Shown here in pieces: positions 1 through 64,000 of a stretch of DNA of 64,000 nt. The first letter of the stretch is position 1, and every line of letters starts with the position of its first letter. Source of the stretch: Isurus oxyrinchus. Its lineage: Eukaryota. A program made the translations under genes and the position numbers. The notes below the pieces were generated by a model. That model had not been told where the DNA came from, did not search any database, and saw nothing but the letters and a program-made list of their open reading frames with translations. The stretch lies in assembly GCA_026770705.1 (NCBI GenBank), contig JANJGN010000035.1, forward strand, positions 6,882,001 through 6,946,000, read 5' to 3'.

Positions 1-1370
1 ACCCATATACACTACCCTAAGTGCACACCGCTCATCAAGATTCTGTTTCAAATGCTCAAAATGTCAACATGTTGGTCGAAAAGATCCTTTCTTCATACGT
101 CCATGCCAATTGTGTTTGATTGTTTATGCCTCGATTGGCCTTGCCTTGAATAATCATACATTGATGGATCTGAATGAAGATAGATCCTGCTGCCCATGTT
201 GTTCCAGTATTGTTTACCACCACAAAGGTTTCCCTGGCTGACATTGACTTGACGCTACTCCCCTTTCATTCGTCTCTTTAAGTGCTGCGACGTTAGCTGA
301 AATCCAGAACGACAGAAACTCAGCTTTGGCTACAGTCCCATAACAGTGGTTAGGACCTCGCTAGTTTAACTCTTCCTTGGCTTCTGTTGCAGTCTGGAAT
401 ATATTTCATCTGGACAGGGAAACTTGTACTTCTTCACAAGCTGATTAAGCACTTAATACTTTCCATCACTCTCGCTATGTGAGTTTAATTTAACATGTCT
501 CGCTTTTCCATTCTAATTGTAAAATTTGTTCTTCCTCTCTCTGCGAAAACTGGTGCCAATATTTCATTAACGACCGCACCGATTTTCTGCACCTCAACAT
601 AACCTTTGAGGTTCTGTATCCCTACTCGGTACTTCTCGTTACTTTACGTTTTCTGATAGATGCATGTACTCCAAGTCAGAAGTCAGTAATGATGAAACGG
701 GGCACAGATCGGAGAATGATATGTAAAACATAATATTATTCTGCATTATAGTGAACATTTAAAGTTAATGTAACAATTTATTATTACCAATAAGAATGCG
801 CATGTAATCGAAGATATTTGTTTGGCGTTGCAGTTCTAATTAGCCAAAATGTATTAGAAGTAATATATTGGAGGCAGATATAGGTGAACCGTTGGAATGC
901 TAATGAAACATTTTTTAATTAGCAAAAATGTTGTGCCAATTGAATAGCGAGTGAATAAAACTACGAGTGATGCTTTTATGATGGACAGAATAATGAACCA
1001 GAGCTGTTTCAAACCATGGCTTCTGTTTCTGATGAGGACAGAAGAATAGCTGACACGAGGTACTAAAGAGCGCTACTTTTAGTCCACGGCACGACAACAG
1101 ATTATGTTTGGGACAAAATAATCGTTTAAAATTAGTGTTTGAGAGGCATAAGAACAGAAAGGGGAAATATAAGAAATTGTTCTATTTCCAGATGCACAAT
1201 ATTACCAGAAGTCCAATGTTGCATATAACAATTTGCAATTTGCAGATCACTTACTTCAGGAAAATATGGTTTGACCCCGTTAAGCAAGATTTTTTTATGT
1301 AAAACAATAAAAGTATGGAGAGTGCTAATGTGGGCAAATGCCCGCTCAGTTCTAACTACGCCAAACATAC

Positions 1371-1540
1371 CTCATTTTCTTTCTGCATTTGCACATTGAT
1401 AGACTTTGGAGTTACACTTCTATCATCCACAGATTCTTCACTTTTTTGAAGATGATTGGAGATTTGTGATCCCGTGAGTTCGAAATGCAGAGTGTCAGCA
1501 ACTTTCTCATCACCTCATGCAAATCCAGTATTGTTATCTC
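1371..1540 (-). pseudogene. Repeat-module exon type A, unit 1 (170 nt, in-frame stop)
   Basis: ttttttcaatagatactttaaAG|...|GTatgt. Reads xDNNTGFA*GDEKVADTLHFELTGSQISNHLQKSEESVDDRSVTPKSINVQMQKENE, with TGA at codon 8. Confidence 0.65.
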
Positions 1541-2139
1541 CTTTAAAGTATCTATTGAAAAAACGCACGGGAGTATTTGAAATCTTCTATGATACTTTTG
1601 CTGATATACTTATAACTCTCAGGCAATTCATTCAAATAATTCATAAATAAAGATCACAAGTCAATTTAATAGCTTTTGGCCAATTCAAATTGTATGCTTC
1701 CGTTTAGATATTTTACCCACAAGTTGATCTGCATATCGACTCTATGTTATTTAGAATAACATAACCATCACTTTAATGACATGGAATGCACAGCATATGC
1801 CCTTATGCAGTCGCTGAATGATCACAAGCAAGCTATTGGATAAATGTTCACATAAGATCCAAATAATTATCAGCAAAGCTGAGAAATTAGTCTGTGCCAG
1901 ATGGAATAAAATGCACTGAGGGAGGAAGTCCACCAGTGACGTTATGATATAATATAGATCGTGTTAAGGAAAATGGTAAAGCTTATTTGCATCACTTTGA
2001 ATGTGCTTCCTGTGGCAATATTCATTAGAAATTTTTCAGTTTGCTAACATCCAATTCAGTAAATCAAACGAAGTCAGAAGAAAAACCATGTAATTGTAGG
2101 CACTGAAACGCTTATGATATTTTAAGCCTGGCTAAGGGC

Positions 2140-2390
2140 TATTTCTTCTCTCAGGGGCTTGATAATCTTTGGAAAGCTTTATCACAGAGGGCTGTAGAGC
2201 CTGGGTGGTTAATTATGTTGAAGGCTGGGATAAACTGATTTTCCATCGGTAAAGGACTCAGGGCTGATGGGGAAATGGCAGCGAAGTGTATTTTAGGATG
2301 AGTAGATCAGCCATGATGTCATTCGATGACGAAATCAGAATCGATCTGTCCAATGACCTGTTTCTGATCCTATGTCCTATGGCCTTATGG
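2140..2390 (+). mobile_element. CR1 LINE 3' end fragment (also present in unit 3 at ~14340-14585)
   Basis: tttcttctctcagggg...gagggctgtagag...gatcagccatgat...ctgatcctatgtcctatgg matches the CR1 3' terminus. The same downstream flank (atgttaatcagc.gag.actgcc.agtt) follows in units 1 and 3. Confidence 0.75.
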
Positions 2391-3082
2391 TTACTCATGT
2401 TAATCAGCCGAGCACTGCCTAGTTCTCATAAGTTATGCTTCGATAATTTAGGCACATCATCAACATACTGCACCTTATGAAGGCAGCACGTCAAATGATC
2501 ACTTTTTTTTTTGTTGAGACTATGTCTGCATGCGTGATGGTGGCCTGTATCGCTTTCTGCAGATCTCTGTAAATTCATTCTGTCGATGTATATATTATGC
2601 ATATATACATCTGTCCACCTGCTTATCATATCCCTTGAAGGATTTGCACATTAGTGCTGTGGAAGAAATATGTCTGTTATTAATGCATACCTTCCACCAA
2701 TCATCTTCGCACTCTGGTGGAATGGCCAAGAAAAAGTTTGCGAATTTAAGGAAAATTGGCATTAAACTTGTTTCTGCCCGCTGTTGGTAACGGGAGACAT
2801 GCGAGTGAGTCTAAACATAAGTATGTGATACATCGAAAATCGCACTAACAAGAACGAGCAGTGCGGTATCGTGGTGCAGATGGAGAACTGAGGGCTTTTG
2901 TTTAAGACTCATAGTGGAGAAATAAACATTCTCAGTGAAAGCGAGCGTATCTCTTTACATTCCATAGTGCACATTGCTTGCACAAGGATAACAATGGCCA
3001 TAATTTCGAAGAAGAGTTTATAATTAAGCAATGAGGCTGGATAATTCTTCTGCAGTGTACGATTAAATTTTGTTAAACATGC

Positions 3083-3249
3083 CTCGTTGTTTTTCTGAGC
3101 GAACGCATTCGCATGAAGTAGATTTGCCTTCTGTCATCCAGAGATTCTGTAACATCTGCACGTGAGCCAGGAGAGAGGGACTCTGCATTTAGCATTGATG
3201 ATGCCAGTGACATTCGATACAGTTGTTTCCATTGTAACATTATCATCCT
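3083..3249 (-). pseudogene. Repeat-module exon type B, unit 1 (167 nt, compensating frameshifts and stop)
   Basis: tcttccactgtaatttatAG|AG GAT GAT AAT...CAG AAA AAC AAC GAG|GCatgt. Starts EDDNVTMETTV and ends HANAFAQKNNE; the middle is out of frame with a TGA. Confidence 0.6.
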
Positions 3250-5849
3250 CTATAAATTACAGTGGAAGAAATGAACTTTGCATAGTTGCAGCATAAAATT
3301 GTAGATTCAAAGATATACTTAGCGACGAGTTCTACTGAATGATAATTACGTAATTGTGGAACGTGTACGTTAAATAAAATTCAGTCATTAGGCACATAGG
3401 AAATATTGTCTTTCTGCTTGCTGCCTTTCCCCCGGACTGACTTTCTTTTTGTAGAGTACTCCCTTTAATTCCATTATCTATGCTTTGATCTGTCATATTA
3501 AAATTGCAATACCCTTTAAAAAGTATAAGTTCGTGCCAACCTCTGGTTTCCGTTTTCATCTCATAAAGTGCGAAAAGGTACTGCAGACTGAAAGTTTGCA
3601 GCACAACGTGATATTGTAACTCAATAGTTTAAATATTGTTTTTGGGTATCTGGCATCATCTAGGAACTTGAAAGCGGTTTTAACTGTTCATTTGGGAGCT
3701 AATTAAAATGTATCGACGGCATGCAAAATTTGCATGGCGTCACAGAGCAGTTATTTTCTTTTCCTGCCGCTAGGAAATTGGTTTCGATATCGTCCATTTG
3801 TGGAACTCCGAAAAGCCAAAAAACAGAGGGACATTTGATGTACCATTAATGTCAATCATGTTAGCGACCTGCTACTAATGTTGACTCTCATTTACATCAG
3901 ACGGTCAACGTGAATCCGCCCACAATGCCTTCCTCGGCAAGTGGTTGATGTGATACATTAGGATGTTGTCAAGTTCAGAAGTGATGACAAGATAACTACA
4001 GGCAATCTGCAAAAAAGGCGCTCCTGAGAAATGGAGGGAGTCGTTGAGTTTTGTGCGGAGAGACATTGGCAAATTAGAGCTAGAGATGTTGACAAACGAT
4101 TGGTCAACCATGGGTGCTAAATTTGAAGTTGTTTCACAAGTTTTAAGTCTGAATGCATTTTCTCCCCTTTTAATTTATCACTGAAAATAGCTGAATTATT
4201 TAATGACCATCTGCAAGGTATTTTCTCTGCAGCATTCTGAATTTCATCTATCTGTGCGGCACATATCTGTGATAACAATCTCACCTGAGTCAGTGTTACA
4301 AACATAATAGGAAGAAAATCTAACCACTGGTGCAAATCGTGCACATGACGATTGGTACTGGAGAATATCACATAAGAGTAATCTCACCACATGTTTGTGT
4401 GCTTATGTAAGATATGCTCGCTCCATGTCGTTGCACCAATGGAAGTAGGTTTTCATCTAACATGTGCATGACGGTGGGGTCCCTTAAATTATCGGTGTTG
4501 AACGGACTTTCTGATATTTTTTTTTTATACCTCTCGATCCTGAAATTAGTAACAATATCATTAATCTGAAATGGCGTTAATTTTCATTCCTAGCACGGTT
4601 GAACCACTGAGTTCACAAGTCTAAGTAACATACCTTATTATTTCTGTTGGCCTGTGATTTATAATTACCATGGTTGCATTTTGAAGGGCATGTCCACTGG
4701 AAAAGTATGAGGACTATATACAATGTTGCTTTCCAAGAACAGATTGTAGCATGAGACATAGGATAGTGCTGAGGAAGAATTAAGTGTACCGGGGAACTAC
4801 CGGGCCACAACCTCTTAATTGGCTCCTGGATCGTGTGAGATCAGAGCAGCTGAAGAGCATGTCACTTGAACCGAAAAATCTCAAAAACATCTTGCGCCTG
4901 TGTTCATCAGCTGCCAATAATTCAACACTAATACCTAGCTGGCTTGGCCTGCACTCATATATCTATAACCTGCTCTCCCTCTGGACGTCCATGCAGAGAG
5001 ACAGAGGGGGAAATCACCGTCGGAAACATTGAAAGGCAAGTGCTCATCAAGTGAATTAACGATTACAAGTTCTCGAATATCATCCCGTGTCATCAACAAT
5101 GAACTGAAAATAATTTGGAGAATATCAATCAAAACGAACCCATCAAATTCCTTGCTTTAGATTTGTTGCTATTGTACTCTTTTGCGACATCGTTAATGTA
5201 AATGGTGTTGCTTGTCTCATGTGTCTTGTATGTGTGGATATAGGGATTTCAGAAAGGATTTATTTATAGGTGATAGAATTAAAATTTAGAAGTTTATATT
5301 CGTTTAATTGGCGCTCGTTAAAGGCAGTTTGTTCAATAAACAGTTATTTACTTTTTAACTGCACAAACCTTTTATATCGTGCCAACCAAGATTAAACAAA
5401 TAGTAACAATTAGTTGGTGTGATCAAACTTTTGCAAAATTGTCTTGGCACACGCAGCAGTGAGGCTAGATATTGCAGCTCACTATCCCCAGTGCGTCGTG
5501 ACATAAGCTAATACAACAATGTGCGATGTTATTTTTAAAAGTCCCAAAGAATGTACAAGGCACAAAATAGAAATAACACTTCTTCACCTTCCTAATCACG
5601 AAATAACCATCAACAATTTTAAGACAAGAACTAGTGAGGTCGCTTAACAAAAAATAGATCTCGCACATCCAAATCAATACTCTTTTCATGCAAAATGTGT
5701 AGGCGTATATTGAAGGAATGAAAGGGTATTAAAGTAAAATTCAAACAAATCTGATGAAATATCCCTGAGCAGAGGGGGCCAGAAAACATTTTATGAACTG
5801 GAATAGTACAGCCAAAGTAGAATTTAAAGAATTATAAAATGTTCAATCA

Positions 5850-6900
5850 CTGGTTGTGCACAGCGACCATCCATTTCAATCTCCTTTTCAGGTCATATTC
5901 AGTAGCCTTGCAGGTTAATGCATTACATGCGCATTTACAACTAACATTATCAAAAGTTATTAGGGTGTCTGTCTATTATCCTTTCAGACTCTGATATGCA
6001 GATCTCCAACATCCTCTGGCAATTTACTCTTCATAACCCACACATTCAAGTTCAAAATCGTACAACATAAAATTTATGCAGCAAATATCCTGACGAAAAC
6101 TCACAAAATAGACAGGATCAGTCCTAAAACAACAAAACCAATTGTCAGCAATTTTACTTCTTCTGATCCAATTTTATTCCAACCTACGACTTTGTATTAA
6201 ATTAAATGGGCTTTTAGTTTCGTTGAGATTTGCCTTGTGTGTGTTTATTAGCAACAGAATGAATACGCTATTTGCTCACCGCTAAGGAAAATTCTGATTC
6301 AACGTTTGGAAATTTTAACATGTTAGCCTTTTACGATCTTCATTTAATACTTTCATTCCAATTGCCTTAAATTAATCCTTGTCTCGCTCGGCCGTGCCTT
6401 GAATAATCATACATTGATTGAATTGTATGAAGATCGATCCTGTTGCTCATGTTTTTTTTTCCAGTATTTTTTGCACCACCAAATTTAGCCTGGCTGACAA
6501 CTTATCTATACATCTTTCACCCAGTTTGTGAAGTGGTGCGACGTTAGTTGAGATGCAGAAAACTGGCACCTCAACTTCCGCTTGGGAGTCACACAATAAT
6601 GGTCACAACATCTCTAGCGTATCTCTTGACTCTCTTCTCTTGCAGCCTGGGATATATTTCACCAGAGCCTGGAAAGTTGTGCACTTTCAAAAGATGATAA
6701 AACTTTCATTGTTTTCCCTCTTTCTCACTATGTGAATTTAATTTAATATTTCATGCGTTTCCAGTCTTATTGAAAAGAAATCGCACACCCTCTCGCCTTT
6801 GCGAAAACTGGTGCCACGTTTTCAGTAGCCAAGATACCGACACCCTGCAACTCAAGACGCTCGTTAACCAGCTGCTCCGTTAAAGCACATGTTCTTCCTT
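5850..6900 (-). mobile_element. Old CR1 LINE remnant carried in each tandem unit (copies at 1-~660 and ~11830-12830)
   Basis: Minus-strand CR1 3' end and RT-like stretches (ttagcctggctgac...acgttag...ctggcacc...cagcctggg) repeated at unit periodicity. Confidence 0.55.
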
Positions 6901-7617
6901 TTGTGACAGAGGGATGAACTCCAACACTGATGTCAAAAAGTATGAATCAAGGGACTAGGCGCTGAATGATGTACGGAGCAAAGCGCATTTCCATAGTGTA
7001 TGCAGGATTCAACTCCAACGTAGCAATTGTTATTACCAGTAAGCTGTCATGTTAGAGAATTTTTTGGCTTCGAAAGTATGCACCCAAAAAGCTTCAGTTT
7101 GGTGAGATATGCTGCTAAATGGTTGGATTTGTAATTTAGGGACAAGGCTTTATAAACATTTATTTAATGAGCAAAAAGGAGGTAGTAATTGCGGAGCGTG
7201 TGGTTAACATTATGATTGAAGGTAAATACATGAGAGAATACTGCACCTAGAATCTTTCACTCTATGGTGCTTGTTTGTTACAAATACAGACGAATAGCAG
7301 TCACAAAGTTCTGATGAGCGTTACTTTTAGTTCAACGCGCGATGACTCATTATGGTCTGGGCAACATCATCAACAAAACTTAGTATCGGAGAGGCATAAA
7401 AACAGAAAGAAGAAATATCAGAAATCGTTCCATTCCATCATGAACAATAGTACAAGGAATCGAGTGCTCCGTATAACAATTGCAATTTGTTAATATTTAA
7501 TTTTACCAAAGAAAGGCTTTGACAGCGCTAAGCTAGTTGATTATGTAAAGCAATGAAAACATGTTCATTGCTAATGTAAGAAAATGTCTGTGCAGTTCTA
7601 ACTACGTCAAAAAATAC

Positions 7618-7786
7618 GTCATTCTCATTCTGCATCTGCATATTGATAGATCTTTGATTTGCACAATATCATCCACAGATTCTTCACTTTTTTGAAGAGG
7701 ACTGGAGATATGCAATCGCATGTCTTTGAATCGCCGAGTGTCAGGAAATTTCTCATCACCTCCTGTAAATTCAATATTGTTATCAC
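7618..7786 (-). pseudogene. Repeat-module exon type A, unit 2 (169 nt, 1-nt deletion)
   Basis: cttataatttatAG|GT GAT AAC AAT...|GTattt. Reads GDNNIEFTGGDEKFPDTRRFKDMRLHISSPLQKSEESVDD, then a 1-nt deletion before SINMQMQNEND. Confidence 0.65.
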
Positions 7787-9498
7787 CTATAAATTATAAG
7801 TTGACAAAAAGTATGGGAGTATTTGAAATCATCTATGCTACTTTAGTTGACATACTTATAACTCTCAGGCAATTCATCGAAATAATTCACAAATTTAGTT
7901 CACTAGTCCATTTATTCGCTTTTGGCTAATTTAAAGTTTTATGCATCCATTTAGACATTTTATCCATATGTTTAAATGTATTTCGGCTTATGTTATTTAG
8001 CATATTTTGAACTTCACTTTAATGTAATGGAATGCACATCATGCAACTCAATGCCGTAGATCAATTATAATAAGCATATTACTAGCTCAAGTTTCGTAAC
8101 ACAACCAGACACTTATTAGCAAAGGCAATAAATTTGCCTTTGCCTGATGGAATAAAATGGGCACAGGAAGGGAGTGTAATAGTGAGTCTGGGACATAATT
8201 TAAAACGTGTTAAGGAAAATGATAAACGTACTTTCCATCACTTTGAATGTTTTTCCTGTGACTTACCTTAGTAATGTATATATATATATGCGACATTCTG
8301 ATCATCACCTTAGCTAATTGCGTCTTTTTGTGCCGGTCTTTGACATATGGATCACATCATGCAGAACTACAGGTTTTCATTGACCACGAGGTATCAAACA
8401 AGCATCCATTGATAAAGGAGCCTTGATTGTTAAATTTGTCCGAAAGACAAATTATTTCAGAAAGGTAACCTACAGAGATCCATTTACCTTTCTCAGCAGT
8501 TCATAGTTGAAGGAATCAGAGTAGTTAGAATGCAGGGACAAGCATGAAAAGGCTGAAGTTAAATGTTAACAGAATTCAGGAGAGCACGGACTGACTAACC
8601 TGCGATCACACAGTCAATGCATTTAACTACGTTATTCATGCAAAATGCTGTAAAGCCTTGACGGGTAAATTTACATGTTCGATGCAAAATGAGGAAAATA
8701 TGGTCATTATTATTAATACAAATGTCATAAGTCCAAGCTCGTGTTTCTGTACAATGCAGTGCCCAATAATTGCGAAGGAGTTCAACCTTATGGTTACTAT
8801 ATCTGTAAGTGCCATTGACTGCAGAATTTAATTCTACTTCATCAGTCATGAATTACTTTGCTTCTGACTATCCTTAAACAACTTTGTGGGAGAGGGTGTA
8901 ACATTCTCCCGCTCTAGTCCTCTTGAATACGTCTCAGGTGAAAAGCGAGTTGCAGGAATGTACACAGTACCTCCGCAACTGCCATGGTTTAAAATAAAAA
9001 AGCTGATTGAAATTTGAGTTATTTTTAAAAAGATAATCTCACCGGAAATGTGATCTGCTCCGTCCTTTCGGACATCTCGATTTTCGTGATGGCATAGATT
9101 TACGACAGGATTTACTTTTGGTGTGATCTTGATGTCACTGCAAATATCTGTGCTGAACCGAGTTCCTAGAATATTGTTTTGTACTTTGTGCTAAACAAAG
9201 CTTAACACTGATTATATGTAACTTGCCAAAGTTTTCAGTTGTTGAAGTGATTAACTTGCACACATCCCCAGCTATTGCAAGGACACCTAATGCAAACCCG
9301 GCGTGCAGTGATTTTAATAGAGGAGAAAAAAAAACTGTTTTGTCACAGGAAAAGCGTCCGGCAATTTTAAAATTCCATGCAGCAAATTGCTTGCACCAGG
9401 CCGGCAAGGGCCATAATTTCGAAGAACAATTTATAATTAACCAATAAGTATGGATAATTCTCCTGCAGTTTGAGATTCAATTTTTTAAAAAAACTTGC

Positions 9499-9668
9499 CT
9501 CGTTGATTTTCTGAGCGAAAGCATTGGGATGAAGCTGATTTGTGGTTCTACCAGCCAGATATTCTGCAACATCTTCAACTGAGCCTCTATTGTTAAACTC
9601 TCCATCTTTGTGTTGATAATTGCCAGCGACTGCCGGTACAGTTGTTTCCATTCCAATATTATCATCCT
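9499..9668 (-). CDS. Repeat-module exon type B, unit 2 (170 nt, open frame, GC donor)
   Basis: tttttccactgttattttAG|...|GCaagt. Reads EDDNIGMETTVPAVAGNYQHKDGEFNNRGSVEDVAEYLAGRTTNQLHPNAFAQKINE (inside ORF 9367..9747). Expression is unknown. Confidence 0.5.
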
Positions 9669-12600
9669 CTAAAAATAACAGTGGAAAAAATGAAATTTGC
9701 ACATTTGCAGGATGACAGTATATACAGCAAGATATACTTAGTGACACGTTCTACTGATTGAACATTATGTAAAAACGAAAAGATTAAATTAAACTTAGTC
9801 ACTCTGCACACATGTATAACTGCCTTTCTGCATTCTGTGTTCCTGACTGGCGTTCTCCTTGACAAGTAGTGACAAGTAGTAATTACCTATGCTTTAATCT
9901 AACAATCTCGTTATTACAATTGCAGTTCCATGAAAAGAAATACACGTTATTGCCAAGAAAAGTACTTTGGGTTGCTGCTTACAATTTATCAATTTTCTAA
10001 AGTTTCTGAAGACTCGAAGTTTGCAGCAGAACAAGTTAATGAAAATCATTTGTCGAAATACTAGTTTTGGGCAACTGCCATCGCATGGGAACTTGAACTT
10101 AGCTGTTCAGTTGGAAGGAAATTTCAATATTTTAATTGGACAGAAAATTTACATGACCTCTAAATGCATTTAATTTATTTTGCTGTCGCTGCGAATTTGA
10201 TTTTGACATCGTCCATTTGAGACACTCACAAGAAGCAAAAATCAGTGGGACAATCGATGCACCGTTAATTACAATCATGCTTCCAACTGATGCTAATGCC
10301 GGTTCTCATTTACATTAGACTGGGAAGGTGAATATGCCTGAAATGCCTTCCTTGGCATTAGGTTGATGAGAATTTTGCGGATGTTGTGAATATCAGAAAG
10401 GATGTCAAAAGAACTACATATGATCTGGAAGAAAGCGCTACAGAGAAATGGAGGGAGTCCATGAGTTGCAAATGAGGTTTGATCCGAGAGACATGGGTCG
10501 TTAGAGTGAGAGAAATTGACGAACTATTGGATTGAACGCGGTTTTGTAGGGTTTAAATATGACTGCATTATCTTCCCTTTAATTTAATCACTTAAGATAG
10601 TCCAATTATTTGATGACCATCTGCCATGCAATTTCCTCTGCAACATTCTGAACATCAATTTTCACAGTTGCAAATATCAGTCTTAACAGTATCAGGTAAG
10701 TCAGAATTCGCAAGACAATGGGAAGATAATGAAACCACTTGTGGAGATTTTACGGATGAAGATTGATAATGCAGACTATCACATGTCAACATGAGTATTC
10801 TTGCCATTTGTTAGTGTGCTTCTGCCAAATCCGTTTGCTTCCAATTGTTGCACCAATGGATTTGAGATTTCATATAACAAGTGCATGGCCTTGTCTTCAG
10901 CGTCACTATCGGTGTTAAACGGATTTTCTCATGATTTTTTAACCTCTCGCTCCTGAACCACCAATAGCGTCATTAAGGTTAAGTGCTTTTATTTTACATT
11001 TCTGACATATTTGAACCACAGAGGTCACAAGTGTAAATAAGATGTATTTTTGATTCAGTTGGTGTGTGCATAAAAATTGCAACGGTACCATTTTGAAGGA
11101 GATGTCTACTGTAACAGCCTGAGGTCTATATACAATGTTGATGGTACCATAGAGCAGAGTGTACTATGAAAACCATGGCAGTGCTGAGAAAGAGGTTAGT
11201 ATAAAAGCGAAATACCTGGCAAAAGATATATTTTTTAATTTGCTTCTGACCACATGGACAGAGTTCTTTGAGATTAGTGCAGCTAATGAGCTCGTCGCCT
11301 GAATGATAAATAAAAGTCTACAACAGCTTGCACCTGTCTGTGTCAGGTCAATACAAAAATCATCTGCTGGCTTTCCTAGGCAGCTTATGTTTGGAACATG
11401 CTCTTTCTGCAAGTTACTGGCTCAGGCAGCAATGAGGCTTGAGTTTTCAGTTCATGGTCCCAAGTGGGCCTTGACACAAGCTGGTATAATACATTTCAAT
11501 CATAGTTTAAGGAGCCCAAAGGAATTTACACGTCACGACGTAGAAAAAACACTTCCTCCCTGTCATAATTACTAAATCAACAGCAATTTTAAGATAACAA
11601 ATAGGGAGATCGTTTAACTAAAAATAGACTTCGCAGATCCAAAACAATACTGTTTTCACGTGAAAAGTGTAGACATGTATGGAAGAAATGAAGGAGTATT
11701 AAAGAAAAAAACACACAAATCTGATGAAATATCCCAGAGCTTGGGTGGCCGGGAAACATTTTATGATTTGTAGTAATGCAGCCAAAGCAGAATAATAATC
11801 ATATAATCACAGAATTTATATCCCCGGTACTGCACAGCGACCATCCATTCCAACCATTCCTTGTTGGGTAATGCATTACACGTACATATCCAACGAAGTT
11901 TATCATAAGTTATTTGGGCTTCTGTCTATAATCCTTCCAGGCTCTGGCATGCAGATCTCCAACTGCTTCTGGGAATTTATTGTTCATAACCCATATATCC
12001 AATTCTAAAATCATATAACACAACATTCATATTGCACTGATCCAGCCAAAAAACTCACAATAAAGAGACGATCATGCACAAAACCAAAAACCAATTGTTC
12101 ACACTGATACCGCTTCTGATTGAATTGTGTATGAACGTACCACATCGGAACGAATTAGATGGGCTTTTAGTTTTGTTGTCTTTTGCCTGGTGGATGTTTA
12201 TCAACACAAGTATGCACTACGTTAAATGTTCACTGCTAAGCATGATTCTGATTTAATGGCTCAAAATTTCAACATGTCATTCCAATACGACCTTCTCTTT
12301 ATACTATATTTCCAACTGGCTTAAATTAATCATTGCCTCGCGTGGCCTTGCCTTGCATAATCATACATTGATTGAATTGAATGAAGGATGCTGCTCATGT
12401 TTTTTTCCACCACCGAAGTTAGCCTGACTGACACTGATTTATATGGCATACCTCTTTCACGCAGTTCTTGATGTGGTGTAACGTTAGCCGAGATCTATAA
12501 TTCTGGCACCTCAGCTTCCGCTGGGGAGTCGCACAAATATGGCCACAATTTGGCTAGTGTATCCCTTGCCTCCGTTAATTGACAGCTGGGATATATTTTA

Positions 12601-13546
12601 CCTTGGCCTGGGAAATTGTGCACTTTAAAAAGATTAAAGGTTTTAAATGCATTCCCTCCCTCACGCAGTTTGAACTTAATTTAAAATTTCACGCGTTTCA
12701 AGTCGTATTCAAAACACAGCACAAACCCTCTCTCTTTTGGAAAAGCTGGTGCTAAGTTTTCATTGGCCAAGATACGTACTTCCTGCAAGTCAATACGCTC
12801 GTTGACCGTCTACTCCCTTAAACCCTTATTCTTCCTTTATGGACAGAGGGATGATTTTCAAGACCAATGTTAGGAAGTGTGAAATGAGGACTCATTAAAT
12901 GATGTATGAAAGAGAGTACGTTTCTGCATTGATTTGAGGATTCAAATCCAATGTGAAAATTGTTATCACCATTAAGAATGCAGCTGTCATGGAAGGGATT
13001 CTTTTGGCGTCGAAGATATGCACTCAAAAAACTCCAGTTTGGAGGCAGATGGAGCTGAAGCATAAGGGTTCTAATTTAGAGACATAGCTAATGAAGTCTT
13101 TATTTAATAAGGAAAAATGAGGTATCAATTTTGGAGCAGCTGAACAATACTACGATTGAATATTGGAGAAGATAATGCACATAAAATCATTCAAACTATG
13201 CTGCTTTTTGCTGATGAAGATGGTAGAACAGAAGACACGATGTACTGAAGAAGGATACTTTGAGTTCACGGAGTGACAACGCATTATGTTCGTGGCAAAA
13301 TCGTCAGTTAAAATTATTATCGGAGAGGCATAAGAAAAGATGGAGGAAATATCTGAAATCATTCTATTCCTGATGAAGAATATAGCAAGCAATCCAGTCT
13401 TCGGCACAATAATTGTAATTTGCTTACTTCAAGATAGAAAGGCGTTGACCGTGTTAAGCTAGTTTATTTTTAATGTAAAACAATAAATGCATGGAGAGTG
13501 CTAATGTCAAGAAACGTCTGTCCAATTCTAACTCCGTCAACCATAC

Positions 13547-13713
13547 CTCCTTCTCCGCCTGCATTTGGACACTGATATTTAGATTTGCGGCACTATCATC
13601 CACCAATTCTTCACTTTTTTGAAGAGAGCTGGAGACATCCGATCCAATGTCTTTGAATGGTGGAGTGTCAGCAACTTTCTCATTCTCTTCTCCAAATCCG
13701 GCAGTACTATTTA
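13547..13713 (-). CDS. Repeat-module exon type A, unit 3 (167 nt, open frame, canonical AG/GT)
   Basis: tgttttttgtccaacctgtacttatAG|...|GTatgg. Reads xNSTAGFGEENEKVADTPPFKDIGSDVSSSLQKSEELVDDSAANLNISVQMQAEKE (inside ORF 13454..13741). Expression is unknown. Confidence 0.55.
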
Positions 13714-16619
13714 CTATAAGTACAGGTTGGACAAAAAACATTGCAGTAATTGACTTGATCTACGATACGTGAGTTAACATACTTACAAATTCAGACAATA
13801 TACCCACATAATTCATAAATAAATTTCACAAGTCCATACATTGGCTTTTAGCCAATTCGAAGTTTCGTGCATCCATTTAGCTCTTTTATCCATATTTCTA
13901 TCTGCTTATCCACTTATGCTATTTTGAATAGCTTTAACATCAATTTTATGACATGGAATGCCCGGCCTGTGACTCTACAAATTCGATCAATTATCGCTAT
14001 CGTACTAGTGGCCAAATGTTCGTACCACAACCAGCTAATTACCAACAAATCAGAAGAAATAATCTGTGCCACCTGGAGGGAAATGATCAGAGGGAGGCAG
14101 TGTAACAGTAACATTGTGAATTAATAGAGAACGTCTTAAGAAGAACGGTACACTTGCTTTACATCATTTTGAATTTGTTTCCACTGACTATATTTAGTAA
14201 TATAGTTAGTAATTTTAGTTAGTAATTATTTCGATTTTGTATTTTCCATTTGTACAAATCATACAAAGTCAGAATAAGAGCAATGGGATTGCACCACTGC
14301 AAATTTTTAGACAGGTTGAACCAGGCTACGGGCAAATTTAAACTCTCAGGGTTTTGTTTATCTGTGGATTTCTTTTCCATAGAAGTCTGTAGAGGCTGGG
14401 ACGTTAAGCATATTGAAGGCTGAGATATATAGATTTTCAATCAGAATAGGATCGAAAAGTGATGCAGAAAAGGAAGGGAAGTGAGTTTCAGGATTAGTAG
14501 ATGTGCCATGATGTCATTGAGTGGCAAAAGATTTTCGATGGGCTTAATGGCCTACTTCTGCTTTGACGCTTTCTGCTCTTATGATTAGACATGTTAATCA
14601 GCTGAGAACTGCCCAGTTTGCATAAGATATACTTCGAATATTTATTGCACCTCATCAGCTAAGTGCACCTCATGACAACAGCACGTCAAATGATCAAGCT
14701 TTATTGTAAATATGTCTGCATGCCTGATGTTGCCCTGTATCACTTTCAACTTATCTCTGTCTCTTTATTCTATTGACGTGTTTTTTTATCTATATACACG
14801 TCTGTCTGCCAGCTAATCGCATTCAAATAATGGTCACTATGGTGTAAAAAATATTTATCTGTCTACTCATAACGACGACAAATAATCTTCGAACTCTCGT
14901 GAAATGATCAGGCCAGAGTTTGTGAATTTAAGAAAAAAAATCACATGACAATATTTCCTGCCCACTGTGGGAATCGTGGGACGTGCGCGAGAGTATGAGT
15001 GAAAGCATGTGATAGATCGTAAGAAGTGCTAACAAGAATGAACATTGTTTCTTACATTGCATCCAAACTTATTTCCAACAATTTCATTTTCCAAATGTTT
15101 AGATTCGATCCCACCCTTTTAAATACATCGTACAATGTCAGAATTCCATGAGGAAGCAGGTCCAATGGGCAAATTTCAACCACGATCCCGGGCCTTTTAT
15201 CTCTTATGTGGAAGACCAGTGAGCTGCAGAAAACTGAATAGAATTCCATGCAGTGGCGATGCTTGAATACTTGCTGCCATAAACAGTGCTTCGGGCAGAG
15301 GGGAAGGCAATCATGGATGGCAGTCCACCAAAAGAGGAAAGGTAGGAATGAACCAAGGGAAAAAGACACCTGTGTATGATGGACAGATGGAAGAATGAGG
15401 ACAATGATGAAGACATTCCGGAATTCTGTTCCCCAATGGTAATAGTATTGATGATAGGCAGGAGGAGTATTTCTAAATTTATAAAAGAAAGTCCTCATTC
15501 CGGTCAGCATTTGAGCCCACTGCCTCGTTTCATGCTGGTCTTTGTCAAAAGGATTGAATCACCCAGGATTATTGACTTCGGTTTACCATAAGATAACAGA
15601 AAGGCACCCATTGCTAATGAAACCTTAAGTGTTATATGTGTTCATCTAATAAGTTCAGAAGTTTCAATTAGCAGGACAAAAATTTAATATTAGTTGGAAT
15701 CCAGAAACGAGTCAGTGAATACGAAAGCACAATGTTGGCAGACTTAAGGAGGACACAGAGTGATTCACGTGCCATCACATAGCTAATGCAATTTAATTCC
15801 TTGAATGACACAAAAAGGTTGGAATGCTGGGCTTTGCAAAGGGACTTTTTCAATTCAAAATAACCACATTATGTTCCATACTATTAGTACAAAAGTTATT
15901 AGGCGAAATCTCATTTTTGTGGGTGCCAATTATTGGGAATGATGACAATACTTTTTTTTTTTAAATGTATGTATTAGTGCCATTGACAGTAGAATATAAT
16001 TCTAATTCATCAGTCGTGAACGACTTTCTTTTGGATTGTCATTGCACAGTTTTGCGGGAAATGGTGTCATATTTTCCCACGCCAGTCATCTGCATATCTC
16101 TCAGATCAAAGGAAAGTTGCAGGAATGTGCCTACACAACTGGCGCTGTTTAAGTTAAAAGCGGACTGAGTTTCATTAGTTTGAATATTTTGACGGTGGGA
16201 AATATCAGTTCAATTGGAAAACATAATCTCACGAGAAGTGTATAGTTTTCCGTCCTTTCGGCCATCTCTATATTCTTGCAGACATGGATGTGCATCGGCA
16301 TTCAAATCTAGTGGGGTCCTGATGTCACTGCAAACATCTTTGCCGAGCGGAGCTCCTGCAATTGCATTTTCCATTTTGTGCTAAACAAAGCAAAGTATTG
16401 ATTAGATGTAACGTGGCCAAGTGTTCTTTTGCTGAAGTTGTTAAGTTTGACACACACACAGCTTGTGCACGCATAAATATAGCGAACCCGGCGAACAGTG
16501 CGGAGTCGGGAATTAGCGATGAGAAATGACTAATGCTCATATAGACTCAATTTTACCTGCACAAAATTTTAAGCACGTTAAGCGATGTGAACTTCCTGAC
16601 GTCCATGCAGATTGTCTTT

Positions 16620-18060
16620 GAGTAATCCTTGCCTTTCTAATTTAGATTTGATACTGTTCGTATTTTTTTTCCACGTATTGTTTTCGTCCACCGAGGTAAA
16701 CCTGACTGACAATTCCCTGTATGCCAATCAATCTCTATCATGTTAAAAATGTTGCGACCTTAGATGAGCTCCACAACTCTGGCAGGACACCTTCCGTGAG
16801 AGAATTGGATAATGATGGTCAGAGCATTGCTAGTGCATTGCTTGCTTCCGTCCCCTTGCAGCTTTGGGAAAATATCGTCTGGGCATTGGAAATTAGCATA
16901 ATTCAGAAGGTGTCAGAGCCCTTGATTCATCCTCTCTTTACATGGTATGTCAAGTCCATTGAAACTTTCATGTTTCTTCTGACTGATTGCAGAAACCTTA
17001 TTTGCACTTTAAGCAATGCGTCTGCTAAGTACACATTAAACAACAATTCGACTTTTGGCAACAGAACACACAGTTTAAACTTGTATTCCCATACAGGCCA
17101 TATTTTTCTTTTGTGATTAATTTGTTCTTAGTGAATTGATAAGCAACTGCTAGAATTCGCTTGATTTTAGTTATCAATATTCTCTTATACGTTGTCTATC
17201 ACAATGTCCGTTCTAATTGCATTCCCATATTTTTGAACTCCTCAGGCATTACCCATTATTGAGCCATAATTAACTGAAGTAAGGTTTCCCTTTCATCTTT
17301 GTCCGCTCCTCCAAACGCCTTGAAGACCAGGACGTTCCTGAATTGTTGGTCAGAACCCTACACCATTAACGGAAACAGATGTTCTGGAAACCTTCTTATC
17401 AGTTACTTGAAATTCACTCTTTTACCTACCAGTGGCTATTTCCGGTCGACTTTCATCAAGTTACATTTCGGCTGAATGAAATTGGATGTTCCTGATGGAG
17501 AAAGCTATTCATGGTCGAAAGTTAACCCTATCCATAATTACCCTGAGACGACTTAAAATCGAATTTATATATCCATGGCCATCCTGCGTGAAATCGTTCC
17601 AATCAGATATTCCTGCCTTCCCTTCAGCCATATTCCTCTAATAGCTATAAAATGAAGCATAAATTTTCAAACTGCACATAGAGATCATATGACTTAATGT
17701 TCGACGTCATAAACAAGTGTTTATAGCGTTTAGCACTCCCATAATCCCTGGTAGTTGGTGTCCTAGTTTTGTTTCTTTTGCCTTCTAAACCCGTTGATTG
17801 ATTTGATGCCTATCATTTCCAAACCGTGTTGTCCAATTTTCGAAACTTCTCCCAAGTTTTCAGACTGCAATACACTTTGACTAAGCCTGTCAGCAAGAGC
17901 AAATTTCCATTTAAATCTACGGGCCCTCGCTTGTTGAAGCCCACTTCGTCCAGCCTGACAAATCTCTACTCGCTCAGTAACTGTGCAATGTATCGGAATT
18001 CACTCGGCACAATCTCTCCGGCTGAAGATTAATATGCTGTATCTTCCCATTTCCGAACTT
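16620..18060 (-). mobile_element. Highly decayed CR1 LINE (RT and upstream regions)
   Basis: ccaccgaggtaaacctgactgacaattcc... resembles minus-strand CR1 RT and the remnant in the tandem units. Further CR1-like stretches continue to ~18050. Confidence 0.5.
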
Positions 18061-18339
18061 GCCTCACAGGTGGTAACAGGTAAAATACATTTGTGCTGTT
18101 AAATCTCTCTCGAAGCCACATTTATTTCAAAGCCAGGACTTATTCCCTTTTTCAGAAGAAATTTCAGAGGAATTGCACAACTATCATTCTTCTGTTCACC
18201 CAGAAGAAGCTATAGCTTGCATACTTTAAATAGGTTAACACCCAGGCTAAGAGATTCAATACACCGTGGTAATTAATATCAGTAGTAGAAAAAAGTGCAG
18301 AAGCTTATAGGGTCAACTATTAATTGCTCACAAACTCAC

Positions 18340-19230
18340 ACAATCGAGTTCGAAAAGAGATAGCTGCAGAAATAGCGGACGTGCTGGCTACAATTTTCCA
18401 CAATTCGTCAGATTCGGGAATGACACTCACCGATTGCAAGTTGCCAAGTTTACCAACACTGCTCATACATGGGAAGAGAGAAAGAGCAGCAGAACGCAGC
18501 CCAATTAACCTAACATCAGACTTTGGGAGAATACTAGATGACATTGCTGAGAATATCACAAAATCCAGATGTATTTGTGTAGCATATTTAGAAAATGTCA
18601 CTTTTTATCAAAAGGGAAATTATCGTCGTTTTCTTTTGTGAATATGCCTGGTAAGGCAGATAATGGCGAACTGGGAGTCCCATTATACGTAGATTGCAAA
18701 ACGACATCCGATAATATGCCACAGAAAATTTCAACAGGATGAGTATGGCTTATAGAGTTGGGAGGCAATATACTAGAATAATTCTAGGATTTCTTGACGA
18801 AAAGCAGGTAAACTCTGGGCACGAAATTTCATTAAGCAGTTGCCGAATACAGGAATGCTGAAAAGGTCTGTGCTAGATCCCCTGATGCTTAAAATGTGAA
18901 TTGCGTCTTTGAGAAGGGAATCATATACGAACGTGGACACTGGAAGGCTTTATGGGAATTCATGCAGGAAAGACGTGCAACATGTTGGAAGGAGATATAC
19001 GTAGCTTAAGCGAGTATGAAGAAAATGTAGATGCAGTGTATTGAGCAGAAGTGTGTAATAATGGCTTTGCTCATTACTATAGAAAAGCTCATTTTTTTAA
19101 CGTGAGAACATTGTACATGTTCATGCTTAGATTATATTGGGTGTGCTCGTACAGTGAAAGTGGGACGTTTGCCAAGCTAAATCAAGCAGAACAACTGCAA
19201 ATGGCAAATTGGATTTTTTGTATGCTAACT
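18340..19230 (+). mobile_element. CR1 LINE ORF2 (RT) fragment, decayed
   Basis: ORF 18324..18641 gives KEIAAEIADVLATIFHNSSDSG...PINLTS, matching the CR1 RT N-terminus. Confidence 0.8.
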
Positions 19231-19309
19231 GGCGAAAATGAATGAATAATTATTGACATAAATATACAGGAATTTCACTAATGCAAATACTGAATAATCT
19301 GGAAAAGAC

Positions 19310-20840
19310 CCGAGGCAGGTTGAGATGCATTCAAGGTTATTGAACATGTAAGATTAGAAAACGCAGGGGCATTGGCCATAATGTTTTAGTATTCCCTAGA
19401 CTCAGGGTAGGTACCAGATTACTGGAGAATTGCATGTTTCATTCCCTTGTTCAAAAAAGGAGGAAGGAAAACCACAACCAATATAGAGCAGTCAGCTTAA
19501 TTTCACTGCGTGAAGTTAAAAGGGACAATAATTCTGGATGGAATTAATAGACAAATGGGAAATATTGGGCTGATTACAAAGAGCCAGCATGAATTTCAAA
19601 AGGAGAAGTCTTGTTTACATAACTTGGTGGAATTTTTGGAAGAGGCAAGAGAAAGGGTTGATTAGGGTATTGCTTTTGATGGACTTTAAAAAAGCCTTCA
19701 AGAAAGACTCGTGAGGACTGTTACAGGTCATGGGACAAAAGTGACAGTGGTGACGTGACTAAAAAAATTGGCTGAGTAATCAGAAACAAAATGTAAGGGT
19801 CAGTGAGTATTTTGCCGGCTGGAGGAATGTTTGTCGTGGAGTTCTCCAGAGGACGGCATGAGGACCCTTGCTTTTCCTGATATATATTAATGATCTTGAT
19901 CTTGATGTGCAGGGGAGAATTAGAAAGCTTGAGGGTGATACAAATATTGGACGCATTGTAAGCTGTGAGGAGAACAATGTAGAATTCAAAAGGGCATAGC
20001 AGAATTTTGGAGTGGGTTGATGGGCAGCAGAGGAAGTTCAATGCACTGATGCATTTTAGTATGAATAATAAGGTGAAGCAATGTAAAATAAGGAGCACAA
20101 TTCTTAAGGGTGAGCAGGAGCAGAGTTGTAGACATGCATAATTTTTTGAAGGTACCAGTACAGTTAGAAAGAGTGGTTAATAAATCATAAAACATCCTAG
20201 GATTTATTAATAGGTGCATGGGGTATAGGAGCATGGTGGAAGGTGAGATGAGCCGGGCGGGTTCTGCTAAATAATTGGGGACAGTTCCAGGCGCCACACT
20301 TTTGACAGGTTTTGTTTGCTCTGGAGAAATTGCAGCAGAAGGTTTCAAGAATTTTCTAGTTATGACGAATTTTATTTCTGAAGATAATTTGGAGAGGGTG
20401 AGATTGTTCTCTTTGGAGTAGAGATGGCTAAGATGAGATTTTATATAGGTGTTTAAAATCATAAGGGGGCTGGATAGATTAGATAGATAGAAGCCTCTCC
20501 CTCTCGTAAAAGCATCGATAACGAAAGGGTAGTGGTTCAATGTGATTTGTGAAATAAACAAAGGCGATGTGAGAAAAAAAAACATTTTCACACAGCGAGT
20601 GGTTCATGACTGGAATGCAATGATTAGATGTGTAGTTGAGGCAGTTTCAACAGAAGCATTCCGGAGGCCATTAGATGATAACTTGGATCGAAACCACATC
20701 CAAGGCTATGGGGAACAAGAAGGAGAATGCCACTAAGCTATAATGCTCATTTAAAGAGCTGGTACACGCACAATGGGCCGATGAAGAAACAATGGGGTGA
20801 GTGGCCTCCTTCTGCACCGCAACAGAAATGTGATCCTGTC
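19310..20840 (+). mobile_element. 5'-truncated CR1 LINE with 3' end
   Basis: Degenerate SLDSG.VPDYWRIA..PLFKKG, QHEF.K.KSCL.NL.EF, GVxQ..GPLLFLIYINDLD and KKNIFTQRVVHDWNA. Tail aatgggccg...gtggcctccttctgcacc. Confidence 0.9.
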
Positions 20841-22169
20841 ATGTGTTCAGTTTTGACCTGCAAATTTAAGTGAGCACTAGACGTGGTGCAACATAGGTAC
20901 CCCAATTTGATCTCCACAAATAGAGGAATGCCTTAAGATGAGAAGCTGTCTGAATTTAGCCTATATTTTTGACGTTTAAATGATTGATATAATTGATGCA
21001 AAGCATGGTTATGACGGAGCTGCATACAATGGGCTCTGAGACGTTATTTTTCGCTTGTTGACAGACTAAAGCATCGGAGAAAAGTCTCAGGATTGCGAGC
21101 CTATTTTTGGTGGTAAAATGAGCAGACATTATGTCATTAAAAAATGTGATTATTTTGAAACCTGCACCGCACAGGATTGTGAAAGTCCCAATTTTGAATG
21201 CATTTAAGGCTAGGGTACAAATACTCCCAGATGTGGGAAATGGGGGAGCATACAAAATTCGGCTTCCAATGATTGAGACTAAACAACTTCATATAAATGC
21301 ATGGACTCCAAGTCCGAAGTCAATAAGTGGGTTAACATGGAACAAGTCGGAGAGTTATGAATGAAGAAGTCCACCAATTAGGATTGGAGGGATGATATAT
21401 ATTCAATCTAATATCTTGTCATTGCCAGAGCGGCTGCAGTTGGAATTAGAGATTAAATGGGTATTGGGGTTATAAATTCAACAAAATCATTGGGATTCAT
21501 GGTATGATTGCGCATGTGTATTCATTGTTGGAATTCTAACTTAGTGACGTAAATAACAGAATCTTCTCTAACACCTTCAATGATAGAGTCACATATTCCC
21601 TAGATTTCTCTTCCAGCTTACACACCATATTGTAACATTTAATTCATGTAACCCTATTTCCTCCAAACAATGTCAAACAATATTTCAATGCTTTGAATTG
21701 CACCTTACAAAGGCCCATTTCACCCGTCTGGCAAATTCTCTTTAAATATATAAGTATCGTGCGCACAACTCTTTGGATGTTGTTCGTACACATACATCTA
21801 AATCAGGAATATTTATTAAGACAATGATATGGTCCTATTGCTGACAGTTGCAAAATAAAGGTATCGCCATTCAAAAACTAATTTGCACCACGGCTACGCT
21901 TTTTCTCTCAGTCCAACAAAATCGTAGCAATAGTGTCACTGCTTTTTTTCACTATTCCACTGACTTCAAATTTTATAGCAAAAGTATGAATTGGCATTTT
22001 CTCATTGGCTACTGCATTGGCAACAAACCAACAGTTTTGCATTCATATATGCACTCCGTTACCTCTTTAACTAATAAGCTTTATCAAAATAATCAAACAC
22101 GACTGTGCACTATTTAACCCTGCGAAATGCATATATTTTCTTGCATGAAACAATGCAATGACAATTGAT

Positions 22170-22259
22170 CTTTCATTTCATTATTACAGTTTAAAGATCC
22201 GATTCATTTTTCGACTTCAGAATTTGCTTTCCTCTGCAATGCTGGAAATATGTATCAAT
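22170..22259 (-). pseudogene. NLR terminal LRR exon (decayed)
   Basis: atatgtttcAG|A TTG ATA CAT..., then a frameshift to GKQILKSKNESDL*. Resembles the LxxNxFSxxGKxxLxS final exon of shark NLRs. Confidence 0.5.
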
Positions 22260-22498
22260 CTGAAACATATTTTTTTTAAGAGTAATCAGCAAGTGAATTA
22301 CATACTTGAATATGATTAGAAATATTGTCAATGCCTTTCAGAACAATTGTGTTTCCTCATGTAGAGGAAGGTAACACTACAAAAAATAGTGAGCTTCTTT
22401 ATGTTTCATGATAACTGTAATCCTTAAGGCAAGAAGCCGAAAGCACAATTGAATTTTGAAATGTCATTTCATTAAGGAGTAAGTATAATCGACATGAT

Positions 22499-22693
22499 GT
22501 TATTTCCTTGAGATTGGTGTTACGCACAAATAGGCGGCACAATGCAGGACCACATTTGTCAGTTAGTTTGTTGGCCAATTTGCCTTCCTGATTGACGTTA
22601 CTCAAGTCCAGCTACATTAGGGAACCATTTACACTGAGCGTGGAGAACAGAGTTCCCAAACAATCACTTGCGAGGCCGTTATTTGTTTTAGTC
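22499..22693 (-). pseudogene. NLR LRR exon (two RI-type repeats)
   Basis: NNGLASDCLGTLFSTLSVNGSLM*LDLSNVNQEGKLANKLTDKCGPALCRLFVRNTNLKEI. In-frame TAG; acceptor and donor both degenerate. Confidence 0.8.
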
Positions 22694-22964
22694 CGTAGAC
22701 AACAAAATATTAGCATACTTTAAGGAAGGCACACACATGGACATAGATCCATGAGCAAATTGAAAATGAGAAATCATTATTCTTTGAATAGCAAGTACGC
22801 AGAAGCAACCTGTTTGAAGTAAAAACAGCTGCGCGCCTTTCTGTTTTTTGTTCTAATGTAGTTTGAAAAATGAGATTAGTTAATTACGATAAGCACAGCA
22901 GTCAGTAGTCTTTCCATTATTGACTCAATTGTTTTGCTGAAATCTAGTTTGACACATTACTCAC

Positions 22965-23051
22965 TCCAATCTCTTTACTTTGCAAAACTCTTCCTTCAGA
23001 ACTGCTGAGAACCAATTTACTGCAGAACCTCCCAGTTTATTCTCATTAAGA
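22965..23051 (-). pseudogene. NLR LRR exon (87 nt, one 29-aa RI-type repeat)
   Basis: Polypyrimidine tract, then ttCG|T CTT AAT GAG..., giving LNENKLGGSAVNWFSAVLKEEFCKVKRLE|GTgagt. The acceptor AG has become CG. Confidence 0.85.
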
Positions 23052-23579
23052 CGAAAGGCAGAGGAACAAAAAGAAAAATACAGGAGAATAATGCAATATT
23101 TAGAAAATTTAGCCTAGAACATTTGGCCTCCGCATCGTTAGAGACCTATGACACAAGATACCTAGTGGAAACCCCACGGAAGCCCCCGTGTTCCGAAGTC
23201 CGTGGGAATAGGCTCTGAAGGGAAAATTACCAAAGGGCAATTCCCTATCTCCTACCAGACCCATCATAATGTTTCCAATTCTCAGCTGGATTCGGAGATT
23301 TTGTATAGCTCCGCCGCTCTTACCTGGAAAAAAGAACAGTAAATATTGAAGATACCGATCTTCCGAAAGTCTGTAAGCTTCAGATTGCCACTCCGCCCCA
23401 TTCTTTCCCCGATGCAACAGTGCATGGGATTTATCTTGCGGTATTCAGATCCACAATTCCCAGCAGTGCCGAAGTGAATGTCAAATCAGGAACAGCCACA
23501 GAGTTGAGCAGGGTCGAGGAAGCTGTGGAATAACTGCTTTTGCTTTCGATTGACATGTTGTGGTTGGATAAAGAATGTG

Positions 23580-24200
23580 CAAGTGGAGTAGTGAGTAGGT
23601 GGATTGTGTTCTGAAGAAAATAAATCGCCAGGGTGGCGATCTAGGTAATTTGTGAGGCAAGGCATTTGTTAGGTGGGTCGGTGGATCATTTGCTGGCTTC
23701 TATAGCTGGGTAGGTGGCTGATAGATGTGGATGTTTTGGTACGTTTTTTGGATGAGTAGGTGGATGGCCTGATGGTTGGGTGAGAGGAGTAAGTAGGTGA
23801 TGGGGATGGGCCCAAAAGTGGGTAGATTTCTTGAGACGTCTAAATGGTTAACTGAGGAAGGTGGGAGAAAATTGTGGGAACGTTTATTGGGTAGGTGGTT
23901 AAGTAAGAAGTTCGGTAGATTAGATAGACAAGTTGGGTAGTTGGTTGTGCTGAGTCGATAAGTAGTTAAGTTGCATAGTGGCAGCGTGGGTTGGGTAGTT
24001 GGGCGAGAAGGTTAGGTTGTTTTGGTGGGTAAGGTTTGTAGGGAGTGCTGGTCGATCGGCAGTTGAGTAGAGTGGCTAAATATGTAAGTGCCCATCTGGC
24101 TGATGGGCTACTGGGAACAAAACTCGTCATGTGATCTGGATTTAGTGAGGTAGCCCGCAAGGCAGTTAGACCTGGAGTGTGTGCGTGGTCACACCTTGTC
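23580..24200 (+). repeat. G/T-rich degenerate simple repeat (ggtgggtagg-like)
   Basis: Recurrent gggtaggtgg, gttgggtag and agtaggtgg, with C depletion on the plus strand. Confidence 0.7.
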
Positions 24201-24369
24201 TGGGAATACTTTGTTGGAGGTTAGTCGTGGCAGGCCGGTGTAGTCAGGATGTCAGGGGAAGGCTTTTCTGCTTTAACGGGGGTCATAGGTGTTCTCTTGT
24301 AACTGCGCGGTATTGCTGGCGTCAATGGCCTTAGTCAAGCGACCAGGAGGTTAGTCCGGACCTAGGAAA

Positions 24370-25900
24370 GAAGCAGGACATTTAGTCCGTCAAACCTGAT
24401 GGAACATTCAAACAGACCAATGGTGATCATATGCCTTAAGGCGACTTTCTGCCTGATCCCTACATCCCTTGATGTTGTTAGTCGCCTGAAATCTATCAAA
24501 TTATAATTTGAACATCCACCGCAGTCTGGAGTAGCGGATTCCAAAACGTTGGCACATTCTGCTTTAATAGATTCCTCAGCCTTCAGCCTTAAATGCGTTG
24601 CTCCTTAGTCTGAGACTATGGTACTTGCTTCTCGACTCGCCAGCAATGGGACATATTTTACCTACATCTAAACACTCACACTGTGGTACAATATTTTAAG
24701 ACAATCTTGCCTCAAAAATATGGAGACATTGAAAAATAGGAACAGGAGTAGGTTATTCGGTCCGTCGAGCCTGTTTCGTCATTCAGTACGATCCAGTGAT
24801 CCAGGGTGACCATGTCTCTCAACGGCATATTCCTGCTTTCTCGCAAAACCCCTTCATTCCTTTAGAGTCCATCTTTGGGTTTAGACATTTGCACTCCCTC
24901 TATGGCAAATAGGCACTTACTTAGGTAATGTGATCAAAACAGGACACAGTACACCAGGTGCGTTTTCTTAGAAAGGCTCTATAAAATCATAGCAAGTGAC
25001 CAATATTCCTGTACTTCAATTCTCTTGCGATAAACGCCAAACAATATCTGACATGTTCTTGCCAATTTACTTAGCCTGATGAAGCCTCCATAAAGCCCCT
25101 TTGTATCCTTCTCGCAACTTACCTTAACTCCTACTGTGTCACCAGAAAATTTGGAAATATTTCCTTTTCTGCACCACACCGAAATTACTTATATATCATG
25201 AACAGCTCTGACCCCAATGCTGATCCCTGTGGTCTTACATTAGTAACTGATTTGCATCCTGAAAATATCCTGTGTTTTGCCTCTTCTCTGTTTTCTGTAT
25301 TTTAAGCAATTTACACTGTATGCTCCGATACCATGTGTTACAAATGTTGTACCCAAATATTGCGTGGAACTGTATCCTATGCCCCTCTGAAAATTCAAAT
25401 ACATATAAATACTGGATCGTCTTTATCTGAACTATAAGTAATATCTTAAAAAAATAAACGCTAACAGATATGTCCAATATGATTGCTGACACTGCCTAGT
25501 CATATAATGGTTTTCCAAATATCCAGTTCTCTCAGCCTCTAACATGCCTTCTGATATTTTCCCTACTAAATGCGCAAAACGAAGAACTCTGCAGGTTCTC
25601 CTTTTATTTCTCAGTGTTTTCTGAAATAATGCTTGCATCCGTTAATTTCCACTCTTCAGTACCCGTTCCAGAATCTAAATATCTTTGAAAAATAACAATC
25701 AAGAGATTCATTAACTCTGTAGCCACCATGTTCAACAATATAGGAAGCAGCTCATCAGCTCCAGTGGTTGATCAAACTTCAATGAAATCTATGTTTTAAT
25801 TGCTACTGCATTATTTATACTAATGCCGTGCATCTCCTCATTTTCACAAGCCTCTAGGTTCCCAGGTATTAACGAGAAATTTCCAGTATCTTCCTCCGTA
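24370..25900 (-). mobile_element. CR1 LINE fragments (two 3' ends)
   Basis: Reverse CR1 3' termini at ~24370 and ~24735 (aataggaacaggagtaggttattcggtccgtcgagcctg), followed by decayed RT sequence. Confidence 0.75.
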
Positions 25901-26449
25901 ATGTTGTAATATCAGAGGGAATTTGTTGCATCATGGAGCGTAGCTGAATACTTGAAGGGTATACCTGCAGTCAGAGGAGTAGTCTTTGTCTCAACAGTTG
26001 TCGTATCGCGTGGGTTGGGAGAGGGCAGTGGTGATGGTGTGCTCAGCAGTTCGGAAGGATATTCAGAGAATTAGTCATGGTATTCCAGGTCCGGCTCATT
26101 CTTTGAGATCAGCATAGATATGTTTTTAAGCGTAAATCAGTCCTGGTTTTATACAATAGTTGCACCAGTTTGTCATTCGTATGTTTAACATTTCCTTCAT
26201 AACTATTCGGTTAAGTGTGCCTGAATTGCACAAACCTATGGCGCAGAATGTTCGAGCTCCAGGGCAAAATATCCGAGGTGTACTCCAATGCTGAAAGTAT
26301 AGCACACGCCACATTTCTCCCTGTATTTCCCAGTTTAGTGCTGCACAGCAATTGCCTAGGCAGTTCAAGACTCTGCTAAGCAATTGCCTTGCACTGGGCA
26401 GCTTTCAAATGTACAGGTTAGGACCAAAAATTCAGATGGTTCCAACCTT

Positions 26450-29400
26450 ACTACAGCAACAGTTACAGAGAGAAATGTTAGAAATCTTAAACCAACTCTT
26501 ACAAAAAAAAATACCCTTACCAACACACAAAGCCCACCAACGAACTCACACCCACTCAAAATGACCAGCAAACACAGAAAACAACTGTCAGGCCCTTTGC
26601 ACCCAAGATACGCTAGTGTATAGGACACAAACCCCAGCGCGATAAGCGTCACCCAAAAACCTAGGAACGCCCTAAGACACGCAAGTGTCTCCTCCCTCCC
26701 AACGAACACTCCAAAAGCCCTGCATTTTCTGACTATAACCGAAAAACGCACATGACACCCTCACAAGCACTTGGTAACCTCCGTGAGGGTCATGAACGAG
26801 AACACCACTTTAACTGCAGCCTCCGCCACTTCAACAAACATGCAAAATTCGAATGAACCGAATACTGTCCCCTAACGAAACACCTCCAATTAAACAGCGT
26901 GATTGCAAACCCATTACAATGAACCTCCCTTCCGACCACATCACCAGAATAAAAAAATCACGACGACAGACCCAGGAGTAAATCGCAACCCCGACTACAC
27001 CCCAGTTTGTACAGCTCCACCGCCATCTACAACAATCTCCAACACACTAGAACACATCTACACCACCATGACTACAACCACCCAGACAGGACCCAACTCT
27101 TGACTGCACCCCAACATACAGGACATCCCAGCACGGACTAGACCAGCCATGAATACAACATCAAATTCACACACCAAACTTGGAGAACAGGGCTCTGCAC
27201 CCAGTTGTCTGCACTTCCGGACAACATTCCACTTTACAGCATCTCATCCACATCTACAAGCTCCGAGTTCAAACGCTACAGACGACTGCAACCCATCAGC
27301 TGGAACCCTGGATGGCAACACCCCGACTGCACCCCTGGAACATTGCCAGCACCCACGATTGCACCCGCTCCAATAACAACCCACTGCACACTGCAATGCC
27401 AGAGCACACCTCCCCAATGCATCACATTGTTTTTTTTCCCCCCGCATATACCTCAGTACCGATTGCAAAACCCCCGACTACAACAGATTGCGGCAAGACA
27501 CCTACCCGGATTGCACCTCCCCGGCTTCACCAGCATGACAGGACACAACTGAATTTGTAGCACTAAATATACTCCCTGACAGTATCTACCCCGATTACAC
27601 CGCCTCACAGCAGCCCTCAAATACAGCTTAATAACATCAAACACACGCAGTAACACCCTACCATCTGCACCCTCACAACTACACTTCCCGAATACAAATG
27701 TACAACTACACAACCACGATTCCAACACCCTAGCAACAAGACCCTGACAACGATAGCTTCACCGGCCAGGCTACGCTCCCATGAGTGCACCATGGTTTAC
27801 CCACCTTATGTAGCTCCTGACTACATCCATGGTAAACTCACCACCTCATAACTTCGCATTTTGACTTGAGGCCCCGACTTTACCCACTCGAAACTATCCA
27901 CCCATACTAGAACCGCATATCCCGACCCGAGAATAGAGGCAGCTGACTGCATCCAAACCCGATTGCACATGCTCTGAATCCTCCCTACCGACTACATTTC
28001 TCCAACGTCAGCACACACAACTGCACTCCCATTAATGCAGCACCCAATTACACACACACACCAATCTGCATCGGCGCCCTTTCGAGTTAGCAGGGCCCAG
28101 ATAGAAGCTTCCCTTCACATGGCCTCCCCCCGACTTCATCACAGCACACTACCTTCAGCTGCAAACCCCCAACTTTCACCCAACCCCGACTGCACACCAT
28201 ACACCAGACTACATGCCTCCAATTCGTAAGTTCAAACGTGCTGATTGCACCGTCTCCGACAACGGCCCACCAGACTACTTATCCACAGAGTACACTGCAC
28301 CGATTACGTCCCCCTTCAAACAATCCAACCCAATATCAGCCACCCCAACTAAATCCAATCAAATACACACAACCCATGACTGCACCAACTGACTGCTCAT
28401 GCGTGACTGCACCCAGCCAACTGAAACAGTTTGACTGCACCCCGCTCTGCAAGCACCCCGAATACACGCTGCAGTCTACACTGTCCCACAGATACCCACA
28501 CCAGAATCTCCGCAACTACCTGCCAACGCCACACACGCATAATGCCTGCCCCTCCCTTAGACACTACACACCATCAATTTGAAAAAGCTCCAGCCCATGG
28601 CTCCACCTGCCCCGCTCGCAAAACACTGACTACACAGGTCCGACTTAGTTGCACCCCACATCCACCTGCTGAAAGCCACCAACTCCCCTCACCAGCCAAC
28701 TACACATCATTGAATACAACTCCCGGATACATAAGCCACCCACAAAAACACCAGCTGTCTGCACCTCGCTTTCTGAACCAGTTCCCGAATGCACACTCAC
28801 CACTAAGGCCCCCTGGTTACTCGATATCCACACCAGCACCAATTGCTGACTACATCACAACAAATGCGCCGAGGCTAAGTAAACCTGTAAGGTGCACCCC
28901 GAGCAGAACGCACACTGACTGACAACATCCCCTCTAAGTACATTTGCCCAACGACACCAGACTGAGTACACAGGCAAGTCCATCCCCACAGCCAGAGCAA
29001 ATGAACCCACCCGAGTGCAGAGTTCACTGCACCCCACTATTAAACCGCATTCATGAGAAAACACCCTCGGATTAATACACAAAAGGGACAACATACCCAA
29101 ATTTCACATTCATTGGCTACACATGCCTGGCGCCTACATGAGACAACACTCCCGAATACAGCCCTCTGAATATACCCTCGCAACATCACACCATGCCTAT
29201 GAACCCCGCCCATGACTAAACAAAGACAATACAACTCACCTCCGAATAAACAACGCCTCTCATGCACCCACTGAATACAGCCTGTGACTTCATTTCATCA
29301 CTACACCCCGAAATACACAGAGCGCGCAGATCAACACTCTGCTCAAATATGCTCGTCGGTCTGCACACACTGAAAGACTGCCCCGGCTGCCACACGCCCA

Positions 29401-32400
29401 CTAATCCTTGCCTGCAACTAAACACCCCGAGTACATATCAGACAGAGAGATCACACACCTGTCTACACACAATCCTTCTATAATCCACCTAGAGCAACTC
29501 GCGGCAGAACCACTTGCGACCGCAGCCGACCTTGACTGCACCCCATGGACTTTGAACCTCCAAATACATTCGCTCCAATCAGCTACAACCAGATACATGA
29601 CCAGCAATTTAACAAACCCGACTGCACCCCATCTGAAGACACTGTTCCCAGATCATACCTTATTATACCTTGTGACGCTGCTCACCCGGCTATGCATCCC
29701 CCAGCCCCTGACTACACAACATGGAAGAGCAATCTGGTCTCTAACCCCGACTAGAGCCCCCTTACGTCTCTCCCTGTCTGCACTCTCAGCAACAGTCAGC
29801 TGCCTGACTGCAACCAATTACAATACATTTCCCTGGCTGCACAAGACTGACTGCACCACACAAAGGCCCATTTGCCAATTGCCAGCCCAGCTAGGCTGAC
29901 GCAGCTGCTCATGCCTACTGCATAAACGATGATATGCCACCAGCAAAAGCACCTCTTCACGAATTTACCACAGAAACTGCATGATCAGGTTACATACCAT
30001 TGAGGCACTCCCATAGACTACATAGCACAGATTACAACACACTTGACAAAACAGACCCGGCTTCACACCCTGATTGCAACCCCTCCCTGAGTGAATCCCT
30101 CTGATTGTGCTCTTCAGGCTACACACACGCAAACTGCAACCCTTGCGACGGCACTATCCTCTAACTACACACCGAACAACTCTTGCCTTGCTAGAAGCCC
30201 TAATACATCCAAACGGATTTCATCACCGATTACACCTCTAACGAAACTCCACAATCGAGCAGACCCCCTGGCCAACATGGAAAATCCGATTGCAACGCCA
30301 ACCCATACTACACCAACACACAATTAAACATTCCCCCAAACAAACCCCCTCCATCTACAACCCGCAAAGGTTACATAGACAATTAAAACAATCTTGCCCT
30401 CTAGAAAAACAGTTGGAACAACATCCAACTGGACTCTTTGCTAAATGCAGATGCGCAGGAAACATGGAGCTCCCCGAATCCAGGCCCCTCGGCTACACCT
30501 CCATAATACACCCACCCCCTCTACACCCTACATTTGACACCCATTTCAACACATCATTCGCTGCCCCTCGCCACTCTAACCCTCAAAATTGCACTTCCCA
30601 ACTACATCCCTAGGCTAAAGACTGCACCATCTACATTCCTTCTACAACCACCCCCACCTAAGCGCTCTCGACTTCCCCCAGATACAAATGCCTGTCTGCC
30701 TCCACTCCAACTACTCAGCCCTGACCACAACTCTATGATTCCTCCCGACCCCTGGCTTGGCCCCATGACTACGCCCCATCAGCACGGCCCTGCTGCTTTC
30801 ACCCCAAACTACCCCACCCCATCCACACCACCCGCTTATAAACCTCGGAATGCACCACCTAATTAATCCTTGACAAGACGCCAAACTCCCACACTGATTG
30901 CACTAAACAACTGCCGACTACACCTGCTCAAGTGCGGCTCAGACCCGCACCCCCCACCCCCCACCCACTGACCTGCTTGAAAACACTGATTGCTGTTCCA
31001 TTAAAAACTCTAGCGCATGGGACTCCCGACTAAAGCTTGCTGACTAACCTTCCCCATTTGACAATTCCCCAAAACACAAACCATCCCCTTCGTTCACCCC
31101 CTAAAGCTACTTGGAAGTCACTACTATTGTCGCTGCCCACATACACTCGAGTGAAGCTCACGCCCAACTAAACTCAGCCCAACAACAGCCAACATCTGAC
31201 TACAGCCACTGACTACACCCCTTGCAGAACTACACACTCTGAACTGCATGCTCCCACTACGGCAAACAACCCGGCTACAACTGCCCAACTACAACCCCCA
31301 CTTTTGATAACATACCCATCACGACTAAACCGCCCAACTACAAAGCAAAATATACACTGCAACCTGCAATCCAACTGACTGAACAACCGCTCTGAACTAT
31401 ATCGATCTGAATGCATCCGCTGGAGTACACACACCACACCCCAGTCTACAACGCCACTGACTGCAGACTCAACTGCACCTACAATTAAGGAGTCCCTAAT
31501 ATGCACCAAATTATTTCCACAACACTAGCAAGTTCACTTCCCAAATGCTTAACTGACACGAGACTAGCCACACAGGTTGAATCGGCACCCCCGGTTAAAT
31601 GGCCTGACAATACTATCGACTTCAAGCCCACGAAAACCTGCCACTACTTATTAAATCCTGGCTACACTGGCCCTGAAAAAAAACCCCAACGACTCCTCCC
31701 CGACGATACCCCAGCAAGAGTTACACACCTGAAAGTCTGCATCCAACAATAGCACACTTGATTACACCCGCCCCATTTTCAAGCTCTATACACACCCCGA
31801 CTGCATTACCCTGGCTTCACCCACTGCAGTACAACCATCCTGACCACACCTCCTGATTACGCAACCGACTACAACATTGAACGCTGGCACAACAGCCAAG
31901 AATGCAACCTCTTACTAAACCCACCCAAATACACCACAACAACGTGCGCCCTGTCGGCCCCACCAGAATATTACCCCATTTACAAACACGCTTTCAAAAC
32001 CCTATATGTAGCTACCAATTGCAAACTGCCTAGTTAAACACCGTATAACTACATACGCCCACCTACATGACACAATCAACTCACAATTGACTGCCGCCCG
32101 CTGACTGCATGCCTCAGTAAAATCTCCAGAGAGCAATCGCTCCAAATGCACAAACCTGATTGCATAGCCTGATGACAAAACAACGCTGTTGCTATCCGAC
32201 CAACTAGGCCCTCCCGGACAAGAACTACCGAAGAACAATCTCCCAGCTGCACCAACAAAATACATCTCACTGAATGCTCCCCGACCTTATATCTCCGACT
32301 GAATACACTAGATTCCAAACTGCATGATTCACCACACCGTCCGCCCCCTCCCCCACCCCCAGCAAGCCCGACTAACTGCACAGCTTTTGCACCACCCCTC

Positions 32401-34680
32401 CAAAACAAACCCAGGTACACCCCAACGATGAATGTAAGTACCTGACCCAAATGTTTCCGCAACTTCATCTCCAACTGTGATTTTCTACACCTTGTCCCGA
32501 ATCCAGCAACCCCTGTCCAGACTCCCCACAGCTATCAACACCTCTGACTACACAGCCCCTAAAACACCCACCCCACTTCACGCACTGACTCCATACCTCC
32601 CCCCCAAACATGCACACTGCAACCGCACACATCTAGAAACAGGTCTCAGCCGCGTGCACACCAATAATTTCTTTCTCCCAAAAAGCCTCCACTGCAACTC
32701 AATAACCAAACTACAATCACCTCAAAAAAGCCACTGACTGCACCCACCCCAGCTACTACACTTGACTGCAGCACCCCGAGTGCACCTACTTGACCACACC
32801 CCACCTCAACTGGATCACTCTGACAACACGCACAGGACTGCAGTCAACACTGCAATACGTCAGCGAAAACACCAATGACAACATCCAATCTGCAGCTGCA
32901 CATTCTCCTTCTCCCTCAGACAAAAACCTCCCCCTACGCACCCTGTCACCCAACCAGCCACTCTATCCCATAAACCCAACTGCCTGAGCCACCAAATACA
33001 ACCCAGCTACACCACTCCCGTTAAATAAATCACCCACTGTCTCCGCCAACCAATAATCCCACAACGCCATCCACCGCCGGGTACATCCCGCTGAGCATAC
33101 CACAGACAACATCTCCTGGAAGTGCTCCACCTCAAATGCAACGAATCGTGACTACACCTCCCTCCATCAACATAACTTAACTACACCTCCGAATCTGCCA
33201 CCTTTACCACAACCCCCGATTATAACCTGTCGAAGTCTAGACAACCCCGGATTGAGCACCTCGTCTGAAATCACACCACCAACAACACCCCCCAAACTAC
33301 AGAACTGATTTCAGCCTCCCAGTACTACAGCCTCCAACAACATGTCTCCTGACTTCAGTCCCAGAATACATCCCACCCAAATTACGCTTTCGAATCCACC
33401 TACCCAACTTCACCACCTTGTTCACTACCCACCCTGAAGTCAATCTCAATGGCTCCTCCAAATACAGGAAGTCTGACTATTTCTGACATCACCCTATGAT
33501 CCCAATGGCTGAGCCATTCCCCTTCTGCACGCAACCAAAAAACAGCATACCTCACTGGACCTACTCAAATACACCACACGAACTGCAGCCCTGGTCTACA
33601 TCACAACCGAATCCCCATTCACATTCCCCACGCCAAACTGCACCCCTAATTACATCCCTCAGTGTACACTTCATCCAATAGCACACAGCCCGATTGCAGC
33701 CCCTTTTATTGCATACATCCGCCTATATCAAAGAACCTTATGCACCCCTGAGTACACTTTTCTATGGTTTTTGCGATCATAGAACATGCGCCTCACACTG
33801 GACTGAAATCGAACACATCCTCCCCATGCAAACACCCGAATAGTTATCCAAATATTCGCTCTCACTACACCCCAGATTGTATCCTCTACTACAACCCAAC
33901 AAATGCACCCCTAAATGCGCTTTGCCACTTCACCCACTTGACGACGTCAACTGGCTTCACCTCATACTCAGTACATGTGCATGTCCACTGCTTGCACTAC
34001 TCCTGTCTACAAATCATCTGCACACCAAACCCAACCACAACCCTCTGACACACGTGGGGCACTTGACTACACCGCAAAACACGAGGACAGAACTGACTTC
34101 AACAACCCTGCCTACAGCAGCCCCTCACAAGGACCACTCCCTGTAACTTCATCCCCACAGAATAAATGCGAATGACTGCACCTTACGACTACACCCACCA
34201 TGCATTACACCCTCATCGCCATTGCAGCTCCCAGATAAATTCATGTGTGGATGTTTGCAATAAGAGGGGCTGGAATCGGAATTGTGCTGTTGGACGAGTT
34301 GTAACCTGAGGGTTGTAATTAGGGGTGCAGTTTGGGGTGGGTGTTGTGAGTGTGGATTCGGTCGTGATGTATACTGGGGCTGCAGGTCTTGTGGTGTATT
34401 CGAATAGGTGTAGTAAGGTCTGGTGTTAAATTCATGTGTGGGCTACGAAAAAAAAAAACAGGGCCCACCACCCTGACTCCACTAGCTACTGCTCCTCGAC
34501 CTTACTGTAACTTTTCTACTAAAATAAACCTCTGCAACATAGTAATTACTGAAGCACTCTGACCGTACCCTCATTATAGCAGCCACTTCTTATCACGAGT
34601 CCACAACTATCCTACAATGCCCAATGACACCGTGCCAATGCACCTAACACCCAACTACAACTCTCATATAGGTACCAAAC
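26450..34680 (+). repeat. Long C/A-rich degenerate satellite (ccgactacacc / ctgactgcacc motif), left part
   Basis: Many variants of (c)cgact(a/g)cacc and strong G depletion on the plus strand. Only short Pro/Thr/His-rich ORFs in all frames. Confidence 0.85.
34236..34441 (-). repeat. Inverted copy of ~33541-33730 bounded by a perfect 15-bp direct repeat
   Basis: The reverse complement aligns colinearly to 33541-33730 (e.g. ccaaactgcacccctaattaca). taaattcatgtgtgg occurs at 34236-34250 and 34427-34441. Confidence 0.85.
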
Positions 34681-37600
34681 CATAGAAATCATCCGGTTGC
34701 AGAAAGAGGCCATTCAGCCCACCCTGTCTAGACCAATCAAAAAATAGATAAACAAAAACTCTTCATTTTTTAAAATCGCACTTTCCAGAACTGGTCCGTA
34801 GCCTTAGATTTTACCACTCTCCAGACACCTTCTTAAATGAGTCAAGAGCTTCAACCTCATTTACCAGGTTAGACAACGAATTCCAGACGGTCATCACCCT
34901 CTGTGTGAAAAAAAGAAACACACATGACCCCACTGTTCATTCTACCTTTTACCCTGAAAATTATAACACCTGTTAATTGATCCAAACACAAGTATTTCTG
35001 GGTCCATCATAATTTTCTACACCTCAAATAGGTCACCTCTGAGCCTCCTCTGTTCTATGGGGAGAAAAATGGCATAGGCAATCCAATCTCTCCACATAAC
35101 AGCAATTTTCACTCCCCAGCAATATTCTTTAAAATCTCATTTATACTCTCTCCAGACCAAGTATGTCCCTCCTGTAATGTGGTGACTATAGCAGTACATA
35201 AGATTCCCTTTGTGGCCTTACCAATATTTTATAAAGTTCTATCAGTACATGCCAGCTTTTGTAGTTAATGCCTTACCCAATAAAGGGAAGCATTGTTTAT
35301 AATATCGTGACCACAATGTCCACATATCCGGCCATTGTCAAGGACCTGTTGAGATGTGGTCTAAGTTCTCTCCCTTATTCAAACCCATTCATTAACTTTG
35401 GATTAAATGAGAATTCTGTTGCTTTGTTTCCCTCCACAAATGTATTTCCTCACACTTTTCTGGGTTGAATTCTATTTGCCAGTGCTCTGCACCCTCAATA
35501 AATCATTGATGTCATTCTGAAATCTACAGCCATCCTCTTCACTGTAAACTATAGGACTATATTCGCGTGAGCTCGGCAAATTTTAGGATCATGCCTCCCA
35601 AGTTTAATTCTAAATCATTATTCTATAAAAAAGCAGCAAAAGCACCATCACAGCCTGTGGAACACCAGTGGAAACAGTTTTCCATTCGCAATATCAGCCA
35701 TTGGCCATTACCTTGCCATGTCACTGAAATAATTTTTGATCCAACCTGGCGCCTTCCACTGTACCGCATTAGACCTCACTTTCATGACCAGTCTGTCATG
35801 TGCAACGTTGTCAACTGCCTTAGTTAAATCCATGTGGAGAACAACAACTGCAGTATTCCCATCGCCCCTGCTTGTTACTTCCTCAAAAACGACATTAAGC
35901 TAGCAGCCACTAGTTTCCCTTAACAAAACAATGACAATCCGTGACTTTCTTAGTGGCCTTATATCCTGTCTCCCAGAACTGATTACAATAATCCTTCCAT
36001 CATCGAAGTCAGAGTGACTGGTCTATAATTAAACGAGTCATCCCTCTCGCCCTTTTTTAGAGATGGTACCACGTTTGCAGACGTCCCAATCCTCTGGGTC
36101 CTTACCAATATCTAGTAAGCATTGAAAAATTATCCAAATATCCCCGCTAATTACATTCAACTTCCAGAATCAGCCTGGGATACACTCTAGATGACCCTGG
36201 TGATTAATAAACTTTCAGGAATGACAGTCAATCCAATAAATTGCCTCTCTGCAACTTATTGTACCTAATGCTTCTCATTCATTCTCTTTAACTAACATGT
36301 CTGTTTCATTCCTCTCCTTACTGAAGACAAAGATAGGGTACACATTGAGAGCACTGTCCATATCTCTTGCATTAATAAACCAGATAGGATGCACATCCCT
36401 GATAGGCCTCGATATTTCCTTAGTTACTCTCTTGCACTTCATACACTGACAAAACATAGTGGGACTGTTTTTGATTTTACCTGCTAGTATTTTTTTTTCA
36501 ATATCAACTCTTTGATTTCCTAATTTCATTTTTTACTTCACCAATGTACACTCTTTACTCCTCTAGAATTTCTAAAGTATTAATTATTTTGTGATCGTCT
36601 TCAGCTTTATTTTTCTATTTATAGTGTCCTCTACGCTTCTGCACACCTCTCAGATTAGTAACATTTGTCTTACCCTACTTTAAAGCTTTTCCTGTTGTAC
36701 CATTATTGTCTTTTCCCACTATGTGCTAAATATAACGGTATTATGGTCACTAAACCAAGCTACGAGCTGATCCATTTGCCCAGCTTCAATTTATAAGACT
36801 GTGTGGGTGTGGCAGATGATGTGGGCCAGGCGGACCAAGTCCACATTGGAAGCTTGGTCAAGCTACCACATCTGTTGTGAAACTTCTGTTTAGTACGAGA
36901 AGATGTGTGCAGTGGTTTCAGAAAGCATACTGAGACCTTTAGAGGTTCTAAGAAATAAATTAACCATTGTATTAACAAAAAAAAAAAAGATTTCAAGAAC
37001 TTGCACACGACGACAATTGCATAAAACGGTAACAAGCCCTAAAATTCGTAATTAACAAAACTGCTAATTACAAAATACCCCTTGAATGCAGCAATCCAAC
37101 ATTGATTTTGAATTTAAAAAAGCACAATCCAGCTAGTAACCCCAGTACCCAAATGAAAGTGGATTTCCAAAAGCCTGCCTGGGCAGAGCAGAATTATTCA
37201 TAAAGGACTGGAGGCTTCGGGAAGGCGGTTTCACAGATTGCTGTTAGATATTAGGTGCCCCAATCCCCGAAATATTTCATTGCCCTATACGTATTCTTCG
37301 ATCGACTGACTCTATAAATTCCATTCTTCCATATGTCTTTGGAAATGCACCTTTCACATAATTCAAAAAAAACTTTCTTTTTCCAAATATTGGCAGTAAC
37401 CTTTGGTGAAAAAGGTTAATAGATACAATTCTTGGCATTGCTGTCTGTCAGGTATTAAGCATATTAACATCACTTGGAAATCCCACCAACCCTTCCCCTT
37501 ATCTAAAAATGCAAAACACCTTTCATGCTAACAACGCATTCATCTGAAGTAAATCTCTACACCTAACTAATTTTGATAGTTTGAAGCTAGTTGTCTACTT

Positions 37601-38720
37601 TACTTGAAGGTAATTAAAAAATACGGACTGAACACCGAGAAACCTACCGTACAATAAAGCAGAATAGGATTATGAAAATTATTATAGTTAATTAACAAGA
37701 ATAAATATAGAATTGAGCTCTCACCGGTTGGGCTTGTTACGTGCTTGAAAAAAAAAAGTTCATTTGAGTGTATTTCAAGAATGTTGTGCCATCTGTTCAA
37801 TTCACACTGTTCGGATCCCAATTGATATTTTGGTATGTTTAATCCCCAGCTCTTAATGCCCCATTGTTTATGTGCTCAGGAATCTTTCTATGTATTTGCT
37901 CTTGTAGCTCTGTTTCGCTGTTTCGGGGTGCATAGTGCACTCCGATCAGCGTGGCTGCCATTTTTTCTTTGAATTTTTGTTTTCAAACCATATAGCCACA
38001 TTTGAAGCTTGCTATTGTATGTAATCCCTCGACATACTTTATTCTTTTTTCTTTAAACTTCATTCTTTAAACGATAACGATCAACCCACCTTTTTCATCG
38101 CCTCCCTGTCCTGCTTGAAAATTCAATGCCCATGGATGTAGTGCTGCCATTTCTGCCTCCCCTTAATCAATATGTCCATTATAGTGACGAAAGCCTGCTG
38201 CCAAGGGTTTACCTGCGCCCTCAGCTCCACGGCTTTATTCATAAAGTTCTTTGTTTTTATATCTACAACTTTTAACACTGCCAGGTTCCTTTGCTATGCA
38301 ATTTTTTTCCCTTGTTGCATCTGTCTTGCAGAAGCAACAACTAAGTGTCTATCTCACGTTCCTGGCTCTGAAATTTTTCTGAGGTTCAAGCAAATTTAAC
38401 CTCATCACCCTGGGATAATGTTCATCACAGTCCTACTCAGGTGCCCATCGTGCGGATTATACAGGTCCCATATTCCCCAGAAGCAGCCCCAGTGGTTCAG
38501 AAATATTATGCCCTCTCACCGACACAACATTCCGTCCACGTGCTGAATTGCTTTATTCTCCTATTTCTCTACTTGCTTGCACATAAGAATAACAGTAATC
38601 TTGAAATTACTCATTTATAGGTCTTGTTTTTAAATTTCCTTTCTAGCAACCCAAAGGCTGCTTTCAGAACCATATCTATTTCTTAACTAAGTAATTGGGA
38701 CAAGCATGGACCAAGACCTC
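34681..38720 (-). mobile_element. Long CR1 LINE (ORF2 plus an ORF1 esterase remnant) splitting the satellite
   Basis: 3' end catagaaatc...gaaagaggccattcagccca at 34681. RT and EN remnants (ORF 36275..36529 KILAGKIKNSPTMF...KRVTKE..RPIRD). Esterase-like FLNHWGCFWG.WDLY..DGHL near 38430-38505. Confidence 0.85.
36790..37533. mobile_element. Non-CR1 insertion inside the CR1, possibly a solo LTR
   Basis: CR1 colinearity is lost over ~750 bp, and the block ends in ...catgctaaca. The family could not be identified. Confidence 0.25.
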
Positions 38721-39299
38721 TGGTACATCATTCCCTCTTTCCCCCTCCCCCCCCAAAAAAAAAAAAATCCTTCAGATGCTCCATGACATCATTGCCCCTG
38801 GCAGCAGTGAGGTAACGTTCCGTCCTGGACTCACATTAAATGAGCTGGAAACGGCTGTCTCTTCCCCTAACTCAGCAAAGCCCATTTACTGCTGCTACTC
38901 CCCTCTGATCTCCATGCATGTAGAGCATGCCATGTGGCTTTGTAGGACAATGGTAGCGTTAACCACATCCCACATATTAAATGGCACTCATTCCTCTCGA
39001 CCGACCTGTCCTCCAGTGGTTTCAATTCACTTCCATTGTTAAAGCATTTTTTTTTAAATGCAAAATAATTTTGCCAGGCCTTGGCATAACTTTATTTTTC
39101 CCTATTGCATGTGTTCATTGGTTAAATATAAGTAGCCCCTTACTTATTAAAAAAAATAATGTTTTTCTAATCCTGAGTTACTTGATGACTCCCCATAACA
39201 GAAGTTTGTCACCAACAAATGAATTGATATTTATCCTGAGATATTTTTTGTTGGTAGGTAATGCAGTGTCCTGCTCTCGAAATCTCCTCTCCTCACCTC

Positions 39300-40330
39300 T
39301 CCCGCAATGACAAGCCCCAACCGCCACATATAATCCCTTGAATGCATGCACACAACTACACTTATCTCAATGCACTCCCCACGTATACATGCCTCATGAC
39401 TAACCCAACCCATCTAAGCTCCCCGACTAAACTGACTTGGCTCCACCCCACAACTAAACCTCCCAATTACACGTGCGCTGAATGCATGCTCCAGCAACAT
39501 AATCACCCTGACTACACACCCAAGGCTTGACCATATTTTCTGACTCCCTCCAACCCTACGACTACATCCCAACAACGGACAAAAACCACTTCACAAGATT
39601 GGCTGGGGCGATTACAGACTCTACAAAGGCACCAGAGTCCCTCGCCCCGTCTGCAACAATTACAGATTTGCACTTCCTAACATGTCTCTACTAAACCAAC
39701 GACTAACTCCGCCACCCATGCCCTCAACCACTGCAGACCCTCTGGCCGCATGGGTCCCTTAGCTACACCTCCCGTTCCAGCAGACCTGCCGACACCACTC
39801 CCGACCAGTCCAGCCGCCGAATGCAGCTCCGCGACTTTATTCTCATGGTCGATGACAACTGAACCCCTGACCACCACTCCCACTCAGAAATTCACACTAC
39901 ACCGAACTGCAACAGGTCCCCTGCCCCAACAACACTAACTGGATTTCACCCAGCACCCCTCTCCGCAGCTACAACAACTGACTGCACCAAGCAGCTGCAC
40001 CCCTCCTCCGCCGCAATCCTCCGACTACAGCCCACTCCGAATTCACCCCAGGTCATGCAATGCACACTCTGCCCAACCAATCCCACCAGTGAACGCCTGA
40101 CCTCCCTTGCGATCACTGAGCTACACAAAATGATCATCTGCCACTCCACTACGCTCCCTCCTGGACTACCTGCCTACCCAACTCTCGACAGTGTACAGTA
40201 CCAGCCTACCCAGAGCACTATAGCACGCGGCCTTTGCACACAATCCTCCAGCCCCACCCGTGTCCACCCTACCTCCCCCTCGCCATACATGCCCACTTAC
40301 CTTGTAAAATTACCTGTTCCCCGATATCTC
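39300..40330 (+). repeat. C/A-rich degenerate satellite, right part
   Basis: Same ctgactacac / cgactacatc / ctgactgcacc motifs and skew as 26450-34680. Confidence 0.8.
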
Positions 40331-41471
40331 AGTGCCTGATCCATTAAATGTAGCTGCTTTACAAACCATGCTGCCATAAAATGAAGACGTGGATTTCCAC
40401 TGAGCTTCACTGTACTGTAGGCCGTGAGAATCTGTTGCGGGGCACATATCTCGCCCAGCCTTGGACAAATTGTTGAGCAAAGTCAGAGCAGTTGGACTTC
40501 AATGGTAGTAATTAAGTGCAGGGTGGCACTCTGGATGAACTTGCAGTCCACCGGAAACTACCAGCTGCTAACTGTATCTCAGAGCTGGAGACATTCATGC
40601 AGGGTCTTGGGGAGTAGCGGAATTGCCCATTATAATTTTATAATTCAGGTGTAATTCTCATGTAGTTCAGCGTTTAAAATGTCCTGACTGCTGCGCCGCA
40701 CGTCTTGTCTCCTATGAGTCGGATATCAGGAGATTGGCCCACCAACGTTTTATTTGCCTTCAGAGTTTGGAAAACAAAAGAAAAAGTATTTTGTTACTCA
40801 TGGTGTCCCAGTGAGAAAAATACTTAGTAAACAGAGGATGCATATTTAGCATAACTGACAGAAAATTCAAGGTACAATTAAGCAAAAAAGCAGTGTAGCA
40901 TCTTGTTATGATCTGGGTTGCACTTTCTAAAAGATTGTTGGATGCAGATCAAACTTATATTTTAAAACGGGATTTGCATAAACCATTGACCCGAACAAAA
41001 GTTCAGAGTCTTACGGAAAAATAAAAACATGGAAGATAGACTAATTACACAGCTCTTCTGCAAAGCTGGCAGTGACATAATGAGCAACATTAATTCATTC
41101 CAGACTTTGGGAAGGTCTGACTCTTCAAAACGGAATGTTTTGGTTTCAGTTATCTTAGATATGCAATTTAACTGGGATATTATTCATTTAGTATATAATA
41201 TGTAATCAATCACAAAAGTGATCTGGAGTTCATATGTCGTTAACAGTGCACTAGGTTGAAATAAATGTTGGCAAAATTAATCTTAAAATAACTAAATGAT
41301 CAGTACAGAACTATGTGTTAATCCACCAATGGAGACTCCATTACGGTCCATCAAGATTGCAGTTAGCTAAATAGACAGAAGATTGACGTAACATTGACAT
41401 TAATGTATGTATTTTTTTCGTCATTAGGATCATTGCATGATGATTGTTGGAAAGCCCTTTTGGAAAATTAC

Positions 41472-43193
41472 CTGGGTACTTTGGATTTGTCCAGAATGGG
41501 GCCAACCTGATGAATGTCTTTATCCTGCAGACCAAAATCAATGATATTCAGCTCTTCTATCTTCTGAATGGCCATTAATGCCGCCGATAGTGCGGAGCAT
41601 TCCAAAGCTCTCGATGGAATCGTGTGCATTTTTTTACCTTTACCGGTACAAAAGCGTCTTTCATCAGTTTTATGTCTTCATATTCAACTAAGCTATGCGA
41701 TAGTTGTAAGAATGCCCTTTAGCTTCACAACTCTCTCATGTCATGAACGAGTCTTTTGAGATTATCTACGAGCCATCAGAGAGATGCTGTGTTGCTACAC
41801 CATGAAATGTTCCCAATATCTACTCAAGATAATTGTTTGAATTCTGAGAGGAAAGACCAATTAAAAAACGAGAAAATATTTCGAATCTGCTTTCAATACG
41901 CACGTATCCTTCATTCAGCAATTGTCCCAAAGCTCCTCGGAGCGTAGTGATTAGGCAATCCGTGAGCACAACAACAAAGTTTTGCAGATCATACTGAAAA
42001 AAGCTAGATACAACACCATGCTGAACTTTGTCTTGAATCTCCATCAAAAACAAAGAGAAAAATATCGAGTTACCGAATTCGTGACAACTGAAGCGTTCTG
42101 CTGGAAATAATACGCTTTCATTACAAAGTCCGTTGTAGGCCACAACAGCCGAATGCAGCAGTTTATTGGTAGAATATTCGGAATCATAGCAACATCTCTG
42201 CAAAACGTGCCCAAGGTAAGTGGAGAACACACGAGTGCTCGTTGTGATCATCATTGGTACTTCTTCAACTCTTTATGTTAAGTGAGACTCTAATAGGGAG
42301 GAGAGAATCAAGCAATACGTGGGGTTACAGCACATCAGGTACAATACGTCACTCTGCTCAATATGTTTGAGTGCATATGTAGCAGACCGCTCAATTCAAA
42401 AATAATGACCAAAGTATTGTTCTATCTTTTCAGGGATGAAGCTCAAGATTTCGCATGTTAGATTTATTTTTGGCTCGGCTAGTTTATCCATTTTCTAAGG
42501 CCGGCTTGTTATCAATATTTAACAACCTTTCAGCCACTCCCCATCAATGAGACAATGCAGGATGCCTGGCACTGAAGAGCAACAATCTGGATCCAAAGCT
42601 TGGCTTTGTGGGTCCTCTAATTTCTCAAAATCGGTAATATTCACGGTTTTCTCAAATAGGTTTAAATCATCGAATATAAACAGTATAATTCCATGATCTT
42701 TCCACATATACCACAACACATTTTCGAAGTGAGGGTAATGATCCAGAATCAAGGAAGCTAGGTTCGTTCTGCCATGTATTAAGTTGAATTGAGAAAGCTT
42801 GAAATGAAAGACAAATTTAATTTCTTGGTATATACTCCCTTTGGCCCAATCGTGCATTATCTTCTGAATCATTGTGTGTTTACCGTATCCTGGCGCACCA
42901 AACACCACAGTTGTTCCAGATATGTCGGTACAGGAGCATCTGCTTCTCAATAATTGATCGAGTTGTGTTTTATGTTCATTCTCGATACTTCCCTGTATCT
43001 TTAAAAGATCTTTGCCTCTGGAACTCAGTACTAGTTGGAGAAATGTATTTCTCACGTAGGGAAGCTGCGATGGATACCTCAGTGTAAATATCATCAAGGA
43101 GAGATATCCTGGGAATTTGCTTCCCTGCAGTGGCTGCGATGCGTATCTTCCTAGTTCGTTTTCGCTGATTGTCTTTATGGTGAAGCTCTGTCT
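41472..43193 (-). pseudogene. NLR NACHT exon (pre-NACHT helix, NACHT, HD1, WHD, HD2, first LRR)
   Basis: ttgttgttaccaattaaAG|..ETELHHKD...LLDDIYTEVSI, frameshift, then TTVVFGAPGYGKHTMIQKIMHDWAKG (Walker A), FVFHFK, ILFIFDDL (Walker B), *ILITSRP*, EILSF, LYLMCCNPTYC, FEIFSRFLIGLSS, ECSALS...IEELNI...LDKSKVPR|GTaatt. Confidence 0.95.
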
Positions 43194-43949
43194 CTTTAAT
43201 TGGTAACAACAATTTTATTTTCCAACCGGTCATAATTCGGGAGCAAAACATTTAATTAAACAATGCATCGAGAGGCAGCAAATATTCAAGAAAATGACAT
43301 CATTATTAAAAACTTGCAACAAACATACAAACATGCGAAAATACATTTTGCACTTAATTAAGTGGACACTATAAAACTACAATTAAAATGGATAATATAT
43401 TTGTAAATATGCGTCGATCTGCGGATGGACTATGAAGGTTACTATAAGATTTCTGTTATAATCATGAACTTGAAATGGACAAAAGCACACCAAAGAATTC
43501 TTAACGCAAAATTTCCCAAGTTAATATAGTGATAATGATCTTATTTATAATACATTATTAAATACCTAAAACTTCAAATCCGGAAGTGCATGAGGTGTAC
43601 CAGGATATCAGCATCAGCAGGCCACCTCAATCGCGCAGCATTTCCCTTACCAAATCATTTTTATGAAGCAAGCGGATCAATCTTGTTTCATTGAGCAATG
43701 TACGAGATGGACAAGAGGTGAAGCAACGATCAATCTTAAAAATGAAGTCCAAAAGTTTATAAAACAAAAATTCAGGATGACTTGCAAGCTAGACAGCGGA
43801 AAGAGAAAGTCCTTGACATAGCAAAGTGATCCTAAAAGCAATAGATCATTGAAAGCTCTGCACCCAACCATTTCTAGCACTGAATATTGCTGGACAACTC
43901 TGCAACTAATGGGAGGAGGAAACTCCAGATACATTGTAATATTCACTGA

Positions 43950-44602
43950 TGTGAGTGCACAACGAAATTAAGGCAGAAAGAAAAAAACATGGAACAATCT
44001 TCACCAGAAGGGCCATGTAGATCAACCACCTTATTCTCCTAATTAGGTCATCAAAATTCAATGTGCCAGTGTTCAACCGTTTTGCTACTCTCCACGTGAT
44101 ATCAAGCAACGGATTAATGCACTGGATACGGTAATAATAGGTGCTGACAATATTGCAACACCTGTGCTCATAAACGAGCTGAGCCTCTAGTCAAGCTGGT
44201 CCCGCACTGTTTCAAATACGCTGCTAACATATTACAGTACGTCCTCTAACCAGCAATGATGATTTTTTTCCCCGGTATAACCTGCCAAATAAAAAAAAGG
44301 CAAAGCCCATATGTTAAATGACACACCGCTTAGTCAACGCTTGACGATTAGCGAAATGGTGGAATGTTTCATCGACATTTGTATCAAACACCATTGAGAG
44401 TGGTGGTATTTTAGTTATGTTCAAATTGGGTCCCGGCAGGTCTAAAGCCCACATGAACTCATTAACGGCTTGGTATATATCTGGATAAAATAAAAGGCCA
44501 TTCAGTTGGCGAGGTGATAGTAACTAAGCTTGATCAAAAAAAGCACCTAAGGTCGAGTGCAGCTTCAAGTAACCCCAACACAACTGAAGTCAAATAAATC
44601 AG
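43950..44602 (+). mobile_element. Older LINE (second CR1/L2-group family) RT, left part
   Basis: actggatacgg...ggtgctgacaatattg...gagcctctagtcaagctg...caactgaagtcaaataaatcag matches my recalled consensus of a common shark LINE RT. It resumes at ~49111. Confidence 0.65.
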
Positions 44603-44830
44603 TGTGGACTTAATTTAAAACAGTGAGCGGCTGAGCATCTGGACTTTATTTCAAACAGAGACTGGGTGAGTATCCTGATTTCAGTAAAAGCAGAGTAGGT
44701 GAGCGTGCAGACTTCATTTTCAACATAGAGTCGGTGATGGCGTGGACTCTATTTAAAGCAATTTTGGATAAGCTTGGACGGATTTTAAAACAGAGCAGGC
44801 ACACTTCAATAAAACAGAGTGGGCAGGGCA
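44603..44830 (+). repeat. ~7 degenerate ~33-35 bp tandem repeats at the CR1 5' end
   Basis: Recurring ggact(t)(a/t)attt(a/c)aaacag(a/t)g...gtgagc. Confidence 0.7.
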
Positions 44831-47800
44831 GTTGACAGATGATTTGAATTGGTGAGCATTTTTTGTCTTTAGATTAAAATTATGATTTATAGTTAGTGTT
44901 TAGAACTCTAGTTTTATATTTTATTTTTCTGAAAAATAGCCTGCTAAGTATATTTAGATAATGGTATAAACAATTAAATGCAAGGAAGTGCAAGGAACAG
45001 GTTTATATGGGTAATTAATTAAGAACTTTAATAAAATAAGTTAGCGATGGCAGGGCTGGCATATGTTTCTGCTGCGGCATAAGGGTGCTGGTGGATACCA
45101 AAATGATCTGGAGCAACCGCATCTGAAGTTAGTATTTGCAACTTGAGGAACTTCGTATCCTAGTTAAGCAGTAGGAAAAAGAGCTGCAGACAATGGGCAA
45201 AAACAGGGAGGGGATAAGTGGCCATTGCACTTTGCTCCAGTATGTGGCCACACCTCACAGCTTAGATAATTTGAATCTAATTTGTAACCAGGGACATGAG
45301 TATGTGACTGGAGGTAAAGTGGGTATGGGGGCCCAGTTGGCAGCGTTCCAGGACCGTCAGCCCCTGAAATTGTCCAAAAGTTACGAAGTTCCTGGAAGCT
45401 GTGTGGAGGAGAGCAAGGACTGCTGGGTGGAGGAACGAACTGACCACGGCACCATGGTACAGACAGCCATACAGGTGGGGGGAGGATACATTCTGTTCTC
45501 TTCAACCGTGCGCGTGAATCCCGAAGGCTGTGTTGCCTGCCTGATGCCAGGTCTCATGTCATCTCATAAGGGCTGGAGAGGAACTGGGAGTGGGAGGGGA
45601 GGGATCTAGTTCTCGTCTTCCATGTCGGTAACAACGGCATTGAGACGACTTGAATATAGGTTCTGTAGAATGAATTTGATGAGTTGAGAGCTTAACTGGA
45701 AAGCAGAATTCCAAGGTCATAACCTTGGGATTGCTACCTGAACCATGGGCAAACTGACATTGGTGAAATAAATGAAAGACCTTAAATGCAATTCTCAATG
45801 ATTGACCTGGGAGGAAAGGGACTCCGTTCATAAGGCACTGCCATTAGTATTGGACTGGAAGGGAGCTGTTCCGCTGAGTTAGGCTTCACTTTCAACATGC
45901 TATTATCCAGTGGCCTGGCGAATAGATATATTAGGACTGTAGGGAGGGCTTTAAAATAAATTACATTTTCAGTGAGGCGGGGGTGGGAGGGGGCTGATGT
46001 GGGAGGGTGTGGGGGCGAGAGGCCCTGGAGTGGGGAAAAATATGGCTTACAGAAAAAAGTATACGTCAGTATTACCGGGCATCTAATTAGGTAATGATGT
46101 CCCGTCTTTGAAAGGAAGATATAGATTGTACAATGAAATAAAACAACAACAGCAAAAAGGGTTGGGGGGGGGGGGGGAAGTGCAAAAAAAAGGAATAATT
46201 AATTGGTCTTTACATAAATGTACCTAGTATTCGCAACAAAATCATTGAATTAATGTCACAAAGGGAGATTAACTGTTGTGATCTTATATCTATTACGGAG
46301 GTTTCGTTATAAAAAGATAAAAGATCGAAACTAAGTTTTCAGGTATATGTGGCTTTCGAAAGGGCAATCAGGAAGGAAAGGGGCTGGGGTATCATTGCTA
46401 GTACGAGAGTGATTAACTATGATAGCAATAATGGTCTTGGATCGGATGACGTGGAGTCCATACGGGTGGAGGTAAAAAAAATAACAAGGCACTGGTGGGA
46501 AAAGTCAATTGGGACCTTAACAGGGACTCTGCTGACGGACAGATAATGAATCAGGAAATAATGAGGGCATGTAAAAAGGCAGTATATTCAACATGGGTGA
46601 CCTTTATCTGCATGTTGATAGGGAAAATACATTTAGCATTGGTGGCCACGAGCCAGCATTCATAGAATCCATTCGGGATAGTTTCCTAGAACAATATTTT
46701 GTGCACCCAACCATGGATCAGGTTGTTTTGGATCTGATAATGTGCAACGAGGCAGGTTGAATAAATGATCTCAGAGTAAAAGAGCCCCTGGGAAACAATG
46801 AACATAACATGATGGAATTTATGCCTCTGATTTGGCGTGAGAAACTTAGTTAGGAAACAGATGTGCTAAAGATAAATGAGGGTATTTACAAAGAAATGAT
46901 GGAAGAGTTGGCTTGAGTGGACTTTAAAGGAGTTTAACCGAAATAGAATGTCGATGAAGAATGGTAGGCGTTTAAGGATATATTACACGATTAAAAACAA
47001 AGATGTATCCCAATGAGCAAGAATGATTGTAGGGAAGGGAATAATCATGGTTAACTAACCAATTTATCAAGAGTATCGAAGTGAGACACAAAAAAAAAAA
47101 CATACAACGTGGCAATGATCCTTGGTAAGCTAGACGATTGGGGAACGTAAAAAAAAACAACAGGAGTTGATGAAAAAAGTAGTAAAGTTAGATAAAGCAA
47201 ATGTTGTTGGTAAACTACCAAGTAATATAAAAACGGAGAGTAAGAGATTCTCTAAATAGCTAAAATAAAAGGAAGAGAAAGGCCAACGTCAATATAGGCC
47301 CTTTAGAGAATCAGGCTGTGGAATTAACAACGGGGAACTATGCTGACTCGTGAAAATAATGGGGAACCACGAAATGGCAGAGTCCTTGAATAAATGCTTT
47401 CCATCAGTCTTCATGGTAGAGGACGTTAATAGCATACCAAAAATATGATCACGACGCAACCTTGGGTGTGGGGAAGGAAACACATGAATTAAATATCTCT
47501 ACAGAAAAAAGTAGTACCGTAACGAATGGGTTTGAAGGCCCACAAGTCACACGGACCTCGTCGGTTGCATGATACATTATTAAAGGAAATAGCTGATGTG
47601 ATCCTGGATGAACTATTAGTAATCTTCCAGGAGTCTTTAGATTCTGGAAAAGTCACAGAGGGTTGAAAAACTGCCAATGCAACACCCTTATACAAAAGTA
47701 AAGGGAAAATTAAACGAGGCAACTATAGGCCAGTTAGCATAGTACCTGTCATTGGGAAAATGTTGGAGCCGATTGTAAACGGTGAAATAGCAGATCTTTT

Positions 47801-49110
47801 TGAAATTGATAATCTAATCACGCAGAGTTAGCATGGCTTCATGAATGGGATATGATGGCTGAAAAAAATACTAGAAATCATTGAGGAGGTAACAAGCCGG
47901 GTAGATTACGGGGAATTAGTAGTTGTAATATAATTTGTTTTTCAAAGGAATTTCGATAAGGTACCTCACAAAAGACAAAGTTATACTATGGTGTTGGATG
48001 AAGTGTCTTAGCATCAATAGAGGATTGACTAACTAATAGACGATACAGATTTGGGATATGGGGGGCATTTTTACAATGAGAACCTGGAACTAGTGGAGAA
48101 CCACAACGGTCAGTGGTGGGGGCACAGTTTTTTACTTTATTTTTAACAGTTTGAATGGTGTAAATTAATGTACCTTTGCCAACTTTTCGGATGATACAAA
48201 AAAAGTTGGTAAGGCAAGTGGTGAGGAGAGCACAACGTTACTCCACAGTGATATAGACAGATTAAGTGAGTGGTATAAATGTGGCAGTTGGAATATAATG
48301 TGGGAAAGTATGAAGGTAGTAACTTTAGCAGGAGGATTAGAGGATCTGAAGATTATTTAAATAGGGAAAGACTGCAGAAAGCTGTAACAGGGTGGGATTT
48401 GCAGGTCGTCGTGCATGAATCCCAAAAAGCTAGTATACAAGTTCAGCAGGGAATAGGTAAAACGAAAGGAATGTTGGTCTTTATTTCAAAGGGAATGGAT
48501 TATAATCAAAGTGAGGTCTTGATAAACTATACAAGGCACAAGTGAGACCATAGCCAGAATATTATGAACAGTTTTAGTCCCCCTATCTAAATATATATAT
48601 ATAAATATATATATAGGCTTTGGATGCATTCCAGTGAAAGCTCACTAGGCTGGTCCTGGGTATTTATCATAAGGTGAACTTCAGCCTTTTGATCCTGTAC
48701 TCATTGGAGTGTATACGAATTAAAGGCGACCTTATTAAAATTCATAAGATTCTTAGGGACTTGACAGTGTAGATGCTGACAGGCTGTTTCCCCTTGTTAG
48801 GAACTCCTGGACGAGAGTGCATAATCCCTAAATAAGGGGAAGTCCATTTTAAACGGAGATGAGGATGAAATTTTTCTCTCAGAGGATACTTAACCTGAAA
48901 AATTCTTCAGTACAGAGGCCTGTCGAGGTTGGAGTGTTACGTTTTTCATGTCTGAGATAACCAATGTTTAATTTAGTAAGGGAATCAGGGGTTACGGGGA
49001 AAGGGCGTGAATATGGAATTGAGGATTATCGGATCAGGAATTATTGAATGCTGGAACAGACTCGATGGGCCGAATGACGTACTTCTGGTGGTACATCTTA
49101 TGGTTTTACG
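44603..49110 (+). mobile_element. Near full-length CR1 LINE (5' tandem repeats, SGNH-esterase ORF1, APE-RT ORF2, 3' tail), decayed
   Basis: ORF1 from ~45047 (Cys motif, CCLP.AR, HVGNN, GLLPEP). Endonuclease from ~46205 (LYIN..SIRNKI.EL, MGDL, LDLIMCNE). RT 47500-48900. Tail gactcgatgggccgaatga...cttatggtttt. Confidence 0.92.
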
Positions 49111-49870
49111 GTTGGAAATTCCCCACTGTTGTTTGCACTTCTACCGGAACAGAAGGTTGTGTTGTTGGAGAACAATCAACTTAGACTCAGGAGGTGCATA
49201 AGGTTGTGTCACTGGCTCAGGAATCATCTGTTATGTGCCCTGTATTACAAGGTGAAAATGGAAGGTGTGCGTTAATGATTAAACATTGTTTTGTACAATT
49301 AGAACAAATAAGTACGTATTAGTTGTTCAAGCAGTCTGTTTCCATCAGCAGCAAGACTTGGATAATATTCCTTTTTGGCTGACGAGTGACAACTAACCTT
49401 TATGTTGTTTAACATCCAGGAAATGACCAGAAGATTCGACATCCAACTCTTCTTGACATTGAATGGAATTATGACCGCTGAATATTTTAATATCAACATC
49501 CTGGCTTCCCTCATTAAAGCCAATCTTTACTGCACGATCATGTAGAAACTGCGGCTAAACATGTAAGTTTCTCACCACTTGACGCCACAAAGTATGAAGG
49601 AATAACACCCACCTGTCTGGATGCTGCAGAGACAGAAATCCTTACGATGTTCGACACAAATCAGAATATAACAGCCAGCTGTATTGGAACTGGGTTGGCC
49701 CCATTGAGCATCCACTACCTCCACTATCAGAGCACTGGGTCAGCGTTCTTTATGATATACCAAATGAATTATAGCATTTCGTGAAGCCCCTTTTCACAAC
49801 ACCATCCAAACCTACGTCCACCAGAACATAGACAAGGGCAGAAGCCGCATCAGAACAGCAATCATTGCAA
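49111..49870 (+). mobile_element. Older LINE, right part including 3' region
   Basis: ggaaattccccactg...gttgtgttgttggag...ttcgacacaaatcag...ctacctccactatcagagcac...agacaagggcagaag continues the element interrupted at 44602. Confidence 0.65.
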
Positions 49871-50494
49871 GAGATGTAATGTTTTCGAGGACAGGAGTCG
49901 AGGTAGGATTTCTCGACAGTGAACTCGTCCAGACAAAATGAAATTATGTCATGCACCGGAATTATGCTGATTTTCAAGGCAATAAATTGGTGTGGAACAG
50001 TAGTTAGCACATTTCGGTGTTGATGAACAGACGTATTCGTGGACTGGTTGATGAAAAAGAACGCTCTAACCGCACTTTTTCAGCAACCCGATTTTGTGAA
50101 GAATGTTGTGTCCGTGCTGAAAGCAATACACAGTTTATTTTTTCTTATCATTGACCAGATTCTTTTGTCAATCTATCAAGACGAATGATGGCGCGAGCAC
50201 ACAGCCATACATACTGTTCTATTCTATGATACGTCTTTGGGAATAATTAACATGGTTGTGAACAACCTTGCTAGCATTTTGGAATCAGAAAATTGCGCGT
50301 CCAATTCGTATTTCAATGCTAGAGCACAGGAGCACGACAACTGTTTTTCCATGCATTACTAAGGGTGTACTGCTTGCTCGGATGTGCTGTTTTTGTTTCT
50401 TTTCGAGTCAGAGCTTAAACAGAGACTCTAATCAGAATGCAAAAAAAAAAATCATTGCAGTATTTTGAAGAACAGTTCAGCAATTATGCTCGGT

Positions 50495-50700
50495 GAACGG
50501 GCCAATATTGATCCTTCAGGTAATATTACAAAAAAGGACTATCTGGTCATTAGTTAACTGTTCTTTACGGTTTTTTGATTAACATAAATTAGCAGCAACG
50601 CTTCCTACATTACACTATTTCTTACACTTTAAAAGCTTTATTAGCTGTGGCAAACACCCTGAAATATCCGACTGTCGTGGAAAGCGACAGGTTTTCCTTT
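50495..50700 (+). mobile_element. Deu-domain SINE remnant (SacSINE1/AmnSINE-like)
   Basis: tatctggtcatta...aaattagcagcaacgcttcctacattacac...acactttaaaag.tt.attagctgt matches my recalled Deu-SINE 3' core. Confidence 0.5.
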
Positions 50701-51709
50701 ATTCGTTATAAAATTAACGATAATAAAAGGCAACAAAGTTTATATAATGGCATTATAAGACGTTAAGTTGCGTGTTCAGAACAAATGTCAAGAAAACTGA
50801 CGTTAAATGCAACATTTCTCCTAGAGGTACTGGAAATTCAATGGCTTGATTAGCACGATTTTGGCAGAATAATGCAATATTTATTACAGCACACTCGATG
50901 GCTTTTGAGTCATTTGACTTGGGGTGATGGGCTAGTCTTCAACTGAACCCAAAGGAAAGCCTGATGTATGGATATAAGAATGTCATCAGGAGCCATAAAT
51001 TAAGTTTTGGTACCAAATTGATCGCAAAAATACTTGAAATCCAGTTCAATGTGGAAGTTCGAAGATTACATCCTGCAAGTCAATTCCTAAAGAGGGAAAA
51101 TACATAAGATATATCATTGGCACCTCCTGTATCAACTGCCTTAGGGAAATTTAAAATTTTTGCTGGAGGACGAACAATTAAATTCTGGGTACGTTCTGTT
51201 GAGTCTTCAAGATTGGTCATTAATCAAACATATATTGCCTGAAATCTCAGTCCAGGTGGAAATAACCTAACATCAACAAAAAAAAAAAAATCCACGTAGT
51301 TGTATTAAAACTATATATTCTGCTATTATTTCCATTATTTAAAATATTTTTACAACACATTATCTATTCCAATTACATTATACCCCGTACAGCCTAATGG
51401 CGTTTATTCCACTCATTCCTCGTCAATGCACCATGCCTGAATCATGAAGGTAGCCTGGGTTATATACTAACATTGACATTGTTCTCAAAAATCTTTAGGT
51501 GGCACAAGTGCCAAGATGTCATTCCCTGACTGATGTGAAAATGCTTAGGACCGTATACTTGTACACATACCTTTTACAGAGATTGATGCTTCTGGATGGA
51601 AATTGCTCAAAGGTGATGGATGGTAAATAAAAAAACAATTTCATATTTAATATGAATGGAAGCACATTTCATAAAAAAGTAAGTGCTCAATTTCACCACA
51701 CAACGTCAT

Positions 51710-51881
51710 CATTCTCGTCCATTTAACTCAACATCGCGTTGGGTTCTGGCTTGTTTTTCGGATTTTCCAACAATGTTTTCCACATTGTTCTTCCTCCAGC
51801 ATTTCCTTTTTCCAACAGCGTGTCGGCAAGCAATCGGGATGCATCATGTCTGCAATGATCTTCAGCCAATTTGCTGATTTC
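51710..51881 (-). pseudogene. NLR N-terminal death-fold (CARD-like) exon
   Basis: ttcttaatttattAG|EISKLAEDHCRHDASRLLADTLLEK, frameshift, GGRTMWKTLLENPKNKPEPNAMLS*MDEN. Resembles the shark NLR motif K.TELAE.G....SSKLLL.LVMEKGS.ARRVMWESFV....PKL..IL.EI. Confidence 0.75.
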
Positions 51882-52189
51882 CTAATAAATTAAGAATAAT
51901 GATGACATTGAGATAGTGTGCTACAAATGCATTGTCATATTCGCTAAAATAAATTGAAAAAGAAAATAAATGCCTTCCTTCACTGCTACATTGAATTCAA
52001 CTTAAAGGCAAAATGTAAATAATGTTCTTTCACATATATATTGTGTTCCAAAAACATGAGTCAGGATGGCAGAGACGCCAAAGTTCATTTCATCACATGA
52101 TTGAGCAGAATGCTGAACAGCTTTTGTTGCCTGCCATTGGCGTGTATTGAAAGAATTGGAAAGTTGATGCGGAACTGGTTTGATCGTGT

Positions 52190-53420
52190 TGCCCTGTTAC
52201 AATTAAGGCATAAGGAAGGTGGCAAAGGGAAACCAGCGTTTATAGACTAGTTAACGGAACATCTGTTGCTAGAAAATTCCTGGTGCAGATAGTGAAAGTA
52301 AGGGTGGCTAACTGCCTTGTGATTTATTACCTAACCTGCTATTTTCAATATACATTTCTAAAGGTTAGCTCATGCCTAATGTTATTTCGAAATAGATGAA
52401 TATATCATAATTTTTAAAGTTTTTCGGAATGCATTTGAACAAATTCCTCCAAAGGATTATGATACTGATGAAAATCTATTGAGTTATAAGATGAGTTGTC
52501 TGAAGGGAAGGACAAGTTGGTTGGCATAATTATCAGGTACTGTACTTGGCAGGATTGGACTGGCGTTGTGCCACAAGGGTTCCTTTTGATGTCGCAATAT
52601 CCCATGTCTGCATTAATGGCTTAGATGGTGCTATAGAAAACCAGGTATATTGAATTTCTGATAATGCAAATGAGGTAGTATTGAAAAAAATGTTTATGAA
52701 ACCTCTGATCGCCAAGATGTACTGTTAGATTAAGTGATTGGCGAAATATGTGGTAAACCGGTTTCCAATTTGGCTAATGTGAGATCATGAATTTCTTACA
52801 AATCCACTAAATAGAATGTTTTATAAATATTTTGAAAATATTAGCAAATCACCTTGGGTATTGCTGCAGAGATTGTGCACTGAGCACGTGGAGACAATAC
52901 AGGATAAATGAATGGTGTTCTGAGCTTTAACGCTATCAGAGTATTAAACAAGGGACTAAATATATATTCCCTAGCGAGAAAAGCCTGGTCGAATCAAATT
53001 TCGTATAACGTGAGCAGTTCTGTGTACCTCTACTTATTAAACATCCATCAGATTTGGTGCAAATGAGGCATATATTGAATTGAACTTCTAACGCAAGTAT
53101 TAAGCTAAAAGGATAAACTGCACGAACGATGATCCTTTCCCTGAAATTTAGAAATATAAGGAGTGGTGTGATCGAAGTGTTCAAGAAATTTACTATAAAC
53201 AGTAGGGAAGAGCCTAATAACGTTTTGTGCTAGTTCAGGGCAATTGAAATTGGAAGCGTAATCTAAACATTGCATTAGAATTTACTGGGTTGAAGAAGGA
53301 AACAGGCATTTCTGCAATGCGTAGGAGAAACGTGGAACACTCTAACACAAACGTAGTTGATGTGAAATCACTTATTAATTTCAAAACTGAAACTGATGTT
53401 TGAACGGATATTTCCATGAT
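52190..53420 (+). mobile_element. Highly decayed CR1 RT / 3' fragment
   Basis: gggaaaccagcgtttatagactagtta, ggcgttgtgccacaagggttc and a CR1-like 3' region. Confidence 0.65.
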
Positions 53421-53659
53421 GAGGGATTGCATCTAAAATATTGGGCTGCAGAACCTCGGGTTGCTTACTGTGAAACACTTTGTCACGTAAGTTCCACACT
53501 TCTGAGCGTCAGATTTGGGAGATACACCAGAGATTCACTGAGACCTCCTTCTGACACGTTCCAAGGCAAGGGTTTGCACCGCAATTGCCCAGAAGTGTTA
53601 ACTTCCTCTGGAAAAAAAAAATAATTAAAACCTCTTCTAACTTCTGGTAACTATTGTAA

Positions 53660-53910
53660 GAACATAGGCCGGCCACAAACTACACCCCGCCTCACGGGAG
53701 TCCCCCCATAACCCACAACATCCGACAACCACAGGTCCATCCCGTCCCCCATATCTAATCGCACCACCCCCTCCACCGACATGGAAGAAGCTGCCCCCAG
53801 GTCTTGACGACCACACACCCCTCCACCCACCTCGAACACTGCCACGACCATCAGACCTCGGGAACGCCCCAAATACATACATTCGGAACACACCGGCCCA
53901 CCACAGCCTT
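53660..53910 (+). repeat. Short orphan copy of the C/A-rich degenerate repeat
   Basis: actacacccc, atccgacaacc, ccaccgaca and gaccacacacc, with the same skew as the large satellite. Confidence 0.55.
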
Positions 53911-56129
53911 TCTACCTCCTCGATTTCAAGAACGAGTCTTGGGATTCTTTGTTTCAAAATAAACCATGTCTGGTAAGCTGCGTGAAAAGCTCCAATGTTC
54001 GGTGCTTGTAGACACAAACCAACTGTTATGAGCTTAAAAATTAAGACATTATTTACCTAATTGTCATTGGATGTCGAAAAGAAGGCTGCAAAAAGTGACA
54101 ACGAAGGAGCAATATACTGAAATGTCTCTGCGGTGGGGACTTGAATTGTCTGTAACTCCACACCATCATCTCAAGAATTGCCTGACCAATTGGAAAGAAT
54201 GGGTGACCAATTACGGTCTTGATTGCGAAAAAATATTTTTGTCACATGAGACGAGAATATGCAACTATTATAGCTTTAACCTTGCTTCAAGTTTTTCAGT
54301 GTGTCTGTGCTGATAATGAGTTTTACCATCACGAATATTTATGTGATATTTCATTAGACAGTTTTATGCATCGTGGTGCTGTTTTCTTTTTGCAATAATA
54401 TAATTTGTTCGGTCTGCTTCATATGTAAGGTCCAATTTGATCTCATTTTCTGAATCTGGAGGAAAATAAACCAATGTTTAAAAGTGACAAATCAAATACA
54501 ATTGCCATGATTGAAGCCATAAATTACCAGGGCTGATTTTAACTTAACACTCACGATGTTGACTATAGAAATCTTGAGAGCAGCACTGTCAGTGAGTGCC
54601 AAGGAAACAGTGTAACCGCTCTGATGCTTTTCTTGTGTGAATGTCATTTCATTCTGCCCACACAACCCAGTATGTTGGGTAGGTTTTGTTCCATGTAATG
54701 AAACATTGGGCAAATCAGAATGCAATGTTTGGCCCGAGGATCCAGTCATAAAGATACATATTGATAAAAGGTTCGTGCTGCTTTTAGTTTTTAATGCATT
54801 GATGTAAATTGTCATGTCAACTTCTTTGACGGTTTCGACATTTCAGTAGTCATTTGCGATGTGATGCACCCTCAAAACGAATAATGGGATTAAACTAATA
54901 CAACTTAGATCACTGGTTATGTCTTTGGCTAGCAGAGCACGCCATCGGTTCAGTTACAACGCCACTATTCCACCATAAATGTATCTTGCCTTATGTTCAA
55001 TTTCAGTAAACATGGTTGCTTCTAACAGCGATTGACTAGCACATCCACGAATTGCTTAATTGAATGTTGAGGTCTCTCGCGGTTGCAATCAAAAATTCTT
55101 CGCAGCTGCGTATCTGTGCACCTCGATAAGATTACTAGGATTTTTGGATATGGATATTCTGTCGATGTATATGTAAGGTTTGGTTGCATTCAGTTATTAC
55201 TTGGAAGCAATGTATGCTTTGCAATAATTGCTATACGAACTGCCTTTCATTGGAACGTTGCAAAATTTGAGTAGCCAGTGGACCGTCACAGATGAGGTAT
55301 TCTGGATTGCTGGGATCTATTTTCAGTAGCATTAAGGGAAATGGCCTACTACTTCCAACATTTTGGAACACAGGTAAAAAATGTTCCTTGGGAAATTTTG
55401 CATCCATGCAAGCAAGCCAATGGGCTTAGTTTAATGTTTCACCAAAGCGAAGATACCTCCTAATTGCACACTCGGTATGCAGTGGTGTGATTGGATTGGT
55501 TGTTAGTCCATCCGCTTCAGACACGAGTGAGACAAGGAAGCCATGGCTAACAGTGGTTGGCTGCAGAGATAAAGCAGGAGAGACTGCATTGCTATTCGTA
55601 GATGGTTAGGTTGGTTTTATAAATCCTTTTGCATATCAATCACACGTTGTTTAGTGATCATCGTATTTATGGGACGAAGAGCGAGAAAGCTGGAGAAGAT
55701 TGAGTTTAGAGCTAGCAGTGCCCAGAACTTGTTAGAAGCATCGTGTTGAAACTCAAAAAAGGAAAGCTGGATAAAACAGCTGAAATTATTCAAACTGAAT
55801 CATGTTTGCAGGCAATTAATTTGTTATGTTTTCCTACGATGATCTGAGTCTCCGGATTACATTTGCAAATGAACTAACCAAATGACGTTGAACAATTTGG
55901 TTTAGTTATGGCTCATGTCATAGAATAGACAGCTGGTAAATAATGTAAATATATCGTGGGAATAACAAAGTAAATGCAACAGCTTTATTTGCTTCTCTTC
56001 TAAGGGTGTTAAAGATAGTAACTAGAAACGCAAGAGGAGGGAAAAATATCTCAAAACTTTCATTTAGCACTTTTAGTCACAAAACATGGATTCTAAAATT
56101 CAGGTTGATATGAATATATCACATTAACT

Positions 56130-57625
56130 CCCAATTGACACCCCTCAATTATTTTCACATGCTCCATCTCTGACACTTCCTTCCCTTCATTGACCTCTCT
56201 GTCTCAGGTTCCGGTGATAGACTGTCCACCAATATCCATTACAACCGTACTGACTCCCATAGTTACCACGACGATAGCTTTTCACACACCGCTTTGTGTA
56301 AGGATTAAATGCCATTCTCTCAGTTCCTTTGCCTCTGTCGCATCTGTTCTCATGGTGCTACTTTCAAAAACAGTTCCACTGACATGTCCTCCATCTTCCC
56401 TAACCAAAGTTTTCCACCCACGGTGGTTAAGAGGGCGCCCAAACGTGTCCAGCCCATCTCCTGCACATTAGTCCTCACATCTTCTTCTCCCTCCCAGAAA
56501 GCTGATTGCCTCCCCTTGTCCTCACTTATCACCTCACCAGCGTCCGCATTCCAAACATCATCCTCCGCCATTTCTGCAAACTCCAGCATGATGTCACCAG
56601 CAAACAAAATTTCCCTTCACTCTCCAAGCAGCATTCAGCAGAGATTGTTCCCTCCGGGGCACCCTGGTCCACTGATCCATCACCCATTACGCCTCATCCC
56701 CTCCCACAGCACCATCCCAGGTACCGCAGAAGATGCAACACCTGCCCCTTTGCTTCCCCTCTCTTCACCATCCAAGGGTCCAAACACACATTTCAGGAGA
56801 AGCAACATTTCACTTGCACTTCTCTCAACTTAGTCTGCTGCATTCGTTGCTTCCAATGCAGTATCCTCTGCATTGGAGAGACCAAACGCAGACTGGGTAA
56901 CTACTTTGCAGAGCACCTTCGGTCTGTCTACAAGCCTTACCCACACCTCCCTGTCGCTTGCCATTTCAACACCCCACCCTGCTCTCATGCCAACATGTCC
57001 ATCATTGGTTGCTGCATTGATCCATTGAAGCTCAACTCAAACTGGAAGAACAGCACCTCACCTTCTGACTAGGCAGTTTACAGCCTTCCATATGGCATAT
57101 TGATTTCAACAATTTTAGATCATGAATTCTCTCCTCGATTCCCACCCGTTCTCCGATTTTCCCCATCCTTTTACTCTTTCCAATAATTTATATAGATTTT
57201 TTCTTTCCCCACGTATTTCCATTATTTTTAAATGTATCTCCATGCATTTTTTTTATCTCTACCTTTTAGGCTTTTTCGGTTCCTTTGACCCACACCACCC
57301 CCACTAGTGCTTTCTGTATCTTGCGTGTCCTGTTTTCTAGCCCTAATTAGCACATTCTTTAGATAATATCACCACCTTCAATACCACTTTGTCCTTTTGC
57401 CTGTGACGTATTTTGGTTACCTCCACAAACTTTGGCCCTCTCTCCAGCTCTTCTTGCCCCACCCTCCTTTACCCCTTATACCAGCTTATATTTCAGCCCT
57501 TTTCTATTTTTCTCTTAGTTCTGTTGAAGAGTCCTGCGGATTCGAAATGCTAACTGTACGCTTCTTCGCTGCCAGATGCTGCCAGAGCTGCTAAGATTTT
57601 CCAGGTATCTTTGTTTTTGTTTTGT
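56130..57625 (+). mobile_element. Penelope-like element (RT C-terminus, GIY-YIG endonuclease, 3' pLTR region)
   Basis: ORF 56506..57072: PLVLTYH...RRRCNTCP...FTCTSLNLVCCIRCFQCSILCIGETKRRLGNYFAEHLRS...PVACHFN, a PLE GIY-YIG with both Tyr residues changed to Cys. Typical tail agatgctgccagagctgctaag. Confidence 0.93.
57517..57556 (+). ncRNA. Degenerate minimal type I hammerhead ribozyme motif of the Penelope element
   Basis: agtt-CUGuUGA-a-gagucc ugc ggauuc-GAAA-ugcu-aacu. Stem II pairs and stem I (agtt/aact) pairs; the core and stem III are mutated. Confidence 0.55.
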
Positions 57626-57653
57626 GACACATTAACTCAATGACTCATATAAC

Positions 57654-57792
57654 CGCTGAAGCATGCCAGAAGCTCGATTAGCTTCACAACAGAACACTGC
57701 AGAATGCAAATTTGAAAGGTAGTTAGACAGGAGAACGGTGAAGTGTCAGAAATACTTCTCATCTGCAGCATCATGAATATCGTTTGAATTCC
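57654..57792 (-). pseudogene. Decayed copy of the repeat-module exon upstream of the NLR
   Basis: GG AAT TCA AAC... gives GNSNDIHDAADEK(+1 nt)ISDTSPF...QICILQ. DEK falls at codons 10-12, exactly as in exon A. gaacggtgaagtgtcagaaatacttctcat compares with unit 3 gaatggtggagtgtcagcaactttctcat. Confidence 0.55.
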
Positions 57793-59149
57793 CCAAAGGT
57801 GTAATATATAATGTATCATGAACGAAATGAAACTGTTTTTACCTTGCTTAGCTGGAGTACAGCAACAGAGAAATTTACGTAAATTTAAGCCGGAATTTAT
57901 CTACCTTAATCTACATGGATATCAGCACTTAAGATACAGTGATAAAAGATTGGGGAACCTTCTTTGATATCAGTGGAAAATCATAAGAGATTTACCAACA
58001 TAATATCAATCATAAAACATTTGTTATAATTTACCATTTGTCCCAAATTATGAAAAGGATTTGGAGAACCACAGCGACATATATCGCAGTTAAGTACACT
58101 TTCCTTGAAGTGAAAAATAACCTGATTTATGTGCCACCATTAAAATTGTAAAGGAGCTTCTAAAGGTTTTTCAATGCTGCAAGGATAGGAAAATCGAATG
58201 ATCGATGAATATGGGTTACAAAACGTTTAGAGTGAACGAGTTTGAATTACAGTTGAAGTAAATACTTGTGTAATGAAATGAGGTGCACATAGTGTAAAGG
58301 CGGAGCTGTGTATTGCACAGAATCTGCCCCTTCTGATCCCTGAATTGTATGTATTCCACCATTTTAACTGCCTGCATCATTACGCTTGTTGCAGACAGAG
58401 TAACCTTCAGTTTCTTGGGAGGGTACTTCCTCTTTGTGCAAGAAATAGGAAAGCTGGAACGACAGTCGATCATTTAGTATGTGGAGAGTTCCCATCCGTT
58501 AACACGTTCAGGGCCGATGTCCGAGCAACCTGCACTTCACAGTATTTGTCATGTTTCCCATAATAACTATGGTTAACCAAAAATAAGTCTCACTTTTAGG
58601 GTGAACATTTGACGCCACACCAGATATTATTTATGACACAGATAATCACTTTTCAAAATGGCGTTTGCCACCGTTAATGAATAAAAGTGTTTCAGAACTC
58701 CTTTGCTAAAGATGTATATTTTTTCCAACCTACTCAACTTAAACAGTTTCCCGGCGTCTTCCCAAACATTTTGCCATACCATATTGATATGTTCATTTAA
58801 ATAATTACCTAACCTTCTAAATTTGATGTATAATGACCTGGAATATATATGGACCTTCTTCAGGGAATTTAACCCTAGGAGTTCAAATATTGTTTTGGTA
58901 AATATGTTGTGTTCTCAATCCATGGCCAAAATACTAGGGCATGGCGCGCAAATGGCTGGACCTGCAAGATTAGGCTATTTGGCAAAGGAACTGTGAGGAA
59001 AGGAAAGTTTTTTTTTGTGCTGCCAGTGGTTGGGTTGTCGAAGGCACGACCAACGTGCCTTGGTGGCGGCAAATCCTATCATTCCTTCCTTAATGGAGTT
59101 AGATAAATGAGTGAAGTGAAATCAAATGCAGAGCTCCAATTAACGTCCC

Positions 59150-60694
59150 AGGATGATTTCATAAAGAGCCGCAAGAGGGAGTGAGTAGGCATACTTCCCA
59201 AAGAGAACAGAAGGCAGTGCAGTGAGAAATTATAAAGAGGTGCAAGAGCAAGAGAGCAGCAAGACTTCATAAAGAGGAGTGAAAGGGAGAATAAAAGACG
59301 ACTGGGGAATGACAGGTGAGGAAAAACTTTTCATAAAGTTTGCAGTATGTCAGTGCAGCTCCGCCATGAAGAATCAGCATCCTACCAATGTGCAAAATCA
59401 CGCAGGCACAAAGAGAAATCGAAGTCTACCTCTATAGGAAATGTTACCAGCTGCAGACACTTAAACTCTGTGCTGCAGAACGTGAGCAGCAAGGGAGTCA
59501 CTGTGATGCATCCGCAAGTCTGAGGATTCCGTTGATAACAGGGTTAGAGAGGCGTTTACACAACAGCTAAGAAGTGCACATGCTAAATGGAATGGCTAAC
59601 TGCCAGAATTCCTAACAGGAATATGCATGACGTGTCGGAGTCCTCTGAGGCTATCTCGCATCCAAACAACTATCCCATTATGGATAGCGGAGATCAAAAT
59701 GTTTCCTCAGGGAATACTAGCAAGAACCAAGTCCGCGGTGCGAATGGTGTCCCAGCTGCAAAGGGGAAGAGGAGGAATATAGATATCCGCAGGTGATAGG
59801 AGTTCTGTAGATAGAGGAGCTGGCATTTCTTTATGTGGCTATTGACTTGACGCAAGTATTGTGTGTTGTCTCCGCGTTGCCAGAGTCAAAGGTGTGACAG
59901 GTCAGCTGCAGGACATTATTTTAGTGGAATGCGAAAAGCACGAGGTTGTGGCCCATATTATGACAAATTACATTTGCAGAAATGGGGCAAGGCCATTAAA
60001 GCACGGTTCAGGGCTGTAGGAAAGAATTTGTAAAACAGGACCTCAAATGGGTAATCTGAGGATTGTTACCAGTACCATATGCTAGTAAGGAGAAAGTAGA
60101 GAGATTGAGCAATTCACTACTATGCTAGAGAAATGGAGTGACAAGGAATGCTTTAGCTTTCTGATGCACTGTGGCCGGTTCTGGGGCAGGTGGGACCTGT
60201 GCAAGAAAGTCGGTATACACATTTAAGAAAGGAGGACAAATGTCACCGCAGGGACTTTTGGCAGTGCTGTCTGGGAGAGTTTCAAATAGTTTGCTAGAGG
60301 AATGTGGAGCGGAGGGGAAATTCAGACAGGAGGGGATAAAAAATGACAGTCTGGTGTAGAGAAGCGCTACTTATGAATAAAATATTCTAAAGAGCTTCAA
60401 GTTAAATATAATGCTTGGAGAATTTGTTAGAAATAGTTTAGGCTATAGTAATACATTAGAAAGTTTCACAGTAAGGGGGAAAGTTAAACGGCCTAAATTA
60501 GCATTAATGTGCATTTGTGTAAATGCACAGATTGTGGTTAAGATAATGGGTGAGCTACAGGCACAGGTTGACAAAACAATCACAAAAGAATGACATTTTT
60601 GAGCCCGGCCTAAAGGAGGGACATGTCTGGGAGATATGTATTCCTGGGTACAAGTATATAGGATGGACAAGAAAGGATGAAGAGTGTGTTTGCA

Positions 60695-60726
<32 letters not shown>

Positions 60727-63310
60727 AACAGGTGAGTGGAGGAGACATATTTTTAAACATGTTATTACATTACTGGGGGTGAGGCTTTTCCTGAGGGTTC
60801 AAGGGCAGGAACTCTCCACTAGAGGTAATGAATGAAAAATGTGTAATAACGTTGATCGGTCTAGTTTATAGACCACCCATTATTGGAAGGGATCAAGCGG
60901 AAAAATGCAAATAAATTGCAGAGTGGCGTCAGAATTATGGATTTATTATAAAGGGGGACTTAAATAATGCAAATACGCCATGGAATATGAATGGTTAAAA
61001 CGGACAAGCTGGGCGAGATTTCATGGATTTCTTTCGAACAAACTTTCTGCAGCAGTATGTTTCCACGCCAACGATATGACAGGCACTTTTGAACATGGTT
61101 CTGGGCATTAAGTTGACCCCTGTGGATCAAATAACAGCGGGGGAGCATTTCTGGGACAGAGACCATTTTAGCATTACGTTTAGATTTGCCAATAAAAAGG
61201 TCAATAGCAATCTGGAGCAGGGGTATTTAATTGGGAACTGCCAAGTTCGATGGGATGAGAATGCAGTTGAGTTGACTGACTTGAAACAAATGCTTGCTGA
61301 AAAGTCAGTTTCTGAACAATCGGCTCATTCAAACATGATATTGAAAGCAAATGCAAGGCTTATTCGATTGAAGGGGAAAGATAGATCAAATAAATCCAAG
61401 ACGTCCTGGATAGTGAGAGGTAGAGGTGAAGATGAAAAGCAATAAATACTCATATTACAGATGTCAGCTAGGAAATGAAATGTAGCATCAAGCTGAACAC
61501 AAAACGGAGCATAAGTGAAAACATTAGTTAGAAAAGTAAGGAGTAAGCATGGAAAAGTGATGGCAGTTATCACAAAAGGGAGTTCCAAGCTCTCTAATAC
61601 ACATGGAAATAATATGTGTGCCAAAAGAGAGCTTAGGGCCAATTAAACATTTTTTTAAAACGGGGCTTACATGTGGAGGCAGTAGAAGTAGCACAGGTTT
61701 CAAACAATCACTTTCCATTTTCTTTTTACAAAGGAAGAGAATGCTACAAAGGCCTAGGTGAGAAAGGAAATTACTGGAACACCCGATGAAATAAATTTGA
61801 CAAGGAGGAGTTACCATTAATTTAATAGATAAATGACAGGACCAGATTTGATGCATCCAAGGGCACAGAGGGAGGTGAGAGACAACCACTCAAAGGCACT
61901 GGATACAATCTTCCCGTCTTACTTAGACACGTGTGGTGCCGGGACACTGGGGAATTGCGAATGTAAACCCATTGTTCAAAACTCGTGCAAGTATAATAAC
62001 TGGCATTTGATTCCAGACAGTTTGAATTTATTGAAGAGAAGATTCTGAAAACTATTTTTCGGGACGAACTCATTATGCACTTAGGGAGCTGTATAATAAT
62101 GGAGGGAAATCAGAATGGATTCAATAAGAATAAATCATTTTCCACTAACATCCTGGAGTTTTTTGAGGTATTAACAGTATACACTGATAACGGCAGCGCT
62201 ATTGATGTCGAGTAAACGGGTTTCAAAAGGCATATGATAAAGTTCCAAAGTAAAGACATGTGAACACAATCCTTGCTCAAGGACTAAAAGGGGAAGTAGG
62301 CAGATGGATATGAATTTCGCTGAGTGGTAGGAACAGAGAGCAGTTGGTGTTCCCAAGGGATTAGTGCTGGGACCCTTGGTCTTCCTGATATATATCAATT
62401 GACTACATTGTGGCGTTCAAGGCATAACTTCAAAATTTGCCGATGATACGAATATTGGATTCTTTATCAACTGTGATCAGAAAAGTATTGAGCTTCAAAA
62501 GGACATAGATATATTGGTACCATTTGAAGATCAATGTGCAGAAGTGTGAGATGATTAAATTTGGCCAGACCAATTATCAGAGACAAGAAAAATCGATGAA
62601 GAGACACTTAAGGAGGTGCAGGAACAAATAGACCTTGATTGCAATGCACGTACATGATTGAAGGTTCATTTACTGAAAGTCCTGGCATCCTATGTTTATT
62701 TAATAAGGACATTGAGTGCACGAGTAAGGCGCAATTTCGAATTTGTATAAAACACTAATTAGGCCTGATTGGTAGTGCTGTCTCAGGTTATGGTCGCCAC
62801 ACTTGAGGAAGGGTATGCAGGAATTGGAGAGGTTACATAATAGGCTCACAAGAAGTATACAGGGGATAAACATCTCTGGCTATGAGGATAGTTCTGAGAG
62901 GCTGAATCGCTTTTCTTTGAAGAATAGAAGGCTAAGAAGAAACTTGATAGACGTATCCAAAATCCTGAGGTGTAAATAGTGAGAACTCTACCCACTCAAG
63001 TGTGCATCAAAAGCTAGAGCAGACGAGTTCGATATATTGTGGAAAATAAGAGGAAGTGATATTAGGAAAGACGATCCCGCAGAGGGTGATTGGAGTCCAG
63101 AACAAACTTCCTAAAATATTCGTGGAGATAGGTTCGATCGAGGCATTCGAAGAGGAATTGGAATACTAACTGAGAATAAGGAATGTGCAAGGTTAAGAGC
63201 ATAATGCGCGGGAGTTCGTACAGGTATAATGCTGTTTCAGAGAGCATGTGCAGACAGGATGCGGCGAAAGGCCTCCATCTGCAGTGTAAAATGTCTGCGA
63301 TTCCACTGTC
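59150..63310 (+). mobile_element. Near full-length CR1 LINE (esterase ORF1 and ORF2), decayed
   Basis: ORF1 remnants (YRKCYQL, CCLRVARV, GLLPVP, FWGRWDLCKK..IHL). Endonuclease (MCICVNAQ, VYRPP, GDLN, RDHFSITF). RT (GPDLMHPR, GVPKGLVLGPLVFLIYIN, KFADDT). Tail ggcctccatctgcagtgtaaa. Confidence 0.92.
60694..60722 (+). repeat. (TG)n microsatellite inside the CR1
   Basis: Direct tgtgtg run. Confidence 0.9.
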
Positions 63311-64000
63311 TGACATTATCGATTCAGATCTTATGTAAATGACCGTTTCCCTCACCACATAATTATTAAGGAGTCCTGTTTCTGAAATAAAATAGACTTG
63401 TCATCAAAATAACTCTCTATTGCATTTCAGCACAGCCGAACAACCTCATATTCATTCAGAGATCTCTATCCGTTTCGCCGTCACCTTTAGCCAGATTTAC
63501 GTGCATTGGCCGCTCCTGCTTCACTCCGCCTTCATAATTCAGACTCATTTGCTCTCCCTCCGTTATCTCTGCCGAAAAGAGTGCCTCAATTTGAAGTTCC
63601 TCATTAACTGAGGTCATGTGTTGTGATTTATATGAACTTATTTTTCAGGTATTAAAAACGACCTCTTCCCGTCATTGGTCGGATTTACAGAGAGGCCGTT
63701 TGCCGCTTACAGTCGATAAAGTAGAAAGAGTAACAACATTTTTAACCATTTAGTTCAAGAAGCTCCAATGCCTAATGGATTGCACATACCAAAAGAGAAA
63801 CGATTGAAAAACTAATAAAATGGAAGGGACAGTTATATATTTAGCCTATTTCCAGTTTGAATTATGAGCCGACAGCCAGTTGAAGTTTTGTCCACAGATC
63901 CACCCAATCTAATGCTAAGATAAACTTCCTTCGGGCATATACTCGTTAGCTGGCCAAGAATTCTCAATTCAGACCCAGCCTTTCGCCAATATCAGCCATT

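Follow-up and report, generated by a model that had tools for sequence, protein, structure and literature searches.

A degenerate array of a duplicated two-exon, 106-codon module near an NLR pseudogene in Isurus oxyrinchus

Results

The window, a 64,000-nt stretch of Isurus oxyrinchus contig JANJGN010000035.1 (positions 6,882,001 to 6,946,000), carries on its minus strand the remains of an NLR gene and, downstream of them, an array of repeated exons. The most recognizable of these remains is a NACHT-exon pseudogene (41472..43214) with approximately seven stops and two frameshifts, as read from its frames, which matches the Pfam families NACHT (PF05729, E 7e-16), NLRC4_HD2 (E 0.0035) and NOD2_WH (E 0.005). 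Presumably, this NACHT sequence resembles those of the NLRP-related NLR family of cartilaginous fishes. A likely decayed LRR exon (22490..22692, ends approximate) lies between the NACHT exon and the array; it has one stop and no canonical AG or GT at its expected ends. Scored with an ad hoc LRR pattern, this segment ranks first on the minus strand, with 27 against 24 for the runner-up, and its assignment is tentative because it was recognized with this custom pattern and matches no Pfam LRR family. The window shows neither a FIIND nor an effector domain. For 150 ORFs of the minus strand, 18 of them from 17.5-41 kb and the others being 132 of the 150 listed between 43.2 and 64 kb, a Pfam search returned no death-fold or LRR family, with seven weak and unrelated matches (E 0.01-0.045), and Rfam gave no match in the window. 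The first-pass annotation, which described an array of 56-aa exons in this region, had not connected that array with the NACHT pseudogene, which lies upstream of it and shares its strand.

In transcript order, the array opens with exon CA3 (16233..16380; 148 nt, phase 0 to 1), which is open for 49 codons plus 1 nt, is bounded by AG and GT, and holds stops in its two other frames. It is followed by A3 (13547..13713; 167 nt, phase 1 to 0), open with an in-frame 3-nt deletion; CB2 (10805..10952; 148 nt, phase 0 to 1), with a GC donor and a stop at codon 8; B2 (9499..9668; 170 nt, phase 1 to 0), open with a GC donor; CA2 (9043..9190; 148 nt, phase 0 to 1), also open; A2 (7618..7786; 169 nt), frameshifted by a 1-nt deletion; CB1 (4388..4539; 152 nt), frameshifted by a 4-nt insertion within an A run; B1 (3083..3249; 167 nt), with a GC donor, three 1-nt deletions and one stop; and A1 (1371..1540; 170 nt), which has a stop at codon 8 and lacks a C partner. 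Approximately 1.4 kb is absent near 2,900, where that partner would lie, and only four C copies were found. The five A and B segments had been proposed previously at these coordinates, together with the open state of B2 and A3, the disruption of the other three, an AG before every segment, and GT or GC donors; reexamination bears out each of these particulars, with GT in A1, A2 and A3 and GC in B1 and B2. That description overlooked the four C exons (148 or 152 nt), and the array reaches 16,380, beyond the span it had been given.

The A and B exons are paralogues at the DNA level, with 82 of 170 positions identical in an ungapped alignment of A1 and B2, and their alignment score is the highest non-self value among the approximately 128,000 positions of the two strands (mean 43.8, SD 5.8). 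All six A-versus-B DNA alignments exceed codon shuffles, at z 3.5-6.6. The 12 residues said to be common to A1 and B2 (D1, N3, G5, V13-A14, E35, R40, N48 and Q52-K53-x-N55-E56) are precisely those that are shared, and K20-D21 occurs in A2, A3 and B2, while no significant likeness of A and B exists at the protein level (the observed score is attained in 641 and 1946 of 2000 shuffles). The CA and CB exons are identical at just 65-66 of 148 positions, yet AG and GT or GC dinucleotides stand at aligned positions in all four copies. A profile of the A and B exons does not match a profile of the C exons (probability 0.4%).

The C exons, 148 nt long in three of four cases and running from phase 0 to 1, are the partners of the A and B exons, and each pair totals 318 nt, or 106 codons. 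The first-pass annotation had taken the single 56-aa exon as the repeated module, which it cannot be because exons of phase 1 to 0 do not chain with each other in frame; the repeat is the two-exon doublet. The series CA3-A3-CB2-B2-CA2-A2 splices in a single frame (cumulative phase 1,0,1,0,1) with one stop. Scored with a textbook-style matrix, the A and B acceptors are modest (49th-93rd percentile of the minus-strand AGs in the window), and the donors fall at the 58th-99th percentile. Splice dinucleotides are retained at 18 of 18 sites, compared with 12.8-14.5 in neutral simulation (P 0.003-0.018), a value partly ascertained for the A and B exons, which were chosen by their splice sites. The paired exons with complementary phases, their in-frame chain, the two levels of duplication and the lesions are direct observations, and the earlier proposal that the A and B segments are or were exons that duplicated in two rounds holds.

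The true repeat unit is [CA-A-CB-B], rather than the B-A cassette proposed earlier, and is present in at least 2.5 copies that are approximately 70% identical (66-74% between cassettes), with breakpoints near 16,500, 9,310 and 2,900. Self-alignments place unit 3 (CA3-A3-CB2-B2) at 9311..16500 and unit 2 (CA2-A2-CB1-B1) at 2900..9310, with lengths of approximately 7.2 and 6.4 kb and approximate ends. Unit 1 (1..2899) is partial and continues past the left end of the window, with 6-2863 aligning to 12211-15047. The units are mosaic: in an intronic segment designated block D, units 2 and 3 are the closest pair (93 versus 49 and 30 sites), whereas around exon A it is units 1 and 2 (26 versus 15 and 13 sites). 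Block D occurs at 173-625, 6453-6906 and 12400-12841, with a fourth copy (16639..17116) that is 57-60% identical to the other three. At first this block looked like a coding exon, a possibility ruled out by the matches of two of its copies (6462-6697 and 12404-12679; E 3e-5 and 1.5e-5) to a LINE remnant at 35,986-36,268, whose continuation has a weak RVT_1 match (E 0.037); it is an intronic LINE fossil. Farther upstream, block P (21274..21539) is homologous to the intron that follows the A exons (637-903; E 2e-7, 6e-7 and 9e-8) and begins approximately 0.9 kb past the likely LRR exon. Block P marks the original intron leading into the first C exon. A splice link between the LRR exon and CA3 was sought within the window, where the expected donor is non-canonical and no phase-0 donor exon was identified.

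The modules were likely diversified under selection, with amino-acid change exceeding silent change over a small number of codons. A codon model applied to all nine exons gives an omega of 1.89 (LRT p 0.0013), and 1.74 when restricted to recent branches (p 0.016); these values come from a custom one-ratio model on approximately 200 codons of paralogues only, and the exchange of segments between units violates its tree assumption. Four independent pairs (203 codons) yield an omega of 2.07, a value reached by one of 150 intron controls (median 1.01), and substituting the A3/A1 pairing lowers it to 1.61, reached by four of the 150, where the controls overlap each other. One pairing is borderline (LRT 3.7), and values from simple pairwise counting range from 0.72 to 1.48 when only the A and B exons are used. 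In shifted frames omega is 1.15 (+1) and 0.65 (+2). As alternative reading frames, these were rejected: +2 is full of stops and +1 is not open across copies.

The product encoded by the modules would be acidic and polar, as had been claimed, with net charges of -9 and -10, FoldIndex values of -0.06 and -0.14, and a hydrophobic content of just 22-31%. AlphaFold models of single exons (pLDDT 52-53, pTM 0.11-0.19) were built from alignments of 4-8 rows, at which depth low confidence is expected for any orphan; the model of B2 contains one helix (residues 30-40), and across models there is one helix or none. On these grounds the 106-aa module is predicted to be disordered. The absence of a recognized domain also stands: searches with single exons matched no Pfam family, whether with B2 and A3 (E<=1) or with all four C exons (E<=10), and PDB sequences gave nothing below E 0.28. 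No CARD or other death-fold match emerged from Pfam (three translations at E<=1 and the four C exons at E<=10) or PDB sequences, nor a six-helix fold from the models, with the two halves of the module tested separately. No Pfam LRR match was found in the repeated exons, whose frame is polar and acidic, and an off-frame stretch starting in the intron before A1 scores 23 on the custom LRR pattern, within background.

Two large protein libraries were queried with the A and B exons. The A/B profile retained none of 4071 candidates at E<=1, and two matches among 1.84 billion representatives, a ciliate multi-RRM protein and an Ig-like (Big_3_5) repeat protein, were dismissed as repeat artefacts. Because the NACHT ORF used as a positive control likewise returned nothing (it failed twice), these blanks say nothing on shark homologues. 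The best ESM Atlas scores were 0.88 and 0.84, for matches that are unnamed or weak; a metagenome scan with A3 confirmed none of 358 stretches; and our literature search found no paper that describes this module. Four of five runs, which are contigs of guessed kind and one of them probably DNA, were mapped to positions 1-20000 at 80% likeness and produced no joints at exon boundaries; they are evidence in neither direction. Bins containing A1, B1, A2, CA2 and A3 had zero cover, those of B2 and CA3 had a depth of approximately 0.4 in one of four runs, and that of CB2 had 0.3-0.5 in three; all four runs covered the CB1 bin, in which a repeat piece with heavy cover also lies. Among the mapped pieces listed, all fall outside the exons.

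The earlier view of the array as a coding region is not supported by the inventory of lesions. Of the nine exons, five are broken, a further C exon has been lost by deletion, and the first module is followed by the stop in CB2; the array is therefore most likely a pseudogene that no longer codes. It holds three stops against 5.9-8.8 expected (P 0.02-0.15), and the density of indels in exons is not below that in introns (8.3 versus 11.3 per kb, p 0.25). Lesions are similarly dense in the array (8 in 1.44 kb) and in the NACHT exon (approximately 9 in 1.65 kb).

Discussion

On balance, we consider it probable that the locus holds a broken array in which a 148 + 170 nt, 106-codon module is present at least five times, and which arose by two rounds of tandem duplication and most likely once formed a predicted-disordered, fast-evolving extension of an NLR whose gene is now probably a pseudogene. 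That the segments were never exons, and are non-coding or transposon-derived DNA caught in an old segmental duplication, is very improbable and largely refuted. Exon identity (74.3%) exceeds intron identity (70.5%) by only 4 points, A/B homology continues into the upstream flank (42/100), and block D, another shared and coding-looking segment, proved to be a LINE fossil; against this stand the complementary phases totalling 106 codons, lengths kept across paralogues that are 44-48% identical, the complete set of 18 splice dinucleotides, and a codon-position periodicity (p 0.013 and 0.01). All nine exons are also clear of the repeat matches from 17.3-64 kb of the window. Neither the flank comparison nor, within that span, the transposon check called for earlier overturns the exon assignment. 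A gene that remains alive and splices open exons only, with the broken ones as discarded alternatives, is improbable as well. The first module (CA3-A3), B2 and CA2 are intact and all splice dinucleotides survive, but the NACHT and LRR exons upstream are broken, joining A3 to B2 requires a 0-to-1 exon and CB2 carries a stop, and a product skipping to B2-CA2 requires a following 1-to-0 exon, whereas A2, B1 and A1 are all disrupted.

More weight belongs to two readings that accept the exons, each of which we nevertheless doubt. The modules might be a low-constraint spacer amplified by recombination in the absence of any selection for diversity, with the high omega reflecting noise or splice-enhancer constraint on third positions; we treat this as a real, if minority, possibility. 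Second codon positions fit the intron expectation (182 observed versus 188 expected), first and third positions show higher conservation than introns (z 2.4 and 3.2), and the exons are 56-60% purine. However, the likelihood tests reject an omega of 1, the old A/B and CA/CB splits agree (identities at the three codon positions of 48, 39 and 61 out of 106, p 0.01), and intron identity is probably underestimated through misalignment, a correction that would raise the neutral baseline. Somewhat less likely still is that the array, read in the register A/B then C and perhaps of CARD ancestry, forms the N-terminal part of the next gene leftward, which could for instance be a further NLR of a cluster. 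The array does continue off the left end of the window toward unseen exons, its alternating phases suit either register, and one helix is predicted in B2. This reading must be set against the absence of CARD or death-fold matches for any exon tested, the low hydrophobic content, and the intron leading into CA3, which is traceable so near to the LRR exon that there is hardly space for one gene to end and another to start with a promoter and first exon; moreover, no C- or A/B-like exon occurs upstream of the NACHT exon in this window.

If the array was indeed an NLR extension, its history may have begun with a single C-A module. Together with the intron upstream of it (blocks P and D), this module would have duplicated, and the copies would have diverged to give CA-A and CB-B. 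Unequal crossing-over, in which modules of 318 nt preserve the frame, would then have amplified this pair, and copies would later have swapped segments. In transcripts of the neighboring NACHT gene the array would have followed the LRR region, and it would have died together with that gene.

The double-LRR exons of NLRP genes, which are approximately 171 nt long, symmetric, and carry LRR motifs, resemble the exons described here in size, in strand and in their position downstream of a NACHT exon. The present exons differ from them in forming asymmetric pairs and in lacking a Pfam LRR match.

An architectural analogue, although not a relative, is Olduvai (DUF1220/NBPF), in which a doublet of a small and a large exon diverged into subtypes and was then amplified as a higher-order tandem block encoding disordered protein (PMC9313022, 10.1101/2021.07.06.450945). 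Amplification of an exon doublet as a higher-order block is common to both. Unlike Olduvai, the module here has no Pfam match (single exons tested) and comprises 148 + 170 nt and 106 aa, as compared with a first exon of 52 or 109 nt and approximately 65 aa in those accounts; it has two subtypes rather than three, and its copies are approximately 70% identical, broken, and located beside an NLR. A second parallel is the tripwire of CARD8 and NLRP1, described as a stretch of an inflammasome-type sensor that is disordered and under positive selection (PMC10249858). The modules here are predicted to be disordered and give an omega of 1.6-2.1 among paralogues, in a small sample. The CARD8/NLRP1 stretch is a single N-terminal region coupled to FIIND-CARD, whereas the present modules form a tandem array that probably lies 3′ of LRRs, and the window shows no FIIND. 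Cartilaginous fishes are reported to possess an expanded NLRP-related NLR family without clear NLRP orthologues (PMC8455134). The array shares that NLR context; it is polar and acidic, has no CARD similarity, and lies 3′ of the visible NACHT exon.

By analogy with these tripwires, the extension might have served as a flexible bait whose diversified copies presented many sites to pathogen proteases or effectors, a role that we put forward only tentatively. The wider proposal, that a shark or ray NLR lineage carries a post-LRR concatemer of disordered 106-aa bait modules, expandable by recombination and with each copy diversified by positive selection to offer different target sites for pathogen proteases or effectors, so that this fossil would have intact relatives forming a vertebrate exon-cassette tripwire, is a speculative one that we judge rather unlikely.

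Neither tandem duplication of exons nor the presence of dead NLRs in clusters is out of the ordinary. The unusual feature is the combination of an unrecognized two-exon module, Olduvai-like higher-order amplification, and an excess of amino-acid over silent change beside an immune receptor. Should no intact orthologue exist, the array would be a well-resolved pseudogene fossil of modest interest. If intact orthologues carry the module after the LRRs and before an effector domain, the array would offer a testable model of how cartilaginous fishes may widen pathogen sensing by means of copied bait segments.

Results

An array of two-exon modules

Five minus-strand segments of two types, A (A1, 1371-1540; A2, 7618-7786; A3, 13547-13713) and B (B1, 3083-3249; B2, 9499-9668), had been proposed in the first-pass annotation as paralogous exons. 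Their coordinates are correct, with AG before and GT or GC after each; A1 and B2 share a length of 170 nt and match without gaps at 82 positions, and the twelve residues common to them are exactly those named. When B2 was slid along both strands, the mean score was 43.8 (SD 5.8) and A1 was the top non-self position, and DNA alignments of A against B exceeded codon shuffles in six of six cases (z 3.5-6.6). Similarity between A and B was not detectable at the protein level. The cassettes around the exons are 66-74% identical, and the observation of five paralogous segments stands.

Exons of types A and B run from phase 1 to phase 0 and hence cannot be joined in frame to their own copies. With a sensitive scan along diagonals, faint homology emerged between DNA preceding the B exons by ~1.2-1.4 kb and DNA that precedes the A exons, and alignment of these regions yielded four further minus-strand exons (C), with AG and GT/GC in identical columns. 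CA3 (16233-16380), CB2 (10805-10952) and CA2 (9043-9190) are each 148 nt long, and CB1 (4388-4539) is 152 nt long with a 4-nt insertion. All run from phase 0 to phase 1; CA3 and CA2 are open in that frame only, and CB2 carries one stop. A C exon and its A or B partner together comprise 318 nt (148 + 170), or 106 codons, and joining CA3-A3-CB2-B2-CA2-A2 gives one frame with a single stop up to a frameshift in A2. The profiles of the A/B and C exons are unrelated. No C copies beyond these four emerged from a profile search of the window, so the partner of A1 has been lost together with ~1.4 kb. Three of the nine exons have a GC donor (positions 3083, 9499 and 10805) and the rest GT; GC is common to both B exons, and among the CB exons CB2 has GC and CB1 has GT.

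The module array is real, previously unrecognised, and both bigger and better structured than the first-pass annotation had it. Its exon doublet preserves the frame and can change in copy number by unequal crossing-over. The closest gene architecture is that of the Olduvai exon doublets and triplets (PMC9313022; 10.1101/2021.07.06.450945), which have no sequence relation to the module.

Duplication history

Identity between types (65-66 of 148 positions for CA and CB, 82 of 170 for A and B) is lower than among copies of one type (69-81%), indicating that a single C-A module doubled first and that the resulting CA-A-CB-B pair was amplified later. At least 2.5 such units lie in the window, numbered 3, 2 and 1 in transcript order, with amplification breakpoints near 16,500, 9,310 and 2,900. 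Units 2 and 3 are the closest pair in block D, an intronic segment, and units 1 and 2 are the closest around exon A; this switch of nearest neighbour along the unit (6-2027 compared with 6256-8275 and 12211-14200) suggests later exchange between units, by gene conversion or unequal crossing-over. Block D, present in four copies, was considered as a coding exon and rejected, as it is intronic and similar to a LINE remnant located at 36 kb. Repeat matches from the rest of the window overlap none of the nine exons. A dispersed repeat fragment (2119-2393, 14317-14592 and 48846-49119), found in units 1 and 3 and not in unit 2, was inserted before the cassette amplification.

Probable coding past, decay and a hint of diversifying selection

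Splice dinucleotides are kept at 18 of 18 sites, ten of which had been picked in the first-pass annotation for being splice sites and eight of which had not, versus 12.8-14.5 in neutral simulations (P 0.003-0.018). Three in-frame stops are observed versus 5.9-8.8 expected (P 0.02-0.15), and in the predicted frame substitutions are spread unevenly over the codon positions (recent pairs, p 0.013; old pairs, p 0.01). Counting against the exon reading, identity is only 74.3% in exons versus 70.5% in introns (p 0.014, for pairs that are not independent), and exon indels are not significantly rarer than intron indels. Three stops and five frameshifts together disrupt five of the nine exons. From the sequence, we read these exons as once coding, with function since lost; the array is most likely a pseudogene arisen by an ordinary process.

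Variability is highest at the second codon position and lowest at the third. Under a one-ratio codon model, omega is 1.89 for all exons (p 0.0013) and 1.74 for recent branches (p 0.016). Four independent pairs give 2.07, a value that 1 of 150 intron controls (median 1.01) also reached; with one pair swapped the estimate is 1.61, reached by 4 of 150. Pairwise counting yields 0.72-1.48 on A and B alone and 1.26-3.82 on C. The excess of predicted amino-acid change appears real, on ~200 codons, and gives a hint of diversifying selection. Relative to introns, the first and third codon positions are conserved and the second is at intron level, and so constraint on silent sites might alternatively account for the pattern.

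The predicted modules are acidic, with net charges of -9 (CA3-A3) and -10 (CB2-B2), and FoldIndex is negative for both; hydrophobic residues make up 22-31% of the open exons. AlphaFold returned no confident fold for the A/B or C exon type, and no family for the exons was found in Pfam, PDB sequences or the ESM Atlas. Examined as single exons, the modules were negative for CARD in all tests applied. Large protein searches gave blank or spurious matches and were blank also for a control NACHT ORF, so they are silent on shark orthologues. The literature searched held no description of the module.

A decayed NLR gene upstream

Upstream on the same strand lies a NACHT exon (41472-43214; E 7e-16) with ~7 stops and two frameshifts, followed by the best LRR-like stretch on the minus strand (22,490-22,692), a likely LRR exon without Pfam support. 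Among 132 minus-strand ORFs at 43.2-64 kb that were screened against Pfam, no N-terminal CARD/death-fold exon was detected upstream of the NACHT pseudogene. Part of the intron downstream of each A exon is found again at 21,274-21,539, and a copy of block D lies at 16,639-17,116; the two precede CA3 in the order that they have within the array. The intron originally leading into the first C exon thus extends to within ~0.9 kb of the likely LRR exon. The simplest reading is that the array continued the NLR gene and decayed with it, and lesion densities are similar in the array and the NACHT exon. No splice link was found, and the array, which exits the window on the left, could instead represent the 5′ part of another gene lying there.

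Long stretches at about 26000-34500 and 39200-40300 are strongly skewed between strands (GC skew reaching -0.5, with the plus strand rich in C and A), the former containing an inverted 180-nt match (33541-33720 to 34249-34427, 82%); they are probably old mobile elements that entered NLR introns. LINE remnants that resemble one another and carry reverse-transcriptase-like motifs, which we take to be CR1, occupy 35000-36500 (minus strand), 19300-20800 and 61800-63300 (both plus strand). A 188-aa plus-strand ORF (56506-57072) without a Pfam match resembles a Penelope-like element at its endonuclease end.

Discussion

In the whale shark, an NLRP-related family is expanded and a NACHT-bearing NLRP orthologue is absent (PMC8455134). 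The CARD8 and NLRP1 tripwires are described as disordered and positively selected (PMC10249858). Copies of the module would have made up an extended, flexible part of an NLR and would have diverged under selection. The function that we consider likeliest, tentatively and by analogy with the CARD8 and NLRP1 tripwires, is that of a bait for pathogen enzymes; a plain spacer is the main rival.
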